DNA from: an uncultured Ruficoccus sp.
Lineage (GTDB): Bacteria > Verrucomicrobiota > Verrucomicrobiia > Opitutales > Cerasicoccaceae
Assembly: GCA_965140785.1 (NCBI GenBank)
Contig: OZ223514.1
Location: 180,289-244,288, forward strand
Direction of reading: 5' to 3'
Length of the DNA: 64,000 nt
Part shown: piece by piece, positions 1 to 64,000 of the stretch
How positions within the stretch are numbered: the stretch's first letter is position 1
How the letters are laid out: the number at the start of each line of letters is the position of its first letter
The notes under the pieces: generated by a model
What the model saw: only the letters and a program-made list of their open reading frames with translations
Told to the model about the DNA's origin: nothing
The model's database searches: none
Made by a program: the position numbers and the translations under genes

Positions 1-644
1 ACCTGGAGTTTACCAAGATCAAGGCGCCGATCTCCGGCATTGCCGGTCGCTATGGCCTCACCGAGGGCAACCTCGTCCAGGGCGGCAGCGCCCAGGCCAC
101 CCTCCTGACGACCATCGTGCCGCAGGATCCAATCTATGTCACCTTCGACGTGGATGAGAACAGCTACCTCGAGGGCATGCGCAAGATCCTCTCCGGCGAG
201 CTGCCCGGACGTGCGCAAAACGGCAACATCCCGGTGGAAATCCAGCTTTCCGACGAGACCGAATTCAGCCGCCGGGGCATGATCAACTTCAAGGACAACC
301 GGCTCAACCCCGGCACGGCCACCATGCACGTGCGGGGTCTGCTGGAGAATCCCGACGGCTTCCTCACCCCCGGCATGTTCGCCCGCGTGCGCACCCCCGC
401 CTCACGTGAAGAGGAGCGGCTGCTGGTGCCGGATCTGGCGGTGCAGACCGACCAGGAGCTGAAGTTCGTCTGGGTCGTCAGCCCGGACAATACCGCCGAG
501 CGCCGCACGGTCGAGGTCGGCCCCCTCCAGCAGAACCTTCGCATCATCCGCTCCGGGCTTGAGCCCGGCGAGCGTGTCGCCGTTTCCGGCATCCAGTTCC
601 TGCAACCGGGCATGCCGGTCGCCCCGCGCGACGCTGCCCAATAG
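1..644 (+). CDS. RND efflux periplasmic adaptor (membrane fusion protein, MexE/AcrA-like), 5' truncated by window edge
   Basis: Frame is open from position 3 (LEFTKIKAPISG...EGNLVQGG...LLTTIVPQDPIYVTFDV...LTPGMFARVR); typical MFP motifs; directly upstream of an RND permease. Confidence 0.9.
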   Translation, partial: LEFTKIKAPISGIAGRYGLTEGNLVQGGSAQATLLTTIVPQDPIYVTFDVDENSYLEGMRKILSGELPGRAQNGNIPVEIQLSDETEFSRRGMINFKDNRLNPGTATMHVRGLLENPDGFLTPGMFARVRTPASREEERLLVPDLAVQTDQELKFVWVVSPDNTAERRTVEVGPLQQNLRIIRSGLEPGERVAVSGIQFLQPGMPVAPRDAAQ

Positions 645-685
645 CCTTTCACGGCGCATCACTCGTCCTTCACCGCCGAAGACCT

Positions 686-3600
686 ATGTCTATTTCCCAC
701 TATTTCATCGACCGGCCGCGCTTCGCCATCGTCCTCTCGCTGGTCATCATCATCATCGGTGGACTGACCTTTTTCGGCCTGCCCACCGCGCAGTTCCCGG
801 AGGTGGCTCCGCCCACGATCGTCGTGCGCGCCAACTTGCCGGGGGCGACCCCGGAGATCCTGGCCGAGACCGTCGCCGCTCCGCTGGAGCAGGAGATCAA
901 CGGCGTGGAAAACATGCTCTACATGGCCTCCTCCAGCACGGCGGACGGCAGTGTGCAGATTACGATCACCTTTGAGCTGGGCACCGATCTGGACACCGCG
1001 CAGGTGCTGGTGCAGAACCGCGTCGCCGTGGCCCAGCCCCGCCTGCCGGAGCAGACGCGCCAGATCGGCGTGGTGGTGGAGAAGAGCGTCCCGGACCTGC
1101 TGATGGTCGTGCAGATGTACTCGCCGGACGACTCCCTCGACAAGGAGTACGTCAGCAATTACGCGATCCGCCAGGTCCGCGAATCCCTGCGCCGCATCGA
1201 CGGGGTGGGTGCGGTGCGCACCTTTGGCTCGCGCGAATACAGCATGCGCGTCTGGCTCGACCCTGAGCGCATGGCCAATCTCAACATCACCGCCGGGGAT
1301 GTCGTGAACGCCCTGCGCGAGCAGAACGTGCAGGTCGCTGCCGGCATCATCGGTCAGGAGCCGGTGGATTCGGCGGGGGACTACCAGCTGAACGTCAGCA
1401 CCCTGGGCCGGCTCAACGAGGTGGAGCAGTTTGAGGACGTGGTGGTCAAGAGCGACGAGGAGGGCACGGTCGTTTACCTGCGCGATGTGGCGCGGGTGGA
1501 ACTGGGCGCGCTGGAGTACAACGTCAACAACTACATGGGCACCACGCCCGCCGTGGCCATGCCCATCCAGCAGCGGCCCGGCTCCAACGCTCTCGCCACC
1601 GCGCAGGAAATCCGCAGGCAGATGCAGGAGCTGTCCAAGTCGTTTCCGCCGGGACTGGCCTACAGCATTATTTACGACCCCACGGTCTTCATTCAGGAGT
1701 CTATCGACGCGGTGTTTCACACCATTTTAGAGGCCATCCTTCTCGTGGTGCTCGTTATCATTATTTTCCTGCAATCCTGGCGTGCCTCCCTCATCCCGCT
1801 GACAGCGATCCCCGTCTCGCTTATCGGTACCTTCGCGGCCATGTCCGCCTTCGGGTTCTCCATTAACAACCTGACGCTCTTCGGGCTGGCGCTGGCCATC
1901 GGGATCGTGGTGGACGACGCCATCGTCGTGGTCGAGAACATCGAACGCAATCTGGACAAGGGCCTCTCCAACCGGGAGGCGGCGCGCACCGCCATGACGG
2001 AAATCACCGGCCCGCTGATCTCGGCCACGCTGGTCATGGCCGCGATTTTTATTCCCACGGCTTTTCTGCCGGGCATCACCGGGCAGTTCTACCGCCAGTT
2101 CGCGCTCACCATCGCTTTCTCCGTTGGCATCTCGGGCTTTGTATCGCTGACCCTGAGTCCGGCGCTGGCGGTCTTCCTGCTGCGTCCACACGGGGCCAAG
2201 CCGGACTTCGTGCAGCGCGTCATCGACTTCTGCCTCGGCTGGTTCTTCCGGGGCTTCAACTGGCTGTTCGATCGCTTCACGCGAGGCTACTCCAGCATCG
2301 TCAAGCGCTTCGTCCGCATGGGCCTGGTGGCGTCGGCTATTTTTATCATTTTCCTCCTGCTGACCGCCTGGGGCTTCCGCCTCGTGCCGGGCGGGTTCAT
2401 CCCCTCGACCGACCAGGGGTACGGTATTATCGTATTGCAGTTGCCTGACGGTGCTTCACTGGACCGGACCGACGCCCTCGTGCAGGAGGTGACCGCGCGC
2501 GCCATCGCACTGGACGGCATTCACAGCGCCGTTGCCTTCGCCGGCTTCAACGGCGCGACCTTCGCCAACTCGACCAATTCCGCGGCTATCTTTGTCGCCT
2601 ACGAGCCCTTCGAGGAGCGCAAGGACCCGGAGCTGAGCGGTAACGCCATTCTCAACCGCTTACGGGGCGCGTTGGCCGATATTCGGGACGCCTACGTCAT
2701 CGTCATCCCGCCCCCCCCGGTGCGCGGAATCGGTAACGGCGGCGGCTGGAAAATGGAGATTCAGGACCGCGCCGGGCTGGGCTACTCCGCCCTGCAGGAC
2801 GCCACCATGCAGTTGATGATGGCCGCCAATCAGGAACCCGGCCTGACCCAGGTTTTCACGCCTTTCCGCGCCAACGTGCCGCAGCTTTATGTCGATGTGG
2901 ACCGCGAAAAAGCCAAGATGCTCGACGTTCCGCTGGACAACATTTTCGAGACCTTGCAGGTATTCCTCGGCTCGCTCTTCGTCAACGACGTGAACCTCTT
3001 CGGGCGCACCTACCGCCTCACCGCGCAGGCCGACACGCAGTTCCGCGACGAGAAGGAGGACATCGCGAAGTTGAAAACCCGCAACGCCGACGGTGAGATG
3101 GTGCCCCTGGGCTCCCTGATCAAGGTCCGCACCATCGCCGGGCCGGACCGCGTGGTCCGCTATAACCTGTACCCCGCCGCCGAGCTGCAAGGCGTCAGCG
3201 CGCCGGGCTACAGCACCGGCCAGTCCCTCGAAACGATGGAGCGCCTGGCGGCGGAAATTCTCCCGCCGGGGATGAGCTTCGAATGGACCGACCTGGCCTA
3301 TCAGGAGAAGCAGGTCGGCAACGCCAGCCTGTACATTTTCCCGCTCGCCGTGCTCTTCGTCTTCTTCGTGCTCGTGGCCCAGTATGAGAACTGGTCGCTG
3401 CCGCTCGCGGTCATCGTTATCGTGCCGCTGTGCCTCTTCGGCGCCATCTGGCTGCTCTGGCTGCGGGGCATGGACAATAACATTCTCAACCAGGTCGGCT
3501 TCGTCGTGCTCATCGGCTTGGCGGCCAAGAACGCCATCCTCATCGTCGAGTTTGCCAAGCAGCAGGAAGACGCGGGGACAGAGGTCCACCTGGCCGCCAG

Positions 3601-3832
3601 CGAGGCGGCGCGCCTGCGGTTGCGCCCGATCCTGATGACCTCCATCGCCTTCATCCTCGGGGTGGTGCCGCTCATGATCGCCACCGGTGCCGGTTGGGAA
3701 ATGCGCCAGGCGCTCGGGACGCCGGTCTTCGGCGGCATGCTCTTCGTGACGCTGGTGGGTATCTTCCTGACGCCGGTCTTCTATGTCATGATTCGCCGCC
3801 TGACCCACCGCAAAGGCCACGCGAGCGAATAG
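686..3832 (+). CDS. RND efflux permease, HAE1 family (MexF/BpeF/AcrB-like)
   Basis: 1048 aa; FIDRPRFA N-terminus, GIVVDDAIVVVENIER, GLAAKNAILIVEFA and RLRPILMTS motifs. Confidence 0.95.
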   Translation: MSISHYFIDRPRFAIVLSLVIIIIGGLTFFGLPTAQFPEVAPPTIVVRANLPGATPEILAETVAAPLEQEINGVENMLYMASSSTADGSVQITITFELGTDLDTAQVLVQNRVAVAQPRLPEQTRQIGVVVEKSVPDLLMVVQMYSPDDSLDKEYVSNYAIRQVRESLRRIDGVGAVRTFGSREYSMRVWLDPERMANLNITAGDVVNALREQNVQVAAGIIGQEPVDSAGDYQLNVSTLGRLNEVEQFEDVVVKSDEEGTVVYLRDVARVELGALEYNVNNYMGTTPAVAMPIQQRPGSNALATAQEIRRQMQELSKSFPPGLAYSIIYDPTVFIQESIDAVFHTILEAILLVVLVIIIFLQSWRASLIPLTAIPVSLIGTFAAMSAFGFSINNLTLFGLALAIGIVVDDAIVVVENIERNLDKGLSNREAARTAMTEITGPLISATLVMAAIFIPTAFLPGITGQFYRQFALTIAFSVGISGFVSLTLSPALAVFLLRPHGAKPDFVQRVIDFCLGWFFRGFNWLFDRFTRGYSSIVKRFVRMGLVASAIFIIFLLLTAWGFRLVPGGFIPSTDQGYGIIVLQLPDGASLDRTDALVQEVTARAIALDGIHSAVAFAGFNGATFANSTNSAAIFVAYEPFEERKDPELSGNAILNRLRGALADIRDAYVIVIPPPPVRGIGNGGGWKMEIQDRAGLGYSALQDATMQLMMAANQEPGLTQVFTPFRANVPQLYVDVDREKAKMLDVPLDNIFETLQVFLGSLFVNDVNLFGRTYRLTAQADTQFRDEKEDIAKLKTRNADGEMVPLGSLIKVRTIAGPDRVVRYNLYPAAELQGVSAPGYSTGQSLETMERLAAEILPPGMSFEWTDLAYQEKQVGNASLYIFPLAVLFVFFVLVAQYENWSLPLAVIVIVPLCLFGAIWLLWLRGMDNNILNQVGFVVLIGLAAKNAILIVEFAKQQEDAGTEVHLAASEAARLRLRPILMTSIAFILGVVPLMIATGAGWEMRQALGTPVFGGMLFVTLVGIFLTPVFYVMIRRLTHRKGHASE

Positions 3833-3914
3833 ATTATCCGGCGGGGAGTGTATGTGCTCCCGCCGGGGTGGCCGGTCGCCCCTTCTCCCGGCTGCCCGTC
3901 GGTGGCGCGGAGCT

Positions 3915-5138
3915 CTACGGGGTGGAGCTGGAAGAGGCGGAGCACGATTCCTGCGCTGCGGTCATCAGCCAGTCGCTGCCGGTTTCGGAGAGCACGGTTC
4001 CGGTCTCATGGGCTTGAAGTAATTGCCGGTCCAGCCCGCGCACGTAGTGGTACGGATCGCCTTTGAGCGTGCCCGTTTCTATCTGTTCGGCCGGGAAGTC
4101 CCTGATCGCCAGGTCTGCATGAAGCCTCGTTACAAAGCGCGTATGCGCTGCGGCCAGTTCGAGGGTGCAGCAGTCGCCCGTGCCTCCGGTCAGACGGCTG
4201 AAAATGGTTTCGAACATCTCCCGGCGCGGATCTATTTTTTCCGATTGGCTGGCCTCTTCCTCGCCGCCGATAAGGCGATAGTTTTCATTCTCGTACCACT
4301 GGAAACGCCCGTTCTCGCAGATGACTTCGATCGTGGGCCGGTGCCGGGCTTCGGTGGAATGGCTGAAGTTGAAGATCAACTCGATGCCGTTTTCGGTTTC
4401 CATGCGGGCCGAGAATGTATCGAAGCTCTCAATCGCCTGAGCGCGGTAGGCCTCGATGTCCTGCTGGACGACGCTAGCGGTGTCGGAGAGTGTTTTGCCG
4501 CCCAGGAACAACGGCATCATGACAAAGTGCGCCATGGCATTGTTGACGGGAGAGTCCAGTACGGGCTGATTCCCGACGTACAGTTTCCCCGCCCAGGCAT
4601 TGCGCGTGTAGTAACGGGTGGATCGTGGCCACAGCGCCAGGGCTTTGATGGTTTTGACACGCCCGAACTCTCCCCCCACCAGACGCGCCTTGGTCTCCCA
4701 GAGGCTTTTCGAATACATGTTCTGGAAGCCGACGTAAACCTTCTTGCCGCAGCGGTCGCGGGCGTCGGTCATTGTGCGGACCTCCTCCAGACTGGCGGTG
4801 AGGGGCTTCTCAACCAGGACATGCATCCCTGCCTCCAGGGCGGCGACTGTCATGCCGCAGTGCAGGTGGATGCTGGTGGGAATGGCGCAGAGATCCACCC
4901 GCCCGGCTTCTGCTTCGATCATCTGGCGGAAATCGCCATAGATGCGACAGCCGATTTGCTCAAGTTTGCGGCAGGTTTCTACGGTTTCATCCGGATTAAT
5001 GACGGTGGCTGCGCAAAGGCGAATGCGTCCCTCCCGGTGATACCCCATCAGCTTGTCGGCATAGAGAGCTCCGTAGCCGGATACTCCTACCAGGGCAAGG
5101 CGGACAGGAGCGGTTGGATTCGTCTGTGTGGCAGGCAT
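3915..5138 (-). CDS. Gfo/Idh/MocA family NAD(P)-dependent oxidoreductase
   Basis: Rossmann-type N-terminus (LVGVSGYG) and HVLVEKP motif; paralogue of 23291-24475. Confidence 0.85.
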   Translation of the reverse strand: MPATQTNPTAPVRLALVGVSGYGALYADKLMGYHREGRIRLCAATVINPDETVETCRKLEQIGCRIYGDFRQMIEAEAGRVDLCAIPTSIHLHCGMTVAALEAGMHVLVEKPLTASLEEVRTMTDARDRCGKKVYVGFQNMYSKSLWETKARLVGGEFGRVKTIKALALWPRSTRYYTRNAWAGKLYVGNQPVLDSPVNNAMAHFVMMPLFLGGKTLSDTASVVQQDIEAYRAQAIESFDTFSARMETENGIELIFNFSHSTEARHRPTIEVICENGRFQWYENENYRLIGGEEEASQSEKIDPRREMFETIFSRLTGGTGDCCTLELAAAHTRFVTRLHADLAIRDFPAEQIETGTLKGDPYHYVRGLDRQLLQAHETGTVLSETGSDWLMTAAQESCSASSSSTP

Positions 5139-5234
5139 TTTTCAAGGGAGCGGGAAATGACCAAATGGAAGGGATGCTGAATTTACAGGGGGTCGTTTGG
5201 GAAGCTCGTGGTTGGAGGCGGCGCTCCTGTGTTT

Positions 5235-5966
5235 TTACAGTTGGGCGGGAGCCTCGCTGACAGGTGCTTCCATGATCCTCATATCAGCGCCTTTGAGCTT
5301 GGTGGGGTGAGGCGCGATAAACAGGTACAGGCGGGAGCCGGGTTGCATTCGGATATTTCTCTGGATGAGGGGTATCGCTCTGTTGCTGTCATCGTCTCTT
5401 GCTACCGCCATTAGGTTGACCCCTCGATTTATTTGCTCCGTTACTCGTATCAATTTAGTGCCATAAGCGGGCAGGCTGATCTGCTCATTCCCGATTTTCA
5501 GGTAAAGCGTCTTCGCGAATAAATTAACAATATACAGGCTCTGTGGCGGGAAGGCGCTCAGGCTGTTGTCAAACGCCCAGCCCTTAAACCGGATGGGCGT
5601 CACCGACAGGTCGGGAAAGAGCAGGATCGCCGTATCCGGCACCTGGGGGTTGAGCTTGATCGTGGCCGCCGGCGTGGGAGGAGCTTCGGGATTGGGCGGC
5701 TGAAGGTAGAGGGCCAGGTCTTCGGGACCGGCATAGGTGGTGGTTCGGCCGAAGTCTCCGAAGGGGGCTATCGCCTTGGTGACTTGCTCCTGCTTGAGAT
5801 AGTAGAGGTCTATGCCCGCCTTTTCGCCCTCATTCATGATGGGGCGCAGGTTCACCCCGTCGTACCAGACCGCCAGGCTGAGCCGTGTGTGGATGGCCGG
5901 AGGCTCCTGGGCGCTCAGGCTCACGGTAGCCAGCGCGATCAGCAGGTGGGGAAAAAAGTTTTTCAT
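5235..5966 (-). CDS. Exported hypothetical protein
   Basis: 243 aa with a signal-peptide-like start (MKNFFPHLLIALATVSLSA); starts 24 bp after the large PilX-like gene. Confidence 0.7.
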   Translation of the reverse strand: MKNFFPHLLIALATVSLSAQEPPAIHTRLSLAVWYDGVNLRPIMNEGEKAGIDLYYLKQEQVTKAIAPFGDFGRTTTYAGPEDLALYLQPPNPEAPPTPAATIKLNPQVPDTAILLFPDLSVTPIRFKGWAFDNSLSAFPPQSLYIVNLFAKTLYLKIGNEQISLPAYGTKLIRVTEQINRGVNLMAVARDDDSNRAIPLIQRNIRMQPGSRLYLFIAPHPTKLKGADMRIMEAPVSEAPAQL

Positions 5967-5989
5967 CAGTTAATTTCTGGATGCGAAAA

Positions 5990-8900
5990 TCAGAGGGTAT
6001 CGCCATTGAGCCAGCGGAAGGCGACGATGCGGAACTTGCGCCCGAGGGGAGTATTGGCGGCGTTGGCGGGCTCGGCCGGATCCTGCGCGGGGTCTTCGAG
6101 ATAGCTGGGCATACGCTGGACAATGGCCTCGCACTGGGCGGAGGCGATGGTGTTGCCCGTGAGCGGATCGACGCTCTCGCCGTACGCGCGGATGAGAAAA
6201 GAGTCCCCGCGGACCGTGAGGAGGGGGCCCAGCTTGGCCAGCAGATCCGCCTGGCTCAGGTAGCCCGGAGCCTGGCTGGAGCGTAGCCCCAGCGCGGCAT
6301 CGGCAAACGCGTAATCCAGTTCCTCGTGCACGGCCTGGACGGCGTTGGTCGCGTCGGGAGTGGGGTTGATGCCGGCGGGAGCATAATCGACGCCATCGAC
6401 GGTGACCGTCTGTTGCGAGTCGATCGCCGCCTGCAAAAGTCCGCTGAGCTGGTTGCCCGGCACCCCCGAGGCCGGGTCCCGATTGATGAATTCGGCCAGG
6501 CTGGTGAAGGGGCCGCGTTGGCGGATCTGATGCACGATCTGGCCGGCGAGGTTGCGTATCTGCACGTCGCTGAGATCGCGGTAGCCGCGCCAATATTCGG
6601 CAGTGGTGTCGGCATCATCGTCTTCCCCGATGGCATCGCCGGCGGGCAGGGGGCTGCGGGCATAGGCGCTGCCGGTATTCATGGTCAGGCTTTGCTGGCC
6701 GGAGATGGCGTCCTCAATGCGCGTTGGGAACCGGTAGCCGCTGGCCAGCAGGGCGGTCCACGCATCCACGGAGTCGGAGTTGACGTTGAAGGGGCCGTCG
6801 ATCATCAGGTACCCGGCTGCGCGCTCCGGGTCGAGCAGGGTAGCGGTCGCCGGGGGGGTACCGTCCCGGTCCACGATCTGGATGCGCGGGTAGGCCGGAG
6901 TCGCCACGCCGTTCTCATCGGTCTCCAGGGTGGAGAAGAAATAATCGTCCCAGAGCGCCTGGTTCAGCAGGTAGGAAAAATCCTGCAAGCCGTAGTCGGG
7001 CACAGCAGTGGCATTCGCGGGTATCCAGGGGTTGGCGCGGGAGTTCCCCACCGCATAGGTCGGGGCATAGACGCTGGTGGAGAAGTCCACCTGCTGCAAC
7101 TCCGCCAGCGAGGACATCGGCTCGCGGGGGAGATGGAAGAAGACCAGCCGCGGCTCCAGGGATGTGCTGTCGAACATGGCCGGGTCCCAGAGGCTGAAGA
7201 CACCTTTGTACTGCGTATCCGTGTCCGAAAATGGCGATAAAACGGGGGACTGACCGAACTCTGTGATCCCCAGATTGCTTTTGTAGAGTTTTTGTTGGTA
7301 GTTGGAACGCAGGTTGTAGTCGCGCAGGCTGGCAAGCCCTTCATGAGAGGCCGGATGATCATCCTTATTAACGAGGTCGTTGGGCCCCTTGAGGTAAGCA
7401 CCGATATAGTAGGTGGAGCCGGACGACTCGGCGTCATAGGCGACACTCTGCGTGGTGGTCAGCGTGTGGGACCTCATGGGGTTCTCGTTATCGACCAAGC
7501 CGAGGTAAAGCAGCGTTTTGACGGATCCGGCAAGGAGCCTCAACCTGAGAGCGTGTGTGCCGTCCTTCATCTGGTCGTACATCTCGCCGGTCAATGGCTG
7601 GTCGAGCGCGCCACTGATATCCTCCGAAGAGGCGTAGTGGGAGCTCAACGGGTCTTTGACTTCATCCAGGGGCAGGACCCACTGATCGCTTTTGCCGGGG
7701 AGGTCCGTATTATCGGAGAGGGCGAAGACCTTGATTTCTCCCGGTTCGAAAGACGCGGTAAAGCTGACCCGGAATGAGTTTGTACGGAACGTGTTGCCCG
7801 ACGAGTCCGTTGTGTGCCCGGTGAAATCCGGCAACCATTCGTTCAGGTAGTTTCCGTAGTTTTCCTTCCCGTAGGAGGAGCCGGAGTGGGGAGTCAGGAT
7901 CGTTGTGTCACCGCTGGCACCTTCGAGTTCCAGGACCATCGCCGGCTCGCGCTGAGTATTGTTCTTAGTGGGGTCAAATTCGTCGACAGTATAGCTGCCC
8001 CCGCCGGACTCTATCCGAAACGTGTAGGTTTGCGACTTCAGCGGCACGTCATAGGGGTTGAGCATGACAACCACCGGCTCCAGGCGCAGTTCGAGGGGGA
8101 TGATATCGGTGGGCTCATAAACCACGGGCACGGGGGGCTTAAGTGCTACGCTCATGCCCAGTTCCCAGAAAAACACCACCGGTGCGACGCCGTGGCTGTC
8201 CGGAAAATCCATCACCGTCGCCCCGCCGCTGGTGACGGGATTGCGAACGCTCGGTCTGATCCCGTTGCCGTCGATGTCCTTGCTCAGGGCCAGGAAATTC
8301 TCCAGCAGCGCCCAGGGCGGTCCATCGGGATAGATGGTGCCGGGAGGCGCACTCGTCGCGGTCACGAGCGTGGTCAGGTCCTGCTTCAGTCCGCCATCGA
8401 TCACGTTGGTCAGCAAGCCGTAGCTGTAGGCGCTGAGGCCGTGGTAGTGGTCTACCAGATCCTGCTTCGAGGTCAGGAGGGCGGCTTCGGCCAGGGAGGG
8501 CATCGAGCCCAGCTGGGCCCGCATCTTATCGCCTTCCTGACTGGGTTCGGAGGCGACGGCCAGCTCGCTCAAGTCGCTGATGGATGAAACGCCAAATCCT
8601 CTCGGGGCAACGATGGTGGAGCCATCCTCACTGATGTAGCCATTTTCCGTGATCCTCTCGTCGGTTAAGTCGATGCGCGCTTTCTGCGCCAGGTCCGAGA
8701 CCCAAAAGGCGTAGTATCCGCTCGGCGAGTTACCCCCAATGCGGACTTTGGGCGCGTAGCTCTCGCCATCGCCCAAAATGTCCACGCTGTTGGCTGCGTC
8801 GAGCGGGGTCTGCGGAGTTTCATCGCCGGAGACCATCCAGATCGGGGTGCCGGTGCCATCGCTGTTCCAAACGCCCAGCCAGCGGTTTTTTCCCGTCACT

Positions 8901-9184
8901 GCGGTGCTGGTGAGGGAGGCATCCGCCGTGATGACGGTATCCGGACCGAGGTCTTTTTGGACTTCACCGATCGCGACCTTCAGGCCCAGCAGCGCATTGG
9001 CCCGGGCCACGGAGATCTGGTTGACGGTCGACTGGGAGCGTGTCTCGACGGATACGAGCAGGCTCATGCTGAGCATCAGGCTCACCAGCAGGGCGAGTAT
9101 CCCCAGCGAGAGGATCAGCGCGAAGCCGTTTTTACGGTTTCCATTCAGGGAGGAACCGTTTGCGTTGTTGGGGTAGACAAGCAT
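5990..9184 (-). CDS. Large pilus-assembly PilX-like / Verru_Chthon cassette protein A-like protein
   Basis: N-terminal G|FALILSLGILALLVSL pilin-like hydrophobic segment, ARANALLGL, and C-terminal LTVRGDSFLIRAYGE...CEAIVQR...GRKFRIVAFRWL typical of these Verrucomicrobia proteins. Confidence 0.65.
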   Translation of the reverse strand: MLVYPNNANGSSLNGNRKNGFALILSLGILALLVSLMLSMSLLVSVETRSQSTVNQISVARANALLGLKVAIGEVQKDLGPDTVITADASLTSTAVTGKNRWLGVWNSDGTGTPIWMVSGDETPQTPLDAANSVDILGDGESYAPKVRIGGNSPSGYYAFWVSDLAQKARIDLTDERITENGYISEDGSTIVAPRGFGVSSISDLSELAVASEPSQEGDKMRAQLGSMPSLAEAALLTSKQDLVDHYHGLSAYSYGLLTNVIDGGLKQDLTTLVTATSAPPGTIYPDGPPWALLENFLALSKDIDGNGIRPSVRNPVTSGGATVMDFPDSHGVAPVVFFWELGMSVALKPPVPVVYEPTDIIPLELRLEPVVVMLNPYDVPLKSQTYTFRIESGGGSYTVDEFDPTKNNTQREPAMVLELEGASGDTTILTPHSGSSYGKENYGNYLNEWLPDFTGHTTDSSGNTFRTNSFRVSFTASFEPGEIKVFALSDNTDLPGKSDQWVLPLDEVKDPLSSHYASSEDISGALDQPLTGEMYDQMKDGTHALRLRLLAGSVKTLLYLGLVDNENPMRSHTLTTTQSVAYDAESSGSTYYIGAYLKGPNDLVNKDDHPASHEGLASLRDYNLRSNYQQKLYKSNLGITEFGQSPVLSPFSDTDTQYKGVFSLWDPAMFDSTSLEPRLVFFHLPREPMSSLAELQQVDFSTSVYAPTYAVGNSRANPWIPANATAVPDYGLQDFSYLLNQALWDDYFFSTLETDENGVATPAYPRIQIVDRDGTPPATATLLDPERAAGYLMIDGPFNVNSDSVDAWTALLASGYRFPTRIEDAISGQQSLTMNTGSAYARSPLPAGDAIGEDDDADTTAEYWRGYRDLSDVQIRNLAGQIVHQIRQRGPFTSLAEFINRDPASGVPGNQLSGLLQAAIDSQQTVTVDGVDYAPAGINPTPDATNAVQAVHEELDYAFADAALGLRSSQAPGYLSQADLLAKLGPLLTVRGDSFLIRAYGESVDPLTGNTIASAQCEAIVQRMPSYLEDPAQDPAEPANAANTPLGRKFRIVAFRWLNGDTL

Positions 9185-9434
9185 AAATGGTAACTTTCAG
9201 CGTGCTCTATTCCGATGAAAAGTCGAACGGGGCTATTCGTTACCTGTAACGCCCGATGACCTCAACCCATTTGGTTCCTTTAAGACAACCCGCCAGCATC
9301 GATGCCCGCCACGAACTTGGACAGAGTTGACGGACTTTGTCCCGATACGTGTAACGGCAGGGATCGCTGGCGTGTGCCAGCAGTCCTCTTATGGTAGCAT
9401 GCTCAAACTCCCACCCTCTGGAACCCCTGCGTAT

Positions 9435-11480
9435 ATGCCTTCTGTTTTTTTAAGGATTTTTCTTCTTATCCTCTTCATGGCCGCCGTGAGCGACGCCGCG
9501 CAGCCGGATACGGCCGATGGGCCGGTTGTCGTTATGGTCGGCGATTCCACCGTGACGGACGCGTTGTCCTCCCGCGATCAGGCCGGCTGGGGCTGGGCCT
9601 TGGCGCAAATGGCCCAGCCCGGAGTGACCGTTTACAATACCGCCAAGGGCGGGCGCAGCTCGCTCAGCTTCCGCACCGAAGGCCGGTGGGACGAGGCCAT
9701 GAGTCACAATCCGGATTGGGTGCTGATCCAGTTCGGCCATAATGACCAGCCCGGCAAAGGGCCGAAACGCGAAAGCAAGCCGGAGACGGAATATCGCGAT
9801 CACCTGCGCCAGTACATTGCCGAGGCCCGCGAACAGGGGGCCGAGGTTATTCTCCTGACGCCGATCGCCCGCCGGACCTTTGCCAAGGACGGGACATTGA
9901 AGGATAGCCTGGCTCCGTACGCCGAGGCCGTGCGCATCGTGGGAGAGGAGACCGGCACGCCCGTGCTCGACCTGCACGCGCGCAGCATGCAGGAGTACCT
10001 GGCAATGGGTGAGGAGGCGACCGCCCGCCTGGGCCCGCCCGACAAGGCCGTGGACCGGACGCACTTCTCCAAGGCCGGGAGCCAGCAGGTTGCCCTTTGG
10101 GTTTATGATCTTTTGAGCGAGACCACGCCGGAGCTGGCCGCCAGTTTCGACCCCTCCCTGTTTCCTGTCGTGGAGCCGATTTTCCAGATACCGACGCCGG
10201 GGCAAGGGCGGGAAGGCGTCAAGCTGATCCCCGGTCCCTTTGAGGATATCCAGGGCGCGATGGCCGAAGAGGCGGCGGTCAAGGTGGCCGAACCGCTGAC
10301 GCAAGCGGCGCAACTGGAGGCCGGGACACTCTGCTGCTGGTTTTACGTGGACCAGCCCTACCAAAGCGCACCCGGCAACGAGCAGTGGAAGGAGACCGTC
10401 GTTTCCGCGCCCAAGGTCCTCGACCTGACGGTGGGGCTTTGGCCGCAATTCTGGGGCCTGTTTATGAACTGGCGCGGGCCGTACAACTTCGGCGGCTACA
10501 TGCGGATTCAGACGCCCTCGATCTCCGGCCCCGGCTGGCATCACCTCGCGGCGGTCTGGGACACGCAGCGCGGCATCCAGAATCTCTACTTCGACGGTCG
10601 TCCCGCCGGAGCGAATATCCCGACCTACGAGCCCGGCGAGCCGGCCCCGGTTTTTAAGGAAATCGTGGCCAAGCTCCTGCCGACGATCGGGCTGTGCGAC
10701 ATCCGCCTCTACGATCAGGCGCTCGACGAAGAGTCGCTTAATGGGCTTCTATCCGTCCTCTACTCGGGCCAGTCCGATCGTATCCTGGGGGTGGAATCGC
10801 TCGGGGAGATTTCCATCGAGGAGGACAACCTTACGTTGATCTACGAGAATGCCCTGACCTCGGACAAGGGCTCGGCGCAGTGGGTGATGGAAGGACCCGG
10901 CGAAGTCCAGTACACGCCGGACGGGATGCTCATGGAGTCCAGCCGCCCGGAGAGTCGGGACGGACACTTCGTCTATTGGCTGGATAAAAAGCTGCCGGAG
11001 AATTTCGTGGCCGAGTGGAAGGTCAAGGTGCTCAGCGAGTACGGGCTGAACATCGTGTTCTTCTCCGCCACCGGACCCGGAGGGGGTTCCATCTTCGACC
11101 CGTCCGTCGCACCGCGCGATGGCGATTTTAAGCAGTACCACAGCGGCGACATCGACTGCTACCACATCTCCTACTATGCCGACGGGGAGGAGCACCCCGG
11201 GCGCTCGACGGCCAACCTGCGCAAGAACAGCGGCTTTTACCTCGTCTCCAACGGCCCCGAGGGGATTCCGCCGGAGAGTACCGACTTTCATCAGGTCGTC
11301 CTGAAAAAGCAGGGCGGCAAGATCCAGTTGGCGGTGGACGGCAAGTTGTCCATCGACTGGCAAGACGACGGCGAGAGCTATGGCCCCGTGCTCGGGGCGG
11401 GATGGTTCGGACTGCGCCAGATGCGCTGGACCCAGGCCCTCTATCAAGACCTTAAAATTTATGCTCTGAATGAAAATTAA
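9435..11480 (+). CDS. Multidomain protein: rhamnogalacturonan acetylesterase-like SGNH (CE12-like) + LamG-like + YesU/DUF1961-like domain
   Basis: GDSTV, GWG, GGRSS, IQFGHND and DRTHF SGNH blocks; WHHLAAVWD LamG motif; C-terminal YHISYY...NLRKNSGF...GLRQM. Start taken at MPSVF (signal peptide). Confidence 0.8.
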   Translation: MPSVFLRIFLLILFMAAVSDAAQPDTADGPVVVMVGDSTVTDALSSRDQAGWGWALAQMAQPGVTVYNTAKGGRSSLSFRTEGRWDEAMSHNPDWVLIQFGHNDQPGKGPKRESKPETEYRDHLRQYIAEAREQGAEVILLTPIARRTFAKDGTLKDSLAPYAEAVRIVGEETGTPVLDLHARSMQEYLAMGEEATARLGPPDKAVDRTHFSKAGSQQVALWVYDLLSETTPELAASFDPSLFPVVEPIFQIPTPGQGREGVKLIPGPFEDIQGAMAEEAAVKVAEPLTQAAQLEAGTLCCWFYVDQPYQSAPGNEQWKETVVSAPKVLDLTVGLWPQFWGLFMNWRGPYNFGGYMRIQTPSISGPGWHHLAAVWDTQRGIQNLYFDGRPAGANIPTYEPGEPAPVFKEIVAKLLPTIGLCDIRLYDQALDEESLNGLLSVLYSGQSDRILGVESLGEISIEEDNLTLIYENALTSDKGSAQWVMEGPGEVQYTPDGMLMESSRPESRDGHFVYWLDKKLPENFVAEWKVKVLSEYGLNIVFFSATGPGGGSIFDPSVAPRDGDFKQYHSGDIDCYHISYYADGEEHPGRSTANLRKNSGFYLVSNGPEGIPPESTDFHQVVLKKQGGKIQLAVDGKLSIDWQDDGESYGPVLGAGWFGLRQMRWTQALYQDLKIYALNEN

Positions 11481-13815
11481 ACATCTCCTTACCCCCCTGT
11501 GTTTGCTTGCCTGTCTGCCTCAGGTTCTTACCGCGCTTGAGATCGAAGTTCAGCCGACCTTTCACAGTGCCAGCGTGTACCTGCGTGAGGCGGATACGCT
11601 CGACTATGCCGTGAACTATCGCGAGGCCGGGACGGAAGTCTGGCAACCCTCGCCCGAACTGGTCTGGACGGACGACATGCCAGTTCCGAGAAACTCCCTT
11701 CTAGGCCTTCGCGAAGACACCGCCTACGAGGTGGAGGTGCGGCTCGGCGAGGAGCTGGTGGCTCACACGCAATTCACCACCCTCAGTTCCGAGGTCCCGG
11801 TGGGCGAGACGATTACCCTCACGGGCGGACCGGTCGTGATCACCCAGAGCGGCACGCCGGAGAGCTGGGTGCGGTATGTGGCCGACGCGGACATTGACGC
11901 CGGTGAGCAGGCACCAAACGCCATCACGCTTCAGGGGGTGGAGTATGTCATTCTGGACGGGCTTGGCATCAAGGGCGGTCAGATCAACGCCATCAGTATC
12001 ACGGACTCACGCCATGTGCGGGTGCGCAACTGCGACATCTCCGGCTGGGGCCGGGTGGGGGAGCGTCGCTATGACCGGCGGGGAGTTTTTTACGATGCGA
12101 ACGGAAAAGTCATCAACCGCGACTCCGGCGTGGATATTGAGAGGAGCCACTCCGTGGTCGTGGAATACTGCTATATCCACGATCCACGGGGCACGGCCAA
12201 CTCCTGGGCCTTCTCCCATCCCGCCGGTCCCAACGCGATCTACGTTGTCGAAAACGAAAACACGGTCATCCGTTATAACGACTTTATCGGTTCGGATGCT
12301 CACCGCTGGAACGACGTGATCGAGTCCTCCCGAAACGGCAGCCCCGACGGGGGCTTTCGCAAGGATGCCGACATCTATGGCAATACCATGGTCTACGGCA
12401 ACGACGACGCCATGGAGCTCGATGGGGGGCAGATGAACATGCGCGTCTGGGGAAACCTGATCGACGGCACCTTTGCCGGAATCAGTACGGCGCCTTCTTT
12501 TCATGGACCCAGCTATATTTATAACAACCTGATTCTCGAGTCGGGAGATCGCTGGGGGCTGTATGGGAATGTATTGAAAAACATATACAAGAGCATCTCT
12601 TTCGGCAGCGTTTACTTCGTCAACAATACCGCCCTGCACACCGGCACGGTTAGTGGATTCCAGCAAGGCCGCCCGGACACCGCGCACTATGTCGTGCAGA
12701 ACAATGTTCTGGATATAGACGATGCCATCGTCGCTGTCAGAGCGGTCAACGGAGATCTGGTCCTCAATCACAACCTGTACTGGTGCTGGGATGCGCAGTA
12801 CCGCGAGGGATATGCGAGCTGGCTGCGCGCACAGGGGGTCGAGTCGGCAGGCGTAATGGGCGATCCGATTTTTGTTGATGCGGCCAGGGGAAATTTCGTG
12901 TTGGCGCAGAGTTCGCCCGGCTACGCGATTGCCGCGGCGGTGCCCGGCTTTCCGGATTACGGCACACGCCCGGGCATTTCCGGGCCGATGCCGCTCCGCG
13001 ACGCCGGTATCCATCTGTCCCGTCGGCTGGTGACGCTGGACGGCGAGGCGCCGCATACTCTTACCGTTACTCTGGACGGTGCAGACGCGCAGGCATTCCG
13101 GGTTTTGAAAAACGACGCCTTCGGCTGGTTCGAGGTGACGGCAAGTGCCGACCAGCTCACGCCGGAGGAACCCGTCACGCTGAGTGTTCGGCGGGTCGGT
13201 CCCGCTCCGCTTCTGGTCCAGCGTGGCGCCTTTATCGTCAAGCTGGCCGATGGCCGCTCCTTGCCCGTGATCGTGAGAACGACCGGCGAGGAGCCGGACC
13301 GGATCATTTACGCGGACGATCCCGGCGTCGTCGCTCTGATCGAGGCAGAGGAGATGACCGGGGCCGAGGCTTTCCCTCTGGTCGAAAGCGAGGAGGCCTC
13401 GTGGGGCCAGGCTCTTCTCTTCGGAAACCCCGCCGCGACCGCGGACGATCCCGGTCAGGTGATCGAAGCCACCTTTGAATGTCCCGCCGACGGGACCTAC
13501 TACCTGGCGGTGCGTTTCTTTGCCGAGGCGCCATCGGGGAGCCATAACTCGGTCTTCCTCGGCCTCAATGACGACCCGTTGGTGGAGACTCAATTCCGGT
13601 GTGTGCCGGGCTGGAACTGGGCCGGTGTTTCCCGCGTGCAGGAGTTGCGGAACAAGCCCTGGTTTGAGCCTATCCAACTGAAGGCCGGGGAAGTGACGCT
13701 ACGGCTCGCGGCCCGGGAGAAGCTGCTGCTGGATGCCATCGTGCTGGCGCACTCACCCGAAGCGGTCTATTCGGCTGAAGCCCTCAGCCCCGAGGCTGAC
13801 CCTGGGGAGTCTTGA
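11470..13815 (+). CDS. Secreted right-handed parallel beta-helix protein (pectin-lyase fold) with FN3-like and CBM-like domains
   Basis: Signal peptide, repeated beta-helix strands (VRVRNCDISGW, VIRYNDF, DDAMELDG, YIYNNLI), C-terminal IEAEE module. Confidence 0.7.
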   Translation: MKIKHLLTPLCLLACLPQVLTALEIEVQPTFHSASVYLREADTLDYAVNYREAGTEVWQPSPELVWTDDMPVPRNSLLGLREDTAYEVEVRLGEELVAHTQFTTLSSEVPVGETITLTGGPVVITQSGTPESWVRYVADADIDAGEQAPNAITLQGVEYVILDGLGIKGGQINAISITDSRHVRVRNCDISGWGRVGERRYDRRGVFYDANGKVINRDSGVDIERSHSVVVEYCYIHDPRGTANSWAFSHPAGPNAIYVVENENTVIRYNDFIGSDAHRWNDVIESSRNGSPDGGFRKDADIYGNTMVYGNDDAMELDGGQMNMRVWGNLIDGTFAGISTAPSFHGPSYIYNNLILESGDRWGLYGNVLKNIYKSISFGSVYFVNNTALHTGTVSGFQQGRPDTAHYVVQNNVLDIDDAIVAVRAVNGDLVLNHNLYWCWDAQYREGYASWLRAQGVESAGVMGDPIFVDAARGNFVLAQSSPGYAIAAAVPGFPDYGTRPGISGPMPLRDAGIHLSRRLVTLDGEAPHTLTVTLDGADAQAFRVLKNDAFGWFEVTASADQLTPEEPVTLSVRRVGPAPLLVQRGAFIVKLADGRSLPVIVRTTGEEPDRIIYADDPGVVALIEAEEMTGAEAFPLVESEEASWGQALLFGNPAATADDPGQVIEATFECPADGTYYLAVRFFAEAPSGSHNSVFLGLNDDPLVETQFRCVPGWNWAGVSRVQELRNKPWFEPIQLKAGEVTLRLAAREKLLLDAIVLAHSPEAVYSAEALSPEADPGES

Positions 13816-13950
13816 TCCTGCTGGTATCTTGGTTTCCTCAGCGCAGTGCGTCGCGAGCCGATAGCGATCGATACCGGTACGGGTAACGACCTTGCGGCAT
13901 GGTCAGGGTATCAGCTTTCGACGAGAGTAGGTGGAATCTTACGCTTACCC

Positions 13951-16104
13951 ATGTTTAAACCTTATCTCTTCTTCATCACGGGACTCGTCGTCATTGCTTC
14001 CCTGACGGGTTCCTCTTACGCAGACTCCACCCCGGCTTGGCCTGATCCGGATTTTCACGCCAGCTACGATACCGACACCTCGGCGGAAGCATCTCATGGC
14101 CTGCCCGATCCGGGCGGCTTCGGTACGAAAATCGTGCCCGACGGCGCTCAGGGCGGAGCCCTGCGCATCGAAAAACCCGGCGGTCATCTGCATTACCGGG
14201 CTCAGGGCAATGTCAGCCTCGAAGCGGGTGCGGTCAGCTTTTATACCCGTGGCAAGGCTATCGCCGGGCTCGACGGAGCGGCTTGGCTCTGGGCGGTTCG
14301 CACCCAGCACTACGATTTCGGGCTCGTGGTCAAGGACGGCAAGCTCATCCTGCGCCGCGGGGAGTTCAGCCGCCGTGAGCAGCCCACGCTCGCCGAACTT
14401 TCACTGCCGCTCGCCGGTGACGATCCTGAGCAATGGCACAAGATCACGGCCTCGTGGGACTCTTTCCGCCAGCAAGCCTGGCTGGAGCTCGACGGCGAAT
14501 TCATCGAGGGCTCCTTCGCGCTGCCGGAAAATTTCGAGCCGCTGCTGGCCATGTACATCGGGGGCGGGGTCGAGGGGCGGCTCTACGAGGGTGGCATGCT
14601 CAACGCCGGCAACGAGTTCGACGACCTTCAGGTCTGGATGCAGAGCAAGGCACTGCTGGACCAGTACCAGCCGCTCAGTGATCCCGAGTCCGAGGAATTG
14701 CTCAAGCCCATGATTGCGGGTATTTACCAGCGTCTCTACACCATCGAGGATCTGCAGTATAACGGAGGTTGGCAGGTAGCCTATACCTGGCCGACGATGC
14801 TCGGCGCTTACGCGCAGGGACGCGGCTATATTGACGACCAGAACATCATCAGCCTGGATAAGAGCAACGGCACGCCGATCATCGCTGCACGTTACGTGTA
14901 TGCCTACGATATCCTCGGCGACGAGTCCCTGCTCGAGGTGGCCAAGACGACGGGGGATTTCCTGGTCATGGCCCAATCGGAGGAGGGTTACTGGCTGAGC
15001 AACTACGAGTTCGGGACCGGGGAGCTGGTGCCGATTGACTCACCCAGCGGCCATGCCGAGCCGAAGTTTCAGGATGGCGTACAGAGCCAGTCGATCGCGC
15101 TCCTGCTGGCGCTCTATAAGGTGACGGGTAAAACCGAATACCTCGACAGCGCCGAGAAAGCGGGCGAGTTCTACCTGCGCGCCCAGAATCCCGACGGAAG
15201 CTGGTCCTACAAGTTCGACCCCAAGGAGGGCATCGGCAAAACCTTTCTCGGCAAGCCGCAGGGCGGAGAGATCAACGACTACGCCATGAACGATGCGCTC
15301 AACATCATGGTATTGCTCTACCACTACACGCACGACATGCGCTACCTTGAGGCCGCCAAGCGTGGAGCCGACTGGTTCGTGGCGGCGAATCTCTCGGGGA
15401 AGGTGCACGGCTGGGCGCAACAGTACAGTAATGAACTGAAGCCCGCCCCTGCCCGGCATCACGAGCCCGCCGCGTACTCCAGCGAGGACACCCTGATCGC
15501 CTCCCAGGCGCTGGTGGAGGTTTACCGCATCTCAGGCGACGAGCGTTATCTGGTGCCGGTCCGCGAAGCGGCCGCCTGGCTGGAGGAGCGCTTCCCGGAG
15601 GGAAAAATGTACAAGTACTACGACCCGGAAACGGGCCGTCCGGTAGCCAGCTGGGACTGGAAAGTCTATTACCTGGACGATCCGGAGCAGTTTAAGATTG
15701 CCGACAGCTTTCCGCAGAATCCCTTCGTGATCAGCCAGCGCCCGACGCCGGATATCCAGGGCTTGCTCGACAGCCTTGAGGAGTCTGAGGCCGAAGACGA
15801 CGGGCTGACGCGATCCGAGTTGGGCCTGGCCCGCCGGGCGTTGAACACCCAGAACGAGCTCGGTCTGTGGATTAAGGAGAATGTCGGCGGCGGGCGCCAC
15901 ACGCTGGGCAGCGGTTTTACGCCCAGTAGCGTGCGGGCCATTCACATGCTCAATTTTCTGGAAGCCTGCTATAAGGAGATGCACCTGGCCGAGCCGCGTT
16001 TGCTGCACCATGGCGATTTGATGCGTATGGCTGCTCCCGCGGACTGGTATGATATCCCCTGGCCCGGCAGTGAAACGAAGATGTCCGCCCATGTGACGCG
16101 ATGA
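13951..16104 (+). CDS. Secreted LamG-like + (alpha/alpha)-toroid protein, possibly PL10-like pectate lyase
   Basis: Signal peptide; repeated 'AQNPDGSW', 'GWAQQYSNELKPAPARHHEPAA' motifs resembling PL10 enzymes. Confidence 0.6.
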   Translation: MFKPYLFFITGLVVIASLTGSSYADSTPAWPDPDFHASYDTDTSAEASHGLPDPGGFGTKIVPDGAQGGALRIEKPGGHLHYRAQGNVSLEAGAVSFYTRGKAIAGLDGAAWLWAVRTQHYDFGLVVKDGKLILRRGEFSRREQPTLAELSLPLAGDDPEQWHKITASWDSFRQQAWLELDGEFIEGSFALPENFEPLLAMYIGGGVEGRLYEGGMLNAGNEFDDLQVWMQSKALLDQYQPLSDPESEELLKPMIAGIYQRLYTIEDLQYNGGWQVAYTWPTMLGAYAQGRGYIDDQNIISLDKSNGTPIIAARYVYAYDILGDESLLEVAKTTGDFLVMAQSEEGYWLSNYEFGTGELVPIDSPSGHAEPKFQDGVQSQSIALLLALYKVTGKTEYLDSAEKAGEFYLRAQNPDGSWSYKFDPKEGIGKTFLGKPQGGEINDYAMNDALNIMVLLYHYTHDMRYLEAAKRGADWFVAANLSGKVHGWAQQYSNELKPAPARHHEPAAYSSEDTLIASQALVEVYRISGDERYLVPVREAAAWLEERFPEGKMYKYYDPETGRPVASWDWKVYYLDDPEQFKIADSFPQNPFVISQRPTPDIQGLLDSLEESEAEDDGLTRSELGLARRALNTQNELGLWIKENVGGGRHTLGSGFTPSSVRAIHMLNFLEACYKEMHLAEPRLLHHGDLMRMAAPADWYDIPWPGSETKMSAHVTR

Positions 16105-16246
16105 TACTCGAATACACCGACTTGAGAGCGAGCAGCCAGGCGGACCGATACGCGTAACGGATACTCAAATTTGAACGCCGCCTGACGCTATGTAAGCTAA
16201 TATTGATCTTAAGCTAGAATACCAACCCCCAACTCCAATCAACCCT

Positions 16247-17050
16247 ATGTATAAAAAAGCACTCATCCCCCTTCTGGTTCTCCTCAGCCCCGCGGCCTTT
16301 GCCCAAACTCTCATGAATGTCGATTTCGAGAGTGATACGCCGGGCTCCCTGCCTGCGGAGAGCTCGTCAGCGACGAGATATACCACCGATGGCAATATCG
16401 TTCAGGTGCAAGATACCAGCTACACGCCTGCGAATCCTTTTGGCGGAAATGCGCTCTATCTGTATGCGCCGGCTACCTCCAGCAAAGCACCCGGTATCTG
16501 GTTCCAAACCGACGACACCACTCTTGTCAGTCAGGGGTCGTTCAGCTTCGACGTGCAGGTGAACTCCACCTTTCTGGACCTGCGCCTGGGCTCGAACGTG
16601 GGTTCATCCTCGGAAGGCCGTATCAACGGCCAGGGCGCCATCCGGCTCTTGATCGGGCAGGGCAATGGTGACAGCAATTTCAGTGTTTACCAGAATGGTG
16701 ACGATGGTATTGTGACGGACCAGGGTTTCACTTACGGTGAGCAGCTCAGCATTACCGTGAATTGGAACTTCAGCGGTGAGAACGCGGGGTACTCCGTTAG
16801 TGTTAACGGGACGCCGTTAACGGTCGCAGGTAGTCAAACCGTGTTTGATTTCTACGAACCGGATGGTTTGGTGGGCATCAATACAACGTTCTTTCGACTG
16901 GGCACGGGGACGAATACTGACTCAACCTACCAAATCTGGGCCGACAATCTGGTGCTGACCTCGGTGCCGGAATCCAGCAGCACGGGGCTGATTCTCGGCG
17001 TGGTCAGCCTGCTGACTCTGCTGGCTTACCGCCGCCGCTCCCTTAAGTAG
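16247..17050 (+). CDS. PEP-CTERM sorting domain protein
   Basis: Signal peptide and C-terminal VPESSSTGLILGVVSLLTLLAYRRRSLK. Confidence 0.85.
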   Translation: MYKKALIPLLVLLSPAAFAQTLMNVDFESDTPGSLPAESSSATRYTTDGNIVQVQDTSYTPANPFGGNALYLYAPATSSKAPGIWFQTDDTTLVSQGSFSFDVQVNSTFLDLRLGSNVGSSSEGRINGQGAIRLLIGQGNGDSNFSVYQNGDDGIVTDQGFTYGEQLSITVNWNFSGENAGYSVSVNGTPLTVAGSQTVFDFYEPDGLVGINTTFFRLGTGTNTDSTYQIWADNLVLTSVPESSSTGLILGVVSLLTLLAYRRRSLK

Positions 17051-17426
17051 TCATCGATTTAATTATCCCCCAGCACAGGCGTCAGCCGAATTGGGAGTTA
17101 GTTCTAGCTCAGCCCGGTGTGGGTGCTGACAGGCTTCGTTCTGTCTGCACCCATGCTTGGTGTTGAGCCTTTGGTTTTTGTCGCTGGAAAGGCCCCGCTC
17201 CATCCGGACGTCTGGCCGGCACCCGCACAGACCGAGTCTGCCGTCTGGAAGCCCGGCCTGGGGGCGGGGATGGGACTGTTTATTTGTCCAGATTGCTGAG
17301 GAGGCTAAGCGAGAACATTGCCATGACCCACCTGGTCAAGGGAGTGACCGAAGACAAGATGGGCTACGATGTCGAGCTGACGCAGGCTGACCCAGGCACG
17401 ATTTACCCCGCGCTGGCTGCACATAC

Positions 17427-19142
17427 TTATCCTCGCCTGGATACTTTTGCTGCGGGCTGGTGCTGGCGCAGATAGTTCAACCGGTATTGCAGCGGGGTCT
17501 GCGAAAACTCGCGCTTAAAGGCCTCGATGAAGCTGCTGTCGTGGGCATAGAGGGTCTTCCGGGCGATGACGGAAATACTCAGGTTGGTCTCTCGCAGCTC
17601 TTGGGCGGCCTGAAGTAGCTTATGCCTGCGAATGATACTGGCGGGCTGGGGGGTATCGAGCCATTGGCTGCTCAGCTTCTGGCTCAGATGAGAACGGGAA
17701 TAGCCAACCTGCTTGGCATAGTCGGTGACGGATTTTATTTTACGGAAAAATGAGCGCGAACGGAAGGCGGACAGCTCGGGTGTAGGTACGGGAGTGAAAT
17801 TACCCGACTTGAGGAGGTTTTCCCATTGGATACACCACTCGAAGGCGGCGGCTGAGCCTTCCGGGGAGACGGTGCCCCGGTGCGTCAGCCAGTGCTTGGT
17901 CCAGCGAATGGCATGCCGGACCGGGGGACTATCCAGGGGAACGGACAGGACCGCGCCATGGCTGAGGACGGATTCCTCCAACTGGCGAATCCCGTACAGG
18001 CCGCGTACCTTGATCCAGACTCTTTTCCAAGTGTTCTGGTTGGGGCTGATCCATTGCGCATTGATCGGCTGGGGAAAGATGATAACCATCCCGGCCTTGA
18101 TCGGAACCTGGCTGTTGCCGACCTGAAAGATCGCTTCGCCCTCAAGGCAGCAATTCCACTGGATCGCTTCGGAGAGCGTGTTGAGGGCGAGCTTATAGGG
18201 CTTTTCATAGGGATAGGACGCGATGCCCCCGTCGAAATGAAAATACGGGCAGTGAGGGACGACAGCGGCGACGATTTCCGCCTGGGTGGGAGAAGTGGTT
18301 TCCTGCGCCTGAACCGGTGCGGGGAGCCGAGGCGGCGGGACCGCCTTGGAGCGCTTGTTGCTTGGGATTTTCCGGGACTTGCCGGGCTGAACTCCAAAGC
18401 GCTTCTTGTAGGCCGCATTAAAGGCTGGCGCGGAGGAGTAACCGCACTGATGGGCAATTTCCCGAACCGGCAAATCCGTCTCCTTAATCAGTCGGGAGGC
18501 ATGATACCAGCGGCATTCTTGCAGCAATGTCCGGGCTGATGCGCCATGAGCAGCTCGGAGGTTTTCTGCTAAAAGAGAGGGGCTGCATCCGAAGCGATTG
18601 GCCAGAGCCTTCAACTGAAATTTTTGACTCAAGGCAGTTTCAAGAAAATCCTGACCGCCGCTTTTGATGAAATCTCCCAGGCTGGACTGCTTTTCTTGAA
18701 CAGCCTCATGATTTAACGAAAACCACCGGAAGCTGTCTTTCGCATTAATGTCCTTACTCTTGGAGAGAGCGGCCTTCAGCCTTCGCAGATGCAGGAGCAG
18801 GCGCGGGTGTCTGTCCAGGTGGATACCATTTTCATGTTTGGAGGCGAAGAAGGTAACAAAATCGTGAGCGATACCTCCCTCGAACCGAAGTTCGACGATC
18901 TCACTCGCTTTGACCACAGCCGGTTGGATAGTGAGTTTCGGGGCGGCTGGCAGGTGCAGAATCGTGTCTTTGTCTATCACGAAAGTGCGCCCCGGTCGAT
19001 GGACTTTGAAGATGCCCTTCAGGGCTACCAGACAGAGGGAGGTCCCCTCTTCCACGGGAGCGATGCTGATGTTCGTGCTGTGATCCTTCGAGCAGCGGTA
19101 GCGGTTCAAGGCGATGCAAAGACATTTGTCGGGAAGATTCAT
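17427..19142 (-). CDS. AraC-family regulator with two tandem AraC DNA-binding domains
   Basis: Two HTH blocks: IAHQCGYSSAPAFNAAYKKRFG and LYAHDSSFIEAFKREFSQTPLQYR; cupin-like segment between them. Confidence 0.8.
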   Translation of the reverse strand: MNLPDKCLCIALNRYRCSKDHSTNISIAPVEEGTSLCLVALKGIFKVHRPGRTFVIDKDTILHLPAAPKLTIQPAVVKASEIVELRFEGGIAHDFVTFFASKHENGIHLDRHPRLLLHLRRLKAALSKSKDINAKDSFRWFSLNHEAVQEKQSSLGDFIKSGGQDFLETALSQKFQLKALANRFGCSPSLLAENLRAAHGASARTLLQECRWYHASRLIKETDLPVREIAHQCGYSSAPAFNAAYKKRFGVQPGKSRKIPSNKRSKAVPPPRLPAPVQAQETTSPTQAEIVAAVVPHCPYFHFDGGIASYPYEKPYKLALNTLSEAIQWNCCLEGEAIFQVGNSQVPIKAGMVIIFPQPINAQWISPNQNTWKRVWIKVRGLYGIRQLEESVLSHGAVLSVPLDSPPVRHAIRWTKHWLTHRGTVSPEGSAAAFEWCIQWENLLKSGNFTPVPTPELSAFRSRSFFRKIKSVTDYAKQVGYSRSHLSQKLSSQWLDTPQPASIIRRHKLLQAAQELRETNLSISVIARKTLYAHDSSFIEAFKREFSQTPLQYRLNYLRQHQPAAKVSRRG

Positions 19143-19464
19143 GAGGATCGTGCCAATGGGATTCTATCACTTGCGCGCTGTACTGGACGGCTTCGTGGCG
19201 CAGTTGGGTTAAGACCCCGCCGCGAAATAAAAACCGGGTCACATAAGCTTTTTGAGATTAATAAATGGACTTTTCCCGGGTAGGGGATGTCAAACATATT
19301 CCTTATTTATAAAGATATTCGATATTGCCATGATCGGGAGTTGCGGCTATGATCATACCGTCTTGGAAAAAGCCCAGCGGCCCATCTCAAAACCTTTTTT
19401 TCAGAGCAATTTTATCGACGCTTCTGGCATTTATTCACCACTCAAACCACTCCAAATACCCTCA

Positions 19465-20634
19465 ATGATGAATCATAAAACTTCGTTTCTTTACCCTCTG
19501 GTTGGCTTGGCTCTGACTGTGGCCGCTCCTCTCTCTGCCCAGTCGACTTTCGATTTGAGCGCTCTTAACAGCGCCAATGTTTCCGATCCGGCCCGATATA
19601 TTGTTCTGTCCGGTTCAGCAACAACTCCTTCGGAGGGGGACGCGATCACCATCGTGCAGACCGACGGCATCACCTCATCTGCGCAGTTATCCATGTCCTC
19701 GAGTCGCAATATCGAAACCTTCACCTACGGGACTTCGGATGGCGGTCTGGACGTCACTCGCGAGATACTGGTCCGAGGCAGCGGCTCGAGTGTAAAGACG
19801 CTGGGCATCAGCGGAAACCTGACCAAGTACGACAGTGGCACCTTGTCTTTTCGCAACCACAACAACTCGGATCTCCACGTTAACATTGACGGTAATGTGG
19901 ACCTCTATAACGGCACGATGACCTTTGGCACGGATTCTGCCACCTATCGCGGGATGGGCTCTCTGAGTGTCGGCGGAAACACCACCGTCCACAACGGAGC
20001 CCTCAACTTTATCCAGTTGAGCCAGGGAACCCTGGGCAATCTGACGCTGGCCGGTGGTACGATGAATATGCAAATGGGAAGCTCTTTGAGCACCGGCCTG
20101 GTAACCGTGCAGTCCAACAGCATCCTTTCGGCCGAGAGCGGCAACATTTCCCTGCAAGCGGGTGCGAGCCTCGTTGTCGAAAACAACGGCCTCATCACGC
20201 CTGAAGATGGCACCATGATCCTGAATGGTGCCAATACGGACAGCTCGATCCTCGTTATGGAAAGTGGGGCGCACATGTCCTTCGTGCTGGGACCGGATAA
20301 CGCCAGTGGAAAGATTGAGTTCTGGAACTACGCCGGCCCCTCGGACATGGTTCTGAATAACACGGTGATGGACTTCAGCGGTGCTGAAGAGGGCACCTAC
20401 ACACTGTTCACATTCTTTTCGGACGACGGCACTATTGTCGCCTCGAGTGGCATCGATTCCGGTCTCACGGTGGGCAGCGGACTCGAAGACTATAGCTACG
20501 AGATCAATTACAATGATAATTCGATTACCCTGACGGTTTCAGCAATCCCGGAAGCCCGTATGAGCGCCCCCTTGGGCATTGTTTTGATCCTTATGCTTGG
20601 CTGGTTGCACCGCCGTTCATCGAAGAGTCACTGA
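19465..20634 (+). CDS. PEP-CTERM protein with autotransporter-passenger-like beta-strand repeats
   Basis: Start at MMNHKTS with signal peptide; G/S/T/N-rich repeats (LTKYDSGTL); C-terminal IPE...LGIVLILMLGWLHRR. Confidence 0.8.
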   Translation: MMNHKTSFLYPLVGLALTVAAPLSAQSTFDLSALNSANVSDPARYIVLSGSATTPSEGDAITIVQTDGITSSAQLSMSSSRNIETFTYGTSDGGLDVTREILVRGSGSSVKTLGISGNLTKYDSGTLSFRNHNNSDLHVNIDGNVDLYNGTMTFGTDSATYRGMGSLSVGGNTTVHNGALNFIQLSQGTLGNLTLAGGTMNMQMGSSLSTGLVTVQSNSILSAESGNISLQAGASLVVENNGLITPEDGTMILNGANTDSSILVMESGAHMSFVLGPDNASGKIEFWNYAGPSDMVLNNTVMDFSGAEEGTYTLFTFFSDDGTIVASSGIDSGLTVGSGLEDYSYEINYNDNSITLTVSAIPEARMSAPLGIVLILMLGWLHRRSSKSH

Positions 20635-20743
20635 TCATCCTCCTCGCCATCTCTCCTTCCCCTGTTTTCTCCGATTGCGGAAGCGGAGCACTGAGTACGC
20701 CCGCTTCCGCAATCGAGGCCCCTCCACTCACTGACCTAAGACG

Positions 20744-21412
20744 ATGCGCTCTACCCCGACATTTACGCGAAACGCAGGCTTCTCCCTGATTGAACTCCTG
20801 TGTGTCATCGCTGTCATCGCGACCTTGACAGCGATTTTGATTCCGGCCGTGTCTGTGGTATCCAGGAGGGCCGATGATACGAAATGCCGCGGTTCCCTGC
20901 ACCACTGGGGGGTTGCCATGCAACTGTACGCCCTCGATCATGAGGGACGGCTGCCGGGACCCAGTTACGCCAATATTCTTCCGACGGCACTGGCGGAAAA
21001 CAACCGCCATCTCTTTGCCTATCTGGCGCCCTATATGGGGCTCATCAATTCGCGGGATAGCACCCTGCCTCTGGAATACTACTGCCCGGGTTGGCTGCGG
21101 GAGGCTGAGGGGACGACCGGCCCGGTCTACTACCTTTACAACCGCGCCATCTCCCTGGGTGATGAAGCGCAGACCACTGTTTTTCCCTTCGGACAAACAA
21201 CCGGCAATGTGCCGGGCATGAAGCTGGCTTATCTGCAGACTCTGGTCGATTCGTCGAAAACCATTGCCATGATGGACATTGATGGAGCCATGATGTCAAG
21301 TGGCGCGAAAGCCAGCTATGGTGACCAGGTTCCTCAGGAGCCCGTTCACGGGGAACACCGCAATGTCCTATTCCTGGACTGGAGCGTCGGCACAAAACCC
21401 GTTTCCCAGTAA
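20744..21412 (+). CDS. Prepilin-type N-terminal cleavage/methylation protein with H-X9-DG-like C-terminus
   Basis: G|FSLIELLCVIAVIATLTAILIP; C-terminal HGEHRNVLFLDW (H-X9-DW variant). Confidence 0.85.
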   Translation: MRSTPTFTRNAGFSLIELLCVIAVIATLTAILIPAVSVVSRRADDTKCRGSLHHWGVAMQLYALDHEGRLPGPSYANILPTALAENNRHLFAYLAPYMGLINSRDSTLPLEYYCPGWLREAEGTTGPVYYLYNRAISLGDEAQTTVFPFGQTTGNVPGMKLAYLQTLVDSSKTIAMMDIDGAMMSSGAKASYGDQVPQEPVHGEHRNVLFLDWSVGTKPVSQ

Positions 21413-21444
21413 AGACGGCGTCCACCATTTTTTATATTTCTGTC

Positions 21445-23259
21445 ATGTTTGATAAACGCTTATTCAAAGGATGTCTGCTGGGCGGAGTCATGGGCTGCGT
21501 TGCCATCATTTTGTGTTCGTGCAAGACCACGGCCACGGCTCAGTCCATGCAGCCACAGACGGTGGTGTACGACGTGTATCCGGGGCCGGCTCAGGCGATC
21601 AGCGACGCTGTGGCCCAGGCCAACCCCGGCGACCGGATCCAGCTTCATCCCGGTGTTTATACCGGGACGGTTGAGATCAGCCGCAGGGGTGCTCCCGAGA
21701 GGCCCATCGTTATCTCCGGCCGTGTGCCGGGTAGTAGCGAATGGGCGATGATCGATGGTGGAGCCGAGCCCGGCATGGGCTTGCATAATGAGGCGTTCAG
21801 GATCGCTGATTCATCGTGGATTCGGATTGAAGACCTGGATATAGAAAACTGCTGGACCGATGTTTTTGTCCTGCAGGATTCCAGCTATATCTCTGTCGTG
21901 CGCTGTGCAGTTGACGGTGGGCGGACTATGGTCGCCGCCCACGGTGCGGCCTCACACCATATCCTGGTTGAAGGCTGCGCGTGGATTCAGGATGAGCTTG
22001 TCTATACGACCTGGCCCTGGGTGGAGCTTCATCATGGGGCTTACAAGTATTATAACGGCGGGATTTACGGTGGCTCGGATGCCGCCGGCAGTGCCGTTAT
22101 CCGGGGCAACGACGTCGGCTACGTCTTTAACGGCCTGCGGTGGTGGATGAGCGATGAGGATGCGGTGACCCAGCGCGCCCAGAGTAACATTGAAATTTAC
22201 GATAATGACTTCCACCACGCCCGCGATAACATCATCGAACCGGAGCGCTATGCCTGGAACCTGCAGATCTATCACAACCGAATGGACTCATGCCCCCGGG
22301 GGGTCTTCTCCATCGATAAGGTGCTGGGCGGCAACATCAATGTCTATGGGAATACCGGTCGCTGGGAGCGAGATGGTGCCATCGAGGAAAAGCCATGGAC
22401 GATTTACAAGTTTCATAATTACCGGCCGGAGCAAGCTGCTTGGGAGTTAACTTCTCCACTGAATATTTATAACAACAGCTGGTCGTATACCTACGCATTC
22501 GTTCCCAGCAGTTCCCACAAGGCGAATGATAATGTCATTCATTACAACAATGCCTATGTGTTTGTTAATGCTACCTCTAGTATGGGCTTGATCGACTGGT
22601 GGGGGAAGGATTGCATCTTTGACTACGATATGGCGGCTGCTCCCTGGCATGCCGATCTGATTGCCGACGGTTACGAGCAGCATGGCTATCCCGATACCGA
22701 TCCAGATTTTGTTTCAGAGCCCGATAATGATTTCAGGTTGTCGGCTGGGAGTCCGGCCATTGACGCGGGGCGAGTGATCGACGGCTTCACCCTCTGGTAT
22801 CTCGGTGACGGGCCCGACATTGGCGCCTACGAAGGCGATATGCGTGTCTATGGCATGCCCTTCTACTACCAGACGCCGCCGGGGGGAGACTCCTACGTGG
22901 AAAAGCCGCGCATTGTCCGCGTATTCTCCAAGGGATCGAAGCTGGCACTCTTTTTCTCAACCGATCTTGACGAGAGCACGCTGAGCGAAGACACCCTCTC
23001 GATAACTGCCAACGATGGAACCTCGCTTGATATTCAGGAGGTGAGCTTTCCTGTTTGGGGCCGTGTGGCGGTGCTCCAACTGGAGGACCCCTTGCCCGCA
23101 GCGGCCGAGGATCTGGATATTGAATTCATCACCCTGCCTAAGAGCACCTCGGGTGCAGATGCCACCCTGTGGGCCTCCGATCTGCGAATCGTGCGTATCC
23201 CACAAAACGCGGTCCTGACGCCAGATATGGCCACTTTGTTTTCCGAGAGTGGATCCTGA
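21445..23259 (+). CDS. Beta-helix (pectate lyase-like/DUF1565-like) probable lipoprotein
   Basis: Possible lipobox (ILCSC), AQANPGDRIQLHPGVY N-terminus and DFRLSAGSPAIDAG...PDIGAYE motif of beta-helix proteins. Confidence 0.7.
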   Translation: MFDKRLFKGCLLGGVMGCVAIILCSCKTTATAQSMQPQTVVYDVYPGPAQAISDAVAQANPGDRIQLHPGVYTGTVEISRRGAPERPIVISGRVPGSSEWAMIDGGAEPGMGLHNEAFRIADSSWIRIEDLDIENCWTDVFVLQDSSYISVVRCAVDGGRTMVAAHGAASHHILVEGCAWIQDELVYTTWPWVELHHGAYKYYNGGIYGGSDAAGSAVIRGNDVGYVFNGLRWWMSDEDAVTQRAQSNIEIYDNDFHHARDNIIEPERYAWNLQIYHNRMDSCPRGVFSIDKVLGGNINVYGNTGRWERDGAIEEKPWTIYKFHNYRPEQAAWELTSPLNIYNNSWSYTYAFVPSSSHKANDNVIHYNNAYVFVNATSSMGLIDWWGKDCIFDYDMAAAPWHADLIADGYEQHGYPDTDPDFVSEPDNDFRLSAGSPAIDAGRVIDGFTLWYLGDGPDIGAYEGDMRVYGMPFYYQTPPGGDSYVEKPRIVRVFSKGSKLALFFSTDLDESTLSEDTLSITANDGTSLDIQEVSFPVWGRVAVLQLEDPLPAAAEDLDIEFITLPKSTSGADATLWASDLRIVRIPQNAVLTPDMATLFSESGS

Positions 23260-23290
23260 GCGGGACGGTAACTCCGTAGCTTTCAAAATA

Positions 23291-24475
23291 ATGTCTACAA
23301 CTATTCCTACCGTCTGCATCATTGGCATCACCGGCTTTGGCAATGCGCACCTGAAATCCCTCTACGCACTTGAAGCCGATCATGTACTGAAAATTGGAGC
23401 GGCGACGGTCATCAACCGACCGCAGGCGGAGGCGGACTGCACCCGACTCGAATCGCTCGGCTGCATGATCTATTCGGATTATACCGAGATGCTGCGCCAG
23501 GAGAGAGGCCGCTGCGAGCTGTGCATCATCCCGACCGGGATCCCCTGGCACTGTCCCATGACCGTAGCCGCTCTCGAAGCCGGCTACCATGTCTATGTGG
23601 AGAAGCCGGCCGCCGCGCTGCTTGGGGATGTTGACACGATGATCGCGGCCCGGGACCGGGCGGGTAAGCATGTCTATGTTGGTTTTCAGGACCTGTTTAT
23701 GGATATCACCCGGACGGTCAAGCAGCGCATTCTGGACGGTGAGATCGGCGAGCTTAAGGAGGTCCGTGTCAGTGCGTCGTGGCCACGTCCGTATACTTAC
23801 TACCAGCGCAACGATTGGGCGGGAAAAATCCGGATCGGTGCCACGAGTATCTACGATTCTCCGGCCAATAATGCATTCTCCCACTACCTGATGGCCGCGT
23901 TCTATTTCGCGGGTACAGAGATTGACGGCATTGCCGAGTACGAGTCCTTTGAGGCGGAGCTGTTCCGGGTGCAAAGTATTGAAAGTTTCGATACGATCTC
24001 GACACGCATTCGCACCAAGTCCGGTGTCAATATTCTGTATACGGTTTCCTTGAGCGGGGGAGAAGTGCTCGGCCCGTATATGAATTTTTACGGAAGCCGG
24101 GGAAGTATCCGCTGGCGCATTGATAGCGGTTATCGCTTCGAGAAGACGGGTGAGTTTCTGGAGACACGGGCACCCGAGGCTGTCCGCGAGGATGCCTACC
24201 GCAAGGTGCTGGCCACCTTTCGCACCCCGCTTGCGATCGGATGCCGTTTGGAGATGGCCCGCGAGCACACGCGCTTTATCAATGATCTTCACGCATCCAT
24301 TCCGATTCAGGATGTCCACTTGGAGTACACCGCGGAGGTCGATAGCTCCAGGGGCATGATGCGAGCAGTGCCGGGTATGCATGAGGCTATTGTCCGCTCA
24401 CAGGAGCAGAATTGCCTGCTCTCGGAACTGGGTCTTCCCTGGACCATGGGCCAACGAATTTCGGAAAAAGTCTAG
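23291..24475 (+). CDS. Gfo/Idh/MocA family oxidoreductase
   Basis: IIGITGFG and HVYVEKP motifs; start at MSTTIP. Confidence 0.85.
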   Translation: MSTTIPTVCIIGITGFGNAHLKSLYALEADHVLKIGAATVINRPQAEADCTRLESLGCMIYSDYTEMLRQERGRCELCIIPTGIPWHCPMTVAALEAGYHVYVEKPAAALLGDVDTMIAARDRAGKHVYVGFQDLFMDITRTVKQRILDGEIGELKEVRVSASWPRPYTYYQRNDWAGKIRIGATSIYDSPANNAFSHYLMAAFYFAGTEIDGIAEYESFEAELFRVQSIESFDTISTRIRTKSGVNILYTVSLSGGEVLGPYMNFYGSRGSIRWRIDSGYRFEKTGEFLETRAPEAVREDAYRKVLATFRTPLAIGCRLEMAREHTRFINDLHASIPIQDVHLEYTAEVDSSRGMMRAVPGMHEAIVRSQEQNCLLSELGLPWTMGQRISEKV

Positions 24476-24555
24476 GCTGGTCCCTTTTGGCCTGCCCGCC
24501 AACATGTAGTTTTTCTTTTACTGACTTTCCCTTCATACCTTTAAGATAACTTTAT

Positions 24556-26127
24556 ATGCAGTTTACCGTGCATGCCCAGGAGACAGACCGGCCAAACCGG
24601 GGATTTTGGCGGGCGATTGGCTACGATTTTATGTTCAAGCTGACCCATGAGCCGGAGGGGCAGTACCTGCTGGACAGGGCGCGCAAGCACGGGACTATCC
24701 AGTACATCCGTTCGCATTTCACTTTCAACAACCAGGACGCGACAGCGGACAAAAAGGCCGGGGGAAATGTCTGTGGGCAGGTGATGAGCTTCGGCACGGA
24801 CGGGACCGTCAGCTATGACTTCAGCCGGGTCAACCGGACCTTTCAGGAATATGTCAAGCGCGGCATGAAGCCGATCGTCGAGTTCGACTTTTTCCCGGAC
24901 GGCATGTGCTACGACGAGCAGGAGGCCGCCAATGACGAGGGCTTCAGCATTAAAAGCGGACTCATCAAGGACTGGGGACTGTGGCGGCAGTTGCTGGAGC
25001 GTTTCATGCAGAATCTCGAAGCAACCTTTGGCAAGGAGGAGCTGCGGACCTGGTACTTCGAGGTCTGGAACGAGCCGGACGTGTGGGAAGGGGAGCATCA
25101 GCAGCAACTTTTTCATCTCTACGATGTCTTTGCCGATGTCGTTAAATCCCATGACAGCGGCTATCGTATCGGCGGACCCGCCTGCTATAATTTCTATGCG
25201 CTCAAGGATTTTCTCGACCATATCACTCAGGGCGTGAATTTCGTCACGGGCGAGGTCGGCAGTCCCATCGATTTCATCTCCCATCACATTTACGGGGTCT
25301 CCGGCAACTGGCTGGCTCAGGGGCCCGAGATCGTTCCCCAGGTAAATCGCTTTTCCTCGGAAGTGCTTTGGTGGTATCGCTTGTTGAGGCGCTATCCTTC
25401 GCTCAGCCACGTCGAGCATCACCTCAATGAGTGGGGCGTTTGTTCCCATGGGGATACGAAGTTTGTCGATCAGTTCCCGCAGCTCGAATACCGCAACAGC
25501 GAATATTCGGCCCTGTTCCTGGTCAAGCTGGTGGACTGTCTCAAAAGCATCGAAGAGGCTTACGGATTTCGCACCGATCTGCTGCTTTACTGGGGCGCGT
25601 GTTGGAATGCCGGCATCCCCAATATGTTTCTGGGGTCGCGCGACCTGACCACCACCGGCAATGTGCCCAAGCCTATCCTGACCGGCTGGGAAATGCTGAG
25701 CAGGTTGGGAGAGGACTTCCTGAAGGTTGACGGCCCCCGGTGCGGGGGGCGGCTGGGGCTGCTCGCCGCCGCGAACGCCCAGGGCTGCCAGCTGCTGGCC
25801 TATAATTTCAACGAAACCGATGACGACCCTGGGCGGGAAGATGATGTAACGATCGAGCTTGATCAGCTCAAAGCGGGCCGCAGCTACGAGGTTCGGGAAA
25901 CCCGTTTGGACAAGGATCATCACAATACTTACCGGCAGTGGCAGCGTCTCGGTTCCGAGGTGAACCCCGGCCGCGAGCTTCTTGCTACCTTGATGCGTAC
26001 CGCGGAGCTGGACGCCGACGCAGTCCTGAGCGCCAACTCCGATGAAAGCGGGCGCCTGAAGCTGAGCCGGGGTATTCCCCGGCATGGCCTGTTACTGCTG
26101 GAGATCAGTGAACGCGTATCCGCCTGA
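24556..26127 (+). CDS. Glycoside hydrolase, GH39-like (clan A)
   Basis: WYFEVWNEPD acid/base motif, IGGPA, DFISHHIY and LNEW nucleophile region. Confidence 0.8.
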   Translation: MQFTVHAQETDRPNRGFWRAIGYDFMFKLTHEPEGQYLLDRARKHGTIQYIRSHFTFNNQDATADKKAGGNVCGQVMSFGTDGTVSYDFSRVNRTFQEYVKRGMKPIVEFDFFPDGMCYDEQEAANDEGFSIKSGLIKDWGLWRQLLERFMQNLEATFGKEELRTWYFEVWNEPDVWEGEHQQQLFHLYDVFADVVKSHDSGYRIGGPACYNFYALKDFLDHITQGVNFVTGEVGSPIDFISHHIYGVSGNWLAQGPEIVPQVNRFSSEVLWWYRLLRRYPSLSHVEHHLNEWGVCSHGDTKFVDQFPQLEYRNSEYSALFLVKLVDCLKSIEEAYGFRTDLLLYWGACWNAGIPNMFLGSRDLTTTGNVPKPILTGWEMLSRLGEDFLKVDGPRCGGRLGLLAAANAQGCQLLAYNFNETDDDPGREDDVTIELDQLKAGRSYEVRETRLDKDHHNTYRQWQRLGSEVNPGRELLATLMRTAELDADAVLSANSDESGRLKLSRGIPRHGLLLLEISERVSA

Positions 26128-26159
26128 GCCATTAGCCATTTTGACCCCCTTGATGACGG

Positions 26160-27248
26160 ATGATAGACGCGACTCCCCCCACCGATAAATTCGAATTCCA
26201 TAATGCGCATTTGTGGCCGCTGCCGGGAGGCAAATGGCAGTTGGCGCGTTATCCCTATGCGATACTGCACCAACTCAACGAGAAAGCGCCCGCCCGGGCC
26301 ATGGATTCTTGCGGGATCGAGATACGCTTCACGACGCCGGCCCCCGAGTGCCGACTTACGCTCAGTTGCGAGAATCAGGATGGGGAGCTTTATATTTACC
26401 GGGGGGCGTTCCTCATCCGGACGCAAACTCTGAAAAAAGGTGTTCCCACGGTGGTAGAACTCCTGCCACCCGAAGCTATGGAGGAGGCTACGGATGAGGC
26501 GTTGGCGGTTGGAGGTTTTTCAAAAAACCTATACCGGCTATTGCTCGGGCGGGGCTGTTTTATTTTTCATCACTACGAAAGTTTCGGTTACGCGCTACGC
26601 CCCCCAGGGCCCGATGAGGGGCCTGCGATAAAATGGCTGGCCTACGGCTCGTCGATCACACACTCCAACCCGCTCGGATATCCCTATCATGCTGCGAGGC
26701 TGCTGCATTGGAATGTTTATGGTAAAGGTCTTTCGGCGTCCTGCCATATCGATCAGGCGGCGGTCGATTATCTGGCCGCGTATGCGGCCCAGAAGCGGAT
26801 GGATGTCATCACGGCTGAACTGGGCGTGAACATGCGCAACCGCTATGGCGTGGATGAGTTCACCCGGCGGGCTTCCTACTTTATCCGGACGGTTCGCCAG
26901 GCCAATCCGTGCACGCCCCTCGTGCTGATCACTGCCTTTACGAACAGCGGACACCATCCCCGCGACACTTCGGTGCAGCGTTTTGCCAATCAGCGTGCCT
27001 ACGACGCTTCCCTTCGTCGGTTGCATCAGGAGGCGCAGGATCCGTACCTGCACCTGATTGAAGGGACTGAGCTGCTTCCGGATTTTTCCTTACTCAAGGC
27101 GGACGTCCTGCACCCTTCACCCACCGGAGAGGCGCTGATGGGGTATTTGCTGGCCGACCGTCTTCGGTCTCTGCTTAAGCAAAATCGCCATGCGATGCCC
27201 CCTGAAACCTTCAGCCCCTCCGCGGCTTCAGCTGAGCCGCGATCATGA
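26160..27248 (+). CDS. SGNH/GDSL hydrolase
   Basis: AYGSSITH, ELGVN and DVLHP motifs. Confidence 0.75.
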   Translation: MIDATPPTDKFEFHNAHLWPLPGGKWQLARYPYAILHQLNEKAPARAMDSCGIEIRFTTPAPECRLTLSCENQDGELYIYRGAFLIRTQTLKKGVPTVVELLPPEAMEEATDEALAVGGFSKNLYRLLLGRGCFIFHHYESFGYALRPPGPDEGPAIKWLAYGSSITHSNPLGYPYHAARLLHWNVYGKGLSASCHIDQAAVDYLAAYAAQKRMDVITAELGVNMRNRYGVDEFTRRASYFIRTVRQANPCTPLVLITAFTNSGHHPRDTSVQRFANQRAYDASLRRLHQEAQDPYLHLIEGTELLPDFSLLKADVLHPSPTGEALMGYLLADRLRSLLKQNRHAMPPETFSPSAASAEPRS

Positions 27249-27283
27249 CCGCTCGAAGGTTTGTTAAAGCTGGATCGTGGTGA

Positions 27284-27607
27284 TTGCGGCTCAGACTGGA
27301 ACAGGCGATAAGGGAGGCGCGGCGTCTTGGCTATAAGTCCAACCCCTTGGCCACCGCATTGATGACCTACCGCTCCCGGCGGCAGCTACTGGATGAAACC
27401 GGACTGCCCGCAGGAAGGCGACCCGTGCTGTTTAATTTGGGCTGTTACACTCAGGACGATGACACGCCGGGTATCTATCAGGATTATGAATCGATGGGGG
27501 TGACCGCCATCGAGCAACTGATCGGTATGGTTTTGCGCGCCGAGCGCGGCATACCGGTTCGGAGTATCCGCACGCAGGTTTCCGGCATTTGGGTCCCCGG
27601 CCACTAG
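27284..27607 (+). pseudogene. LacI-family regulator remnant with an internal deletion
   Basis: Hinge segment ARRLGYKSNPLATALM is joined directly to a C-terminal segment (GIYQDYESMG...ERGIP...SGIW); compare the intact LacI at 41166-42212. No HTH and no good start codon. Confidence 0.6.
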
Positions 27608-27836
27608 GGCCTGTCCGCAAACCTGCCCAGGTCACATCCTCGTGTCTGTTTGGGTCTGAATTTCGTGTCCTCAGCTCGACAATTCTTGATTGATTCGCCT
27701 TTGGCTCAGGGGGTTGCCCCAAATGCTCAGCATTCGCCCATCTGCACTTCGCTCCGTCACCGCGTCTCAAAACCTCAATCCAGCCTCGAAAAATCACTCA
27801 TTTTTCCATCTTTTCCGTTTGCCTGACCCGGCCCTA
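27605..27836. mobile_element. Candidate MITE (about 230 bp, imperfect terminal inverted repeats, TA at both ends)
   Basis: Left TAGGGCCTGTCCGCAAAC; reverse complement of right end TAGGGCCGGGTCAGGCAAAC; no convincing coding interior. Confidence 0.4.
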
Positions 27837-27969
27837 ATTGCCTGGCGCAACAACGGGACGGCACACCGGGCAGAGCATGGTACATCCACCCTCATCGAAG
27901 CTTCCGGTAGTTCACTCCACGGGCCGATCGGGATCGAGCGTGGTGTCGAATGTTAGCTAGTGAGGAAAG

Positions 27970-29526
27970 TCAGCTGTCGTCGCCACGGTCATGGGCCTTC
28001 TTACCGATCAGTGAGCAGCGATAGAGATCCTTACGGCGGTTTTTCAGGATTTGTACCGAGCCGTGGGAATGGAGCTGTTTCAGGCTTGGCAGGTGTACGT
28101 CGGCGATGAGCGTCATCTCGGTGTTCGGTGTACACTCGGCCTTGACCCCGTTCTCGGGAAAGGCGAAGTCACTCGGCGTGAAGATCGCGCTCTGGGCGTA
28201 GGAAATATCCATGTTGTGTACGCGGGGAAGGTTGCCCACGCACCCGGCGATGACCACGTAGCACTCGTTTTCAATGGCGCGCGCGCGGGCGCAACTGCGC
28301 ACGCGGTTGTAGCCGTTTTGCGTGTCGGTCTGGAAGGGAACGAACAGGATCTGCATGCCCTGGTCAGCCATGATGCGCGAGAGCTCCGGGAACTCCACGT
28401 CGTAGCAGACCTGGATGCCAATGATGCCGGCGTCGGTTTCATAGGTGCGTACCTGATCGCCGCCGGCCATGGCGAAGCGACTCGTCTCGTCCGGGGTGGT
28501 GTGGACCTTATAAATGTTTTCCATCGTGCCGTCGCGGCGGCATAGCACGGAAAGGTTGCGCAGCTTACCGTCCTTGCCGATCTCCGGCATGGTACCGGCG
28601 ATGATGTTGACATTGTAGCTCATGGCGAGTTCGCGCAGCTTATCCTTGAGTTGCTGGGTATAGCCGGCTAACCCGCGGATGGCCTCGACTTCGCTCAGTT
28701 CGTTGAACTCGGCCATGAGCGGCGCGCAGAAGTATTCCGGAAAAATACAAAAATCGCTTTCATAATCGCTGACCGCATCGACGAAATACTCCACATGCTG
28801 CAAGAGCGTATCGATCGAGGGGAGGGAGCGCATCTGCCACTGCACGACGCCGATACGGACATCCTCCTTGGTCGCGCCGACGAGGATTTCATTTTTTTCG
28901 TAATGGATGTTGATCCATTCCAGCAGCGTGGCGTAGCTGCGGCTCTGCTCGTCCTCCGGATCGTAGCCCCGCAGGATCTTTTTGACATGAAAGTCGTTTG
29001 AGAGTTGGAAATTGAGGGTCGGGTCGTGAATCTCGCGCTCGCGGACCTTGTCAATGTACTGGCGCGGGCTCAGCTTCTTGGCGTACTGGGCGTACTTGGG
29101 GATGCGCCCCCCGGCGATGATGGCGCGCAGGTTCAGGTTCTCACAAAGCTCCTTGCGCGCATCGTAGAGACGGCGACCGAGGCGCAGGTCGCGAAAGTCC
29201 GGGTGTACGAAGACCTCGATGCCGTAGAGCACATCGCCGTTGGCGTCGTGGGTGGTAAACTTGTAGTCGCCGGTAATCTGCTTGTAGGTGTGCTTGTCGC
29301 CGTACTTGTCGTAATCGACGATGATGGCCAGGGCGATGGCGACGACCCGGCCATCGGCTTCGATGCACAGTTGTCCCTCCGGGAACATTTTGATTAACCG
29401 TTCGATGTCCCGTTGTGACCACGGCTCGTAGTTCGCCCCGCGGTAGGCTTCGAGCATGGTTTTGCGGGTCTGCCGGTAATCTTCGGGCTGTAGGCTTCTC
29501 AGGGTGATCTGTGCGGTCTTGTCCAT
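27970..29526 (-). CDS. GNAT acetyltransferase + carbon-nitrogen hydrolase (nitrilase family) fusion
   Basis: N-terminal GNAT (FPEGQL, VHPDFRDLRLGRRLYDARK); C-terminal FPEYF, YKVH and VCYDVEFPE (E-K-C triad). Start taken at MDKTA. Confidence 0.9.
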   Translation of the reverse strand: MDKTAQITLRSLQPEDYRQTRKTMLEAYRGANYEPWSQRDIERLIKMFPEGQLCIEADGRVVAIALAIIVDYDKYGDKHTYKQITGDYKFTTHDANGDVLYGIEVFVHPDFRDLRLGRRLYDARKELCENLNLRAIIAGGRIPKYAQYAKKLSPRQYIDKVREREIHDPTLNFQLSNDFHVKKILRGYDPEDEQSRSYATLLEWINIHYEKNEILVGATKEDVRIGVVQWQMRSLPSIDTLLQHVEYFVDAVSDYESDFCIFPEYFCAPLMAEFNELSEVEAIRGLAGYTQQLKDKLRELAMSYNVNIIAGTMPEIGKDGKLRNLSVLCRRDGTMENIYKVHTTPDETSRFAMAGGDQVRTYETDAGIIGIQVCYDVEFPELSRIMADQGMQILFVPFQTDTQNGYNRVRSCARARAIENECYVVIAGCVGNLPRVHNMDISYAQSAIFTPSDFAFPENGVKAECTPNTEMTLIADVHLPSLKQLHSHGSVQILKNRRKDLYRCSLIGKKAHDRGDDS

Positions 29527-29878
29527 GCCGATACGTTGCATGCACTTGTCCGCGTCTGCAACGCAGCAAATGCTTTTCAATGGCCTCAGGAAGCCCGGGC
29601 TACGCCCTCCTTGGGCCGAAACCTTGACTCTTTCTACAACCAATACTCGGTCACATTTTCAACCGCCTGGCCTCGTGCTTGGTGCGGTGCTGTTTTGTCT
29701 CCAGACCCAGCCAAATAAGCATAACGTGCCATAGTCTGCCGACTTAGGATTTGGATTCAAGGCAAAGCACGATGGGGTGCGGGTGTTCAATCGGGAATAG
29801 CTTGCGTTCGCCCGATGGGCTGCGTAAAAACTGCTCCAGTCTGTTACGCCCATGCCCACTGTTGAAGAGCGAAAGACG

Positions 29879-31405
29879 ATGAACAAGAAGCCCGTTTTTA
29901 CGGTGCCCGCGAAAACTGTCATCAATTTCGCTTCTGAGTTTGAGGAAAAGGGGCTCTGTGACGGGCCGACGTTCTCGACGGGGTCCGCTTGCGCGTATTC
30001 GTGCTCCTTTTGCTATGTGGAGACTCAGATGAACAGAAATCCTCATCTGGAGCCGGTGCGTAAGGCTGGGATGGCCTTTGAGGATGTGGTCGTTCGCCGG
30101 GAAAAAGCCCTGGAACTGATCCGCCAGCAATTAACCGGCAAGGATGGGACTCCCAAATACAAGGATCCCAAAGATCGGAGGGTCATTTATTCCTCTCCGC
30201 TTGTGGATGTGGCCGCTAATATGGTTCTGGTGAAAGAGACCGTTGAAGTCTGCAAAGTGATTCTGGAGCTTACGAACTGGCAAATACGGTTGTTATCGAA
30301 GTCAAATCTCCTGCCCAAAGTCGCCTGCGAGATTCCTGAGCCGTGGAAAGATCGGATGATCTACGGGGTCTCCACAGGCACCTTGGACGATCGCCTGGCA
30401 CGAGCGTTTGAGCAAGGCACCCCGAATGTGAGCAAACGCATCGAATCCCTGCACTGGCTGCAAGACAACGGATATAGAACCTACGGGATGATCTGCCCGA
30501 GCTTACCCCAGGATGATTATGAGAAATTTGCTCGTCAGATGGCGGCAGCCATTCGGGTCGATCGGTGTGAGCATGTCTGGGCGGAGGTGATCAATTTACG
30601 GGGTCGCTCTTTCAAGCGCACAGTGGAGGCGCTTGAGCGTGCTGGCTTCAGCCGTGAGGCGGAGCAATTGACATCGGTCAGTGGCTCGGGGAAAAAGGAA
30701 GCGTGGGAGGCCTATGCCCGTGCGACTTTCGAAGCGCACGCAAAAGTCATCCCCGCTCATAAGCTCCGGTTCCTTCAATACGTCACGCCCGATACCCGTC
30801 AGTGGTGGAGTGAACGCAAGGATCAGGGGGCCGTTGTGCTGGGCAAGGAAACCGATGCGTTGTCCACGGTGGAGCGGACGCGTTTTCGCGAGCTCGACAA
30901 GGTGGTGGTGAAAGCGGCGAGGTCATTTATCGATGCGGGTATAGCGCTTGAGGAGATTAAAGTCAGCAGGCTGTACCGGGATCAGTTCGCGACGTTTGAG
31001 GCCTACTGTTTGAACGTGCACAACATCTCCCGAGCCTATGCCTACCACCTGATCAAAGCGGGGCATATCTACAAGGAAATGTCTACAATTGTAGACAAGA
31101 GAATGCCGACCCTGGAGCTGGTTAAGAATGAAGCGCAAATACGCGAACTCGGTCGCCTGCCCGATGCGGGCGCCCGTCTGGAGGTGCTGGAGCAGCTTGA
31201 GAGCGACGGAGATATTACTGCGATGCGTATCCGGGAGGCGGTGGATATACGTCTGGCCGATGAGCCGAAGCCAGATCGTAAACCCAGCCCCACGGGCCGC
31301 CTTCAATCAGCCCGCGAATTGTTGCCGCACCTCGAACAGGCTATTGAGACGGGAGGCGATTGGCAGTCATACCTTCAGCAATTGAAAACGTTGCTTGCGG
31401 AATAG
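29879..31405 (+). CDS. Radical SAM protein (SplB-like) fused to a C-terminal DUF3102-like helical domain
   Basis: CAYSCSFC (CX3CX2C); LLSKS and FEQGTPNVSKRIESL SplB-like motifs; C-terminal AGIALEEIKVSRLYRDQFATFEAYC...ISRAYAYHLI. Confidence 0.7.
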   Translation: MNKKPVFTVPAKTVINFASEFEEKGLCDGPTFSTGSACAYSCSFCYVETQMNRNPHLEPVRKAGMAFEDVVVRREKALELIRQQLTGKDGTPKYKDPKDRRVIYSSPLVDVAANMVLVKETVEVCKVILELTNWQIRLLSKSNLLPKVACEIPEPWKDRMIYGVSTGTLDDRLARAFEQGTPNVSKRIESLHWLQDNGYRTYGMICPSLPQDDYEKFARQMAAAIRVDRCEHVWAEVINLRGRSFKRTVEALERAGFSREAEQLTSVSGSGKKEAWEAYARATFEAHAKVIPAHKLRFLQYVTPDTRQWWSERKDQGAVVLGKETDALSTVERTRFRELDKVVVKAARSFIDAGIALEEIKVSRLYRDQFATFEAYCLNVHNISRAYAYHLIKAGHIYKEMSTIVDKRMPTLELVKNEAQIRELGRLPDAGARLEVLEQLESDGDITAMRIREAVDIRLADEPKPDRKPSPTGRLQSARELLPHLEQAIETGGDWQSYLQQLKTLLAE

Positions 31406-31561
31406 CCAACCGAGTCGGGTGATCCACATGGACTCAGGAATAACTTTGAGATGCGGCAAAGAGCCAGCGCGATCACGATTATCGGGAGTTTATCGGCTGC
31501 AATTATTCCTGACGAATTCGCCGAGAATAAGACCTGTGCGAAAACGGATTTTTTAGAGGCG

Positions 31562-31604
31562 CGGTCATTAGTGACCGGACCCTCGGTCATCTATGACCGA
31601 GGGT
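31562..31604. repeat. Tandem palindromes built on a CGGTCA half-site
   Basis: CGGTCA-ttag-TGACCG (31562-31577), then perfect 12-bp inverted repeat ACCCTCGGTCAT-ct-ATGACCGAGGGT (31579-31604). Confidence 0.65.
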
Positions 31605-32009
31605 AGGAGCGATCCGGAAGGGAATCCGTTTTTAAACAGTACGGCTTTATCAACAACTTATGAAATCCAAAAAGACGAGAAATCCGGGCCTAATATAAAT
31701 ATTAAGAAAGCAAGTAAGGGCACTTGCCTGCTTTTTGATGAAAACACGTGGAATCGGTTTGTTGTGTCTATCCCCGAAACGATGAGTCCGAGACACGCGA
31801 TCTCGGTGGCGCAAGATTTACCATCACGACCCCGGCACTCGGGCATCCATCGACGGATCACTAAAACGACGAGGATTAAAATAAACAAAGCCAAAGGGCT
31901 TATGGCACCTAGGGATACCTTTGGCGCCTAAAAGTGCGTTAAACCATTATTTATTTAATTCCTAGGGCCATTCTGATCGGGCAACCCCATCGTCAGTATG
32001 CCGCGGGAG

Positions 32010-32279
32010 TCACTTGCGATGCACCCGGCTGCTGACGACTTTTTTGGCGAGCTTGGTTTTGGCGGGGAGTTCCGGGGCGAGGAATTCGTGTACCTCCAGG
32101 CAGAAGGCGGCGGCGAGGCGTTCGACGGTGGAGACCCAGATTTCCTTTTTGCGCCCGGCTTCGATCTGCTGGACGAAGTTCTGGTTGAAGTCGGCCAGTT
32201 CCGCCAGCTCCTGCTGAGTCAGCCCATGGCGTTTGCGCAGTTCACGCAAGCGCGTGCCGACTCGGGTAACAGAATTCAT
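32010..32279 (-). CDS. XRE-family helix-turn-helix transcriptional regulator
   Basis: RLRELRKRHGLTQQELAELA...IEAG HTH_3 pattern, 89 aa. Confidence 0.85.
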   Translation of the reverse strand: MNSVTRVGTRLRELRKRHGLTQQELAELADFNQNFVQQIEAGRKKEIWVSTVERLAAAFCLEVHEFLAPELPAKTKLAKKVVSSRVHRK

Positions 32280-32281
32280 AT

Positions 32282-32332
32282 CCCAGTGATCATAGGGGAA
32301 ATGGCTTGACTTTGTTACCTGTGATCACTGGG
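32282..32332. promoter_or_regulatory. Paired quasi-palindromic operators in the divergent control region of the XRE gene
   Basis: CCCAGTGATCATAGG (32282-32296) and CCTGTGATCACTGGG (32318-32332) match 14/15 as inverted repeats; a minus-strand TATGAT lies about 10 nt before the XRE ATG; TTGACT lies between the two sites. Confidence 0.55.
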
Positions 32333-32397
32333 GTGGTGGTTGCATGCTTAATGCGACCCTGCATTCTCAGCGAGCGAACACCCGAACCCATCCAGCT

Positions 32398-32550
32398 ATG
32401 AAGAAAAAGACCCTCCTGATCACCCTCGAACTCGCCATCGCCAGCGTTGCGCAGGCGATGGGCGTCAACTGCATCCGCCCCAACGGTACGGGCTGGCATG
32501 GCCGCTTTCCGTGCCCGCACGGCGGGGGCGACGGTATTTTCGGGAACTGA
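32398..32550 (+). CDS. Small exported peptide (50 aa) with degenerate CxxCxGxG-like repeats
   Basis: MKKKTLLITLELAIASVAQA signal-like segment, then CIRPNGTG and CPHGGGDG. Confidence 0.45.
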   Translation: MKKKTLLITLELAIASVAQAMGVNCIRPNGTGWHGRFPCPHGGGDGIFGN

Positions 32551-32568
32551 TTTCAACGCACAGATACG

Positions 32569-33501
32569 ATGCCCTGGGACCAAGACGCAGTCTACTACTA
32601 TGCGGATGGCGACAATGCCATCGGCCCATTTACGCTGGCGAAGCTTAAGCAGATGACTGCCGCTGGCGTCATCTCGGGTGACGTGAACATTCGCGTCGCA
32701 AAAAGCGACGACTGGAAACCGCTCTGCGAGTTTATAAAAGTGCCGGAAAAAGTCGCCACCCAGCCATCGCCTATCGGAGTCGGACCCACCTCTTCGGAAC
32801 CAGCCGCCGTGATCTCTTTTTGGAATCGATGCGTTTCGCGTTGGCCGAATGCGTTCATCATCGGCGGCGTCATTTTTCTGTTTGCCTTCTGGCTCTATGC
32901 CTGGAGCGGTAATCATCTGCGGCCCGGGGGATTTGACTGGCACCTTTACTTGGCCAACGCCGTGGTTGAGATGGGCATTTTGGCTAGCCTGCTTCTCGGC
33001 ATAAAAGCTCTGCGGGATGCCCGGAAGCGATCTCCGGTTAAATCAGCCCTGCCTAAATTCTGCGTCAGCTTTTTGTTGGTTCTTTTGTTCCTGATGGCGC
33101 TCCCATGTGCTTTTTTCGTGGTCAACCTTTACTCGGCCTACAACGCCTATACGGCGAAACAGGCTTTCGTTGAGGTTGCCCCGGAGCAATTCAGGGTGTC
33201 CATCGTCGAGAATCGTCCCGTTCCCGTGCTGGGCGAGGATGCCCTGGTCATGCGCGATATGAGCCGATGGTTTACCCGAGCTCCCTCCCACAACGAAGAG
33301 TTTCTGCTTGCGCAATCGAAACGGAGCGTGTCTCCACCCGTCAGCGAATTACTGGCGATGATGATTTTCTACGAGCGGCATCCGGAAGTGGACTTTACTC
33401 AGGCCCTCAGCGACAAACTCTACGACCTGGCCAACCTTTACGGCTTTCACTCATGGAACGAGATGAATCAATTCATGTATTCACAAAGCCCGGAATGGTG
33501 A
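32569..33501 (+). CDS. GYF_2 (DUF4339) domain membrane protein
   Basis: YYYADGDNAIGPFTLAKLKQM...WKPL N-terminus followed by about three transmembrane segments. Confidence 0.7.
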   Translation: MPWDQDAVYYYADGDNAIGPFTLAKLKQMTAAGVISGDVNIRVAKSDDWKPLCEFIKVPEKVATQPSPIGVGPTSSEPAAVISFWNRCVSRWPNAFIIGGVIFLFAFWLYAWSGNHLRPGGFDWHLYLANAVVEMGILASLLLGIKALRDARKRSPVKSALPKFCVSFLLVLLFLMALPCAFFVVNLYSAYNAYTAKQAFVEVAPEQFRVSIVENRPVPVLGEDALVMRDMSRWFTRAPSHNEEFLLAQSKRSVSPPVSELLAMMIFYERHPEVDFTQALSDKLYDLANLYGFHSWNEMNQFMYSQSPEW

Positions 33502-33677
33502 TGAGGATGTTTATCCGCTCTGTTGTCTTGATTGGATTTTTTGCCCGCCTTGTTCCTGCCGTCCGCCAAGGAACACTTTTTGACGGGCCATTTTTCATCG
33601 TGGACCTCGGACTCATGGCAGGCATGGCTTGGCTCCTGATCGACGAGTCAAGAGAGCTCAAGAAAAAGAAATCCTGA
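33501..33677 (+). CDS. Small membrane protein (58 aa)
   Basis: ATG overlaps the upstream TGA (TGATG); two hydrophobic stretches and a basic tail. Confidence 0.4.
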   Translation: MRMFIRSVVLIGFFARLVPAVRQGTLFDGPFFIVDLGLMAGMAWLLIDESRELKKKKS

Positions 33678-33832
33678 CGCATACTCCTTAAGCACGCGAC
33701 CATGGAAAATCTGCATCGGGATAGAGGGTTACTTCTCTTCCAGGTTGCAGTGGCTACCATCCGCTCCATCTGCCCCTCTGGCAAGGAGGACAAAAGCCCC
33801 CGTCCTCAAACGGTTCATCAGAGGGATTGACC

Positions 33833-34267
33833 ATGCGACCAGTAGTATCATCCAAGCCCTATCTACTCGCAGCCGTGCTCATCCTGATCGGGCCTGACCT
33901 CAGCGCCGCCCGCTGTCATCCCGAGTCGTACTACCGGAACTGGGCCGCTGCCGAACTCGGCGGTGAAACCGAGGTTGTCCTTCCCAACGGCACTCGCTGC
34001 GACATCCTCACTGAGCACTACGCGGTCGAGGTGGACTTTGCCGACAAGTGGGCCGAAGCCCTCGGCCAGTGCCTCAACTACGCGGCCCAGACTCATCGCC
34101 AACCGGGCATCGTCCTCATTCTCGAATCCCCCGACGACAAACGCCACCTCGCCCGTCTGCAAGAAACTGTCGAGCACTACCGGCTGCCCGTCAGGATCAT
34201 GCCGCTTTACGGTTTTATACCCTCAGCATTTGAACCCAAAAAGATGAAACCCTCCGAGGGACCCTGA
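33833..34267 (+). CDS. PD-(D/E)XK nuclease-like protein with hydrophobic N-terminus
   Basis: EVVLPNGTRCDILT...AVEVDFADKWAEALGQCLNYA pattern (E...D...ExD...GQ..Y). Confidence 0.55.
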   Translation: MRPVVSSKPYLLAAVLILIGPDLSAARCHPESYYRNWAAAELGGETEVVLPNGTRCDILTEHYAVEVDFADKWAEALGQCLNYAAQTHRQPGIVLILESPDDKRHLARLQETVEHYRLPVRIMPLYGFIPSAFEPKKMKPSEGP

Positions 34268-34301
34268 TTGAGATGTCCGGGGTGGGGGATTGACACCTCT
34301 T

Positions 34302-34994
34302 TTAATTTATATCCCAAAGCCCGTCAGTATCAGTAAAATCACTGTTGGGCTCCGCCGAACTTACATGTCCATCTGCCCAGAGTACATTTGCTTCATTATC
34401 ATGCCTAAAGGCCACTGAATTGGATTCTTCACTCTTCCATCCTCCCCATGATGCCGGGCGCACGAATGGACGCCAATTTTCTCCATCACGAATAACTATG
34501 TCGGTTATCATAACGGTCTCCACAGGATTGAGGATTTCGTTTTGGTGACGGATAAGAATATTCACATTTGTTTCAGGGTTAGGCGCGTAGGGAGACAGCC
34601 ATTTGTAATTCAGGCCATACCCATAGCGATCAGGAAGACTCGGGCACACAAAGACAGACCGCACCGTTCCCATGGTTGCTAAATCCTGATCGTCGGCAAC
34701 GCCCACATATTCAGCCAGTAGCCCCGGCCAATGCTTTTCATCGAAGGGGTCCGTTGTGTTTTCATTGGGATAGTATACGGGCACAATAGCTCCGCCATGA
34801 TCATTGCTGTACAATTTTGCCGCAACTCCGATCTGACGTAAATTAGACGCACACTTAACACTATTGTTTGAGGATTGAATGGTGCCAACAACAGGAATTA
34901 AAATCGCCAACAACAAGACTATCACTGCCATGGATGAAAGCAATTCAATGAGCGTAAAGGCGCGCTTAAATATAGATTTTCTATCCCAATACAT
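34302..34994 (-). CDS. Prepilin-type N-terminal cleavage/methylation protein with H-X9-DG domain
   Basis: A|FTLIELL...ILIPV, CASNLRQIG and RHDNEANVLWADGHV. Confidence 0.85.
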   Translation of the reverse strand: MYWDRKSIFKRAFTLIELLSSMAVIVLLLAILIPVVGTIQSSNNSVKCASNLRQIGVAAKLYSNDHGGAIVPVYYPNENTTDPFDEKHWPGLLAEYVGVADDQDLATMGTVRSVFVCPSLPDRYGYGLNYKWLSPYAPNPETNVNILIRHQNEILNPVETVMITDIVIRDGENWRPFVRPASWGGWKSEESNSVAFRHDNEANVLWADGHVSSAEPNSDFTDTDGLWDIN

Positions 34995-35039
34995 AGCTCT
35001 TAAATAAATTTATATCCAACACCAAGCACACCAATACGC

Positions 35040-37838
35040 CTAACGTTTCAATATATCTTCGATTTCATTCTCAGGAAAATCGTCCCCCCCAGTCAGGAAC
35101 ACGCACTCTGCACCCACGTACTCATTTTCATCTATAGGATTCCCATATATATCGGATGGGGAAAATTTCGCTAAACCTTCGATCGCCACACTGACTTTTT
35201 CGTCGGGATCTGGTTGCAGCACAGCTGCCCAACCAGTATCAGAAGCAAAGACCAGGGCCCTTAATCCCTCAGTCAACTGGACCTCCTGACTGAAAGGCTT
35301 GCCCTCGATTCGCCAGCTCAGGGCAGACAACGCGATAGCCGTAGGGTGCGGATAGCCATCCTCCGTGACGAGCAAACGGTACGGATAGCCGTTGTCGAAA
35401 TGTCGACCCTGCTTATGCATTGAATAAAGAAACACTTTCTTCGCGCCCGCTGCCAATACGCCTGCAATATGCCGCACCAGGCGATCGGCCGCATAGCGGT
35501 CATCACCTTCGCCGGGGAGCGGCAAACTATGGTAATAAAACCCGGCACTGGTCATTTTCTGAATCGCATTTCCTTCGGTCATCCAGACTTGGCGTGGAAG
35601 CTGACCGTCCTGATCACGTAGCGGGTCGATAGCAATGGCGAATCCGTTTTCCAAACTATCGCCGGAGTAGCCGGGGTGCTCGTAAACATATTGATGATAA
35701 GAGATGACATCCACCGAACAGAGTGCGTTATCATCGAGCAACTGGAGCGTCCACTCGCTGCCAGCTATTTTACTTCCCGGCACCGCGTGATTTCCTCCGG
35801 TGGTGTTAAAGCCGACGATTGCCAGCCCTGGGTCAACGAGTTTTGCAGCGTCATAGGCCGTGCGCTGGAGACGCGCATAATCGCCTGCAGGATCATCGCC
35901 CATGACTGCGTGCGTTCGTCCGTCTTTGTCTCGGCGGAGGTCTTTTTTCCAGAACTCTGCCATCCAAGGTTCATTCCAGACTTCCCAATAACGAATACTA
36001 TGTTGGTAGCGGCGTGTGACTTTATCTACATAGTTAGCAAACTCATCCAAGTTGTCCGGCTGATAATAGCGGTCGGTCCAGCTATGCGGTCCTACACGCT
36101 GAAGCGCAGATGCCCATCCCGGCGAGCTTCCCAGCTGCCCCAAGACCATGAGGTCATGGTCACGATAGCGCTGAATCGCGGCATCATTGAACTCCCATTG
36201 GCCGGGCTCGGGCTCCAGAAAGTACCACCCCACGTACTGGATACCGGCATCGTGTAGACGCACCCAGTTAATGCCAATCGCCTTGGCGACGTCCATCGCG
36301 CGGTTGGTGGACATCAGGTGTGAACCGAATGGAGAGTCAGGCGCATCCTGCCCCCAGAAGCGCGGCCGTGGAACGCGGCTGACAACCAACTCTTCATAAG
36401 GGCTGATGCGTTGGCCATCCGGAGCCTCGACCCATGCCTCAAAACGAAAATTACCGTAGGGTAAACCGGGAAATTCCGGAAGAGCCCACTCTCCATTGGG
36501 TTCCCCGTCTGAACCGGGTAACTCAATGTCGGGCACAGCGAGTTGCTGGTCATATAGGTTGACCACTTTGGCGCGCAGGGATGAACCTTCTGGCAGTTCC
36601 CCAGTCACAGCCCAACGGGCCGCAGGAGTATCGGCGGGCTCATCGGAAAAGAGGATGCGGTTGCTCCGAGTGGCTGCTAATGCCACCTCAGCAGCGAACC
36701 CGGTCTCATACTCAGTCGCGTCTTCACCAGGGGCCACGCGAAGCGCATCGATCCAAAGCACACCTTCATTCTCCAGCATGAGGAATAAGCCCCCATCCGA
36801 TGATCCAGGGAAAAAGGGAAGTCCTACACGCGTCCACTCTTCTCCCGATGCAGAAAACTCGCAGGAATTAAGCACCTCGGTATCGGAGCAAACAGACAGG
36901 CGCCCCTTTCCGTTGCCATAGACTGCCAGTGAAGCGACATGAGCTCCTGTGTCCAGGCAAGCAAAGGGCTCAGTCATGACACGTGAACTGATGCCCGCCT
37001 GCGCTTCGATACGCAGGGGCGATACCCCGGATGGTCCCTTTTTAGTCGTATCGGTGGAAATGACAACCTCATCGCCATCCGAGAGGTTGCGATGCAGCAT
37101 CCAGTGCGGGGGCAACCCAAGGGGGAAGCGTGTGGTGCGCAGGAGATTGGTTTTCAAGGGAGCAAGTGTTTTATGTTGCAAGGCTGACTCACACAGGGAG
37201 GCATCCGTTATTTCGGCAGAAAAGCTCATAATATCGATGGCCCCCGAGCCACTGGTGGACAACACCACCTGTATATCGCTTAGGGGAACTTCCGCCTGCC
37301 AGGACACGTTTCGCGTGGTCCAGCCAGAGCCCGGTTTCAGGTCGAATGTTTCCAGTGGCTTCGATGCGTCATCTTTTTTCTGAACAAGACTCAATACAAC
37401 CGGCGTCAGACTTGGGCTGCGCAGTGTGATCTGTATTTTTAAAGAATCTCCCACTGCCAGTTCGCCAATATCGGTGGAAATAGCTGAAAACGCATCTTCT
37501 TCCAATGCGCCGGCTTCCCAATGCAGGACCGGAATTCCATCCATGATCATACGACTATACCGTGAGTGAGTCTCTTTCGGTTCGGAAGCCTCCGACCAAC
37601 CGCCGGGCAGACGACCTTTTCTTCCTTCCACCGGGTTCCATTTTGCCGCAGGGGCCTCCAAGTGCATCTGACTGACTGTACGCACCACCGCCTGCATAAC
37701 TTCCCAGACTCCCCCATGGGGTTCCGGGGAATACGGTTCGATCGCAAGCGACGATCCGCTCAGTGCGCAGACTGAGATAAGCCAGCCGATCAGCGGGAAC
37801 AACCGCCGCCATGGCAGGGTGAGATTTGCAAATGTCAT
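35040..37838 (-). CDS. Secreted clan-A glycoside hydrolase (GH39/GH5-like) with N-terminal accessory domains
   Basis: Signal peptide; EPEPGQWEF, YWEVWNEP, DVISYHQY and WMTEG motifs. Confidence 0.7.
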   Translation of the reverse strand: MTFANLTLPWRRLFPLIGWLISVCALSGSSLAIEPYSPEPHGGVWEVMQAVVRTVSQMHLEAPAAKWNPVEGRKGRLPGGWSEASEPKETHSRYSRMIMDGIPVLHWEAGALEEDAFSAISTDIGELAVGDSLKIQITLRSPSLTPVVLSLVQKKDDASKPLETFDLKPGSGWTTRNVSWQAEVPLSDIQVVLSTSGSGAIDIMSFSAEITDASLCESALQHKTLAPLKTNLLRTTRFPLGLPPHWMLHRNLSDGDEVVISTDTTKKGPSGVSPLRIEAQAGISSRVMTEPFACLDTGAHVASLAVYGNGKGRLSVCSDTEVLNSCEFSASGEEWTRVGLPFFPGSSDGGLFLMLENEGVLWIDALRVAPGEDATEYETGFAAEVALAATRSNRILFSDEPADTPAARWAVTGELPEGSSLRAKVVNLYDQQLAVPDIELPGSDGEPNGEWALPEFPGLPYGNFRFEAWVEAPDGQRISPYEELVVSRVPRPRFWGQDAPDSPFGSHLMSTNRAMDVAKAIGINWVRLHDAGIQYVGWYFLEPEPGQWEFNDAAIQRYRDHDLMVLGQLGSSPGWASALQRVGPHSWTDRYYQPDNLDEFANYVDKVTRRYQHSIRYWEVWNEPWMAEFWKKDLRRDKDGRTHAVMGDDPAGDYARLQRTAYDAAKLVDPGLAIVGFNTTGGNHAVPGSKIAGSEWTLQLLDDNALCSVDVISYHQYVYEHPGYSGDSLENGFAIAIDPLRDQDGQLPRQVWMTEGNAIQKMTSAGFYYHSLPLPGEGDDRYAADRLVRHIAGVLAAGAKKVFLYSMHKQGRHFDNGYPYRLLVTEDGYPHPTAIALSALSWRIEGKPFSQEVQLTEGLRALVFASDTGWAAVLQPDPDEKVSVAIEGLAKFSPSDIYGNPIDENEYVGAECVFLTGGDDFPENEIEDILKR

Positions 37839-38461
37839 TTCTCGAGTTTCAGGTCGAAATACTCAACCACAGGCTCATCACGCTTCTGTGCATAGCCTGA
37901 CACGCCGACAAAGCGTGGGCGGATGTCGAAGGGCAAGTTCGCCAGTTCATAGGCATCCAGTACCAGTTTGTCATTGACGTGAAGGGTCAGGGTCTGGGCC
38001 TTCAGATCGATATTAAGCAGAAACTTAGTCGGTCGATCAGCGGAATAATCCTTGATCTTGGCCAGCCTGATTTTCGTAACTTTCCCAGACTGGGGATCTG
38101 TATAGTGACATTCGAATTCGGCATTCCGGTTGAGCAACACGAAGACGCCACCGGGCCACAGGATATTGATTTTGCCGTCCGGCGGAGTACCTAATCCAAT
38201 AGCCACCCACCCCTCGTCCTTACTGACAGGATGGTTAAACAGCCCCGCTTCAATCGTGATTCCCTGAGTGCCTTCAGGCACAGCGGCCCGAGCCAGAAAG
38301 TTCCCAGGGTCCAATACGCTGAACAACCCCTGACCTGATTCATGCGATAGATTTTTAAGGTTATTCAATTGCCAGCCCAGCGTCCCTGGACTGGCTGCTG
38401 CCGACACTGCGGATACAATCGCAAATCCGCAAAACATGCATGTAGATTTAATAAAACCCAT
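37835..38461 (-). CDS. Exported hypothetical protein (beta-sandwich-like)
   Basis: Signal-peptide-like start; 4-bp overlap with the downstream hydrolase gene. Confidence 0.6.
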   Translation of the reverse strand: MGFIKSTCMFCGFAIVSAVSAAASPGTLGWQLNNLKNLSHESGQGLFSVLDPGNFLARAAVPEGTQGITIEAGLFNHPVSKDEGWVAIGLGTPPDGKINILWPGGVFVLLNRNAEFECHYTDPQSGKVTKIRLAKIKDYSADRPTKFLLNIDLKAQTLTLHVNDKLVLDAYELANLPFDIRPRFVGVSGYAQKRDEPVVEYFDLKLEK

Positions 38462-38485
38462 GGCAATATCAACCCGGTTGCAAGG

Positions 38486-39211
38486 TTAGCGGTTCCGGCG
38501 GCGACGCAAGGCAAGCAATGCGCCAAGGCTAGCCAGCCCCAGTATCAGCGAACACGTGGAAACTTCCGGAATGGCCGAAACTGTACCATTCACGACATAA
38601 TTGTCATAGTCGATATAGATGTTGGTGCCACCAAAGGGATAGATGCGGAATTCCAATGTCGAAGTGATGCTGTCGAAGTCCAGGCCACTGAGATCCACGC
38701 TATAGGAAGTATAATTCGGACGCTGGGAGCCAATGCTCGAGCTATCCGGCGTAACGGTCAAATCATTCGTAAATCCGTCAGCGCTGCTACGCACCTGGAA
38801 GCCACGCGTCGAACCGCCAGCACGGGCCGCATCGAGGGTAAAGCTGTCGAGGTCCAGCTCCATATTCTCGTCCGGAGTGATGCTGAATCCGAAGTAGGAA
38901 GTCGGAGTAAAAGTGGTGACACCTTCCGGATTCACGAGCAGGAAGTTATCCGCGTAACCGACCGAAGATCCATTGCCAATGGAGATCGTAAGGTTACCGC
39001 TAAGGTCCGTCACATGGCTGGCCGTCAGTCCGCCTGCTATTGTGCTCGGGGCATATTGTGAGCCCGTTTCATTATTGGTCGCCGATCCGTTGAAATCATA
39101 GCCGACAAGAACAGCGGCCTGGGTGGTGAGGCAAGAAGCAACACATGCCAGGAAAGGAGCAAGCAGGAGCTTCGAGGTGCTACATACACGGGATATCCTA
39201 TTGATTTTCAT
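38486..39211 (-). CDS. PEP-CTERM sorting domain protein
   Basis: Start at MKINR; C-terminal IPEVSTCSLILGLASLGALLALRRRRNR. Confidence 0.85.
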   Translation of the reverse strand: MKINRISRVCSTSKLLLAPFLACVASCLTTQAAVLVGYDFNGSATNNETGSQYAPSTIAGGLTASHVTDLSGNLTISIGNGSSVGYADNFLLVNPEGVTTFTPTSYFGFSITPDENMELDLDSFTLDAARAGGSTRGFQVRSSADGFTNDLTVTPDSSSIGSQRPNYTSYSVDLSGLDFDSITSTLEFRIYPFGGTNIYIDYDNYVVNGTVSAIPEVSTCSLILGLASLGALLALRRRRNR

Positions 39212-39295
39212 ATCGATGTATTTTGGGTTATATTTGGGGTTAAAAGACAAAGGCCAGTAACGTTCTCCATGATTTCTACCCACGCTGGCGCATTG

Positions 39296-41131
39296 CTAGC
39301 GCACAGGCAAAGCGGTTGAATTTTCGGCAAAATGTTCCTCCACTTTAGAGAGAGAAGGCGTAACAGTCGGCGCAATATTTGCTCTCTCAGACTTGCGCAT
39401 GCGCTTAAAGCATTCGCGAACCCCCTGGTAAGCCTCTTTGGGGCGACGGTACTCGTCCAGCGTGCCCTTATTGTTAAATGTGCGCGGACGTCCGAGCGAA
39501 CGACCGCCACTGTAAGTTCGCATATCTGAGAAGTGCCATAGCGCGATGCCACTGCATCTGGGATTGCCCAACACGAGTTCACACGCTCGCTGCAGATAAC
39601 GGTTCTGATAGGTCTCGGAGAAAAAATCATTGTGAGTATCTCGCCAACCATACAGCGCTTCGGCTCCAATCTCCGAGATCATCACCGGCTTATCTTCAAA
39701 TCCGGCTTGGTCGATGTGTTCAAAGATCTCGCGCAGTTGGGGTTGAATCAAATCCAACGGCTGTGCCGCCTGCTCACAAGCATACCAGCCCGGATAGGTA
39801 TTGATGCTGATGAGATCGACCAAATCGTAATGGAGGTCCGTTAGCGCAAACATGGTGGCGTAGGTTACCAGACGCGTCGGATCCAGTTCTTTTAAAGCCC
39901 TCGTGGCTTCCTCAAAAGCGCGCCGAACATACGGCGCGTCACTGCCCGCTTCATTGAGGAAGCCCCAGATAATGACCGATGGGTGGTTCGAACTGGCGCG
40001 CACCATGTTACGCAGTGACTCAGCGTGATCCGCGTGCCATTTCTCACTGGAGAATGTTTTCTCCCGCTGCCCCCACCCAAGGTTTTCCTCCCATACCAAG
40101 AGCCCGAGCTCGTCACAAAGGTCCAGGAAGCGTTGATCCTGAGGATAATGCGATCCCCGGACGAAATTACACCCCAGGTCCTTCAGCATTTGAATATCCG
40201 CAAGCATTTGCAGGGGCGACGTGGCGGGCCCACCGGAAGGATGCCACTCATGCCGGTTGTAGCCGCGCAATATCAAGCGTTCACCGTTCAGCCAGAGGGC
40301 ACCGTCGCGGGCTTCAACATGGCGAAGCCCAAAGCGTGTTTCGACTAAATCACCATCCGGCAAGGCGACACGCAAGCGGTGCAGGTGCGGCGTTTCCGGA
40401 GACCAAATTCGCGGCGAATCAACACGCAAGTCAATCACCGCGCAATTGCCTGTCAGCTTAACCGCCTGATACGTTCTCACCGGCTCTTCATCAACCTGGA
40501 CGGACAAATCGATTTGGCGTACAGGGCACTCCGCGAGCTGTACCTTTACCCTCAGCAAGCCCTCACGATAGCCTCCTTCGACCAACGTCTGGACATGGTC
40601 GATGAAAGCCCCCCGGGCTGGCAATAGCCGCATCGTCACCGGGCGGATGATTCCTCCATATTGGTAGAAATCGAAATACTCCTCGTGCATAGGCACGCGT
40701 TCGAAGTCGTAACGGTTATCCACCAGCACCAGTAATTCACGATCCTGTGATTCTGACTCGGCAACATCTACTTCAAAAGGTGCATACCCACATGCATGCT
40801 CTTTTACGGCGACACCATCGATGCATAGGCGGCACCACATGGAAACAGCCCCAAAAGTGATGCGCGCGCGCTGGCCCGAAGGTATGTAAAAGCGCCTCCG
40901 ATAGACCGCCAGCCCACGCTGGCCCGCATGATCCGGAAGCGCGTCGAATGCCGATGGAACAAGTGTCTTGCCCCACTCGATGTTATCGCAAGGATCGAAC
41001 GAGTCGGGATCAATATTACCCAAAAACGCAAACTCCCACAGATCGTTCAACGGTATCTCCGGGGTAAAGCGCAAATTCGCAGGTGCGTTTTGCATGTCGA
41101 ATATATGACAGGTTTCGACTTGCTCTTGCAA
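39296..41131 (-). CDS. GH2 beta-glucuronidase/beta-galactosidase-like hydrolase
   Basis: YGGIIRPV, GYNRHE, RGSHYPQ, NHPSVIIWGFLNE, ISEIG and NNKG motifs (NxKG is typical of glucuronidases). Exact start uncertain. Confidence 0.85.
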   Translation of the reverse strand: MQEQVETCHIFDMQNAPANLRFTPEIPLNDLWEFAFLGNIDPDSFDPCDNIEWGKTLVPSAFDALPDHAGQRGLAVYRRRFYIPSGQRARITFGAVSMWCRLCIDGVAVKEHACGYAPFEVDVAESESQDRELLVLVDNRYDFERVPMHEEYFDFYQYGGIIRPVTMRLLPARGAFIDHVQTLVEGGYREGLLRVKVQLAECPVRQIDLSVQVDEEPVRTYQAVKLTGNCAVIDLRVDSPRIWSPETPHLHRLRVALPDGDLVETRFGLRHVEARDGALWLNGERLILRGYNRHEWHPSGGPATSPLQMLADIQMLKDLGCNFVRGSHYPQDQRFLDLCDELGLLVWEENLGWGQREKTFSSEKWHADHAESLRNMVRASSNHPSVIIWGFLNEAGSDAPYVRRAFEEATRALKELDPTRLVTYATMFALTDLHYDLVDLISINTYPGWYACEQAAQPLDLIQPQLREIFEHIDQAGFEDKPVMISEIGAEALYGWRDTHNDFFSETYQNRYLQRACELVLGNPRCSGIALWHFSDMRTYSGGRSLGRPRTFNNKGTLDEYRRPKEAYQGVRECFKRMRKSERANIAPTVTPSLSKVEEHFAENSTALPVR

Positions 41132-41165
41132 ATTTGCTCTTACTGTTCACGATTAGTAACCGGAC

Positions 41166-42212
41166 ATGCCAATTAATCAACGAGAGCTTGCAAAGCGGGC
41201 TGGCGTGAGCCAGACAACAGTCTCGCTCTGCCTCCGCTCCCATCCCTCAATCCCCAAAGGGACGCGGGAGCGGATACTCCGGATAGCACGTGAACTCGGC
41301 TACAAGCAGAATCCGTTGGTAGCCAGCTTGATGAGCGAAATTCGTTCGAATCGCCATGTCTCCTCTCAAAGTTGCATTGCGCTGTTAGTGGATGCCGAAG
41401 ATGAAAAAGAGTGGTTTTGCCATGAGCTGTTTCGGCAGCAGTATGAAGGCATGCGCGCCAGAGCCCTCGCTCTAGGATTTCGCACCGAAGTGTTCTATGC
41501 AGGACAAAAAGGAACGACCCTCCGCGCGATTGACCGTATCCTCCACACGCGCGGCATCCGGGGCCTCATTCTCGCAGGCTCCCGAAGAAGAGCTTACGAT
41601 CTCTCACTTATCCGATGGGCCGATTACGTCTGCGCCACGATATCGTACACCTGGGATCAGCCGGCGGTGGATCGTGCCTCGGCCCACCACCGCCATAATG
41701 TGGATATCGTTTTTCAGAAATTATCGGAACTCGGCTACTGCCGGATTGGTGTTTCATTAAGCCCTCATGCCCGAAAGGCTTCCGACCGAAACTGGCTCAG
41801 CGGCGCCCTACTCTGGAACGAGCTTCAACCCAGTAAAAAGCGTATTCCGTTTTTCGTGGCCGAGCAAACGGAGCATAATACGGAAGCCTTTGGCCGATGG
41901 ATAAAAAAATGGAAGCCAGACGCCATTGTCACACTGGATGGCTGGGAAAAGTTATGGCTACACAAACTCGGCTTGAGCACTCCTGACGATATCGGACTGG
42001 CATGTGTCAACCGCTCCACCGAAAGCCGGGTATCGGGCGTCTACGAAGACCATGATTTAATTGGTGCTGCCTGTATCGATCTTGTCTCCGCCAAATTGCA
42101 ACATAATGATTTCGGGCTGCCAGAGCGCCCCCATCTCCTATTGATCGAAGGACGCTGGGGTGATGGGGAAACTCTTCACCATGAAAAGGGCTGCCTCAGC
42201 CCTACGACCTGA
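41166..42212 (+). CDS. LacI-family transcriptional regulator
   Basis: QRELAKRAGVSQTTVSLCLR HTH and ARELGYKQNP hinge; divergent from the GH2 gene. Confidence 0.88.
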   Translation: MPINQRELAKRAGVSQTTVSLCLRSHPSIPKGTRERILRIARELGYKQNPLVASLMSEIRSNRHVSSQSCIALLVDAEDEKEWFCHELFRQQYEGMRARALALGFRTEVFYAGQKGTTLRAIDRILHTRGIRGLILAGSRRRAYDLSLIRWADYVCATISYTWDQPAVDRASAHHRHNVDIVFQKLSELGYCRIGVSLSPHARKASDRNWLSGALLWNELQPSKKRIPFFVAEQTEHNTEAFGRWIKKWKPDAIVTLDGWEKLWLHKLGLSTPDDIGLACVNRSTESRVSGVYEDHDLIGAACIDLVSAKLQHNDFGLPERPHLLLIEGRWGDGETLHHEKGCLSPTT

Positions 42213-42310
42213 TTCGCTTTCACAGAGGGATGATCGCACCAATCGTACTGGTCAAACATGGTCAATTTACCGAACCTAGCAGGATCGAAAATCCGAGGCC
42301 CATCCACCGC

Positions 42311-42379
42311 CTAGAGGCTCCCAAGCAGCGCAACCGACGCCACGAGAACGCCCAGATCAAGCGCGGTGGGGTACCCAAG
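42311..42379 (+). pseudogene. Possible IS5-family transposase fragment
   Basis: LEAPKQRNRRHENAQIKRGGVPK resembles the PKQRNxREENxxIKxG segment of IS5 transposases, as recalled. Confidence 0.4.
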
Positions 42380-42460
42380 CGCATCGCCCGAAACTGCCTC
42401 GATATGAAGCAAACGTAAACAGCACGGAGCCGTCACGGGATGCCTCCGAGCTGACCCCAC

Positions 42461-42799
42461 TCAGTTGACTCCGGTCTGCGCGTCGAGCAACTGGTGCAGC
42501 TTCTCCGTTCTCCCGGGCAGGAGGTTTAGGTTGCCTTTGAGGGATTCGGTGAAGGCGTTCTGGAGGGACCAGAGGGTGCGGGGGGTGAAGCAGGCGTGGG
42601 TGGGTTGGCGCCACTCGTGGAGGACTTTGGGGATGTGCTGGTTGGAGCAGACACCCTTGTCCACGGCGCGGATGATGAGGTCGTGGGCGGTGGGGTCGCG
42701 GAGCGGAGTGCGTTTGTAGCGCTCGATGCGGCGGTCTTGTTCATCGAAGCGGGAGACGAGGCGTTGGACGGCTTGATGGGCCAGAGCGCCGAGGTCGCG
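42461..42799 (-). pseudogene. 3' half of a DUF932-family gene (diverged duplicate of 46604-46942)
   Basis: 339 bp colinear with 46604-46942; similarity stops about 11 bp before the first 74-bp element. Confidence 0.8.
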
Positions 42800-42810
42800 A
42801 TTAGGCCCGA

Positions 42811-42884
42811 GGGGGCAGGTCAATAATTTAAATGTTGATTGTTGTCTGACTTGTGTGGTTATTCTAAATTATTGACACGACCTC
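42811..42884. repeat. 74-bp miniature inverted-repeat element, copy 1
   Basis: GGGGGCAGGTCAATAATTTAAA...CTAAATTATTGACACGACCTC, followed by TTCGGCT. Confidence 0.85.
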
Positions 42885-42890
42885 TTCGGC

Positions 42891-43043
42891 TCACAGCAAA
42901 ACTCTGTAGTGAAAAACAACTCAAGTATTCTCCGTAAAAAAATAAACAAAATTGGAAGAGCTAATATGCAGAATGAAATAGCAGCCAAGACATCCAGTGT
43001 CATTAAGGCTGTAGATAAAGCTGTAAATGATAGTAATGATTGA
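42891..43043 (+). pseudogene. Cassette 1 leader: apparent 3' gene fragment
   Basis: 50 stop-free codons in AT-rich DNA from the element boundary (SQQNSVVKNN...KAVNDSND*), ending 30 bp before the next ATG. Confidence 0.55.
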
Positions 43044-43073
43044 CCTCAGAAATTCCACTAATGTACCGTAAAT

Positions 43074-43712
43074 ATGGATGCTATTAATCACATCAAACAT
43101 CTCCATGATGGTCGGCTTAGGGAAATATATGAGGGGGATGCGATCTCATTTATTAATAATATTTCAAGTGTTAACGTAAATGGAGAATATGACCTAGATG
43201 ACTATAGGGAATGTGCATTTGGAGAATATTGGAGGAGGAGGATTTTGAGCCGAAAAACACTTGCTTATGATGATATTAGACATATTATTGAATATCGCCA
43301 TTTGTGGGGTTCATTATCCGTGATTGGTGAGTTTGCTAGGCTTGATTTAATAGCCCCATATTTATTAAACGATTTAATAATTAGCAAGGATGAAGACGTT
43401 TGGTCGTATCGGCAAATATCTGCCCGTAAAATCGTTCATACAGTGAAGGCTTTGATAGAAATTGAAAACCACATGGACTGTTTGACGATCATTAGTGCAA
43501 TAGACCGCCTCATCGAACTTAAGAATGTTGTTTGGGCGATTGAGGAGTTGTTGCCGCTATTACCATACAGTTGCTTGTGTTATCTTTATAACCGACTTAC
43601 AAAAGAAAAAATATTAACTCGTTCTCACCGAGGTCATTTGAATTCTCTTATAAAAAAGGTACTGCAGGAGAAAACCCAGAAGGAGTCAAATCCAGGAGGG
43701 CCATGTCAATAA
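43074..43712 (+). CDS. Cassette 1 ORF, AT-rich hypothetical protein (212 aa; candidate immunity protein)
   Basis: Long ORF in AT-rich DNA between elements 1 and 2; its TAA is supplied by element 2 (CCA TGT CAA TAA). Confidence 0.7.
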   Translation: MDAINHIKHLHDGRLREIYEGDAISFINNISSVNVNGEYDLDDYRECAFGEYWRRRILSRKTLAYDDIRHIIEYRHLWGSLSVIGEFARLDLIAPYLLNDLIISKDEDVWSYRQISARKIVHTVKALIEIENHMDCLTIISAIDRLIELKNVVWAIEELLPLLPYSCLCYLYNRLTKEKILTRSHRGHLNSLIKKVLQEKTQKESNPGGPCQ

Positions 43713-43770
43713 TGTAAATGATGGTTGTTGTCTGACTTGTGTAGTTATTCTGAATTATTGACATGACCCC
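43697..43770. repeat. 74-bp miniature inverted-repeat element, copy 2
   Basis: AGGGCCATGTCAATAATGTAAA...TGAATTATTGACATGACCCC; core TTGTTGTCTGACTTGTGT shared with copy 1. Confidence 0.85.
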
Positions 43771-43814
43771 TTCGCTTGACCCCTTCGCTTTCAATTGACC
43801 CCTTCGCTTTCAAT
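43764..43814 (+). repeat. Junction tandem repeat: 13 nt + 2 x 19 nt
   Basis: TGACCCCTTCGCT / TGACCCCTTCGCTTTCAAT / TGACCCCTTCGCTTTCAAT. Confidence 0.9.
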
Positions 43815-43976
43815 GGGCCAAGGGTAAATATGGGGGGGGCTCCCTACTTTAAATTTAAGTGGTCAGAAGTACGTTTTGAAAACTATATTACTGAGGAGAT
43901 TCCTCGTTCATCGATAAGGCTGCCTTCAGGATTTGATATGTGGAGAGCGATATTTGGTCAGCGAAAAATTAAATAG
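43815..43976 (+). pseudogene. Cassette 2 leader: apparent 3' gene fragment
   Basis: Frame open from the repeat (GPRVNMGGAPYFKFKW...MWRAIFGQRKIK*), ending 24 bp before the next ATG. An internal ATG means it could instead be a small ORF. Confidence 0.5.
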
Positions 43977-44000
43977 GTGTAAGCTTTAAATTAGTGTAAT

Positions 44001-44333
44001 ATGACAGTTGTTGTTTGGGCTTTACTTTCGTTATTCACGGTCAAGATCATTTGGAATCTTTGCGTGCCCTATATACTTTTAATGCGGTTCCGAAAGGAGC
44101 CTGACAAAGAAACTGGTTGGATTTCCATGAAAATTGTGGTCGAAATTTTTCTTTTGCTGCTGGCTGTGGGTATGTCGGCGCTGAGCACTGGCCAGGCCTT
44201 GGTAAATAAACCGCTAACTGTAGCAAAATGGGGTATTATTGCTATTATATTTACCTATTTACATTTATTTATTGTTTGCGGTATTGGGGGATGGATAATT
44301 AAAGTGTTTTATTCACAAGATAAGAAGGGATAG
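44001..44333 (+). CDS. Cassette 2 ORF, small three-TM membrane protein (candidate immunity protein)
   Basis: 110 aa, three hydrophobic helices, AT-rich; stop lies 2 bp before the junction duplication. Confidence 0.7.
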   Translation: MTVVVWALLSLFTVKIIWNLCVPYILLMRFRKEPDKETGWISMKIVVEIFLLLLAVGMSALSTGQALVNKPLTVAKWGIIAIIFTYLHLFIVCGIGGWIIKVFYSQDKKG

Positions 44334-44335
44334 AG

Positions 44336-44373
44336 GAAGCGCTCGAAGGGGTCAGAAGCGCTCGAAGGGGTCA
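44336..44373 (+). repeat. Junction tandem repeat: 2 x 19 nt
   Basis: GAAGCGCTCGAAGGGGTCA repeated perfectly at 44336-44354 and 44355-44373. Confidence 0.9.
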
Positions 44374-45367
44374 TGTCAATAATTTAAATATTGATTAGCC
44401 CCTGTGTTTGTGCTGAGGTGTGCGTATGGCAAGGGCTGTTCGCTTTCAGTTTCCGGGTGCGATTTACCATGTGCTCAATCGTGGGAACTACCGTAAGGAT
44501 TTGTTTACGGCGGGTGAGAGCGGGGCATGGTTTGTGCGGGCGCTGCAGGAGGCCAGTGAGCAGTGTGGCTGGCGTGTCCATGCCTACGTGGTGATGAGTA
44601 ACCACTATCACCTGGTGGTGGAGACGCCGGAGCCGAACCTGGTCGATGGGATGCATTGGCTGCAAACGACGTTTGCGAGCCGCTTCAATCGCTCGATGGG
44701 CGAGCGCGGGCATGTGTTTCAAGGCTGCTACAAGGCGCTGCTGGTGGCACCGGGTCCTCACTTTACGGGGGTGGTCAATTATGTGCATCTCAACCCCGTA
44801 CGCGCGGGCCTATGCACGCTGGAGGATTTGAGGAGCTATGGCTTGGGCAGCTATGGCCACTTTTTTCGCAAACATCGTCCCGACTGGCTGGTGCGCGCGG
44901 AATTCCTCGGCCAACTGCACCTGCCCGACAGCCTGAAAGGGATGAACACTTACGCAAAAATGCTAGCATTGGCCGATGAGCAAGACCCCGAAAAACGGGC
45001 GTCGCTGAGTCGCGAATATTGCCGGGGCTGGCTGATCGGTGACAAGGCCTACCGCGAGCAAGTCCTGGAGCGCATGAACAAGCATGAGTTGCGGGGGAGC
45101 CACTGCGGTGACGATGTCCGCAACCTCAACGAGTTTCGTTGGGAACAGGCGCTGGCAGAACAACTCAAGCAGCACGAAAAATCGTCAGAAGACATTGCCC
45201 GCGCCCCCAAGGCCGCCGATTGGAAAATCGCAATCGCCCGGCACATGCGCACCCACACCCGCGCCACCAATCCCTGGCTGGCAAAAAAGCTCTCCATGGG
45301 CCACCCCTCACGCGTCAGCAACTTGATATACAATCGCGACATTTAAATTATTGACATGACCCCTTCG
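44363..45367 (+). mobile_element. RAYT-like HUH transposase element bounded by perfect 27-bp inverted repeats
   Basis: CGAAGGGGTCATGTCAATAATTTAAAT (44363-44389) and its exact reverse complement (45341-45367). Confidence 0.85.
44426..45346 (+). CDS. REP-associated-type tyrosine transposase (Y1/HUH, IS200-like fold) with C-terminal HTH-like extension
   Basis: MARAVRFQFPGAIYHVLNRG, HUH motif MSNHYHL, HVFQGCYKA and catalytic YVHLNPVRAG; GAGGTG RBS; the stop codon lies inside the right inverted repeat. Confidence 0.9.
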   Translation: MARAVRFQFPGAIYHVLNRGNYRKDLFTAGESGAWFVRALQEASEQCGWRVHAYVVMSNHYHLVVETPEPNLVDGMHWLQTTFASRFNRSMGERGHVFQGCYKALLVAPGPHFTGVVNYVHLNPVRAGLCTLEDLRSYGLGSYGHFFRKHRPDWLVRAEFLGQLHLPDSLKGMNTYAKMLALADEQDPEKRASLSREYCRGWLIGDKAYREQVLERMNKHELRGSHCGDDVRNLNEFRWEQALAEQLKQHEKSSEDIARAPKAADWKIAIARHMRTHTRATNPWLAKKLSMGHPSRVSNLIYNRDI

Positions 45368-45418
45368 GCTGATTCGAACTAATTCAAGAATAGATATAGA
45401 TATAACCTAATAATAATA

Positions 45419-45685
45419 ATGGATTATTTAATCGCTATAAATAGGATATTTTTTTCTTTGACGGTTGTGTATTGGTATAATGTTATTATTGATTTTATTG
45501 ATTTTTTCGTAAAATACAATATTGGCCATTGTATATTGCTTGCTGATAATTCGTCTGTATTTTGGCATTCTTACTTTTGGTTGTGCTTTGGGAGTAATTG
45601 TATATTATCGACATTTATTTTTTTAAAATTAAAAAAACACTACTTTATTTTTATTTTTTTATGCGTACCGTATAGTTGGCGATAG
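45419..45685 (+). CDS. Cassette 3 ORF, very AT-rich hydrophobic protein (88 aa; possibly degraded)
   Basis: ORF between the transposase right end and a degenerate left end at 45709; preceded by a short open frame (LIRTNSRIDIDIT*). Confidence 0.5.
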   Translation: MDYLIAINRIFFSLTVVYWYNVIIDFIDFFVKYNIGHCILLADNSSVFWHSYFWLCFGSNCILSTFIFLKLKKHYFIFIFLCVPYSWR

Positions 45686-45708
45686 TTGCGACGCCAGGGG
45701 CAGAAGAT

Positions 45709-45845
45709 GGGGTCGAGACAATAGCTTAAATGTTAGTTGTTTCTGTGTTTGAGTGCTGTTGAGGAGATTTCCTCCTTCATGTTCTCCCAGCTAAAAAGAA
45801 GCCGTCCATGAGAGACCGGCTTCTTTTTAATCATCCCCACCGGGT
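45709..45845. repeat. Degenerate left half-element plus terminator hairpin, a diverged copy of 46431-46557
   Basis: GGGGTCGAGACAATAGCTTAAATGTTAGTTGTTTCTGTGTTT vs GGGGTCATGTCAATAATTTAAGTGTTGGTTGTTTCTATGTTT; hairpin at 45793-45828 matches 46508-46542. Confidence 0.75.
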
Positions 45846-45859
45846 GCGACGAACCTGAA

Positions 45860-45933
45860 GGGGTCGGGTCAATAATTTAAATGTTGATTACTGTTTGACT
45901 TGTGTAGTTGTTCTAAATTATTGACATGACCCC
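45860..45933. repeat. 74-bp miniature inverted-repeat element, copy 3
   Basis: GGGGTCGGGTCAATAATTTAAA...CTAAATTATTGACATGACCCC, followed by TTCGGCT. Confidence 0.88.
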
Positions 45934-45941
45934 TTCGGCTT

Positions 45942-46025
45942 TGCACAATTAACGTACATTATGTGATGAATACTAAAACTAGCCAAGTTGATGATCTTAA
46001 AATCTTTTTAGCAGGAGTGCGATAG
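45942..46025 (+). pseudogene. Cassette 4 leader: C-terminal fragment resembling a polymorphic-toxin tip
   Basis: CTINVHYVMNTKTSQVDDLKIFLAGVR*; its TAG ends 1 nt before the next ATG. Confidence 0.6.
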
Positions 46026-46026
46026 T

Positions 46027-46410
46027 ATGAAAGTTGAAGTAATTGAAAATAACTTTAGCGGCTGTCCTCCAGAATTGAAAACGTCTGGGTTTACGGCTGA
46101 AACTTTAGTTGATTTAAGCATCGGTGAGGAGCTTAATGTGTATGGTATGTCAGTGTTTTATGGCGTAGTTTTCGTTCTAATTAAAGATCATAGTGGCATC
46201 TATTCTTGGATGCCGAATTGGCTTTTTAAAGTGTTGGATGGTCGGTTCCCTAAGGATTGGGTATCAAACTTCTTTCATGATAACCCAAGTTGTATCATTG
46301 GGCCGGAGATAATTGCCTCTGACCTTGAAAGATATAGTCGATTTATTGAGCAAGACCCTGACCTTGTTACGAAGATGAACCTGTGGGTTGACTCAATGGA
46401 GTCGGGGTAA
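46027..46410 (+). CDS. Cassette 4 ORF (127 aa), candidate immunity protein
   Basis: AGGAG RBS; LSIGEELNVYG...WMPNWLFKVLDGRFPKDW pattern recalled from small proteins encoded behind Rhs-type toxins. Confidence 0.7.
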   Translation: MKVEVIENNFSGCPPELKTSGFTAETLVDLSIGEELNVYGMSVFYGVVFVLIKDHSGIYSWMPNWLFKVLDGRFPKDWVSNFFHDNPSCIIGPEIIASDLERYSRFIEQDPDLVTKMNLWVDSMESG

Positions 46411-46430
46411 CCCCATTGGGGGTCACTAAA

Positions 46431-46472
46431 GGGGTCATGTCAATAATTTAAGTGTTGGTTGTTTCTATGTTT
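46431..46472. repeat. Left half-element closing the array
   Basis: GGGGTCATGTCAATAATTTAAG, preceded by an extra GGGGTCA at 46419-46425. Confidence 0.8.
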
Positions 46473-46507
46473 CGCTAAATTTGCATCAGCCACGACCTTG
46501 CAGCTAT

Positions 46508-46542
46508 AAAGAAGCCGGCCATGAGAGGCCGGCTTCTTTTTT
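46508..46542 (+). terminator. Intrinsic terminator, probably bidirectional, between the array and the convergent DUF932 gene
   Basis: 13-bp stem AAAGAAGCCGGCC/GGCCGGCTTCTTT, 6-nt loop, T-tract. Confidence 0.75.
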
Positions 46543-46603
46543 ATCATCCCCCCCGGTTAAGACCGAGGAGCGGAGTTGCGAGAGTCCTCCGGGCTGAGCC
46601 TTC

Positions 46604-47360
46604 TCAGTTGAGCCCGGCCTGGGCGTCGAGCAGTTGGTGGAGGCGCTCGGTTCTCCCCGGCAGGAGGTTGAGGTTGCCTTTGAGGGCTTCGGTGAAGGCG
46701 TTCTGGAGGGACCAGAGGGTGCGGGGTTGGAAGCAGGCGTGAGCCGGGTGGCGCCACTCGTGGAGGACTTTGGGGATGTGCTGGTTGGAGCACACGCCTT
46801 TGTCCACGCTGTGGATGATGAGGTCGTGGGCGGTGGTGTCTCGGAGCGGACTGCGCTTGTAATGTTCGATGCGGTGATCTTGTTCATCGAAGCGGGAGAC
46901 GAGGCGTTGGACGGCTTGATGAGCCAGTTCGCCGAGGTCGCGCAGGATGAACCGGGTGTGTTTGCGGGCCAGCTTGATTTCTCCGGTGAAGGCGAGGTTG
47001 CTGCACACCAAGACCTGGGTGCTGGCGACGATGCCAGCGGGGAAGGTCTTGTCGTGGGAGTTGCGGATGCCGACGACCCAGCGGTAATCCCGGGCGGTGT
47101 CGCCTGCGCCGATTTCCAACAAGCCGAAGAAGCGGGTGGCTTCGCGGTTGAGGGCGTAGGCGGAGTTGACGATGGGGAGACCCGCGTTCGAGCAGGGCGA
47201 CCTCGACCGCGTTGAGCACGGTGAGGTGCGGGACGGGTTGCCACGTGCGGGTGGAAGGAGGCGTCGGGGCCTCCGCGATCCGGCTGCGGCTGACGGCGCG
47301 ATCGCCGCAATGCAGCAGGAGGTTGCACCGGTTGGGTTTGGCCTCCAGCACGATTGCCAT
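46604..47360 (-). pseudogene. DUF932-family gene with a +1 frameshift near 47180
   Basis: AGGAGG RBS and ATG at 47360 (MAIVLEAK...VALLERG); continues in another frame as LPIVNS...IRNSHDKTFPAG...VCSNLAF; length 757 = 3n+1. Confidence 0.75.
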
Positions 47361-47393
47361 AGAGGGCCTCCTTTCTTTGTGACCTGCGAAAGC

Positions 47394-47426
47394 AAAAAGG
47401 CCCGGATTCAGGTCGTAATCCGGGCC
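47394..47426 (-). terminator. Terminator-like hairpin just upstream of the DUF932 RBS
   Basis: Minus strand GGCCCGGATT-8nt-AATCCGGGCC-TTTTT. Confidence 0.55.
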
Positions 47427-47840
47427 CATAAGACAGCGAAAACGCTCGCTTCTCAAGAATATTTAACGCGCGGGAGGGCTGTGTTGCGGCGACAGGTGCC
47501 CGGGGATATGTCTTTCAGGTTACGTGACCGCTATCCCAAAAAGTGAAAACAGGAAAAGTGGCGTAAGATAATTGTAAAATCACCTCGCATGCCGCTTTTT
47601 TCCTAGATTTTAACATGGCGGGAAACCGCCTAAATATGTCCGGTTTTGAAATAGATCTGTCCGTATTCGGACAGATACGTCGATTTTACACTAGGGTCAT
47701 TTATTTACGACATGATAGGTCCCTAGCAACCGTTAGGTCCCGGAGCTCCGGAATATCCTCCTTGTGGCCGTAGGCCTCGGGGTCGTTTACTTGAATCGCC
47801 CTAAGTCCTTATAGATACGGCCATTTCGGCTGATTTAAAC

Positions 47841-47916
47841 TGGTGGAGCCGATCGGGATCGAACCGACGACCTCGTCATTGCGAACGACGCGCTCTTCCA
47901 ACTGAGCTACGGCCCC
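47841..47916 (-). tRNA. tRNA-Ala (anticodon CGC)
   Basis: GGGGCCGTAGCTCAGTTGGAAGAGCGCGTCGTTCGCAATGACGAGGTCGTCGGTTCGATCCCGATCGGCTCCACCA; 76 nt cloverleaf, G3-U70 pair, encoded CCA. Confidence 0.97.
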
Positions 47917-48129
47917 ACGCTTGAAAAGAGTACCTATGAGCGGTGTCGGGGTGTAGGTCAAGGCAAAGCAGCCGGCAAGATGAGGGGAAAATGTGAGGGG
48001 AGGAGGCGCAGAAGTGACTTCGGATCGCCCGTCTCACCGCTGGGGGAATGTCCGTCGGGAGTGGACATAAGGGCTTGTCAAGAGGCGGGCTTTGGCCCAT
48101 ACCCGCCGGGATAGTCCAAAAAAAACACT

Positions 48130-48546
48130 ATGGAAAAAACCCTGATTATTCTCAAACCCGACTGTATGGAGCGCAAGCTGTGGGGCATCCTGCTCGACCG
48201 CTTCGCCAAGCTGGACCTGGACATCATCGCGTGCAAGATGATGAATCTCGACAGCGAACTGATGCGTACCCACTACGCGCACATTGCTGACAAGCCGTTT
48301 TTCCCGAAGATCGAGGAATTCATGGGCTCGCGTCCGGTTATTGTGATCGTCCTGAAGGGCGCGCATGCCATCCGCCGCGTGCGTTCCGTCATCGGCGAGA
48401 CCGACTCGACCGCCGCGTCGGCAGGCACGATTCGCGGGGACATGGGCACGGACAAGATGCTCAACCTCGTGCACGCCTCCGATAGCCTCGAAACGGCCGA
48501 AGTCGAGATCAAGCGCTTCTTCGGCGACGAGCCGCTGTTCGAGTAG
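48130..48546 (+). CDS. ndk: Nucleoside diphosphate kinase
   Basis: ILKPD, HYAH, GTIRGD and NLVHASDS motifs. Confidence 0.95.
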   Translation: MEKTLIILKPDCMERKLWGILLDRFAKLDLDIIACKMMNLDSELMRTHYAHIADKPFFPKIEEFMGSRPVIVIVLKGAHAIRRVRSVIGETDSTAASAGTIRGDMGTDKMLNLVHASDSLETAEVEIKRFFGDEPLFE

Positions 48547-48602
48547 GTTCGTTACCGCTTTCGGGCGACTTTGACACTCTCTCACGTCGTCAATTTTTAT
48601 GC

Positions 48603-48638
48603 AACCGGCTCCGCTTTACCGCGGTGCCGGTTTTTTTT
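48603..48638 (+). terminator. Intrinsic terminator after ndk
   Basis: AACCGGCTCCGC-loop-GCGGTGCCGG followed by 8 T. Confidence 0.75.
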
Positions 48639-48657
48639 GCTGGGAGGGGGGGTGGCA

Positions 48658-49731
48658 TTACCACTGTTGGATATCCAGATTATCGAGGTCGGGGATGCTC
48701 ATGAGAGGGCTATACATGAGACTTTCAGGATTACTGGAGCGTGGATAGCCGTAGAACTGAACGCCGATGGTCCGTTTGAGGAGCTTCAGGGTACGTTCGT
48801 TGAAGAGACGGTTGTTTGGGGGAGTTTCTCGATGTATGGGGGCGTAGCGACCCGTGGCGACCAGGGACAGGTGCTTGTCCCAGTGGACGGAAAAGACGAA
48901 GCGCAGGTTCGTATTGGCCAGGTAGATGTCTTTTTCAGTTAAAAAGATTACCGCCGTGTCACGGCTTCGCTCCGGCAGACGGGCGGCGATGGCGGCCATG
49001 CCCTGGTAAAAGGAATCGGCGACGTACTGGTCGCGCAGCAGATTGGGTTGGGCGAAGTCGCAGGCGGCGGCCGGGGTGCATTTGACGTTAAGATTGAGGT
49101 CCTTGCTGAGCCAGTTGGCCAGTTCGTTGGCAAGCGGCTCGGGGAAACCGTCGAAGGGGACGAGGTAAACCTCGACAGTGGAGAACTCAGCAGGGGCCGC
49201 GGCAGTCTGGTTCGGCACGGGCCAGGGCTCAGGTGCCCGATCAAGCCCGTAGGTGCCGACCAGCCGGATGACCAGTCCGATGATGACGGCCACAAAAATT
49301 GACCAGCCCAGTCCGCAAAGAAAGCCTTTGGTATTGAAGGATTTGCTATCGTTGTGCTCTTCCCATGCGCCCGGAGGAAGGGGCTCGTTTTTGGTGGCGA
49401 TAGACGCGCATTCGGCCATCTCCAGTTCGAAATACTCGACCTCGGCATCAGTGAACTGCTGCATGAAGGTGCAGATAAAAAACTTGATGACGAGAAAATC
49501 ACCCTTGCGGTAAACGCGTCCAGTGAGCCGGATTTTCTTCACATCAAACGTAACGAGATTGCGCCAGACACTGCCTCGGCGCGCTTCCCATATCCCGTGC
49601 ATAGTCGGCACCGCCTCGAAGCCCCGGCTGAGCAGGTAGGCTTTGGCGCGATTCATACCCGCTTCGCCGGCTTCTGCCCACGGAATGACGATCCGCTGCA
49701 TGTGCGAATGAAACGGATCTTTCGGCTTCAT
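48658..49731 (-). CDS. Membrane-anchored protein with an archaemetzincin (M54)-like domain lacking the zinc motif
   Basis: One TM, then VYLVP...RDQYVAD...LTEKDIY...FVF...RTLK layout; no HExxH. Confidence 0.55.
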   Translation of the reverse strand: MKPKDPFHSHMQRIVIPWAEAGEAGMNRAKAYLLSRGFEAVPTMHGIWEARRGSVWRNLVTFDVKKIRLTGRVYRKGDFLVIKFFICTFMQQFTDAEVEYFELEMAECASIATKNEPLPPGAWEEHNDSKSFNTKGFLCGLGWSIFVAVIIGLVIRLVGTYGLDRAPEPWPVPNQTAAAPAEFSTVEVYLVPFDGFPEPLANELANWLSKDLNLNVKCTPAAACDFAQPNLLRDQYVADSFYQGMAAIAARLPERSRDTAVIFLTEKDIYLANTNLRFVFSVHWDKHLSLVATGRYAPIHRETPPNNRLFNERTLKLLKRTIGVQFYGYPRSSNPESLMYSPLMSIPDLDNLDIQQW

Positions 49732-49782
49732 GACGGAGATGGTCTTTGGAAGAGTTGTAGGCGGGGGAAGGTTACGCGCCGT

Positions 49783-50265
49783 TTACGCCTTCTCCAGCAG
49801 GACGACGGCGTGGGCGGCGATGCCCATGGAGCGGCCAAGGTCGCCGATTTTTTCATTGGTGGTGGCCTTGAGGCCGACCTCGGTGGTCTCGATCTGGAGG
49901 CTGGCGGCGAGGGCACGCTTCATGGCGTCGAGGTGGGGGGCGATCTTCGGCTCCTCGGCGATGAGGGCGATGTCGCAGTTACCGACGCGGTAGCCGCGGT
50001 TGTGGGCCTCCTCGACGGCCTTGCGCAGGATGTCCTGCGAGTCCATGCCTTTGCAGCGCGGGTCATCGTTGGGAAAAAAATGGCCGATGTCGGGCAGGCC
50101 GAGTGCGCCCAGGACGGCGTCGGCCAGCGCGTGGGTGAGGGCGTCGGCGTCCGAGTGGCCGTCGAGGCCCTTGTCGTGAGGGATTTCGACCCCGCCGAGG
50201 ATCATTTTACGCCCCTTGGCGAAGCGGTGAATGTCGTAGCCCAGTCCGATACGAAATTGACTCAT
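49783..50265 (-). CDS. ispF: 2-C-methyl-D-erythritol 2,4-cyclodiphosphate synthase
   Basis: RIGLGYDIH, GHSDAD, DIGHFFP and KATTNE motifs. Confidence 0.95.
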   Translation of the reverse strand: MSQFRIGLGYDIHRFAKGRKMILGGVEIPHDKGLDGHSDADALTHALADAVLGALGLPDIGHFFPNDDPRCKGMDSQDILRKAVEEAHNRGYRVGNCDIALIAEEPKIAPHLDAMKRALAASLQIETTEVGLKATTNEKIGDLGRSMGIAAHAVVLLEKA

Positions 50266-50502
50266 GCGGCCCATTGAGGGCGAGCGCGGGGGGATTGGCA
50301 ACCCTCTTTGGACTGGTGATGCCTGGGGCACGCCCACTTCGCAGGCGGCAGGTTGACACGGACATGCTTCCGGGCCAGGAGATCATCTTTTACCGGGAAG
50401 GGCGGAAAGTTTTTAAGAGAAAGACCGGAGACTGCGCTTTCTGTGCTTCCCGGTCTTTCTGTTGGAAGCGGTTTTACCCAAAGGATGGAGGCGCGAGGAG
50501 AG

Positions 50503-51213
50503 TCAGCCCTTGCGTCTGCTCAGGAGGAAATCCAGGTAATCGAGGTCGCCGGGGACAGTGAGCTTCGGGTTGGGCCAATCGTTCTCGACCAGGGTGACAC
50601 CGATGTGCTGGTAGGCGAGGGCGGCGGTGTCGTCGGTCACGCTGAGGTTATTCAGGCGCAGTCGGCGGTAGGCCTCGACGATCATTTCGCGCTGGAAGGC
50701 CTGGGGCGTTTCCATAGCCCAGAGGCCGGCGCGGGGCACATCGTGGAGGCGACGCTTGCTCAGCGAGCGTTTGGTGGAGGCTTTTTTGATCGTATCGGTG
50801 ACGCGGTGGGCGAGCACGGCGGCGTGGTCCCGCTCGACCGCGGTGCGCAGGGCGCGCAGGGCCTCGGGGTGGACGAGCGGGCGGGCACAGTCGTGGATAA
50901 AGACGTACTCGACCAGCAGGGAGAGCTCGTTGAGCGCGTTAAAGACCGAGTCCTGGCGTTCGCGGCCGCCCTCGACCCAACTGATCTGGTACCCGGCGTC
51001 GTTGTGTTCGTCGAAGGCCTGCTCAATGGCCTGGCGCTGTTCCTCGTCGCGGTAAACGACGGTGATCTGGTCAATGATACCGGAGCTCTGGAAGGCCTTG
51101 AGGGAGTGGACGATGACGGGCAGGCCCCGCAGTGGGGTCAGGACCTTGTCCTGGACAGCCCCGCGCATACGGGTGCCGCTGCCGGCACAGAGGAAAATGG
51201 CTGCATGTGACAT
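50503..51213 (-). CDS. ispD: 2-C-methyl-D-erythritol 4-phosphate cytidylyltransferase
   Basis: AGSGTRM, GGRERQDSV, IHDCARP, ETPQAF and TDD motifs. Confidence 0.95.
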   Translation of the reverse strand: MSHAAIFLCAGSGTRMRGAVQDKVLTPLRGLPVIVHSLKAFQSSGIIDQITVVYRDEEQRQAIEQAFDEHNDAGYQISWVEGGRERQDSVFNALNELSLLVEYVFIHDCARPLVHPEALRALRTAVERDHAAVLAHRVTDTIKKASTKRSLSKRRLHDVPRAGLWAMETPQAFQREMIVEAYRRLRLNNLSVTDDTAALAYQHIGVTLVENDWPNPKLTVPGDLDYLDFLLSRRKG

Positions 51214-51356
51214 GGCAAAGGCTTAAAGTTGAGGATAAGGCGAAGCTCGCCCATCATTTTAAAAGCAGCACCGTACTTTGGCGGGGGGAGGCGGGCTTGT
51301 CCACCGCGGAGGGGAGCGGGGGAGATTTTTTACAGAACCGCCACGAAGGGAGGGCC

Positions 51357-52061
51357 TCAGCGCAGTTCGGCCAGGATACGCATGATGGCGCGGCTGGGGT
51401 CGTCGGCCTTGAGGATGGGACGGCCCACGACGATGAACGAAGCGCCCTTGGCGCGGGCCCCGGCGGGCGTGAGGGTGCGTTTCTGGTCGTCGGCGCTGGC
51501 CCCCTCGGGGCGGACGCCGGGGGTGATGATGGCGATGTCCGAGCCCAGCTCCTGGCGGACGAGGGGCAGCTCCAGCGGGGAACAGACCAGTCCGCCCAGG
51601 CCGGACTCGGCGGCGAGCCGGGCCAGGCGCAGGACCATGGCCTCGGGGTCGTCGTCAAAGCCGATCGTGGCCAGGTTGGTGCGGTTCATGGAGGTGAGAA
51701 CGGTGACGCCGAGCAGGGTGAGGTCCGGGTTTATCTCGGCGGCGGCCTCGGCGGCGCGGCTCATCATCTCCTGGCCGCCCATGGAGTGGAGGGTCAGCAT
51801 GCCGATGGGCAGGTCCTTCAGGCTGCGCACGGCGGAGGCCACGGTGTTGGGGATGTCGTGCAGCTTGAGGTCGAGGAAGACCTCGTAGCCGCGGTCGGCG
51901 ACCTCCTTGACGAAATCCGGGCCGTACTTGACGAAGAGTTGGAGGCCGACCTTGACCCAGCGCAGGTCGCTGCCGCAGCGTTCGAGCATGGCGAAGGCTT
52001 CCTCGCGCGTGGGCACGTCGAGGGCCAATATCAGTTTACAATCCTCTCTGGGCTGACTCAT
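51357..52061 (-). CDS. pyrF: Orotidine-5'-phosphate decarboxylase
   Basis: FLDLKLHDIPNTV, VTVLTS, TPGVRP and VVGRPI motifs. Confidence 0.95.
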   Translation of the reverse strand: MSQPREDCKLILALDVPTREEAFAMLERCGSDLRWVKVGLQLFVKYGPDFVKEVADRGYEVFLDLKLHDIPNTVASAVRSLKDLPIGMLTLHSMGGQEMMSRAAEAAAEINPDLTLLGVTVLTSMNRTNLATIGFDDDPEAMVLRLARLAAESGLGGLVCSPLELPLVRQELGSDIAIITPGVRPEGASADDQKRTLTPAGARAKGASFIVVGRPILKADDPSRAIMRILAELR

Positions 52062-52199
52062 GGGTGGTGGAATGGCTAAATGGTTGAAGGGTTAAATGGC
52101 TGCTGGGTGGGTAGGGGATGACGGAGAGCGACAGGCCACATAAATGGCTTTTCATCTGAACCTATAGCCGACAGTGTGCCAACTTCTTTTGATCGAAAA

Positions 52200-53099
52200 A
52201 TGACTGCTGAAAAACTGACGCTCTCCTGCCCGGCCAAGGTCAACCTGCTGCTCGCCATCACCGGTATTCGCCCGGACGGTTTTCACGACCTGGTCAGCGT
52301 GGTTGCGCCGCTGGCCTTCGGCGACACGCTGGAGGTCGCTTACGAGCCCGGCGCGGATGGGCCGGACACCCTGCGCTGCGACATGCCCGGGGTGCCGGTG
52401 GACGAGAGCAACCTCGTGCTCAAGGCTGCCCGGCTGTTCCAGGAAAAAACCGGGGTGCCGGGGGCTTTCGACTTCGGGCTGGACAAGCGTATCCCCCACG
52501 GGGCCGGCCTGGGCGGGGGCAGCAGCGACGGGGCCTCGGCCCTGCGGGCGATGAACCGGCTCACGGGCGAGCCTTTGACCAGGGATGAGCTGGCCGCGCT
52601 GGCGGCGGAGTTGGGCTCGGACTGTCCGTTATTTTTGCAGGAAAAGCCCGTCATCATGCGCGGTCGCGGGGAGCGGCTGGAGGCGCTGGGGGGACCGGCG
52701 GAGGCGGCACTTCGGGGGGTGAAGCTGCTGGTGTTCAAGCCGCCTTTCGGGGTCGCCACTGGCTGGGCCTATGGGCAGATGAAAGCCCGGGGCGATGTCT
52801 ATGCCGACGCGAGCGAGATCGAGGCCAAGCTGAGTGCCTGGACGCGGGCCCCGGAGTTGGCTAAGTTTCCGTTTTACAACAACATGCAGACGGTCGCCTT
52901 CGACAAGTATCGGGCCCTGCCGGTGCTGCTGGAGCAACTGCGGACGGATTTCGGCCTGACTTGCCTGATGAGCGGCAGCGGGAGCGCCTGTTTCGCCCTG
53001 ACGGAGGGGCTGGACGGGGAAAATCTGGCCGCGGTTAGGCGGGTGATTTCCGCCGCCTGGGGGCCACAGGCCTTTATTGAAGCGACTTCACTCCTCTGA
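52200..53099 (+). CDS. ispE: 4-diphosphocytidyl-2-C-methyl-D-erythritol kinase
   Basis: PAKVNL, KRIPHGAGLGGGSSD and MSGSGS motifs. Confidence 0.95.
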   Translation: MTAEKLTLSCPAKVNLLLAITGIRPDGFHDLVSVVAPLAFGDTLEVAYEPGADGPDTLRCDMPGVPVDESNLVLKAARLFQEKTGVPGAFDFGLDKRIPHGAGLGGGSSDGASALRAMNRLTGEPLTRDELAALAAELGSDCPLFLQEKPVIMRGRGERLEALGGPAEAALRGVKLLVFKPPFGVATGWAYGQMKARGDVYADASEIEAKLSAWTRAPELAKFPFYNNMQTVAFDKYRALPVLLEQLRTDFGLTCLMSGSGSACFALTEGLDGENLAAVRRVISAAWGPQAFIEATSLL

Positions 53100-53198
53100 G
53101 GGCTCAGGGGAACCCAGGAGGGCGGGGGCAGAAATTCCTTGCCTTCATGGTTTTCTCGCACGGAAATAGCTGTACTTGTCAACTGCTGCTTGTTGGGT

Positions 53199-54980
53199 AT
53201 GTCAGACCGTAATAATAAAAAGGAAGAAATCCTCCAGGGGGTTGCCGCTTCGCCCGGCGTTTCCCATGGAGAGGTCTTTGTTATCCATCAGCGTGACTTG
53301 GAAATCCCTGTCCTGGAGCTGGAACCGGCGTATATCCCCCGCGAGATCGAGCGCTTCGAGAAGACCCTGTTCAAGACGCGCAAGGAGATCCTGCGCGTGC
53401 GCAATGAGGTTTCCGAGCGATTGGGCGAGGGGGAGGCCAAGATTTTTGACGCCCACCTGCTGGTGCTCGAGGACACGGCGCTGATTGACGAGACCATCCG
53501 CCAGATCGAGGAAACCCACTATAACGTCGAGCACTGCTATTCCGAGGTCGCCCAGCGCTACATCGACGTCTTCAACGCGCTCGACGACGAGTACATCAAG
53601 GAGCGGATGACGGACATCCGTGATGTGACCCGCCGGGTGCTGCAAAACCTGCTCGGCCAGACCGCGCAGAACCTTTACGAACTGACCTCGGCGCGGATCG
53701 TCGCCTCCGAGGACGTGTCTCCCTCAGATGCCGCCCAACTGGAGGGCAGCAAGGTGATCGGAGTGGTGACAGACGCCGGTAGCCGTACGAGTCACGCCGT
53801 CATCATGGCCCGCTCGCTCAAGATCCCCGCGGTGGTCGGTCTGCACGACATCACCAAGCGGCTCAGCAGCGGCGATTACGTACTGGTGGACGGCTACGAC
53901 GGTACCGTCATCATCAATCCCGGCGAGGAAACGCTTTTCCGCTACGGCAAGCTCCGGGAGGAGCGCCTCAACATCCAGAGGGCTTTTGAAAAGAATAGCC
54001 TGTTGCCGGCCAAGACGCTCGATGGCAAGACCCTGCATGTGATGGGCAATATCGGTGGCCCCGAGGAGTGCCCGTCCGTGCTCAGTAATGGCGGCGAAGG
54101 TATCGGTCTTTATCGGACCGAGGCCATGTTTATCGGCAGCGACAAGTTTCCCACCGAGGAGGAGCAGTTCCAGGCTTACCGGCGCACGGTGGAGGCGATT
54201 CAGCCGCACCCGGTCGTTATCCGCACGCTCGATCTGGGCGGGGACAAGATGGTCAGCAGCTACCGCTTTGCCCAGGAGGAGGAGAACCCCTTCATGGGCT
54301 TCCGGGCCATCCGTTTCTGCCTGGAGCATACCGATGTGTTCAAGGACCAGCTCCGGGCGATCCTGCGGGCCAGCGCCTTCGGCGAGGTGCGCATCATGTA
54401 CCCCATGATCAGCAGCGTGGACGAGCTGATCCGGGCCAATGCTGTGCTGGAGGAAGCCCGTGAGGAGCTGCGCAACCGCCACGCCGCCTTCGACGAGAAC
54501 ATCCAGGTCGGCAGCATGATCGAGATCCCCGGCGCGGCGCTGACGGCGGACCTGCTGGCCGAGCATTGCGACTTTTTCAGTGTCGGGACCAACGACCTCA
54601 TCCAGTACCTGCTGGCGGTGGACCGGGTCAACGACCGGATCGCCCACCTCTACCAGCCCAACCACCCCGCGGTTGTGCGCACGCTCGAACGCCTCATGGA
54701 CGTGGCCCGGAGCAAGCAGGTGCCGGTCAGCGTCTGTGGTGAAATGGCAGCCGACCCGATTTATGTGCCTCTGCTCTATGGGTTGGGTGCGGATGACATC
54801 AGTGTGGGCCCGGCCTCCCTGCCGGAGATTAAGTACCTGCTGCGGCGCATGAAGTTCAAGGAGGCTCAGGCGCTGGCGAAAAAAGTGGCCAAGCTGACCG
54901 ATCCCGAGGCCATCTACATGACCCTGTCGGCCTTTTATGCCCAGATCATGGGCGACCTGTTCAATGACGCCGAGGCTTGA
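53199..54980 (+). CDS. ptsI: PTS enzyme I (PEP-protein phosphotransferase)
   Basis: GSRTSHAVI, GIGLYRTE, RTLDLGGDK, EENPFMG, SVGTNDL and VCGEMA motifs. Confidence 0.95.
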   Translation: MSDRNNKKEEILQGVAASPGVSHGEVFVIHQRDLEIPVLELEPAYIPREIERFEKTLFKTRKEILRVRNEVSERLGEGEAKIFDAHLLVLEDTALIDETIRQIEETHYNVEHCYSEVAQRYIDVFNALDDEYIKERMTDIRDVTRRVLQNLLGQTAQNLYELTSARIVASEDVSPSDAAQLEGSKVIGVVTDAGSRTSHAVIMARSLKIPAVVGLHDITKRLSSGDYVLVDGYDGTVIINPGEETLFRYGKLREERLNIQRAFEKNSLLPAKTLDGKTLHVMGNIGGPEECPSVLSNGGEGIGLYRTEAMFIGSDKFPTEEEQFQAYRRTVEAIQPHPVVIRTLDLGGDKMVSSYRFAQEEENPFMGFRAIRFCLEHTDVFKDQLRAILRASAFGEVRIMYPMISSVDELIRANAVLEEAREELRNRHAAFDENIQVGSMIEIPGAALTADLLAEHCDFFSVGTNDLIQYLLAVDRVNDRIAHLYQPNHPAVVRTLERLMDVARSKQVPVSVCGEMAADPIYVPLLYGLGADDISVGPASLPEIKYLLRRMKFKEAQALAKKVAKLTDPEAIYMTLSAFYAQIMGDLFNDAEA

Positions 54981-55099
54981 GCCGCATCGCTGCGGGCAAA
55001 AGCCCTCCTGCCTGAGCGGATGCCGGGAGACGACCCTGTTGCGCATTGGCGGAGTAGGGCTCTCAGACCGTTTTCAAACAGTTTTGATAAGATAGGGGA

Positions 55100-55178
55100 T
55101 TTAACAGGGAAGGCCGGAAAGAACGAAAAGCAGGGTCTATAGCCTTCTACTCCCGCTCTTCCCGATCTTCCTGTTAAA
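55100..55178. repeat. Imperfect long intergenic inverted repeat (REP-like) between convergent ptsI and queE
   Basis: TTTAACAGGGAAGGCCGGAAAGAACG ... CGCTCTTCCCGATCTTCCTGTTAAA. Confidence 0.55.
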
Positions 55179-55230
55179 AATAACCGCTCAAAAATCTTTT
55201 TGATTTTATCATTTCCGTTTGAAGATGATA

Positions 55231-56040
55231 TCAGACACCGCGCCGGTTGCCGTAGAGATGCACGTGGAGACGGTCGCCCAGTCGGTAGCCATGCTCCAGG
55301 CAGAGGGGGGCGAGCCAGCGGGTTCTTTCCCGCAGTTGCCCGGAGGTGACGCCCTGGGGCATGAGCAGGATGCGTGAGGCGGGAATCTCGTAGCGGGCCT
55401 GCAATTGCCGGACCTCGTCGAGATCTTCGGGGGAAGAGGCGACGAATTTGAACCACGCGCGTTCGCAGCCGGCGAAAAAGTGCAGCGCGGGCGGCTTTTC
55501 GCGTTCGGCGGAGGTATTGGCTGAATTGGCCAGCTTGGGGGAGACGTTGTACTGGGCGACGAACGCGTCCAGCTCGGGCGGCGGCTGAAGGGTGCCGTTC
55601 GTTTCCACCTCGAAGCGGCAGGAGGGATCGCCTTCACGCAGCTCGCTCGCCAGCCGGGCCAGTTCCCGGCCCTGGATAAGCGGTTCGCCGCCGGTGAAGA
55701 TGATATTACGCGCCCGGAAGGCCAGCACCCGACCAGCCACGTCCCGGGTGTCGAGATCGAGGATTTCCTCTTCCCGCCGGTACTTGCGGGGGCCGCTGGC
55801 GCTGTCGTTCTCGTGCTCGAAGGGCGTATCGATCCAGTTCCAGGTATAGTCGGTGTCGCACCAGCGGCAGTGCAGGTTGCACAAAGACAGACGGACGAAG
55901 ACGCTGGGCGTGCCTGCGCTGACGCCTTCGCCTTGCAGGCTCTCGAAAATCTCCGGGCCCATGCCGTCTCTGGCCAGTTTCATCTTTCCAGCGTGTGCAG
56001 GCCGAGGCCAATCAGGCAATCTCAAAGCCGGGGCGCTCAC
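55231..56040 (-). CDS. queE: 7-carboxy-7-deazaguanine synthase (radical SAM)
   Basis: EIFESLQGEG, CNLHCRWCDT, TGGEPL, ETNGT and VSPK motifs. Confidence 0.88.
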   Translation of the reverse strand: MSAPALRLPDWPRPAHAGKMKLARDGMGPEIFESLQGEGVSAGTPSVFVRLSLCNLHCRWCDTDYTWNWIDTPFEHENDSASGPRKYRREEEILDLDTRDVAGRVLAFRARNIIFTGGEPLIQGRELARLASELREGDPSCRFEVETNGTLQPPPELDAFVAQYNVSPKLANSANTSAEREKPPALHFFAGCERAWFKFVASSPEDLDEVRQLQARYEIPASRILLMPQGVTSGQLRERTRWLAPLCLEHGYRLGDRLHVHLYGNRRGV

Positions 56041-56065
56041 ACGTTATCGAAGTCGGTTCCCTCGT

Positions 56066-56605
56066 TTATTCCTGTAAAACGAGGGTGTAGGCATTCGCGT
56101 CCACGACGCGGAATAAACCCGAGTTCAGGTTTCCGTCATCGAGCATCTCATCGACGTTTTTCATTTGTTCGTCGGTGACATTGGCGTTGCGCAGAGAGAT
56201 ACCGGCTATAATGCCGAAGACATTCTGCTCCCAGTCCCACGTACCGCCGACCGGAGTCGGATCTTCGAACTTGGCGGAGGAGATGTAGCCTTCCATTTCA
56301 TCCGGCAAAATGCCTTCAGTCACATCGGCGGGCCAGGAACCATTTTCCATCTCGTACGTGGTAAAGGCGGATTTGAACTGCCTGAAGCCGTTTAAAATCA
56401 ACGAATTTTGCGTTTGCTGGCGGACGTGATGAAAGGCGGCAATAACCATGGTGGCCAGCATACCGATAATTACGATGGCAATCATAATTTCGACCAAGGT
56501 GAATCCATGCCGGAGGCAAGGGACTCGAAAATGGGGTGCGCCGACCGCTCTACCGGGTAAGGAGGAGCTGCTGCGAGGCACACACGCTGTCCAGGAAGCA
56601 TTCAT
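56066..56605 (-). CDS. Type II/IV pilin-like protein (prepilin cleavage motif)
   Basis: G|FTLVEIMIAIVIIGMLA; short globular domain. Start uncertain. Confidence 0.8.
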   Translation of the reverse strand: MNASWTACVPRSSSSLPGRAVGAPHFRVPCLRHGFTLVEIMIAIVIIGMLATMVIAAFHHVRQQTQNSLILNGFRQFKSAFTTYEMENGSWPADVTEGILPDEMEGYISSAKFEDPTPVGGTWDWEQNVFGIIAGISLRNANVTDEQMKNVDEMLDDGNLNSGLFRVVDANAYTLVLQE

Positions 56606-56910
56606 TCGGGTGCAGGGGGAACGTGATCATGGAGTGTCAATATGCCGCAGGGTGGCTGGATGGGCGGGATTGGGGCTTAAAGATATCAGTATCTGAGTAA
56701 TACTCCTTAAGTATGGGCCTCAGGATGGAATAGACAAGTCCATAAGTCTCCCTTATTAGCTATGACGGGATACGATACGATGTATCCTGTAAGATTTTGC
56801 ACATCAACGGCTAGCGGTATGTCAAAATCTCGTTAATCCTACGTTGCCCTCGTCCGCGCGGGAGGCAACCGGCCTTGGCGTAGGGCTGGGGAGGGCCCTC
56901 AATGCACTTC

Positions 56911-57213
56911 TCAGGCTTCTTCGAACTTACGGGCGAACAGCTCTTCCAGTTCGCTCAGGAGTTCGTTGGCCTGGTCACCAGCCGCGATGAACTTAAGCTC
57001 AGAGCCCTGTCCGGCTGCCAGCATCATCAGGCCCATGATACTCTTACCGTTGATCTGGTCGCTGTCTTTCTCGACCCAGACTTCGACATTCTCGTACTTG
57101 TTGGCAATCCGTACGATCATGGCCGCAGGCCGCGCATGGATGCCCATTTTGTTCTGCACAATGAGAACACGGGTGACTTCGTTGCCGTTGCCAGCTCTGT
57201 CTTTCAAATCCAT
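56911..57213 (-). CDS. ptsH: HPr phosphocarrier protein
   Basis: GIHARPAA and NGKSIMGLMML motifs. Confidence 0.93.
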   Translation of the reverse strand: MDLKDRAGNGNEVTRVLIVQNKMGIHARPAAMIVRIANKYENVEVWVEKDSDQINGKSIMGLMMLAAGQGSELKFIAAGDQANELLSELEELFARKFEEA

Positions 57214-57386
57214 ATAAGGGGGCACTATTAGAGCGGAAGGCTCAACCATGTCAAGGAGAGGTGTCAAGTAAAGCTAATTCGTTGCCGGCGAACTATGCAA
57301 AGCCGTATCAACGGGATGAAAATAGCATTGCCCTGCGGAGGGGGGATGACAATCATCTGCTTTAAACACCCAACCCGTTTGATACC

Positions 57387-58232
57387 ATGTTCCTAAAAAC
57401 GTTTTTCTGCTCCCTTCTCACTCTTTCCTGCCTGGCGGTGCATGCCGATAATTACTTCGAGGCTGCCCAGGTCTGCACGATGCAGGGCCAGACCGAGGCT
57501 GCTAACCGCTACCAGCAGATGGACTTTACGCGCTTCGTGGCGGGCAACATTGGGCTCAATCTTACGTATGAGAACGCTGGGAATGCGACCATGAAGGGCT
57601 TTGCCTATTTCGACCTCGACCAGGATGGGCTGCGCGAGGCTCTCAAGCTCAAGGACGGCGAGCATGTGCTGTTTAGCTTCATGCTCCAGCAGGTCGTCGG
57701 GAAGCCCCGCGAGCTGCGCGTCGAGTTCATCGGCACGATCAAGGACAAGGATTCGGATAAGAGCCGGGCCCAGCAATTTCAGGCTAACCCCCTGCGCCAG
57801 GCCAACAATGTCCTCCAGCAGGGTGCCGAGCCCGGCTTGAAGGTTATCGACGCCACCAGTATCGTTGAGCATGACCTGAGCAAGCGTTGGCTGGTCATCC
57901 GCTTCGAGCAGGACGGCTACCGCATCGAAGACGGTCAGAACGACCTTTACCAGTTTAACGCGAACAACAGCTCGGTCCGGCTGACCGTGACCAGCAACAA
58001 GAAGCAGATCGACGCGGTCGAGAACCACTATCAGGCCGACGGCCTGGGCGGGATTCTCCCCGACATGAACACAAATATCCTGCCCGACATGTCGCAGAAG
58101 CCCGAGCCGAGCATGGACAAGAGCATCACGCCCGACATGAGCAGCGACCTGACGCCGGACATGAACCAGCAGAACATCCTTCCTGACATGGATACCCAGA
58201 ACATTATCCAGGATCAGAATAATCAGCAGTAG
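57387..58232 (+). CDS. Exported hypothetical protein with a C-terminal PDM-repeat tail
   Basis: Signal peptide; five (I/L)(L/T)PDM repeats. Confidence 0.75.
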   Translation: MFLKTFFCSLLTLSCLAVHADNYFEAAQVCTMQGQTEAANRYQQMDFTRFVAGNIGLNLTYENAGNATMKGFAYFDLDQDGLREALKLKDGEHVLFSFMLQQVVGKPRELRVEFIGTIKDKDSDKSRAQQFQANPLRQANNVLQQGAEPGLKVIDATSIVEHDLSKRWLVIRFEQDGYRIEDGQNDLYQFNANNSSVRLTVTSNKKQIDAVENHYQADGLGGILPDMNTNILPDMSQKPEPSMDKSITPDMSSDLTPDMNQQNILPDMDTQNIIQDQNNQQ

Positions 58233-58240
58233 GCGCGACG

Positions 58241-59179
58241 GTGCCCCCAGCCGAGTCAGCCGCCGCCGCTCCGGGTAGCCTGAGCGATGCTCAGATTGTT
58301 GAGGCGTTGCGCGCACGGCAGGGCCGCCCGCCGGGCGGCATGCGCAAGGGCTTGCTCATTCTGATCGGGTTTGCGCTCTTCGCGGCGGTCGGGTTGATCC
58401 CGGCGAGCCTGGATTACTTTTGCCTGCTGGCCGTGGCGGTACTGATTCACGACTTGGGGCACCTCTCCGCCATGAAGCGGTTCGGCTGCCAGGAGACCGA
58501 GCTGTTTGTGCTGCGTTTTTTTATTAAGCCGGTCCGATCCCTGCCCGGTGTCCAGTCGCCGGCGGTACGGGCGCAGATGGCGCTGGCCGGTGCCGTGGCC
58601 GGGGCAATGGGTATCTACACCGCACTGCTGCTGGTGACCTGGGTGGACTTCGCCTACATCCTGTGGTTTGTCTGGGCCTCCTGCCTGTTCAATGTCTATA
58701 ACCTGCTGCCCCTGCGCCCCCTCGATGGGGGATGGTTGCTTCAGAGCACGATTCTCGGTCGTCACCCGACCGTCGATTTGTGTGGCAAGTACCTGATCGT
58801 GGCCCTGTTGATCTACGCCTCCATGAGCAGCGGCTACTGGTTTGTCGCCCTCATCGCCGCCTTCCTGTTTATTTCGACGATCTTCTCCCACCCAGTGGCC
58901 AAGATCGCCTACAAGCTGCGGCAGGACCCGGCCTTTGCGGGCGCAGAGCTGACCGAGGAAAAAGTGGCCCGCATCCGGGAGGAAATCCGTGCCATCAACC
59001 CCTCCCTGGAGCCTTCCTCGAAAAACCCGAGCGCCCTGCCGAATTTCATCTGGAACATCTGGGAGAGCGCGAACCGGACCTATGCCCCGGCGAAGATCGC
59101 CGCAGGCACGCTGGCCGCCTACGTGGTGCTCCTGCTTCTTTTCGCCTACGCGTACTACCGGGTGGTGCTTGGGGCGTGA
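58241..59179 (+). CDS. Site-2 protease (M50)-like membrane protein with HDxxH variant
   Basis: IHDLGH and NLLPLRPLDGG motifs; multiple TM segments. Confidence 0.75.
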   Translation: MPPAESAAAAPGSLSDAQIVEALRARQGRPPGGMRKGLLILIGFALFAAVGLIPASLDYFCLLAVAVLIHDLGHLSAMKRFGCQETELFVLRFFIKPVRSLPGVQSPAVRAQMALAGAVAGAMGIYTALLLVTWVDFAYILWFVWASCLFNVYNLLPLRPLDGGWLLQSTILGRHPTVDLCGKYLIVALLIYASMSSGYWFVALIAAFLFISTIFSHPVAKIAYKLRQDPAFAGAELTEEKVARIREEIRAINPSLEPSSKNPSALPNFIWNIWESANRTYAPAKIAAGTLAAYVVLLLLFAYAYYRVVLGA

Positions 59180-59242
59180 GCGATCCGGGCGGCTGACGAC
59201 GGCGTCAGTTGCTGTTCTGCCGGATCAGCAAAATGCCGCCCG

Positions 59243-59980
59243 TCAGCGTCGTAGCATGAACCAGCGGGCCACTTTTTCCAAAAACGCCCCGAGGCCGACT
59301 TTCTCGTAGATGACTTCGCGCTCCAGGGTGCGTTCGCCCGTAGCGACGGTGGGCCGCTTGCGGGCATAGGCCCAGTTGTCCCGCTCCATGAAGTCCGTAT
59401 AATCCGGGTGCTGCTTGGCCAGCAGTTCATAGACTTTACGCACTTGCGGGAGGGTGCGTTCGTCCTCGGGCATGGCGCGGACCTCGGGGCTGTTGCGTAA
59501 CTTTGGGCTGAGCTGATAGGACCAGTCCAGATCGTCGAAGAGGATGAGCCCGTTGGGCTTGAGCAGGCGGTCCACCAGGAAGAATGCGAAGCCGTCGGTG
59601 TACCAGTCGTGGGCACCGTCAATATAACAGAAGTCGAAGCGCGGGGCGGGGTCTTCCTCCAGCAGGCGCATGAGACGCCAAATGTAGGATTTGGGCTCGT
59701 AGTAAATGGTTGCGAACTGGCGCAGGTCCAGTTTCTCCAGCAAGGTTTCAATATTGGGCTCAGCCTGCCGCGCGTCGGTGCGGTCGATGGTGGTGATGTG
59801 CCCGCCGCCTATTTCTTGAAGAGCCCCGGCCATGTAGCAGGTGGAGACCCCGTGCCGAAACCCGAGCTCCAGCAGGTTTTGATAGCGATTTTCTTTGATG
59901 ATATCCGTGACGATTTTCGCCTGATCAATGGACATGTTCGGGAGGTTGCCGACCACGCCGGATATTTGCTCAATTTTCAT
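59243..59980 (-). CDS. Class I SAM-dependent methyltransferase (Methyltransf_24-like)
   Basis: LELGFRHGVST, FDFCYIDGAH and LKPNGLILFDD motifs. Confidence 0.85.
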   Translation of the reverse strand: MKIEQISGVVGNLPNMSIDQAKIVTDIIKENRYQNLLELGFRHGVSTCYMAGALQEIGGGHITTIDRTDARQAEPNIETLLEKLDLRQFATIYYEPKSYIWRLMRLLEEDPAPRFDFCYIDGAHDWYTDGFAFFLVDRLLKPNGLILFDDLDWSYQLSPKLRNSPEVRAMPEDERTLPQVRKVYELLAKQHPDYTDFMERDNWAYARKRPTVATGERTLEREVIYEKVGLGAFLEKVARWFMLRR

Positions 59981-60309
59981 TGGAGATGGAGGTGCAGGTG
60001 CCGACTCGTTGCCTTTCACTGGGAGGGAGAAACGGGTCTGTCTTTTTCGGGCCTTCAGGCCAAAGAGGACTGCTCAGACGCTGAAATGGACCGGGGCGCA
60101 GGTCAATGTAAAAGCCCGGCAGATGTGAATCCTCCGCTGGCTCCGAGACCTCCGCAGGACTGGTTGAAGGGGCAATCTGTCGTGAACGGCCAAGCGATGC
60201 CCGGGCCGTTTTTCCATCGCCCCTGACTATCGATGAAGGCGGCAGGCAACCTCATCCGGTTGCCCGGCGGAAAAGCCGGGAAGTCTTTTCTTCAGGGTCG
60301 GAGAACCTT

Positions 60310-63540
<3,231 letters not shown>

Positions 63541-63633
63541 CTGGAAAATGTTTAACCGGGTACCCTTGCAGAATTTTGGCGGATGAAAAGCCTTTTCCGG
63601 GAAAGTCTGCACATGGGCAGGTCCGAACCGAGG

Positions 63634-64000
63634 CTAGCCCTCATTTTCAGCCGCTTGCAGGGTTTTTGAGATTTGGTTGAGACGGCTTTGGAGAAGGGGC
63701 AGGGAGATCATATAAAAGATCGTTGTGATAACGATCAGGAGAGCGTCGGGGGCACTCTTGAGGCCGAGGGAGCGGAGGTTCCCGGCGGCGCGGACGAGGC
63801 CGTAGCAGATCGTGGCGATGGCCAGGGTACCGAGCAGCAGGCCGGTCGGCATGAGCCAGCCCGGCAGCAGGTCCACCTGTGCCTCGACGGACTGATTGAC
63901 CCAGAATATCCCCGCTGCGAGCAGGGCCAGGTAAAGCAGGTACCAAAAACAGAACACCCCGATGAGCTTTTTGACGGGGGTTTGGCGTTCGCCGCCGAGG
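63634..64000 (-). CDS. Membrane protein, 5' end possibly beyond the window
   Basis: Three hydrophobic segments; ends LPLLQSRLNQI. Confidence 0.55.
   Translation of the reverse strand, partial: LGGERQTPVKKLIGVFCFWYLLYLALLAAGIFWVNQSVEAQVDLLPGWLMPTGLLLGTLAIATICYGLVRAAGNLRSLGLKSAPDALLIVITTIFYMISLPLLQSRLNQISKTLQAAENEG

Follow-up and report, generated by a model that had tools for sequence, protein, structure and literature searches.

The locus raises the question of whether the Y1/HUH transposase lying within a row of short AT-rich genes built this array or only resides in it. According to our analysis, the enzyme and its ends are of a known kind, namely a TIRtron with a TIRYT (TIR-associated tyrosine transposase, subclass 2.1 of Quentin) and GGGGWSAS-type ends, and the new part is the pattern of the cargo. 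This layout may represent a new way of collecting defence genes, with capture by the enzyme as a putative step. The window referred to below is the whole stretch of 64,000 nucleotides that was analysed, and G000 is the genome to which it belongs. The array and its borders contain the following features:

42436-42810, minus strand: truncated 3' part of a DUF932 gene (ORF 42461-42823), breaking off exactly at the start of mini-element 1
about 42807-42891, plus strand: mini-element 1 (L arm 42811-42833, 28-nt spacer, R arm 42862-42884)
42889-43696, plus strand: cassette A (GC 0.37; ORF 43074-43712, 212 aa)
about 43696-43777, plus strand: mini-element 2 (L arm 43697-43719, R arm 43748-43770)
43771-44362, plus strand: cassette B (GC 0.41; two ORFs)
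44363-45367, plus strand: TIRtron (L arm 44363-44389, TIRYT coding sequence 44426-45346, R arm 45341-45367)
45368-45708, plus strand: cassette C (GC 0.28; 88-aa hydrophobic ORF 45419-45685)
45709-45858, plus strand: degenerate L-arm half (at about 45709-45740) and relic of an "L arm-terminator" junction
about 45856-45940, plus strand: mini-element 3 (L arm 45860-45882, R arm 45911-45933; predicted hairpin, z -7.2)
45938-46430, plus strand: cassette D (GC 0.40; ORF 46027-46410, 127 aa)
46431-46563, plus strand: solo L arm (about 46429-46455), decayed interior and terminator hairpin (46508-46539)
46604-47395, minus strand: intact DUF932-like gene, the array border; the "L arm-terminator-DUF932" junction also occurs in a congener
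47841-47916, minus strand: tRNA-Ala(CGC), adjoining the DUF932 gene 450 bp beyond it (context only)

The TIRs are perfect over 27 bp, the L arm CGAAGGGGTCATGTCAATAATTTAAAT (44363-44389) being matched in exact reverse complement by 45341-45367, and the transposase between them is an intact ORF of 306 aa (ATG at 44426, stop at 45344-45346 within the R arm), as the first-pass annotation had read it. The TIR starts with GGGGTCAT in the window and with GGGGTCAG in a second copy and most homologues; the arms have no internal palindrome except ATTTAAAT. The protein matches Pfam Y1_Tnp (E 4.4e-9), and its motifs SNHYHLVV, VFQG and NYVHLNPVRAG fit the signatures quoted from Table 1 of Quentin et al. 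(2018). The motifs NH[YF]H, FQG and Y[IV]HLNPVR are unchanged in all 16 aligned homologues, in which N59, H60, H62, F98, Q99, G100, Y119, H121, L122, N123 and P124 are invariant. A conserved helical extension of ~170 aa forms the C-terminus, where subclass 2.1 proteins carry a helix-turn-helix of the Bac_DnaA_C, HTH_23 or HTH_28 kind; Pfam gave no HTH match even at E <= 10. Fold comparison of the predicted enzyme model placed it closest to the RAYT of E. coli in complex with a REP hairpin (4er8, E 2.7e-6). The second TIRtron copy (C10:480074-481079) is 99% identical to that of the window; together with the invariant motifs, this makes the enzyme look active and recently duplicated. TIRs of at least 15 nt were detected at 17 of 27 homologous loci by exact-seed search, and at two more when mismatches were allowed.

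The assignment to TIRtrons (Di Nocera et al., 2013) and to subclass 2.1 (Quentin et al., 2018) supersedes the initial statement that no characterised system could be named. Several other identities were considered, of which the first four were rejected. For a RAYT/REPtron, there are 32 arm copies rather than hundreds, two enzyme copies, no tagged REP palindromes, and a score of 64.4 bits for NCBIfam REP_Tyr_transpos, below its cut-off of 80. For IS200/IS605, the NF033573 score is 18.6 bits against a cut-off of 55, TIRs are present, and the element has no tnpB-like ORF. With respect to integrons, no Phage_integrase-family gene occurs at the array loci save a 60-aa fragment at C10b, and instead of cassette-specific attC sites the same element, nearly unchanged, separates the cassettes. 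As regards rAID arrays, immunity families are present at sister loci, yet without a tyrosine recombinase. The array loci have no integrase or resolvase in common, nor does a tyrosine or serine recombinase occur consistently in their vicinity. For an Rhs orphan array the picture is mixed: C10:290071-295800 (RHS repeats, E 3e-52; Rhs core TIGR03696, E 3.9e-13) and L052 have this layout, with the array directly behind a polymorphic toxin gene, and no toxin gene lies next to the window array.

Repeat comparison recovered the three mini-elements and two half-elements that had been described between the modules. The 14-mer core of the arm (up to 3 mismatches) has 14 matches in the window vs 2.0 expected, a count reached by 0 of 100 shuffles, and 11 of the 14 fall within 42819-46452. 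The mini-elements, about 80-82 bp each and 84-89% alike, are predicted to fold as ssDNA into long hairpins (z -2.6 to -7.2). Judged by their sequence, they are internal-deletion (MITE-like) derivatives of the TIRtron; a 181-bp form in G003 retains 112 bp from the TIRtron 5' end and 71 bp from its 3' end. Their spacers are array-specific, being common to the copies within one array, which fits local copying of a resident element, a pattern that integron-like cassettes bringing their own site would not give. The four modules proved, as claimed, AT-rich (345-812 bp, GC 0.28-0.41 vs 0.59 for the genome), with the longest ORF on the plus strand in all four and no similarity to one another or to the modules of other loci. 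The outline of repeat-punctuated modules thus stands, but the direct repeat that frames it had been missed: the 3' part of DUF932 at 42436-42810 is 86-88% identical to 46579-46953, which is part of the intact gene, and the truncated ORF (Pfam DUF932, E 0.003) shares 87.5% amino acid identity with the intact copy.

None of the four cargo genes of the window belongs to a recognised family in our searches, including the 212-aa ORF of cassette A, whose last codons and stop lie inside the next L arm. Cassette B carries a 66-aa ORF that starts at the R arm (43776-43976) and a hydrophobic one of 110 aa (44001-44333); its left end has the tandem outer arm motif TGACCCCTTCGCT(TTCAAT) at 43758-43808 and its right end GAAGCGCTCGAAGGGGTCA x2 at 44336-44373. 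The layout of this cassette resembles the toxin-tip plus immunity module at C10:294942-295453, and it is the only one in the window with this appearance. The relic following cassette C is homologous to 46431-46563 (74% over 136 nt), including the hairpin 45793-45829. The cassette D ORF belongs to a widespread unnamed family, predicted to form an SH3-like barrel, but a search of 400 other Opitutales genomes yielded no homologue of it; a promoter-like TTGACA-17-CACAAT at 45921-45949 begins in the R arm.

Where cargo is recognisable at other loci, it consists of polymorphic-toxin immunity genes or of toxin-tip and immunity remnants. The families comprise Imm30, DUF4274 with an AHH-nuclease fragment, Sel1, HEPN, Immunity protein 22/DUF4284 and an Imm74-like protein, as well as SMODS with SLATT_4 and an N6_N4 methylase (both from ribonucleotide reductase (RNR)-TIRYT loci of other Opitutaceae). 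Since the window genes lack a recognised family, the term "immunity" is applied to them by analogy with these loci only. On C10 of G000 and at L052, an array or TIRtron directly follows an Rhs toxin gene. The junctions are illegitimate and exact: toxin remnants begin at R arms, several cargo ORFs enter an L arm and end on its TAA, one ORF (L043) is severed by an arm, and at cassette ends the outer arm motif is repeated in tandem, in 2-4 copies.

The TIR repeat family of G000 amounts to 32 arms in 4.36 Mb, including 10 full dimers and several solo arms, at 8 loci; arm dimers also occur in congeners and in one metagenome organism. AT-rich modules adjoin the arms at seven of the eight loci, and the outer 300 bp is below 45% GC for 23 of the 32 arms vs 5.1% of all windows of the genome. 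AT-richness by itself is therefore not the target, as only 9 of 276 AT-rich islands contain arms and these are missing from the three largest that were examined. All 10 full dimers are in arrays, with none in normal intergenic DNA. Closed arm-to-arm intervals number 17 in four genomes, and 16 of them measure 345-1027 bp at GC 0.28-0.48. In the closed G000 cassettes the longest ORF is on the left-arm-to-right-arm strand in 10/10, and the right arm is L-type in 9/10.

The repeat-punctuated, co-oriented cassette layout that had been proposed is borne out in G000 and recurs in three of four congeners, and cargo differs between species at two orthologous sites. After an orthologous HAD-like gene, G000 has three cassettes and a decayed transposase 5' end, G002 has one different cassette, and G001 and G004 have 320-360 bp, with an arm-like 20-mer retained in G001. 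At five other Opitutaceae loci the interval between RNR and TIRYT holds unrelated cargo, with extra direct L arms after modules and no arm at the RNR-proximal border. On C11 of G002 a single cassette lies within GC-rich host DNA between two solo arms whose outer faces point toward the cargo, an arrangement that simple MITE insertion would not produce. The first-pass annotation had regarded mini-elements scattered irrespective of cargo as evidence against its reading; no such genome-wide scatter exists in G000, but cargo-free dispersed dimers do occur in a metagenome lineage of 68-70% GC. In that organism, which shares an exact 21-mer of the arm and has a TIRYT 54-55% identical, arms occur as 45-60-bp palindromic dimers directly behind the stop codons of ordinary GC-rich genes, and low-GC cargo is mostly absent; this indicates that arms spread on their own as REPIN/MITE-like elements. 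No identical cassette was found in two different arm contexts, nor was any excision product, circle or clean joint present in the assembled short contigs of two public runs.

Based on these results, we propose, with confidence a little short of even, that the locus is a TIRtron with GGGGTCA-type TIRs inside an array of small foreign conflict-gene cassettes, whose arms are exchange junctions most likely made by TIRYT. Cassettes are bounded by the outer faces of two arms and usually read toward an L-type arm, and neighbours are joined by an "arm-spacer-arm" mini-element, a gutted TIRtron. This anatomy and its recurrence, the kinds of cargo, the turnover of cargo at fixed arms and the intact enzyme with its recent duplication are direct observations. 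The arms may serve as junctions for the gain, loss and replacement of cassettes. We infer that TIRYT, not another process, is the junction maker; the most likely route would be cleavage and strand transfer of ssDNA at or near the GGGGTCA end of the arm, with arm pairs folding as hairpins at the cleavage end. The process may resemble the one-ended or end-skipping mobilisation of other HUH elements, and the selected product would be a stock of orphan immunity and defence genes. A broader generalisation, possible in our view though doubtful, is that TIRYT enzymes run an ssDNA gene-capture platform equivalent to an integron on HUH chemistry, with arm hairpins as sites and foreign immunity and defence genes joined to arms, co-oriented beside a vertically inherited TIRYT and exchanged between strains. 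Polymorphic-toxin loci (Rhs/CDI) gather variable AT-rich orphan modules without such an enzyme, which counts against capture.

The alternative that survives best, although we consider it rather unlikely, is that AT-rich toxin/immunity and defence islands vary through Rhs-tip displacement, homologous recombination and other mobile elements, while the TIRtron and its MITEs only insert or survive there (at gene 3' ends and terminators, or by local hopping) and move no cargo. The near-identical, cargo-free arm dimers behind ordinary genes in the metagenome organism agree with this, as do plain deletion derivatives such as the 181-bp form of G003, the array-specific spacers predicted by local hopping, the array at a classical Rhs orphan position, and the second TIRtron, which sits within a defence island with neighbours that lack cassette arms. 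It is harder to reconcile with the confinement of G000 dimers to arrays when the largest AT-rich islands have none, with lone cassettes between inward-facing solo arms, and with the same ancestral arm adjoining different cargo in two species. The uniform gene polarity relative to arm type in 9/10 closed G000 cassettes and the inverted tandem outer-motif copies at both ends of single cassettes also argue against it.

Improbable, in our estimation, is that arms and mini-elements act as 27-80-bp handles of portable homology, by which host homologous recombination swaps arm-flanked cassettes from related strains without TIRYT catalysis. The arms are indeed better conserved than the enzyme, as the exact 21-mer alongside the diverged TIRYT illustrates, rearrangement relics are present (an "L arm-terminator" junction that occurs twice and the direct repeat of DUF932), and cargo has been replaced beside a conserved arm. 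However, this would leave unexplained the first joining of foreign genes to arms (cassette D lacks a homologue among the 400 other Opitutales genomes covered by the search), the exact truncation of ORFs at arm ends and the tandem outer-motif duplications, and 27 bp is short for efficient RecA exchange. That the TIRtron is a bystander, and the arrays are built by a different recombinase or by some larger mobile element such as one with the multi-copy DUF932 gene, is very improbable. In its favour, arrays in G000 (C43, C10c), G001 and G003 are bordered by DUF932 genes or fragments, the "L arm-terminator-DUF932" junction being conserved, and a tRNA-Ala gene lies nearby. Against it, the array loci share no integrase or resolvase, the sole Phage_integrase match being the C10b fragment, and DUF932 is missing from the arrays behind the HAD-like gene and the Rhs gene and from those at RNR loci.

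If the tie of TIRYT ends to variable conflict-gene cassettes is consistent, it would provide a biological role for the common TIRYT/subclass 2.1, reveal a second way of stockpiling genes as integrons do, by an unrelated mechanism, and explain how Opitutaceae collect orphan immunity genes against the toxins of their neighbours. Even under the rival reading, the repeats are of practical use for marking the immunity and defence islands of Verrucomicrobiota.

TIRtrons consist of a RAYT-like Y1 gene with long TIRs starting GGGGWSAS, their TIR copies also occur alone, dimeric or grouped in moderate numbers, and subclass 2.1 TIRYTs have NH[YF]H / FQ / Y[IV]HLNP signatures and a long C-terminal extension (Di Nocera et al., 2013, PMC3733652; Quentin et al., 2018, PMC6006769). 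Subclass 2.1 is carried by 14.9% of strains, and no repeat partner or role is named for it in the sections of that survey considered here (Quentin et al., 2018, PMC6006769). The window enzyme and ends share the Y1 gene, the GGGGWSAS TIRs, the signatures, the long C-terminal extension and the TIR repeat family. In contrast to the published descriptions, which in the sections considered have no cargo between TIRs, nearly all TIRs here frame short foreign cassettes, and at conserved TIRYT loci the cargo varies from one species to another.

REPtrons and REPINs with RAYTs, as far as the descriptions considered go, are similar in the RAYT-like fold, the hairpin-forming inverted doublets and, in one related lineage, the dispersed dimers (Nunvar, 2010; Bertels and Rainey, 2011; Ton-Hoang, 2012). 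They differ in that the arms here lack a GTAG-tagged REP hairpin, two enzyme copies are present, and the ~10 dimers, not hundreds, are all in arrays. The rAID arrays of Bacteroidales, in the part of the report considered, likewise combine orphan interbacterial-toxin immunity genes with a recombination enzyme, in their case a tyrosine recombinase (Ross et al., bioRxiv 10.1101/471110). Here that recombinase is absent, and the repeats are transposon ends.

Downstream of rhs/cdi genes, orphan toxin-immunity modules are found, and the AT-rich toxin-tip remnants and immunity genes behind the Rhs gene at C10:290071-295800 resemble them; the boundaries here, however, are transposon arms, not Rhs core remnants, and most arrays, including that of the window, are away from a toxin gene. 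ISCR/IS91 elements and Helitrons have Y2/Rep-type rolling-circle HUH transposases and distinct ori/ter ends without TIRs, and pick up adjacent genes by missing an end. Such end-skipping is a possible analogy for the solo direct L arms after each module at L047, whereas the enzyme here is Y1 with TIRs, without signs of rolling-circle activity. Integrons and CALINs contain co-oriented, mostly single-gene, promoter-poor cassettes of 0.3-1 kb, with imperfect inverted repeats that fold as single-stranded hairpins, and the enzyme gene of integrons is often at one array end. The present arrays differ in their HUH/Y1 enzyme and in their resident near-identical separators, with no attI/Pc equivalent shown, but they have the same rows of short, co-oriented, mostly single-gene and promoter-poor cassettes with hairpin separators and, often, the enzyme gene at one end.

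Our reading of positions 41800-47600 of the window, combined with a repeat finder, reproduced almost to the base the array reported in the first-pass annotation, which had presented it as an integron-like cassette array organised by a Y1/HUH transposase. The array is built from 27-bp end repeats (arms) of L or R type, whose outer face is GGGG. A gene for a TIR-associated tyrosine transposase (TIRYT) lies between an L and an R arm and forms with them a TIRtron, while mini-elements consist of two arms and a spacer.

Features of the array in the window
42436-42810: 3' part of a DUF932-like gene (left copy), ending exactly where the first mini-element begins
42810-42891, 43696-43777 and 45859-45940: three mini-elements of about 82 bp, with a mutual likeness of 84-89%
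44363-44389: L arm of the TIRtron, CGAAGGGGTCATGTCAATAATTTAAAT
44426 (ATG) to 45344-45346 (stop codon), + strand: TIRYT ORF, intact, 306 aa
45341-45367: R arm of the TIRtron, the exact reverse complement of its L arm
About 45709-45740 (degenerate) and 46429-46455: two unpartnered L arms
46604-47395: intact DUF932-like gene, to which the right copy of the direct repeat belongs
Beyond the intact DUF932-like gene: tRNA-Ala gene

The stop codon of TIRYT falls within the R arm, and each mini-element comprises an L arm, a conserved 28-nt spacer and an R arm. With up to three mismatches allowed, the window contains 14 occurrences of the 14-mer core of the arm where 2.0 are expected, a number reached by none of 100 shuffles. 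Between the arms lie four modules (cassettes A-D) of 345-812 bp with a GC content of 0.28-0.41, compared to 0.59 for the genome; the longest ORF is on the + strand in all four, and sequence comparison agreed with the earlier statement that they are mutually unrelated. The proposed layout of the array stands, but it had missed the direct repeat of the DUF932-like 3' part, whose two copies are 86-88% identical and flank the whole array.

DUF932-like genes are multi-copy in the genus (the window; L018, L019 and L021 of the congener G003; L013 and L014 of the congener G001), and arrays border on their 3' ends through a conserved junction composed of an L arm, about 100 bp with a terminator, and DUF932. 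In the window, the right DUF932 stretch, with the intact copy, is 46579-47395. The sequences at 42314-42388 and 47338-47376, beside the DUF932 copies, recur with 83-97% identity at many contig ends of the congeners G002 and G003, a pattern suggesting that another repeated element interrupts these assemblies. Contigs of G003 also had 100% identical ends with differing continuations; these represent strain heterogeneity or repeats and were not counted as evidence of mobility.

In the genome of the window (G000; 4.36 Mb, 50 contigs), calling arms with up to 5 mismatches in 23 yielded 32 arms, distributed over 8 loci; among these is a second copy of the TIRtron, 99% identical to that of the window. 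AT-rich DNA adjoins 7 of the 8 loci, and the outer 300 bp had less than 45% GC for 23 of the 32 arms, versus 5.1% of all 300-bp windows. All ten full mini-elements of this genome lie within cassette arrays. The same arms were found in three of the four congeners, again adjoining short AT-rich modules; a DNA search of the congeners with the whole array matched only the transposase and the arms, while the four cargo modules of the window had no match. The second TIRtron copy is located within a defence island (L024, G000:C10:476001-488000, at about 5100-10200) that contains a PtuA/PtuB-like ATPase and HNH pair (weak matches), an N6_N4 methylase, a resolvase and a 60-aa integrase fragment; for the empty site of this copy, a congener gave the right flank only. 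Armless AT-rich stretches of 13-35 kb with less than 45% GC were noted in contigs C9, C20, C28 and C41 and at C39:275300-305800 of G000, and could represent mobile elements of another kind or contigs of foreign origin within the assembly.

Cargo was always situated on the outer (GGGG) face of an arm, and the inner (TTTAAAT) face was turned to the transposase, a spacer or decayed transposase sequence. Closed arm-to-arm intervals numbered 17 in four genomes, and 16 of them were 345-1027 bp long. The exceptional interval, in C39, owes its length of 2944 bp to an IS3-family (rve) transposase gene inserted within the cassette (L027, G000:C39, 6192-7112). In G000, the longest ORF followed the strand running from the left to the right arm in all 10 closed intervals, and the right arm was of L type in 9 of them. 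Several cargo ORFs read into the L arm and terminate at its TAA, and toxin remnants start at R arms. At both ends of single cassettes the outer arm motif is repeated in tandem (two to four copies) and joined to a cassette-specific tail; such tandem copies at cassette ends were seen in a distant relative too. A promoter scan of the arms gave 11 sites versus 5.9 expected, with a good outward promoter-like match at one R arm only, an excess too weak to claim the arms as promoters.

The recognised cargo of G000 comprised Imm30, DUF4274 beside an AHH-nuclease remnant, a Sel1-repeat protein, DUF3997 and a HEPN protein, and that of the congeners comprised Immunity protein 22 (DUF4284), DUF2750 and an Imm74-like protein below threshold. 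One G000 array lies directly downstream of the gene for an RHS-repeat protein (1514 aa) that has an Rhs core; the first module of this array holds a homologous toxin-tip remnant and a small membrane protein, and cassette B of the window has a similar layout. The five ORFs of the window cargo had no Pfam or NCBIfam match. In the protein atlas, cassette A gave nothing informative and cassette D unnamed clusters only, and a word-index homologue search returned only the query for both. An exhaustive search assigned cassette D to an unnamed family of 274 representatives, with no useful name among the 10 members looked up, no Pfam match in any of 48 aligned members and no homologue in the other 400 genomes of the order searched. 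Its structural model is confident (pLDDT 96), with weak SH3-like matches only (Foldseek E of at least 0.08, VIA Z of at most 5.5). The last module of the C39 array (L027, G000:C39, 8668-9442) is open-ended, as its closing arm was not found; an ORF beginning with MTPSG starts there at the R arm and has the look of a toxin C-terminal domain, and a Kelch-like ORF overlaps.

In our reading, the arms are the junctions where foreign conflict-gene cassettes would be acquired and replaced, the most likely route being the action of TIRYT on single-stranded arm hairpins; we give this reading close to an even chance. On folding, the mini-elements formed long hairpins as single-stranded DNA. The main rival, according to which the arms belong to passenger MITEs that either insert into islands varying for other reasons or persist nowhere else, is possible, though we would not call it probable. 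Scanning metagenome contigs for the exact arm revealed 27 stretches, most of them from an organism with a GC content of 68-70% and a TIRYT of 54-55% amino acid identity, the arm being far better conserved than the transposase. In this organism the arms are paired in perfectly palindromic dimers of 45-60 bp, located just past the stop codons of ordinary genes and in most cases showing no dip in GC. The arms can therefore spread in a REPIN/MITE-like manner without cargo; mini-elements scattered regardless of cargo, which the first-pass annotation had listed as speaking against its scheme, do occur, in a different lineage. Some copies of the palindromes (L067-L092) have arms fused via a shared ATTTAAAT, and others have a central GC-rich mini-hairpin.

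Within each array the mini-elements share array-specific spacers, which fits local copying better than sites brought by each cassette, and an identical cassette in two contexts was not found. Two public sequencing runs of one study, available as short assembled contigs, held 0.96 (X1) and 0.41 (X2) of the sampled words. X1 recovered the window in pieces breaking at repeats, and X2 covered the transposase and DUF932, cassette B in part, and cassettes A and D hardly or not at all; no clean joint was present in these short contigs, the only joints having 28-nt sides or stemming from another mini-element copy. On the other side, a lone cassette between two solo arms within GC-rich host DNA (G002:C11) is hard to obtain by plain mini-element insertion. 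Furthermore, AT-richness as such does not attract arms, because in G000 they occur in only 9 of 276 AT-rich islands and are absent from the three largest examined (30-35 kb).

Cargo turnover was seen at fixed sites. At the site of an orthologous HAD-like gene, the flanks are 81-91% identical among the genomes compared. After this gene, G000 has three cassettes, ending in an L arm and a decayed transposase 5' end; a single cassette, different from those of G000, is present in G002; G001 and G004 have 320-360 bp, and G001 keeps an arm-like 20-mer just past the stop codon; G003 has unrelated DNA. Independently, ribonucleotide reductase and a TIRtron enclose the cargo at five loci from other Opitutaceae, where the flanks are 76-89% identical and the cargo is unrelated.

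Contents of the Opitutaceae loci
L043: almost empty; 9696-9968, a 90-aa ORF adjoining the TIRtron L arm, reading into the arm and cut by it
L037: heparinase-like gene behind an extra L arm
L047: SMODS+SLATT_4, Rieske-FMN reductase and CAP protein, with a direct L arm after each
L048: N6_N4 methylase module, then an L arm
L049: single AT-rich ORF of 653 aa

Judged by eye, the 90-aa ORF of L043 may be an N-terminal piece of a DUF262-type defence gene. The TIRtron of L052 comes after two ORFs, one with RHS repeats and a length of at least 3040 aa, the other small and AT-rich. The arm adjoining the HAD-like gene looks orthologous in G000 and G002, with differing cargo beside it. Between the "empty" spacer of G001 and the array borders of G000 nothing meaningful aligned beyond the arm-like 20-mer. 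That the arms are mere homology handles is improbable in our estimate. The action of another recombinase or of a DUF932-bearing element appears very improbable; no integrase or resolvase was common to the array loci.

The TIRYT ORF matched Pfam Y1_Tnp (E 4.4e-9) and scored 64 bits on the NCBIfam model of REP-associated tyrosine transposases, for which the cut-off is 80, and only 19 bits on the NCBIfam IS200 model. The motifs NH[YF]H, FQG and Y[IV]HLNPVR are invariant across an alignment of 16 homologues. The AlphaFold model of TIRYT (pLDDT 83.5) came nearest to the E. coli RAYT on a REP hairpin (4er8, E 2.7e-6); the transposases of ISDra2 and IS608 ranked next. Homologues 37-55% identical occur in other Verrucomicrobiota, mostly Opitutales, and their TIRs begin with GGGGTCAG; TIRs were present at 17 of 27 homologous loci in an exact-seed search and at two more when mismatches were allowed. 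The mini-elements are gutted TIRtrons; those of G003 (181 bp) combine 112 bp of the TIRtron 5' end with 71 bp of the 3' end.

The literature searched, mostly outside subscription journals, contained no described link of Y1/RAYT/TIRYT ends to immunity or defence cassettes; the cassette association is the part for which we could not find a description within that scope. The enzyme itself has a described counterpart. Quentin et al. (2018, PMC6006769) define TnpA-Y1 subclass 2.1 by this set of motifs together with a C-terminal HTH-like extension, and they regard the subclass as equivalent to the "TIRYT" described by Di Nocera et al. (2013). When the last 166 and the last 65 residues of our TIRYT were searched for an HTH, Pfam gave no relevant match. 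TIRYTs are RAYT-like genes between long terminal inverted repeats sharing GGGGWSAS ("TIRtrons"), and the TIRs may build moderately abundant families of single, dimeric and grouped copies (Di Nocera et al., 2013, PMC3733652). The element of the window matches TIRtrons and TIRYTs in its motifs, its TIRs and its GGGGWSAS-type ends. Since this description fits and the mini-elements are gutted TIRtrons, the unit of enzyme and ends, together with its miniatures, is of an already known kind, whichever reading of the arrays holds.

Follow-up and report, generated by a model that had tools for sequence, protein, structure and literature searches.

The window, a stretch of 64,000 nucleotides from an uncultured Ruficoccus sp., contains at positions 42810-46461 a horizontally acquired array of four small AT-rich cassettes (A to D), bordered on both sides by DUF932-like genes (Table 1). 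The truncated left-hand copy was 86% identical over 300 nt to 46579-46878 (repeat D1), and the full right-hand copy was 53% identical over 99 aa to a paralogue matching PF06067 (DUF932). The terminator-like hairpin region beyond the right border was also found inside the array as a copy with a 74% match. The GC content of the array was 26-44% against 59% for the genome, and cassette DNA gave no blastn match among 15 other genomes of the family.

Table 1. Cassette array and its borders, with positions in the window
Feature	Position	Strand	Remarks
DUF932-like gene, truncated 3′ copy, left border	42436-42810	-
Doublet 1: degenerate L arm, 34-nt spacer, R arm; palindromic hairpin unit	42810-42891		repeat family D2
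Stub 1, 50-codon open frame	42891-43043	+	open-frame P = 0.03; codon score P = 0.135
ORF A, 212 aa, orphan protein	43074-43712	+
Doublet 2, followed by two more 19-nt partial copies of the arm inner end	43696-43814		D2, D6
Stub 2, remnant of Rhs toxin tip, last ~53 codons	43815-43976	+
ORF B, 110 aa, hydrophobic; candidate cognate immunity protein for the toxin type of stub 2	44001-44333	+
Two 19-nt tandem copies of the arm inner end, then the L arm	44336-44389		D20, I1
Y1 (HUH) transposase gene, RAYT-like, 306 aa, between L arm and R arm	44426-45346	+	PF01797, E 4.4e-9
R arm of transposase-bearing unit	45341-45370		I1, D5
ORF C, 88 aa, 26% GC, 55-nt leader	45419-45685	+	no supported upstream stub (P 0.57-0.77)
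Degenerate L arm and copy of the terminator-like hairpin region of 46413-46563	45691-45850		D3, D7
Doublet 3, best preserved hairpin	45852-45940
Stub 4, probable remnant of Rhs-type toxin tip, last ~27 codons	45942-46025	+
ORF D, 127 aa, unnamed family of candidate immunity proteins	46027-46410	+
Lone L arm, right border, then terminator-like hairpin (46501-46563)	46413-46461		D3, D7, I5
DUF932-like gene, apparently frameshifted, right border	46604-47395	-	overlapping frames

Repeats and transposase

The repeats of the array are the palindromic arms of the Y1 transposase, which had been missed in the initial annotation. The L and R arms are inverted copies of one sequence of about 26 nt; each cassette has an R arm at its left boundary and an L arm at its right, and a cassette junction consists of L arm, 34-nt spacer and R arm, which together form a long hairpin. 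The calculated DNA hairpins reached -12.1 kcal/mol (z -2.7) for doublet 1, -10.4 kcal/mol for doublet 2 and -19.2 kcal/mol (z -6.65; 0/200 shuffles as good) for doublet 3, and the single R arm at 45341-45370 did not fold by itself. One hairpin unit carries the transposase gene in place of the spacer. Because doublet spacers of a congener retain both ends of the transposase gene, the doublets can be identified as deletion derivatives of the transposase unit. About 30 arm copies were counted in the genome, nearly all within 5-6 cassette loci and not dispersed, and the array borders carry half units, consisting of just an R arm at the left border and just an L arm at the right one.

The transposase scored 64.4 bits against NF047646 (REP-associated tyrosine transposase), under the NCBIfam cut-off of 80, and only 18.6 bits against the IS200 model. 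A second copy, 99% identical, is located on contig C10, and neither of the two copies in this genome adjoins its Rhs gene. An integron-type array, with the repeats as attC sites recombined by a tyrosine integrase, could likewise present small, promoterless, co-oriented ORFs with imperfect palindromes of ~80 nt between them; this reading is very improbable, since the palindromes derive by deletion from a Y1 transposase unit, attC end motifs could not be read in them, and the 45 window ORFs of at least 110 aa gave 0 Pfam tyrosine-recombinase matches.

Open frames upstream of the cassette ORFs

Four stop-free frames (stubs 1 to 4) of 50, 53, 15 and 27 codons had been reported to precede the cassette ORFs with gaps of 30, 24, 8 and 1 bp to the ATG, and lengths, coordinates (45363-45410 for stub 3) and gaps were all reproduced. 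Their start at the repeat boundary was also seen, but is partly by construction because the arm sequence has a stop in each of the three frames. The stub frames relative to the arm were mixed, all three being used, and the arm is therefore no in-frame fusion point.

The chance of an open frame of the given length from the boundary was estimated by dinucleotide shuffles of each leader, giving P values of 0.031 (A), 0.028 (B), 0.68 (C) and 0.195 (D), or 0.033, 0.027, 0.57 and 0.22 with slightly wider bounds (Fisher P = 0.020). Only leaders A and B exceeded chance, and stubs 3 and 4 did not; the initial annotation had rightly judged the two frames of about 50 codons improbable by chance (P ~0.03 each) and the 15-codon frame of cassette C weak alone (P = 0.68). 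A codon-usage score trained on 2667 cassette codons, with stop-free composition as the null, gave P values of 0.135, 0.010, 0.77 and 0.25 for stubs 1 to 4, respectively. The antisense strand of leader A was open as well (51 codons).

Homology of the stubs and cassette ORFs

Stub 2 aligned with the extreme C-terminus of a 2065-aa RHS-repeat protein of another genome (23/53 identical, 43%; E 2e-13 pairwise, E 4e-8 in the genome search). The aligned part of stub 2 opens with the codon that immediately follows the repeat (query residue 14) and ends 4 aa before the RHS stop. ORF B was 45% identical (46/103, E 2e-28) to the 119-aa ORF directly downstream of the same RHS gene, which overlaps the stop codon of the toxin.

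Stub 4 gave a short match near the C-terminal end of a 336-aa Rhs-core ORF (residues 312-327; 8/16 identical, E 5e-4). This ORF is located directly upstream of an ORF D homologue, the only one that a search of 400 other genomes of the phylum recovered. At E ≤ 0.001, the ORF D family has 274 representative proteins. In Ralstonia plasmids, homologues are encoded downstream of giant CdiA-like genes; one homologue adjoins an annotated barstar gene, and the AF2 model of ORF D had a pLDDT of 95.7. The stub 4 motif could be read just upstream of the Ralstonia homologue, at a tblastn E of 0.7 that is not significant alone.

For cassette A, stub 1 had no match in Pfam, NCBIfam, PHROGs, plasmids or its own genome, and ORF A found a homologue in none of the searches made, its best Atlas score of 0.86 being a lead at most. 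The stop codon of ORF A lies inside the next L arm, 16 nt into the arm core. For cassette C, ORF C had no family match in Pfam, NCBIfam or PHROGs and only marginal matches in 285 genomes, each with internal stops and none credible, and stub 3 had no homologue in Pfam, NCBIfam, its own genome or plasmids. As the leader is 55 nt long and its open frame is within chance, there is no support for a stub in cassette C.

On these homologies, at least cassettes B and D are orphan modules cut from Rhs toxin loci. A toxin C-terminus followed by a homologue of the ORF directly downstream of the toxin was thus recovered in two of the four cassettes; cassette A gave no match and cassette C no credible stub. 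The description of the modules as orphans, with no delivery gene at hand, was borne out by the lack of Rhs, CDI and T6SS Pfam domains in the 64-kb window and by the single Rhs-core match of the genome, which lies on a different contig. Overall, the initial observation of stub frames was confirmed in part, and its interpretation as orphan toxin-tip/immunity capture is partly supported.

Sister cassettes and transposase loci

A total of 17 arm-bounded cassettes were surveyed in this genome and three congeners. Leaders of at most 55 nt, with no room for a stub, were found in 8/17; with these leaders and no supported stub in cassette C, the generalization that every cassette is a stub plus a gene is too strong. 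The remaining 9/17 had leaders of at least 90 nt, and in 8/9 an open frame leads from the arm up to 30 nt or less before the main ORF, three of these eight having a 4-nt stop/start overlap with it; for the six leaders outside the window, the open-frame Fisher P was 1.2e-4. The main ORF ends inside the far arm in 5/17 cassettes. Same-arm sister cassettes encode Imm30 (E 2e-14), Imm22/DUF4284 (E 1.8e-6) and Sel1 (E 1e-14) as well as HEPN, DUF3997 and DUF6966 proteins.

Downstream of the genome's only Rhs-core gene lie, in this order, an immunity ORF, an L-R doublet, one more cassette and a second doublet. At this locus on contig C10, no BLASTP similarity was detected between the putative orphan stub and the main toxin tip or between the two immunity ORFs, and a Rhs-core search of the genome found no orphan that keeps any Rhs core. 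The chromosomal site past a HAD-like gene holds three cassettes in this genome (G000) and a different one in G002, whereas G001 has just an arm-like remnant there and G004 is empty at this site.

The transposase family is broad (127/401 genomes of the phylum). In relatives, five loci with the transposase and one with an arm only were inspected, and the transposase lies just 3′ of a toxin-immunity pair in all five. In G003, G007, G008, G013 and G014, the transposase or its L arm follows the immunity ORF of a Rhs or PT-HINT toxin by 10-110 nt, and in G009 the distance beyond the immunity ORF is ~0.9 kb. The arms of G009 are diverged ones of its own, arranged as L-transposase-R-cassette-L. For the closest copies outside the bacterial family, found in five genomes, a Rhs-core match within ~1 kb was present in only one (G110).

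The upstream frames might instead be non-coding leaders or chance frames, each cassette being a single gene. Stubs 3 and 4 are no longer than chance, stub 1 is not distinguished by codon usage and is equally open in antisense, stubs 1 and 3 lack homologues, and 8/17 cassettes have no room for a stub. This reading may well hold for cassettes A and C. It does not hold for the whole array, for which it is improbable, because stubs 2 and 4 match toxin C-termini at the expected place and 8/9 long leaders of the cassette family are fully open.

It is less probable still that the stubs are complete expressed small genes, such as small toxins, leader peptides for translational coupling or toxin-antitoxin partners. 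Internal ATG codons at 43830 in stub 2 (after a purine-rich stretch) and at 42966 in stub 1 would suit such genes, as would two sister cassettes whose open frame begins at an ATG inside the arm and a G003 cassette with two complete small membrane ORFs. Against them, the homology of stubs 2 and 4 is limited to the last quarter of a 204-aa and the last sixth of a 166-aa toxin domain, respectively, and the stub frame agrees with the arm ATG at the chance rate (~1/3).

Proposed origin of the array

The reading that we consider probable is an orphan toxin-stub/immunity array framed and moved by the Y1 arms. Cassettes B and D keep only the last 27-53 codons of a toxin tip, too few for toxicity, and the complete downstream immunity gene. 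The Y1 enzyme would act on the arms in single-stranded DNA, copies of the unit would land in the AT-rich toxin-tip/immunity part of polymorphic-toxin loci, and the DNA between two arms would then be transferred, by movement or by recombination, as a cassette to other sites with arms. Under selection, a fragment would persist only if its immunity gene was intact; this would account for the ragged 5′ cuts in the toxin gene as well as for 3′ cuts that fall at the end of the immunity gene or a few codons inside it. The cell would thereby gain antidotes to toxins that it does not make itself. No cassette excision joint was found in public runs (contigs broken at the arms), and an arm inserted within a full-length toxin gene, a step required by this mechanism, was not observed.

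Alternatively, the arms may be passengers: a classical orphan array would have formed by displacement or homologous recombination at toxin loci and been moved here, and REPIN-like doublets would have been inserted later and tolerated in the AT-rich, non-essential DNA between modules. REPIN/RAYT systems are described as intergenic self-spreading repeats, no mobility was seen, and four of the five closest transposases outside the family lie away from a Rhs core. We regard this course as unlikely because the repeat boundary is exactly where stub 2 becomes homologous to its parent toxin, the far arm cuts 5/17 main ORFs, and no parent locus joins the sequences on the two sides of a doublet, one being the end of an immunity gene and the other the middle of an unrelated toxin. 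The half units at the array borders, the near confinement of the arms to cassette loci and the lack of a Rhs core in every orphan also speak against it. The framing of toxin-gene ends and intact immunity genes by the arms of a hairpin-type transposase hints at a new bacterial way of collecting protection against rivals' toxins.

Comparison with known systems

Classical orphans downstream of rhs or cdiA keep a piece of the conserved core (the DPxGL or VENN region), through which they can recombine back onto the main gene. The array resembles them in having a 3′ toxin fragment, then a cognate immunity gene and no delivery domain, and in having a sister array directly 3′ of the genome's only Rhs gene. 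It differs in that no core is present, the stubs are only 27-53 codons long, transposase arms frame the modules and no Rhs gene lies anywhere near the window array; the likeness to Rhs/CDI orphans drawn initially does not extend to core homology.

Capture by ISCR/IS91 elements or by miniature inverted-repeat pairs depends on Y2 rolling-circle enzymes or on DDE enzymes in trans. In these systems too, neighbouring DNA of arbitrary extent is picked up by an HUH element or lies between two short repeats. We know of no Y1 (IS200/RAYT-type) element that carries cargo in this way. With integron arrays, the locus shares compact, mostly promoterless cassettes, imperfect palindromes foldable as single-stranded DNA, and one chromosomal site with different cassette sets in related species. 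It lacks IntI, attI and attC, carries an HUH enzyme instead of a tyrosine recombinase, and has half-sites on both sides of the cassettes.

Described REPINs (Bertels and Rainey 2011, and later work) are scattered between genes in tens to hundreds of copies, carry no cargo and are accompanied by a RAYT present as a single copy. Common to both are a Y1 transposase flanked by inverted repeats and short hairpin doublets resembling non-autonomous derivatives. Here, by contrast, the arms number about 30 and are restricted to a few cassette arrays, the transposase has two copies, a single arm is no palindrome by itself, and captured genes lie between the arms.

The closest known system is rAID-1 (recombinase-associated acquired interbacterial defence), the orphan-immunity clusters of Bacteroidales (Ross et al., preprint 10.1101/471110). 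Both consist of co-oriented low-GC orphan immunity genes against diverse toxin systems (10.1101/471110), with intergenic repeats "reminiscent of integrons", an attached gene for a recombination enzyme and a content that differs between strains. In rAID-1 the enzyme is a XerD-family tyrosine recombinase at the 5′ end, whereas here an HUH Y1 enzyme is encoded inside one repeat, the repeats are long palindromes, toxin remnants are prominent, and the arrays, which belong to a different phylum, adjoin Rhs loci or derive from them.

Structure of the cassette array

The source genome has a size of 4.36 Mb and a GC content of 59%, and in the window (contig C43:180289-244288) a 3.6-kb stretch of 26-44% GC lies between a LacI-family regulator gene and a DUF932-like gene. 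This stretch is built from one repeated element, an arm of ~26 nt (L arm) and its inverted copy (R arm). Four AT-rich cassettes (A-D), each running from an R arm through a leader and an ORF to an L arm, are framed by the arms of a transposase unit. Two arms also stand together as doublets (L arm, spacer, R arm), and when these were folded in single-stranded form, hairpins with -10 to -19 kcal/mol resulted; a single arm folded at 0 kcal/mol, i.e., formed no hairpin alone. In the congener G003, doublet spacers of 165 nt retain both the 5' and the 3' end of the transposase gene, which marks the doublets as products of deletion within the transposase unit. An Rfam scan returned only a spurious miRNA-hairpin match on doublet 3, under the gathering score.

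Features of the low-GC array and its borders (window coordinates)
Feature	Position	Strand	Remark
LacI-family regulator gene	41166-42212		left neighbour of the low-GC stretch
Doublet 1	42810-42891		~82 nt, arms 34 nt apart
Stub 1	42891-43043		open frame upstream of ORF A
ORF A	43074-43712		R arm left, L arm right
Doublet 2	43696-43777		~82 nt, arms 34 nt apart
Stub 2	43815-43976		open frame upstream of ORF B
ORF B	44001-44333		R arm left, L arm right
Transposase gene (306 aa)	44426-45346		enclosed by arms, once in the array
Stub 3	45363-45410		open frame upstream of ORF C
ORF C	45419-45685		R arm left, L arm right
Doublet 3	45859-45940		~82 nt, arms 34 nt apart
Stub 4	45942-46025		open frame upstream of ORF D
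ORF D	46027-46410		R arm left, L arm right
Lone L arm	46413-46461		right end of the array
DUF932-like gene	46604-47395	minus	right neighbour of the low-GC stretch

A truncated DUF932-like piece at the left border (42436-42810) matches 46579-46950, and an 'L arm plus terminator' piece (45691-45850) matches 46413-46563; if joined, the two pieces would restore one contiguous copy of the right-hand border, and it looks as if 42436-45850 was a permuted duplicate or, at one time, circular. On the right border, the DUF932-like gene (46504-47456, minus strand) is spread over overlapping frames, has no Pfam match and is probably frameshifted. Inside both arms of each cassette, 2-4 tandem partial copies (16-19 nt) of the arm's inner end were seen (window 43758-43814 and 44336-44373; also cassettes on contigs C12 and C10 and at locus L004), with a period that is alike at both ends of one cassette and different between cassettes; they might be iterons to which the enzyme binds, or traces left by repeated cutting. 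An ATG was noted inside the R arm (e.g., window 45354-45356; C10:294942; C39:143668), and in two sister cassettes long open frames (65 and 175 codons) begin at this ATG; the R arm could sometimes supply the start codon to a captured fragment.

Open frames ahead of the cassette ORFs

The initial annotation had read each cassette as the 3' stub of a toxin gene followed by a complete small gene. The four upstream frames and their gaps to the cassette ATG were confirmed on the sequence. In dinucleotide shuffles the two long frames were, as had been proposed, unlikely by chance (P=0.031 for A and 0.028 for B), and the short frames, including that of 15 codons, were weak alone (P=0.68 for C and 0.195 for D); a second shuffle run gave the same picture for the four leaders (Fisher P=0.020). 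Because the arm holds a stop codon in each frame, any open frame necessarily begins at the repeat boundary. The opposite strand of leader A is likewise open, over 51 codons. A codon-usage score tested against a null that was itself stop-free gave P=0.010 for stub 2, 0.135 for stub 1, 0.77 for stub 3 and 0.25 for stub 4.

The stubs had no match in family libraries (Pfam, NCBIfam, PHROGs), in a word-indexed protein collection or in plasmids, and the family libraries were equally unproductive for the cassette ORFs of the window. Searching the own genome by tblastn with all stubs and ORFs returned self matches only, and Atlas look-ups returned unnamed clusters only. The idea that the inner end of the arm mimics the DPxG-coding sequence of Rhs genes and serves as an in-frame fusion point was dropped, since the stubs use all three frames.

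Toxin ends and immunity-position genes in cassettes B and D

When the stub-2 frame was compared with 400 other genomes from the phylum, translated in six frames, one strong match emerged, in genome G136 (E 4e-8 per genome), at the extreme end of a 2065-aa open frame with nine RHS repeats (E 1.4e-72). The Rhs-associated core of this protein occupies residues 1783-1861, which leaves the final ~204 residues as its toxin tip. Stub 2 aligned with the last ~53 residues of this tip (23/53 identical, E 2e-13), beginning at the first codon past the repeat and ending four residues short of the stop. ORF B shares 45% identity (46/103, E 2e-28) with a 119-aa ORF that has a 4-nt overlap with the stop codon of the G136 toxin. 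On these two matches, cassette B joins the 3' stub of a toxin gene to its cognate immunity-position gene. Plasmid tblastn and a 'longer' protein search gave no match to stub 2.

A word-based protein search with ORF A and ORF D returned only the query itself; this search was insensitive, because a full HMMER search of a representative library of 1.8 billion proteins then gave 274 relatives of ORF D, which is without a Pfam family. In the phylum sample, G300 was the only other genome with a relative (profile E 3.9e-9, pairwise E 8e-4). Its immediate upstream neighbour is a 336-aa ORF that has an Rhs-associated core at residues 94-170 and a tip of ~166 aa, and stub 4 matches residues 312-327 of this ORF (8/16, E 5e-4; a short match) at an equal distance from the stop codon. 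On Ralstonia megaplasmids, giant CdiA-like ORFs (domains: haemagglutinin-repeat, DUF637 and DUF6862) stand 0.8-1.9 kb upstream of the ORF D relatives; in one Ralstonia record the short C-terminal motif of the stub-4 match, a reading not significant alone, can be made out in two adjoining frames just ahead of the relative. On a Bacillus plasmid the relative comes after an annotated barstar-family gene; one metagenomic relative has RHS repeats fused ahead of it, and another has a CPCC domain. Cassette D fits the pattern of cassette B, on thinner evidence for its stub.

The AlphaFold model of ORF D, a confident one (pLDDT 95.7), is a small beta-barrel with C-terminal helices; Foldseek gave no PDB match at E<=0.001, only weak SH3 rows, and the ORF D profile had no match among PDB sequences. 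The ORF D family (window 46027-46410; proteins P0003-P0152 in our numbering) is unnamed, with 274 representative clusters and a length of ~125 aa; some members occur in tandem and some as fusions with a CPCC domain, and the model is an SH3-like barrel with helices. We regard it as a candidate for a new immunity family, whose targets would be toxins with a short conserved motif at their C-terminus.

Cassettes A and C

ORF A had no homologue in any search made, the protein collection, the Atlas and plasmid tblastn included, and stub 1 had none in the own genome, plasmids, Pfam or NCBIfam. A PHROG match to ORF A (E 6e-4) was set aside as too short (25 residues). ORF C gave marginal matches only, each interrupted by a stop. 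The proposed pairing of a stub that matches a toxin C-terminus with an ORF whose homologue lies downstream thus held for stub 2/ORF B and, with a short match, for stub 4/ORF D, and stubs 1 and 3 had no match. From these comparisons of sequences, cassettes B and D are very probably orphan modules of a toxin end and an immunity-position gene; cassette A might be an orphan module, a reading we lean slightly against, and cassette C is quite unlikely to contain a stub.

Sister cassettes and variation between sites

About 30 arms are present in the source genome, nearly all of them in five or six loci, and among 60 relatives searched the arm was found in three of the four congeners and in one other genus. 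The products of sister cassettes are an Imm30 protein (E 2e-14), a DUF6966 fragment, a Sel1-repeat protein, an HEPN protein and a DUF3997 lipoprotein; in congeners they are Imm22/DUF4284 (above the cut-off) and Imm74 (below the cut-off).

ORF ends were compared in 17 arm-bounded cassettes (the window and loci L011, L012, L003 and L005). Leaders of at least 90 nt were found in nine, and the other eight have 55 nt or less and no stub. All but one of the nine long leaders have a frame that stays open from the arm up to a point 30 nt or less before the main ORF, three of these eight with a 4-nt stop/start overlap, and the six long leaders outside the window gave a Fisher P of 1.2e-4. At the other end, the stop of the main ORF is inside the far arm in 5/17 cassettes, and these five ORFs may have lost their last codons to the arm. 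With open long leaders on one side and ORF stops inside the far arm on the other, each end of a cassette resembles a cut whose place is constrained only by the need to keep the main ORF. The arm-supplied stop is at an identical position in three of the five cassettes.

As the initial annotation had stated, no toxin delivery gene is present in the window (no RHS, CDI or T6SS domain among 45 ORFs). The only Rhs-core gene of the genome is a 2210-aa frame on contig C10; model TIGR03696 finds one place genome-wide and none in the window. On its 3' side come, in order, a small membrane ORF, a first L-R doublet, one more cassette and a second doublet; a position downstream of the main rhs gene is therefore held by the C10 sister array only, not by the window array. 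A resemblance, seen by eye, of the C10 orphan stub to the main Rhs tip was not supported by BLASTP.

The cassette content of a given site differs between species: behind a HAD-like gene, the source genome has three cassettes and a transposase remnant, G002 has one different cassette, G001 only an arm-like remnant and G004 nothing. The window cassette DNA had no blastn match in 15 other genomes of the family.

In the array on contig C39 (L013), a second motif of ~35 nt is common to the cassettes just past the ORFs (140785-140820, 142395-142430 and 143153-143175), and a motif of ~30 nt stands ahead of the L arm and recurs beside the Sel1 cassette on C10. In the same array a GC-rich two-ORF insertion sequence (C39:140932-142112) split one cassette and left a DUF6966 fragment behind.

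The transposase and its neighbourhoods

The 306-aa protein matches Pfam Y1_Tnp (PF01797; E 4.4e-9, above the cut-off of that model). The best NCBIfam model was NF047646, 'REP-associated tyrosine transposase' (64.4 bits vs a curated cut-off of 80), and the IS200-type TnpA model NF033573 gave 18.6 bits vs a cut-off of 55. An apparent H-x-H motif and a later Tyr, which we take to have their usual roles, are visible in the sequence. The genome has two copies, neither adjoining an Rhs gene; the second (C10:480073-481300, L015) is 99% identical, has both arms and, by eye, abuts the apparent C-terminal end of a tyrosine recombinase gene.

At all five transposase loci inspected in other genomes of the bacterial family, the gene or a fragment was located just 3' of a toxin-immunity pair. 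In G003, G008 and G013 the toxin is an Rhs protein; in G009 it is an Rhs protein bearing a PT-HINT domain, paired with an Imm33-like ORF; and in G014 a PT-HINT toxin is paired with a SUKH immunity protein. G007 has just an L arm behind its Rhs-immunity pair, and the arms of G009 are diverged ones of its own, arranged as L-transposase-R-cassette-L. The transposase unit thus recurs behind toxin-immunity pairs. The link to toxin loci is not universal: the transposase family is present in 127/401 genomes of the phylum, and the closest copies from outside the bacterial family come from five genomes, just one of which, G110, has its single Rhs-core match ~1 kb off.

Contigs from public runs (three runs, one study) end at arms, and one run has the transposase with 259 nt of cassette B. 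These contigs showed no excision joint, one weak joint (side 28) being disregarded, and they count neither way on mobility or expression.

Proposed origin of the cassettes

The Y1 enzyme would act on single-stranded DNA hairpins, as its relatives do, and would move or recombine the DNA between two arms; cassettes would arise once units have landed both behind an immunity gene and inside an AT-rich toxin tip. The main rival, insertion of the arms at a later time as passengers, would agree with no moving intermediate having been seen, and is disfavoured because the stub homology starts exactly at the arm, half-units stand at the array borders and the arms are confined to cassette loci. We hold it about evenly balanced whether the arms are the agents. 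With the arms as agents, a clade of RAYT-like Y1 transposases would run a gene-capture platform, in effect an HUH-enzyme counterpart of the integron, harvesting immunity genes with ragged toxin ends from polymorphic-toxin loci and stacking them between hairpin-forming arms at few chromosomal sites; we put this forward as a tentative proposal, rather on the doubtful side. If it is true, the lineage gains a heritable, exchangeable antidote library. The cassette ORFs would protect against the matching toxins.

Orphan immunity arrays protect gut Bacteroidales against the toxins of rivals, and to our knowledge a tyrosine recombinase is the only enzyme so far linked to such arrays. In the present array the ends of cassettes lead back to points within Rhs toxin genes at which these were cut, and the boundaries are arms of a single-stranded DNA (HUH) transposase also found directly behind toxin-immunity pairs in several related genera. 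The analysis also yields two candidate pairings of toxin and immunity gene, with ORF B and with ORF D, and a family of immunity-like proteins that has no name and comprises 274 representative clusters. RAYT-like Y1 transposases are usually held to be domesticated, and we know of no function for them; if the enzyme builds the arrays, RAYT-type transposases gain a concrete function, and a second, mechanistically different cassette-capture system stands beside integrons.

Comparison with known systems

In the library covered by the literature search, no paper ties RAYT or REPIN elements to Rhs or orphan immunity. The nearest described system is rAID-1 of Bacteroidales, with low-GC arrays of orphan immunity genes, integron-like intergenic repeats and a XerD-type recombinase (10.1101/471110). 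The window array would work in a similar manner: it likewise has at least two co-oriented low-GC genes and repetitive intergenic sequence, and unlike rAID-1 it is without the defining XerD-like tyrosine recombinase at the 5' end (no recombinase Pfam match in the window at E<=1e-4). The likeness to the orphan immunity modules of Rhs/CDI systems that had been proposed stands for the pairs of toxin end and immunity-position gene (B and D) and fails on the core: classical orphans keep a piece of the core at the 5' end, whereas the window modules keep none. The array is not an integron as defined by IntI and attC, as the window holds no recombinase and the repeats derive from the Y1 unit, and the transposase falls outside IS200/IS605 by the IS200-type TnpA criterion. 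Like REPIN-RAYT systems, it has a transposase flanked by inverted repeats and doublets that form hairpins; REPIN-RAYT systems, however, are dispersed and cargo-free, with a single-copy transposase and each REP a small palindrome, whereas here two transposase copies are accompanied by ~30 arms gathered in five or six loci, each arm unfolded alone.

Follow-up and report, generated by a model that had tools for sequence, protein, structure and literature searches.

The arm array and its transposase gene

The window (the whole 64,000-nt stretch of DNA that was analysed, from an uncultured Ruficoccus sp.) contains an array built from short inverted-repeat arms, a transposase gene and AT-rich stretches, one of which is referred to as cassette 2 (43764-44373). 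Its features, with positions counted from the first nucleotide of the window, are as follows.

42810..42891: unit 1, a degenerate 82-nt arm dimer of family D2 at the left edge of the array
43696..43763: unit 2, lacking the outer tip on its right side; left arm, a loop of some 30 nt and a right arm ending ...AATTATTGACA; family D2, 3 copies
43764..43776, plus strand: innermost, 13-nt partial tip copy of the left junction, TGACCCCTTCGCT; its start is exactly the arm boundary
43777..43814, plus strand: two perfect 19-nt tip copies of the left junction (43777-43795 and 43796-43814), each TGACCCCTTCGCTTTCAAT
43815..44335, plus strand: cassette 2 body; main ORF 44001-44333 (110 aa), without a Pfam family
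44336..44373, minus strand: two perfect 19-nt tip copies of the right junction (44336-44354 and 44355-44373), each GAAGCGCTCGAAGGGGTCA; read outward on the minus strand, TGACCCCTTCGAGCGCTTC
44374..45356, plus strand: inner part of the TIRYT element, TGTCAATAA...TTATTGACA; GC 0.57; holds the transposase ORF
44420-45346, plus strand: Y1 HUH transposase ORF, 308 aa, RAYT-like
45357..45370, plus strand: outer tip of the right arm of the element, TGACCCCTTCGGCT; single, not duplicated
45859..45940: unit 3, an 82-nt arm dimer of family D2, a long hairpin when single-stranded
46419..46437, minus strand: echo, GGGGTCACTAAAGGGGTCA, which reads GGGGTCA, CTAAA, GGGGTCA
46438..46500: terminal half-unit, a left arm only, followed by a terminator and the 3' end of a DUF932-like gene

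The arm motif AATTATTGACATGACCCCTTCG has seven matches in the window at up to three mismatches, against none expected; all seven lie within 42.8-46.5 kb, in alternating orientations. In each of the three 82-nt units two arms enclose a loop of about 30 nt, and at one place the ORF at 44420-45346 replaces the loop. The arms flanking this gene are inverted and 26-29 nt long (repeat pair I1, 44342-44389 and 45341-45388), with a 22-mer that is perfect at both ends. As single-stranded DNA, the 82-nt unit is predicted to fold into one long hairpin (-21.7 kcal/mol, z -4.8); the arm flanks pair with each other and are not self-folding.

The transposase matches Pfam Y1_Tnp (E 4.4e-9) and NCBIfam REP_Tyr_transpos (E 1e-17), the latter with a score of 64.3, below the cut-off of 80. 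All 20 aligned homologues keep the HUH histidines (H62, H64) and Y121 without exception. An AlphaFold model (pLDDT 86.4) has a helical C-terminal half; its best Foldseek match is the RayT-REP structure 4er8_A (E 9.9e-8, TM 0.74), and a profile search of the PDB returned 4er8 alone, over the N-terminal domain only. A second copy of the gene, 99.35% identical and with the same arms, is found in the same genome (C10:480129-481052). Among the matches listed, relatives are 37-56% identical and spread over Verrucomicrobiota; at least 593 transposase-related stretches are present in genome contigs.

A TIRYT, or TIRtron, is a RAYT-like transposase with terminal inverted repeats that bear the motif GGGGWSAS (Di Nocera et al. 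2013, PMC3733652), and the group equals TnpA_REP subclass 2.1 (Quentin et al. 2018, PMC6006769). The element in the window has the HUH motif with the catalytic tyrosine, the terminal inverted repeats and the GGGGWSAS motif, and is a TIRYT/TIRtron. The window arms carry the motif as GGGGTCAT (7 of 8 positions); the C10 copy and the relatives carry GGGGTCAG (8 of 8). The sequences duplicated at the ends of cassette 2 are outer tips of this element's inverted-repeat arms, and unit 2 is a MITE-like dimer of its terminal inverted repeat. In the part of Quentin et al. (2018, PMC6006769) that describes subclass 2.1, the C-terminus holds a helix-turn-helix related to Bac_DnaA_C, HTH_23 or HTH_28; here, the C-terminal 168 or 68 residues gave no Pfam match to any of the three at E values up to 10.

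Three other assignments were considered. RAYT/REPtron does not describe the element, as the flanks lack self-folding REP hairpins and the NCBIfam score falls short. IS200/IS605, a group with subterminal hairpins and strand-specific ends but no terminal inverted repeats, was rejected since the 26-29-nt terminal inverted repeats are present and transpos_IS200 matches with 18.6 bits (E 0.0017) against a cut-off of 55. The DnaA box is TTATNCACA, which TTATTGACA resembles; the idea was dropped, there being no Pfam Bac_DnaA_C in the C-terminus. According to Quentin et al. (PMC6006769), in their account of the repeats, the TIRYT repeat motif is unlike DnaA boxes.

Tandem duplications at the junctions of cassette 2

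The original prediction placed 19-nt tandem duplications at both ends of cassette 2. They are exact in the sequence, and Tandem Repeats Finder (TRF) gives 100% matches in all three arrays at these junctions. The left array (43764-43814) is preceded by ...AATTATTGACA (43753-43763), and the right pair directly precedes TGTCAATAATT; both abut ACA/TGACCCC, and all copies are perfect. The right pair can be read in one phase only (the periodicity stops at the flanking bases) and its junction has no microhomology. The phase of the left 19-mer pair has a one-base ambiguity; the 13-nt copy has a period of 13 and a microhomology of 1. The predicted echo at 46419-46437 is present as well, and resembles the decayed remnant of a 12-nt tip copy belonging to the last left-type arm.

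It had also been argued that these are not target-site duplications, and this is borne out: at each arm the copies are one-sided, in tandem, directed outward and inclusive of the arm tip, and the two sides differ in sequence.

The arms occur in many copies, and repeats may be joined wrongly by short-read assemblers. The sequence was compared at contig level with Logan assemblies. An independently assembled Logan contig of 1658 nt (depth 10.8) from run X1, which may be the source sample, spans 43600-44406 and agrees throughout, both junctions included (0 differences, 0 gaps); both 19-nt copies are spanned because the period of 19 nt is shorter than k=31. An assembly artefact is an unlikely origin of the duplications, and indeed an extremely improbable one, because this contig agrees and because the same pattern recurs in many unrelated assemblies; the check was made on contigs. 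Run X2 covers part of the stretch only, and one of its contigs begins at 43790, inside the repeat. Logan joints at the arms have short sides and are derived from other arm copies.

Recurrence in the genome

The genome comprises 4.36 Mb in 50 contigs and has further arm clusters on contigs C10, C12, C39 and C48. An arm was scored as bearing a tip duplication if a tandem copy started at -5 to +8 with a period of 11-25 nt and at least 85% identity. By this measure, 6 of 32 arms are positive, all outward, with periods of 13-19 nt; the four exact duplications among these six all start at offset 0. Controls shifted by -60, -30, +40, +80 and +150 nt gave 0, 0, 1, 0 and 0 of 32. Tip duplications elsewhere in the genome, which when read outward all begin at the T of TGACCCC, are these.

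C10:294882: 16 nt, two copies
C12:35485: 17 nt, two copies
C12:36031: two 18-nt copies that differ by one mismatch
C12:36936: four tip units of 18, 17, 16 and 16 nt

A genome of the same genus also has a 17-nt tip duplication in two copies (L035/L050; G015/L050).

Exact two-copy tandem duplications with a period of 11-25 nt are rare, with only 27 in the whole 4.36-Mb genome. Five of them are at arms: four within 8 nt of an arm boundary, plus the left 19-mer pair of the window. The arm zone makes up 0.044% of the genome (binomial p 1.3e-12). The junction duplications at arms are well beyond chance.

Decayed tip copies seem common in this genome, because a second TGAC[CT] lies 10-25 nt outward of 14 of 31 arms; the figure at +50 to +85 is 1 of 31. 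A further control window at -45 to -30 was discarded, as the loop of the unit itself contains TGACT.

Tip duplications in distant relatives

The arms of the relatives end ...GGCCTGACCCC. A first set held 31 loci, one of two same-sequence loci having been excluded, and showed a tip duplication at 10 of 56 arms (controls: 1, 0, 0, 0 and 0 of 56). A second set was fetched by alignment query and consisted of 80 of at least 593 loci; 74 were analysed after removal of two loci shared with the first set and four on first-set contigs. In this set, 26 loci had a clear repeat pair, and 8 of their 52 arms bear a tip duplication (controls: 2, 1 and 0 of 52). TRF run on the first 32 loci (297.5 kb) found 63 short tandem-repeat groups, of which 15 were flagged as abutting the arm motif and 14 were judged real. 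Tip arrays of three to four copies occur at L051 and C12:36936. From its recurrence in the genome itself and in both sets of relatives, the footprint is a property of the family and not of cassette 2.

Two loci from different species, L055 and L056, have an orthologous tip duplication which adjoins a conserved host ORF and overlaps its stop codon. The copies are identical within each genome and different between genomes; this suggests turnover or maintenance, not a single fresh event. The original prediction took the perfect copies at cassette 2 as a sign of recent acquisition. That conclusion is not supported: the same scars are found beside a conserved host gene in L055/L056, over a stop codon, and identity can also stem from turnover of tandem copies. 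Tip duplications report activity at the arm and not the arrival of a cassette, because they occur beside host genes in L055/L056 and at the transposase element itself (44336-44373).

Retention in two species is what might be expected if a second TGACCCC were selected as an extra binding or recognition site, in the manner of iterated subterminal repeats, with duplicated tips kept because they benefit the element or its regulation. The frequent second outward TGAC[CT] agrees with such selection, as do echoes which keep TGACCCC alone, such as that at 46419-46437. Many units in the relatives, however, start at +3 to +5 and hold the C run without the motif, and variable flank is copied too. Selection is quite improbable as the explanation; it accounts for retention and not for origin, and is compatible with the nicking mechanism set out below.

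Boundary, direction and microhomology

In the repeat family of the window, every exact event starts at the A^T of ACA^TGACCCC (...TTGACA^TGACCCC). Phases are unique or ambiguous by one base. The lengths of the exact events are 13, 16, 17, 17, 19 and 19 nt, and two near-exact 18-nt events are compatible with the same start. In the relatives, the start, taken as far left as the sequence allows, lies between -3 and +5 and in most cases at +1 to +5, within GACCCC; in L072, and likewise in L129, the offset differs between the two arms of one element. The fixed boundary holds in the family of the window and only approximately across the wider group, in which the duplicated lengths are 11-22 nt overall. 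Duplications are always outward, and no inner-side copies were seen in the shifted controls. By eye, in this genome and in both sets of relatives, the outer ends of the copied units have no second-cleavage motif.

Of 18 exact arm events, 4 have a microhomology of at least 2 nt; among the other exact duplications of the genome it is 15 of 22 (Fisher p 0.005). At arm events, microhomology is not in excess of chance. This bears on a replication error that would not involve the transposase, in which a hairpin, a cruciform or a bound protein stalls the polymerase and the nascent end realigns and copies the tip again. The predicted long hairpin of the 82-nt unit could form such an obstacle, the fuzzy inner boundary in the relatives is of a kind that a steric block might produce, and existing tandem copies can expand or contract by slippage, as the arrays of three to four copies at L051 and C12:36936 illustrate. 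Realignment needs homology, though, and the arm events show no excess of it. In the window's own family the boundary falls exactly at a single bond, which is not at the base of the stem but 6-13 bp into it, and duplications are also found where the partner arm is about 1 kb away (44336-44373, for example). Such an error is rather unlikely to be the source.

The absence of microhomology is what would be expected of a staggered double-strand break followed by fill-in, since filling in offset nicks yields tandem duplications without it; a target duplication left by the precise loss of another element, with arm tips as a hot spot, belongs to the same class. The duplicated lengths vary from 11 to 22 nt, whereas a transposase usually gives a target duplication of fixed length, and no second element is associated. 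Blunt rejoining would require an end-joining pathway, and a nested 13+19+19 array anchored at one bond is unexpected. An origin of this kind is improbable.

A proposed nick-extension-resealing mechanism

The preferred reading is that the duplications are scars left at the arms by the element's own HUH tyrosine transposase, through a nick, short synthesis primed by the 3'-OH, and resealing of the 5' end; we put its probability at about 0.5. The transposase would nick the strand reading 5'-ACA^TGACCCC-3' and remain linked through its tyrosine to the 5' T. The free 3'-OH would be extended by 11-22 nt by a host polymerase, displacing the protein-capped strand. The 5' end could then be sealed to the new 3' end in one of two ways: the transesterification runs backwards, or a few bases are clipped and host ligase closes the strand. 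One extra tip copy would result on the nicked strand and would be fixed at the next replication. Repeated rounds at one nick would stack copies, the newest and possibly shorter one innermost, as in the 13+19+19 array at 43764-43814. The starts at +1 to +5 in the relatives need an added assumption, namely that the protein-linked 5' end may be clipped before ligation or that cleavage may be relaxed.

A nick of this type predicts a fixed inner end, variable length, outward direction, lack of microhomology and a stacked 13+19+19 array; in the last of these, the partial 13-mer nearest the arm also starts at the arm boundary. None of the rival explanations accounts as well for the exact bond, the missing microhomology and the nested partial copy taken jointly.

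To our knowledge, the E. coli TnpA_REP is the only relative whose biochemistry has been studied. It cleaves single-stranded DNA to give a 5'-phosphotyrosine and a free 3'-OH; its reported sites are TGCC^TGAT/A and GGCC^TACA, with the consensus CC^T, and C^T is indispensable (PMC3333891, sections on cleavage). For that system it was proposed that the 3'-OH at the nick is extended by a host polymerase and that the new 3'-OH attacks the tyrosine-5'-phosphate bond, adding a tandem BIME unit (PMC3333891). In the relatives, the sequence at offset 0 is GGCC^TGAC, which fits the CC^T consensus and is consistent with a nick there. The arms of the present genome read ACA^TGA, ACC^TGA or GCC^TGA at offset 0. 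We infer that cleavage in the window's family takes place at ACA^TGACCCC. The original prediction had named the TGACCCC boundary as the nick or joining site: this is supported by the fixed A^T start in the window's family and by the fit to CC^T, is qualified by the spread of starts in the relatives, and is unproven.

Several observations go against a nick. Most window arms have A^T, and the E. coli enzyme needs C^T. HUH enzymes require single-stranded DNA, and the site sits inside the predicted stem of the arm-arm hairpin. The inner boundary varies in the relatives, which calls for the extra assumption given above; the outer ends of the units have no visible motif; and the L055/L056 duplication could consist of old, maintained copies instead of fresh scars.

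The TIRYTs form a large group of HUH transposases on which there has been little work. A footprint that recurs at one bond would yield a nick position and a strand polarity that can be put to the test, and would lend in vivo support to the nick-extension-resealing route, which has been proposed and never shown for the amplification of REPs and BIMEs.

Relation to known systems

TIRYT/TIRtron elements and clustered dimers of their repeats are already known. The element in the window shares with them a Y1 HUH RAYT-like protein of about 300 aa, a gene placed within long terminal inverted repeats, the GGGGWSAS motif (GGGGTCA here) and the occurrence of repeats as singles, dimers and clusters. It differs in that the available text of PMC3733652 and PMC6006769 describes no tandem duplication of tips, no cleavage site and no AT-rich cassettes between dimers; in that text the word 'duplication' has no mention in PMC3733652 and one in PMC6006769, about gene duplication. 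In the main-text accounts of TIRYTs and REPINs that were covered, no report of a tip duplication at a fixed bond was found.

The E. coli TnpA_REP with its REPs and BIMEs has the closest solved fold (4er8), forms a 5'-phosphotyrosine and cuts at sites that resemble GGCC^TGAC, so far as its published sites go. In that system the REP hairpin is self-folding and carries a GTAG tag, the whole BIME is amplified and its outer end is fixed by a second cleavage. The present arms are inverted repeats, the unit is an 11-22-nt stretch made up of the tip and some flank, and its outer end shows no motif. REPINs resemble the 82-nt unit, which likewise consists of two inverted arms and a spacer and forms one long hairpin. 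Tandem REPIN clusters that include flanking sequence are reported in the text of Bertels and Rainey (2011, PMC3116915) with no mechanism given. The arms here are not REPs, and the tip alone is repeated, not the whole unit with its flanks.

IS200/IS605 elements (IS608, ISDra2) have the same Y1 HUH fold, and no target-site duplication is seen in either case; in the description given in PMC3333891, they lack terminal inverted repeats, act on one strand only and leave no tip duplications. Integron arrays and recombinase-associated arrays of orphan immunity genes (Ross et al., bioRxiv 10.1101/471110, as there outlined) share AT-rich, mostly single-ORF cassettes, hairpin-forming repeats and immunity or defence contents with the present array. 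They differ in that the repeats here have no attC core and the associated enzyme is a HUH transposase. An attC/IntI integron was rejected: no integrase-type tyrosine recombinase is encoded among the 15 ORFs scanned (37.8-49.7 kb), and by inspection the units are without RYYYAAC...GTTRRRY cores. The rolling-circle initiators of M13 and pC194 cause illegitimate recombination at their nick sites, described as deletions; there, one endpoint is fixed at the HUH nick, the other is variable and there is little homology, a pattern that the tip duplications may share.

Cassettes between the arms

Between units the DNA is AT-rich, with a GC content of 0.35-0.42 as compared with 0.56-0.585 in the flanks, and each such stretch holds about one small plus-strand ORF; the GC content of the whole of cassette 2 (43764-44373) is 0.416. 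The cassette ORFs of the window belong to no family, a relaxed Pfam search having yielded nothing usable, and the proteins of cassettes 1 and 4 fall only into unnamed clusters of the Protein Atlas. Neither cassette 2 DNA nor cassette 4 DNA has a match in 150 other genomes of the order, three of the genus included, so far as cassette 2 is concerned, and no second context was found for either. Cassette 2 is strain-specific, which fits an accessory cassette; this specificity gives no date and lends no timing to the recent acquisition originally proposed. Across the genome no junction of an empty or closed site (GGGGTCA/TGACCCC or TTGACA/TGTCAA) is present, so the limits of the mobile unit cannot be set from filled and empty pairs.

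A wider reading, which we regard as tentative, is that Verrucomicrobiota have an integron-like system, driven by the HUH transposase (TIRYT), which gathers AT-rich cassettes of immunity and defence genes and has the arms as its recombination sites. Cassettes would pass from one arm dimer to another by strand exchange at ...CA^TGACCCC, and the tip duplications would be scars of that exchange, placing the nick of this transposase family in vivo to the nucleotide. Should the arms indeed serve as recombination sites, the cassettes would be handled by HUH chemistry and not by an integrase.

The immunity- and defence-type contents of cassettes elsewhere support a conflict-gene cassette system without proving it. 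In other arrays of the same genome, cassette ORFs match the Pfam families Imm30 (2e-14), DUF4274 (7.9e-12), Sel1 (2.2e-20), HEPN (1.3e-6) and DUF3997 (1.6e-7), and weakly AHH (0.005). In the relatives, AT-rich stretches ending at arms encode SMODS and SLATT_4 (L067) and an SPFH/Band_7 protein (L055).

Cassettes between arm dimers

The genome from which the window derives (4.36 Mb) contains arrays of AT-rich cassettes (35-42% GC), in the window and elsewhere. The cassettes are set apart by arm dimers, 82-nt units composed of two inverted copies of the terminal inverted repeat (arm) of the TIRYT element and a loop. In most cases, a cassette contains a single ORF.

Arm-dimer/cassette arrays in the source genome
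window 42878-46437, arm-dimer/cassette array
C12:34927-36936, arm-dimer/cassette array
C39:139548-143607, arm-dimer/cassette array
C10:294943-295732, arm-dimer/cassette array
C48:189894-190705, arm-dimer/cassette array

The cassette ORFs of the window have no family match in Pfam. In the arrays outside the window, the Pfam matches are to Imm30, DUF4274, Sel1, HEPN and DUF3997, and weakly to AHH; these families are of the immunity or toxin type. The C39 cluster also includes a 306-aa rve-type integrase ORF (C39:141192-142112; domains rve, rve_3 and HTH_21), which is probably an unrelated insertion sequence. In distant relatives, AT-rich stretches ending at a TIRYT arm encode SMODS and SLATT_4, a two-gene defence-type pair (L067 1486-2968), and an SPFH/Band_7 protein (L055 7136-7966).

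Host sequences around the arrays

A direct repeat (86% identical; 42436-42735 and 46579-46878) brackets the window array. It corresponds to the 3' portion of a DUF932-like gene, which is truncated in the left copy and complete in the right copy.

46604-47395, minus strand, DUF932-like gene, right side of the array

A paralogue of this gene adjoins an arm and cassette on C10 (C10:630334-630909), and a homologue adjoins arms in a genome of the same genus (L049). At the end of cassette 3 (45712-45850, compared with 46431-46563) stand a degenerate left arm and a copy, 87% identical, of the terminator region found 3' of the gene. The end of cassette 3 looks like a former array end, beyond which a later unit and cassette 4 would have been added. 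On C10, a single arm and a Sel1-repeat cassette are enclosed by a direct repeat of host sequence of about 75 nt (C10:629481-629570 and 630221-630293); in appearance it is similar to a target duplication of great length, or to the product of a recombination event.

Tip duplications and transposase copies

Tip duplications are short outward tandem copies at the outer end of an arm. Upstream of the TIRYT gene in L054, the locus of a relative, the whole arm and tip is present in three tandem copies with a period of 48-50 nt (5776-5874). This is tip duplication on a larger scale, and is like tandem REPIN clusters. Orthologous tip duplications are found in two species, at L055 5908-5937 and L056 5922-5947. 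In either genome the tip copies match each other exactly, but the two genomes do not share the same unit (15 nt versus 13 nt). The outer tip copy takes in the stop codon of a host ORF that is conserved (432 aa in L055). In the window, a contig of sequencing run X2 begins exactly at 43790, within the left repeat zone, which may reflect a copy-number variant in the X2 sample or only an assembly-graph break.

The proteins encoded by the two transposase copies of the source genome are 99.35% identical. Their arms, however, are not alike in the three bases that directly precede the boundary from which tip copies start: GCC and ATC on C10 (C10:480082 and C10:481066), versus ACA in the window (44373 and 45357).

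Follow-up and report, generated by a model that had tools for sequence, protein, structure and literature searches.

The short reading frame that closes at position 46025 of the window (the whole stretch of 64,000 nucleotides analysed here) and the intact 127-aa ORF directly behind it very probably constitute an orphan immunity module of a polymorphic-toxin system. The ORF would encode a small cytoplasmic immunity protein of a widespread, unnamed family, and the frame in front of it, a stub of a toxin gene, appears to keep the toxin's stop codon together with the ribosome binding site of the tightly coupled immunity gene. Because three quarters of the toxin domain and the delivery parts are missing from the stub, no toxin can be made, and this unit, cassette 4 of a low-GC island, would make the immunity protein alone and so neutralise toxin delivered by neighbouring cells. 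The cassette and its surroundings comprise the following elements.

45859..45940, no strand assigned: REPIN-like palindrome of 82 nt, left border of cassette 4
45921..45949, plus strand: promoter-like site, TTGACA (within the right REP arm), 17 nt, CACAAT
45930..46025, plus strand: toxin stub, comprising the final 25 codons (from 45945/45948) of the C-terminal domain of a polymorphic toxin, and the TAG
46013..46017, plus strand: AGGAG, putative Shine-Dalgarno sequence of the immunity gene, within the stub and 9 nt ahead of the ATG
46027..46410, plus strand: putative orphan immunity gene, 127 aa, unnamed family; intact ORF, modelled as an SH3-like beta-barrel with C-terminal helices
46413..46461, no strand assigned: half REPIN (left arm and part of the spacer), right border of cassette 4
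46508..46539, no strand assigned: terminator-like hairpin (13-bp stem) where the immunity gene and the DUF932 gene converge

The stub frame is open from 45930, after a TGA at 45927-45929, and is closed by the TAG at 46023-46025. Its translation reads PLRLCT-INVHYVMNTKTSQVDDLKI-FLAGVR (whole frame PLRLCTINVHYVMNTKTSQVDDLKIFLAGVR) and ends, before the TAG, in INVHYVMNTKTSQVDDLKIFLAGVR. Some 5 codons at the start of the open frame are junction sequence unrelated to the toxin domain, homology to which begins at 45945/45948, about 8 nt past the end of the REPIN (near 45938-45940). A lone T at 46026 separates the TAG from the ATG at 46027. The first-pass annotation had described this layout, with the TAG one base ahead of the ATG of the 127-aa ORF and the AGGAG within the stub, and it can be read directly in the sequence. 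The TTGACA-17 nt-CACAAT site at 45921-45949 has 10 of 12 matches and is the best of 11 such sites in 42700-46700, an interval in which their number is not enriched (11 vs 8.2 +/- 3.2 in shuffles); it may serve as the promoter of the cassette. A second copy of the terminator-like hairpin, 87% identical, lies at 45788-45850. With the TTGACA -35 box supplied by the REP arm and the terminator past the gene, cassette 4 looks like a self-contained expression unit.

Using a profile of eight toxin C-terminal domains, we searched 107,963 stop-to-stop segments of at least 20 aa from all six frames of the genome. The stub was the sole match (E 1e-5, 28.5 bits), the next best hit having an E of 5.3, and its segment TINVHYVMNTKTSQVDDLKIFLAGV aligned to positions 74-98 of the 99 in the profile. 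When the toxin domain of one homologous locus (L005, see below) was used as a single query, again only the stub was matched in the genome, with 65% identity over residues 77-99 of the domain. From these positions and this identity it follows that the stub represents the final (3') quarter of the domain, i.e. its last two strands; against the orphan-immunity reading stands the fact that the match spans just 25 residues. Neither the profile nor the L005 domain found a full-length toxin in the genome (assembly 90.85% complete, 50 contigs), and the genome has no second immunity gene of the 127-aa family (next best E 0.36). Since no full toxin is found in the genome, cassette 4 is very probably an orphan immunity module, and its gene would protect the cell from a toxin delivered by competitors; the genome being 90.85% complete, a full toxin could nevertheless sit in the missing part.

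Neither Pfam nor NCBIfam has a model that matches the 127-aa protein itself. When 1.84 billion representatives were searched exhaustively with HMMER, 274 proteins reached E<=1e-3, of which 65 also reached E<=1e-10 and a single one E<=1e-30; the best homologue (P0002) shares 57% identity, and the matches are mostly of about 125 aa, some being tandem duplications or fusions. The consensus of a 72-sequence family alignment (A1) is T.G.EYEV.A..VF.G....DD...P.W.P.WLF...D...P.DWICN.F......GP.F.A.....Y..MVE, with W78 and G92 invariant across the alignment, and the protein of the window retains W78, G92, P63, F67, P93 and Y103. The 72 family members have no meaningful match in Pfam, and a search of PDB sequences with the family profile gave a chance match only (E 0.86). 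A word-index protein search with the single 127-aa sequence returned only itself; with the family alignment it returned 22 proteins, all 'hypothetical protein' or unnamed and without a precomputed Pfam domain, while the ESM Atlas gave 30 clusters for the 127-aa protein, all of them unnamed. The AlphaFold2 model of the protein, made with A1, has a pLDDT of 96.7 and a pTM of 0.89 and consists of a small beta-barrel followed by helices. Foldseek with this model finds SH3 domains alone (best E 0.12, none at E<=0.001), and VIA-align reaches a best Z of 5.4, which is weak, with no solved immunity protein standing out; on these grounds the predicted fold is called SH3-like, without a close solved relative.

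A probable partner of the family emerges from gene order in homologous loci. Sixteen loci were fetched, five of them from species genomes (21 pattern matches, 6 confirmed), ten from metagenomes (43 pattern matches) and one (G275) from a 400-genome sample of the window's phylum. They were retrieved through the motif PxDWICN of a six-sequence alignment and therefore sample one subfamily, 30-45% identical to the first sequence of the query alignment; the closest relatives, P0002 (57%) and P0003 (44%), lie outside this sample, and as L006 and L014 are near-identical, the loci are not all independent. A gene with the toxin domain lies directly upstream and co-directional in 9/16 loci (L003, L004, L005, L006, L008, L013, L014, L015 and L027), which amounts to 9 of the 10 stand-alone ~125-aa homologues. 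The upstream genes end in ...GSTA.LAKGTTL.R.LREQLA.EQAM..P.AG......M.DPRWPAS.GWVKMQQ....GG..I.VHY..N..TG..DDFK(I/V)....*, and the one of L027 in the divergent form ...VHYVRDPKTGELMDFKFKH..., which the toxin profile recovers at E 1.3e-4 with L027 absent from the profile. The upstream gene of L003 encodes a 1273-aa YD-repeat protein, the upstream genes of L003, L005 and L027 show Rhs/YD repeats and DPxGL-type core ends, and in L013 the upstream element is an orphan toxin domain that begins after a stop codon. In six of the eight loci measured, toxin stop and immunity start are 1-12 nt apart; L008 and L015 have 28 nt there, a gap that shrinks to 1 nt, as in L005 and the window, if a GTG is read as the start. 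The gap of L027 is estimated from the translation at 15-28 nt.

The seven loci without an upstream toxin are six fusions (L007, L009-L012 and L016) and L017, a truncated 91-aa ORF on a contig of 31% GC. The family domain forms the N-terminus of proteins of 448-461 aa in L007, L009, L012 and L016, and those of L007, L009 and L016, which were scanned, carry a C-terminal GDSL-like hydrolase (PF13472, ~1.5e-7, just below the cut-off); L010 and L011 are counted as fusions solely through the identity of their upstream region to that of L009. Given the GDSL-like hydrolase fusions in six loci, the fold is not confined to immunity. The first-pass annotation had seen in cassette 4 a toxin tip coupled to an immunity-like ORF and had proposed tabulating the genes upstream of homologues as a check. 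In the resulting table the upstream genes of 9/16 loci end in the motif ...I.VHY..N..TG..DDFK(I/V)..G..*, so that the annotation passes its own refutation test, and as these genes are polymorphic toxins, the assignment was right. Two patterns that the annotation had given were also borne out, since that of the immunity-like partner agrees with the real family consensus (..T.G.EYEV.A..VF.G...W.P.WLF...D) and that of the tip does end a C-terminal domain of polymorphic toxins, a domain found on 74 longer proteins, RHS-named ones included.

These 74 longer proteins, among 316 candidates, have at their end a match to the last 100 residues of the L005 toxin. Pfam domains of RHS type, as we take PF05593, PF25023 and PF03527 to be, are present in 23 of them, while PF07591 occurs in three and PF05488 in one, domains that we presume to be of HINT and PAAR type, respectively. 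Several of the 74 are named 'RHS repeat-associated core domain-containing protein' in their source and one 'filamentous hemagglutinin'. The occurrence of one C-terminal domain on many delivery scaffolds is described as a hallmark of polymorphic toxins in the available text of Zhang et al. 2012 (PMC3482391). Across 40 aligned sequences of the toxin domain (~90 aa), D54, W57, W63, H80, D91, D92 and K94 are invariant, and the domain has no match in Pfam or NCBIfam. Its AlphaFold2 model (pLDDT 87.5) consists of a helix followed by three long strands, and the conserved H, Y, N and DD.K fall in the last strands. Foldseek with this model gave a best E of 0.27; in VIA-align, RelE/ParE/HigB/YoeB/YafQ/BrnT toxins took up 16 of the best 25 rows, CDI toxins stood lower down, and the top row was RelE1 (9g12_B) with a weak Z of 5.2 at an rmsd of 3.1 over 74 aligned residues. 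The model weakly suggests a RelE/ParE-like (BECR) RNase fold, from which the toxin would probably be an RNase. The toxin domain resembles the RelE/ParE superfamily in its predicted N-terminal helix and the antiparallel sheet behind it, RelE, YoeB, ParE and HigB being the nearest structures; it differs in lacking a sequence match to any Pfam toxin family and in its fusion to secretion and delivery modules, where those toxins are paired with an antitoxin.

Cassette 4 lies in an island between a LacI-like gene (41166-42212) and tRNA-Ala(CGC) (47841-47916), in which the GC content at 42.8-46.5 kb falls to 31-43%, against 55-66% in the flanks and 59.0% in the genome. The cassette ORFs, starting at 43074, 44001, 45419 and 46027, are all on the plus strand with REPIN copies between them. 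The other elements of the island are these.

42461..42823, no strand assigned: 5'-truncated copy of the DUF932-like gene, bracketing the array together with 46604-47395 as 86% identical direct repeats
42810..42891, no strand assigned: REPIN copy, left end of the array, abutting the 5'-truncated DUF932 fragment
43696..43777, no strand assigned: REPIN copy between cassettes 1 and 2
44349..44397 and 45341..45388, inverted: REP arms (half copies) either side of the RAYT-like gene
44420..45346, plus strand: RAYT-like Y1 (HUH) transposase, 308 aa; PF01797 at 4.4e-9 and 36.9 bits, over the cut-off of 23
45691..45739, no strand assigned: half REPIN behind cassette 3; the terminator copy comes next
46604..47395, minus strand: DUF932-like gene, convergent with the immunity gene

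The REPIN-like element has the inverted arms AAGGGGTC.GGTCAATAATTTA / TAAATTATTGACATGACCCCTT around a 34-nt spacer. As DNA, the 82 nt fold into a hairpin of -19.2 kcal/mol (z -6.0), as good a value being reached by 0/200 shuffles, and ten aligned copies have sharp ends, GAAGGGG...CCCCTTCG. The REP arm motif occurs eight times in the window, where 0.01 occurrences are expected. The transposase matches the REP_Tyr_transpos model NF047646 with E 1e-17 and 64.3 bits, below its cut-off of 80, and a second copy, 99.4% identical, is located on contig C10 (480129-481052). Judged by this arrangement, a transposase between inverted REP arms has the layout of a RAYT with its REPs, and the 82-nt elements appear to be REPIN-like doublets. 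No match to a tyrosine recombinase was found on the window's contig (C43), and the island contains no enzyme but the Y1 transposase. Scanned against Rfam, 41000-49000 yielded the tRNA only; a mir-335 match on the REPIN was dismissed as chance (27 bits vs a gathering score of 64). For the 212-aa protein of cassette 1, the ESM Atlas gave nothing usable (best score 0.86).

With up to 4 mismatches, the genome has 32 occurrences of the REP arm, located on five contigs at about eight loci and every one adjoining low-GC DNA. We scanned 17 ORFs from these loci, seven of which had no match at E<=0.1; ORFs of REP-bounded cassettes match Imm30 (2e-14) and DUF4274 (8e-12), and the other matches are to Sel1, DUF3997, HEPN and a Kelch-like model (below its cut-off). 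The DUF4274 ORF follows a 101-aa ORF on contig C48 that starts in a REPIN and resembles the C-terminal half of an AHH nuclease (E 0.005, below the cut-off). The genome has a single full Rhs gene (C10:287983-294612), and it is followed by one REP array. By BLASTP, the stub in this array is unlike the C-terminus encoded by the Rhs gene next to it, two small membrane ORFs at the array are unlike each other, and the 110-aa ORF of the window is unlike the 105-aa ORF of C10. We also considered the REP arm as a derivative of the DPxGL-coding end of Rhs genes and rejected this origin, the only full Rhs gene having no REP arm there. Among relatives, the REP arm is present in three of the four other genomes of the genus and in 1/26 further relatives, again bordering low-GC ORFs. 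REP-bounded ORFs of one congener (G001) match Imm22/DUF4284 (1.8e-6) and DUF2750 (1.3e-28), in another genome (G007) an Rhs toxin (DUF6973) and its downstream ORF lie beside a REP arm, and 11 of the 15 REP-bordered proteins scanned from relatives had no match. Cassette 4 itself was acquired horizontally, as indicated by its GC of 36-43% vs 59% in the genome, the lack of a DNA match in five relatives and the occurrence of the 127-aa family in only 1 of 400 further genomes sampled from the phylum.

The toxin part of the orphan immunity module was probably lost by rearrangement at the REPIN, which may have been catalysed by the RAYT or have occurred by REPIN-REPIN recombination. The REPINs have a nearly even chance of being bystanders, MITE-like elements that favour AT-rich foreign DNA and lend homology for deletions, beside a module that comes from ordinary displacement of Rhs/T6SS toxin C-termini. 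Orphan immunity arrays arise without such elements in Vibrio cholerae and at Rhs loci, as reported in the accessible part of PMC5361080. One array of this genome does follow the only full Rhs gene (C10:287983-294612), and the ends of the REPINs are sharp, like those of inserted units; a mere bystander role is harder to reconcile with the array of the window, which is not beside any Rhs gene, and with truncation points that coincide with REPIN ends. That RAYT and REPINs are instead an active capture and shuffling device, a transposase analogue of the integron in which the Y1 transposase moves REP-bounded cassettes as ssDNA and so builds orphan immunity arrays, is possible but doubtful; such a device would complement the orphan-immunity explanation and does not exclude it. 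It would account for a RAYT-like gene within a REP pair inside the array, for the 32/32 REP arms that adjoin low-GC cassette DNA in a genome where 5.8% of 200-nt windows have a GC <45%, for toxin stubs with their start only a few bases from a REPIN end (cassette 4 and the AHH stub on C48) and for the same pattern in congeners, and the 99.4% identity of the two RAYT copies indicates recent movement of the RAYT. On the other hand, no cassette is seen at two places and no empty site beside a filled one, the sharp REPIN ends on both sides fit the REPIN and not the cassette as the mobile unit, and G001 has REP-bounded cassettes yet no RAYT match by DNA. Moreover, among the full-text matches listed (supplements aside) no paper links RAYT or REPIN to immunity cassettes, and the sole one of them with both RAYT/REPIN and immunity wording treats the two separately in its accessible text. 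The first-pass annotation had raised the idea of immunity capture, for which the known immunity families on other cassettes bounded by the same repeat are partial support. A more elaborate version, which we regard as rather unlikely, would make a domesticated or mobile RAYT and its REPIN hairpins a capture platform for orphan immunity genes that trims toxin-immunity modules, supplies an outward -35 box and spreads cassettes to several chromosomal sites in the genus, and would thus be the single-strand, HUH-transposase counterpart of integrons and rAID-1.

Three further explanations concern the gene and the array themselves. It is improbable that the gene is no orphan at all, its cognate full-length toxin lying in the unassembled ~9% of the genome and the 127-aa gene being a spare or displaced copy. 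The completeness of 90.85% and the 50 contigs leave room for this, and repeated Rhs genes often fail to assemble; the toxin profile found no second match in the genome, however, and the family has no second immunity gene there (next best E 0.36). Even less probable is a relic, or a gene with some other role: the ORF would encode an SH3-like binding module that has no immunity function today and was kept by chance beside a toxin remnant. In 6/16 loci the domain forms one protein with a GDSL-like hydrolase, as would suit another role, but the ORF is intact, the family residues are conserved, the predicted fold is very confident, and the cassette has kept its RBS, promoter-like site and terminator. 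That 82-nt imperfect palindromes separate co-directional, promoter-poor cassettes also recalls a classical integron with IntI and attC. We consider this reading hardly credible and rejected it, since no integron integrase was found, the best TIGR02249 match in the genome scoring 84.4 bits vs a cut-off of 265 and none being on C43, and since the repeat flanks a Y1 transposase instead.

Orphan immunity genes decide survival under contact-dependent attack, and the collection of such genes is known in few lineages, by Rhs/T6SS displacement and, in Bacteroidales, in the recombinase-linked rAID-1. We know of no agreed function for REPIN/RAYT systems; if REPINs and RAYT do assemble defence cassettes, this would give them one and would be a third route to 'immunity collections'. 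What sets the present case apart is an unnamed toxin-immunity pair and arrays without a tyrosine recombinase, at the borders of which lie the REPIN-like hairpins of a Y1 transposase of RAYT-like type. The toxin domain and the immunity family, both unnamed in the libraries, are paired here through gene order that is conserved in distant phyla, which provides a testable toxin-immunity pair, and in the genus, modules of this kind have at their borders REPIN-like hairpins that go with a RAYT-like transposase. Partial toxin genes followed by orphan immunity genes are as such already well known, according to the available part of PMC5361080. With the orphan modules of Rhs, CDI and T6SS loci, as far as these are described in the accessible text of PMC5361080 and PMC3482391, cassette 4 shares an immunity gene without a working toxin, a partial toxin gene in front of it, low GC, other such modules adjacent and a toxin domain common to different delivery proteins. 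Unlike those modules, the array of the window has no Rhs, vgrG or cdiA gene in front of it, the stubs here have no conserved core for recombination and abut REPIN-like palindromes, and both the toxin domain and the immunity family of the window are without a Pfam or NCBIfam model.

The rAID-1 of Bacteroidales (Ross et al., 10.1101/471110) are characterised in the available text as arrays with skewed GC, a recombinase and integron-like repeats. The likeness, as far as that text goes, lies in co-directional orphan immunity genes with a GC below that of the host, in repetitive integron-like intergenic sequences and in immunity to the toxins of others; of the features by which rAID-1 is recognised, co-directional low-GC genes, at least two, with repetitive intergenic sequences are found in the array of the window, and a tyrosine recombinase is not found on its contig. 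It is distinguished by a different lineage, by an island enzyme that is a Y1 (HUH) RAYT-like transposase and by repeats that are the REP doublets of this enzyme. REPIN/RAYT systems, in the accessible part of 10.1101/2024.07.17.603846, likewise have a Y1 transposase between inverted REPs and hairpin doublets of ~80-100 nt scattered in the genome. They differ from the present case, in which there are 32 arms only, clustered at eight loci and bordering foreign low-GC cassettes and not housekeeping intergenic regions, and in which the RAYT is present in two copies, vs a single-copy, vertically inherited RAYT with many dispersed REPINs.

At the minus-strand locus L024 of the same genome (G000:C48:189946-190763), a 101-aa ORF begins within a REPIN, the 82-nt palindromic element of two inverted REP arms, and is followed by the gene of a DUF4274 protein. 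The match of the 101-aa ORF to the AHH nuclease toxin domain is confined to the C-terminal half (E 0.005, below the cut-off). L024 is a second clear cassette of the 'stub plus immunity' type. An immunity protein of the Imm30 family (2e-14) is encoded by a REPIN-bounded cassette on another contig (L023, G000:C39:142698-143141). The cassette after it, from position 143668, begins with 'MTPSG' inside a REP arm; it resembles a toxin domain that has lost its head, ahead of a Kelch-like ORF (match below the cut-off).

The SH3-like domain modelled for the 127-aa immunity family was also found at loci L007, L009, L012 and L016, where it forms the N-terminus of proteins of approximately 450 aa that also contain a GDSL-like hydrolase part; no toxin was found upstream of these fusion proteins in the flanks of the four loci. 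In the 206-aa family member P0064, YD-repeat (Rhs) remnants and the immunity domain are joined in one ORF, which is probably another decayed toxin-immunity junction.

The cassettes preceding cassette 4 in the window are:
Cassette 1, 43074-43712, 212-aa protein
Cassette 2, 44001-44333, 110-aa membrane protein
Cassette 3, 45419-45685, AT-rich 88-aa ORF

Pfam and NCBIfam scans, and ESM Atlas for the 212-aa protein, gave no family match for the proteins of these three cassettes. In cassette 2, a 66-aa stub-like ORF that begins at the REPIN precedes the membrane protein gene.

A unit of half a REPIN plus a terminator hairpin is doubled in the window (45691-45850 versus 46413-46563, 87% identity in the terminator part) and flanks the REPIN and cassette 4 on both sides; this may reflect an insertion of cassette 4 into the unit or a duplication of the two together. 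Immediately outside many REP arms (e.g. 43771-43808, 44336-44373) lie 13-19 nt tandem repeats containing GACCCCTT, which look like repeated copies of the tip of the arm. A degenerate REP-arm-like sequence (47809-47841, 76% to 45348-45380) directly adjoins the 3' end of tRNA-Ala and may be a former island boundary.

While RAYTs are described as single-copy, the RAYT-like transposase is unusual in being present in two copies (window 44420-45346 and G000:C10:480129-481052, amino-acid identity 99.4%), both enclosed by inverted REP arms in low-GC surroundings. The 3' portion of a DUF932-like gene stands at each end of the cassette array (42436-42735 and 46579-46878, 86% identical), and the left copy is truncated at a REPIN. 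Further DUF932 copies lie next to the REP cassette at C10:630334-630909, and the related genome G003 has several, at contig ends.
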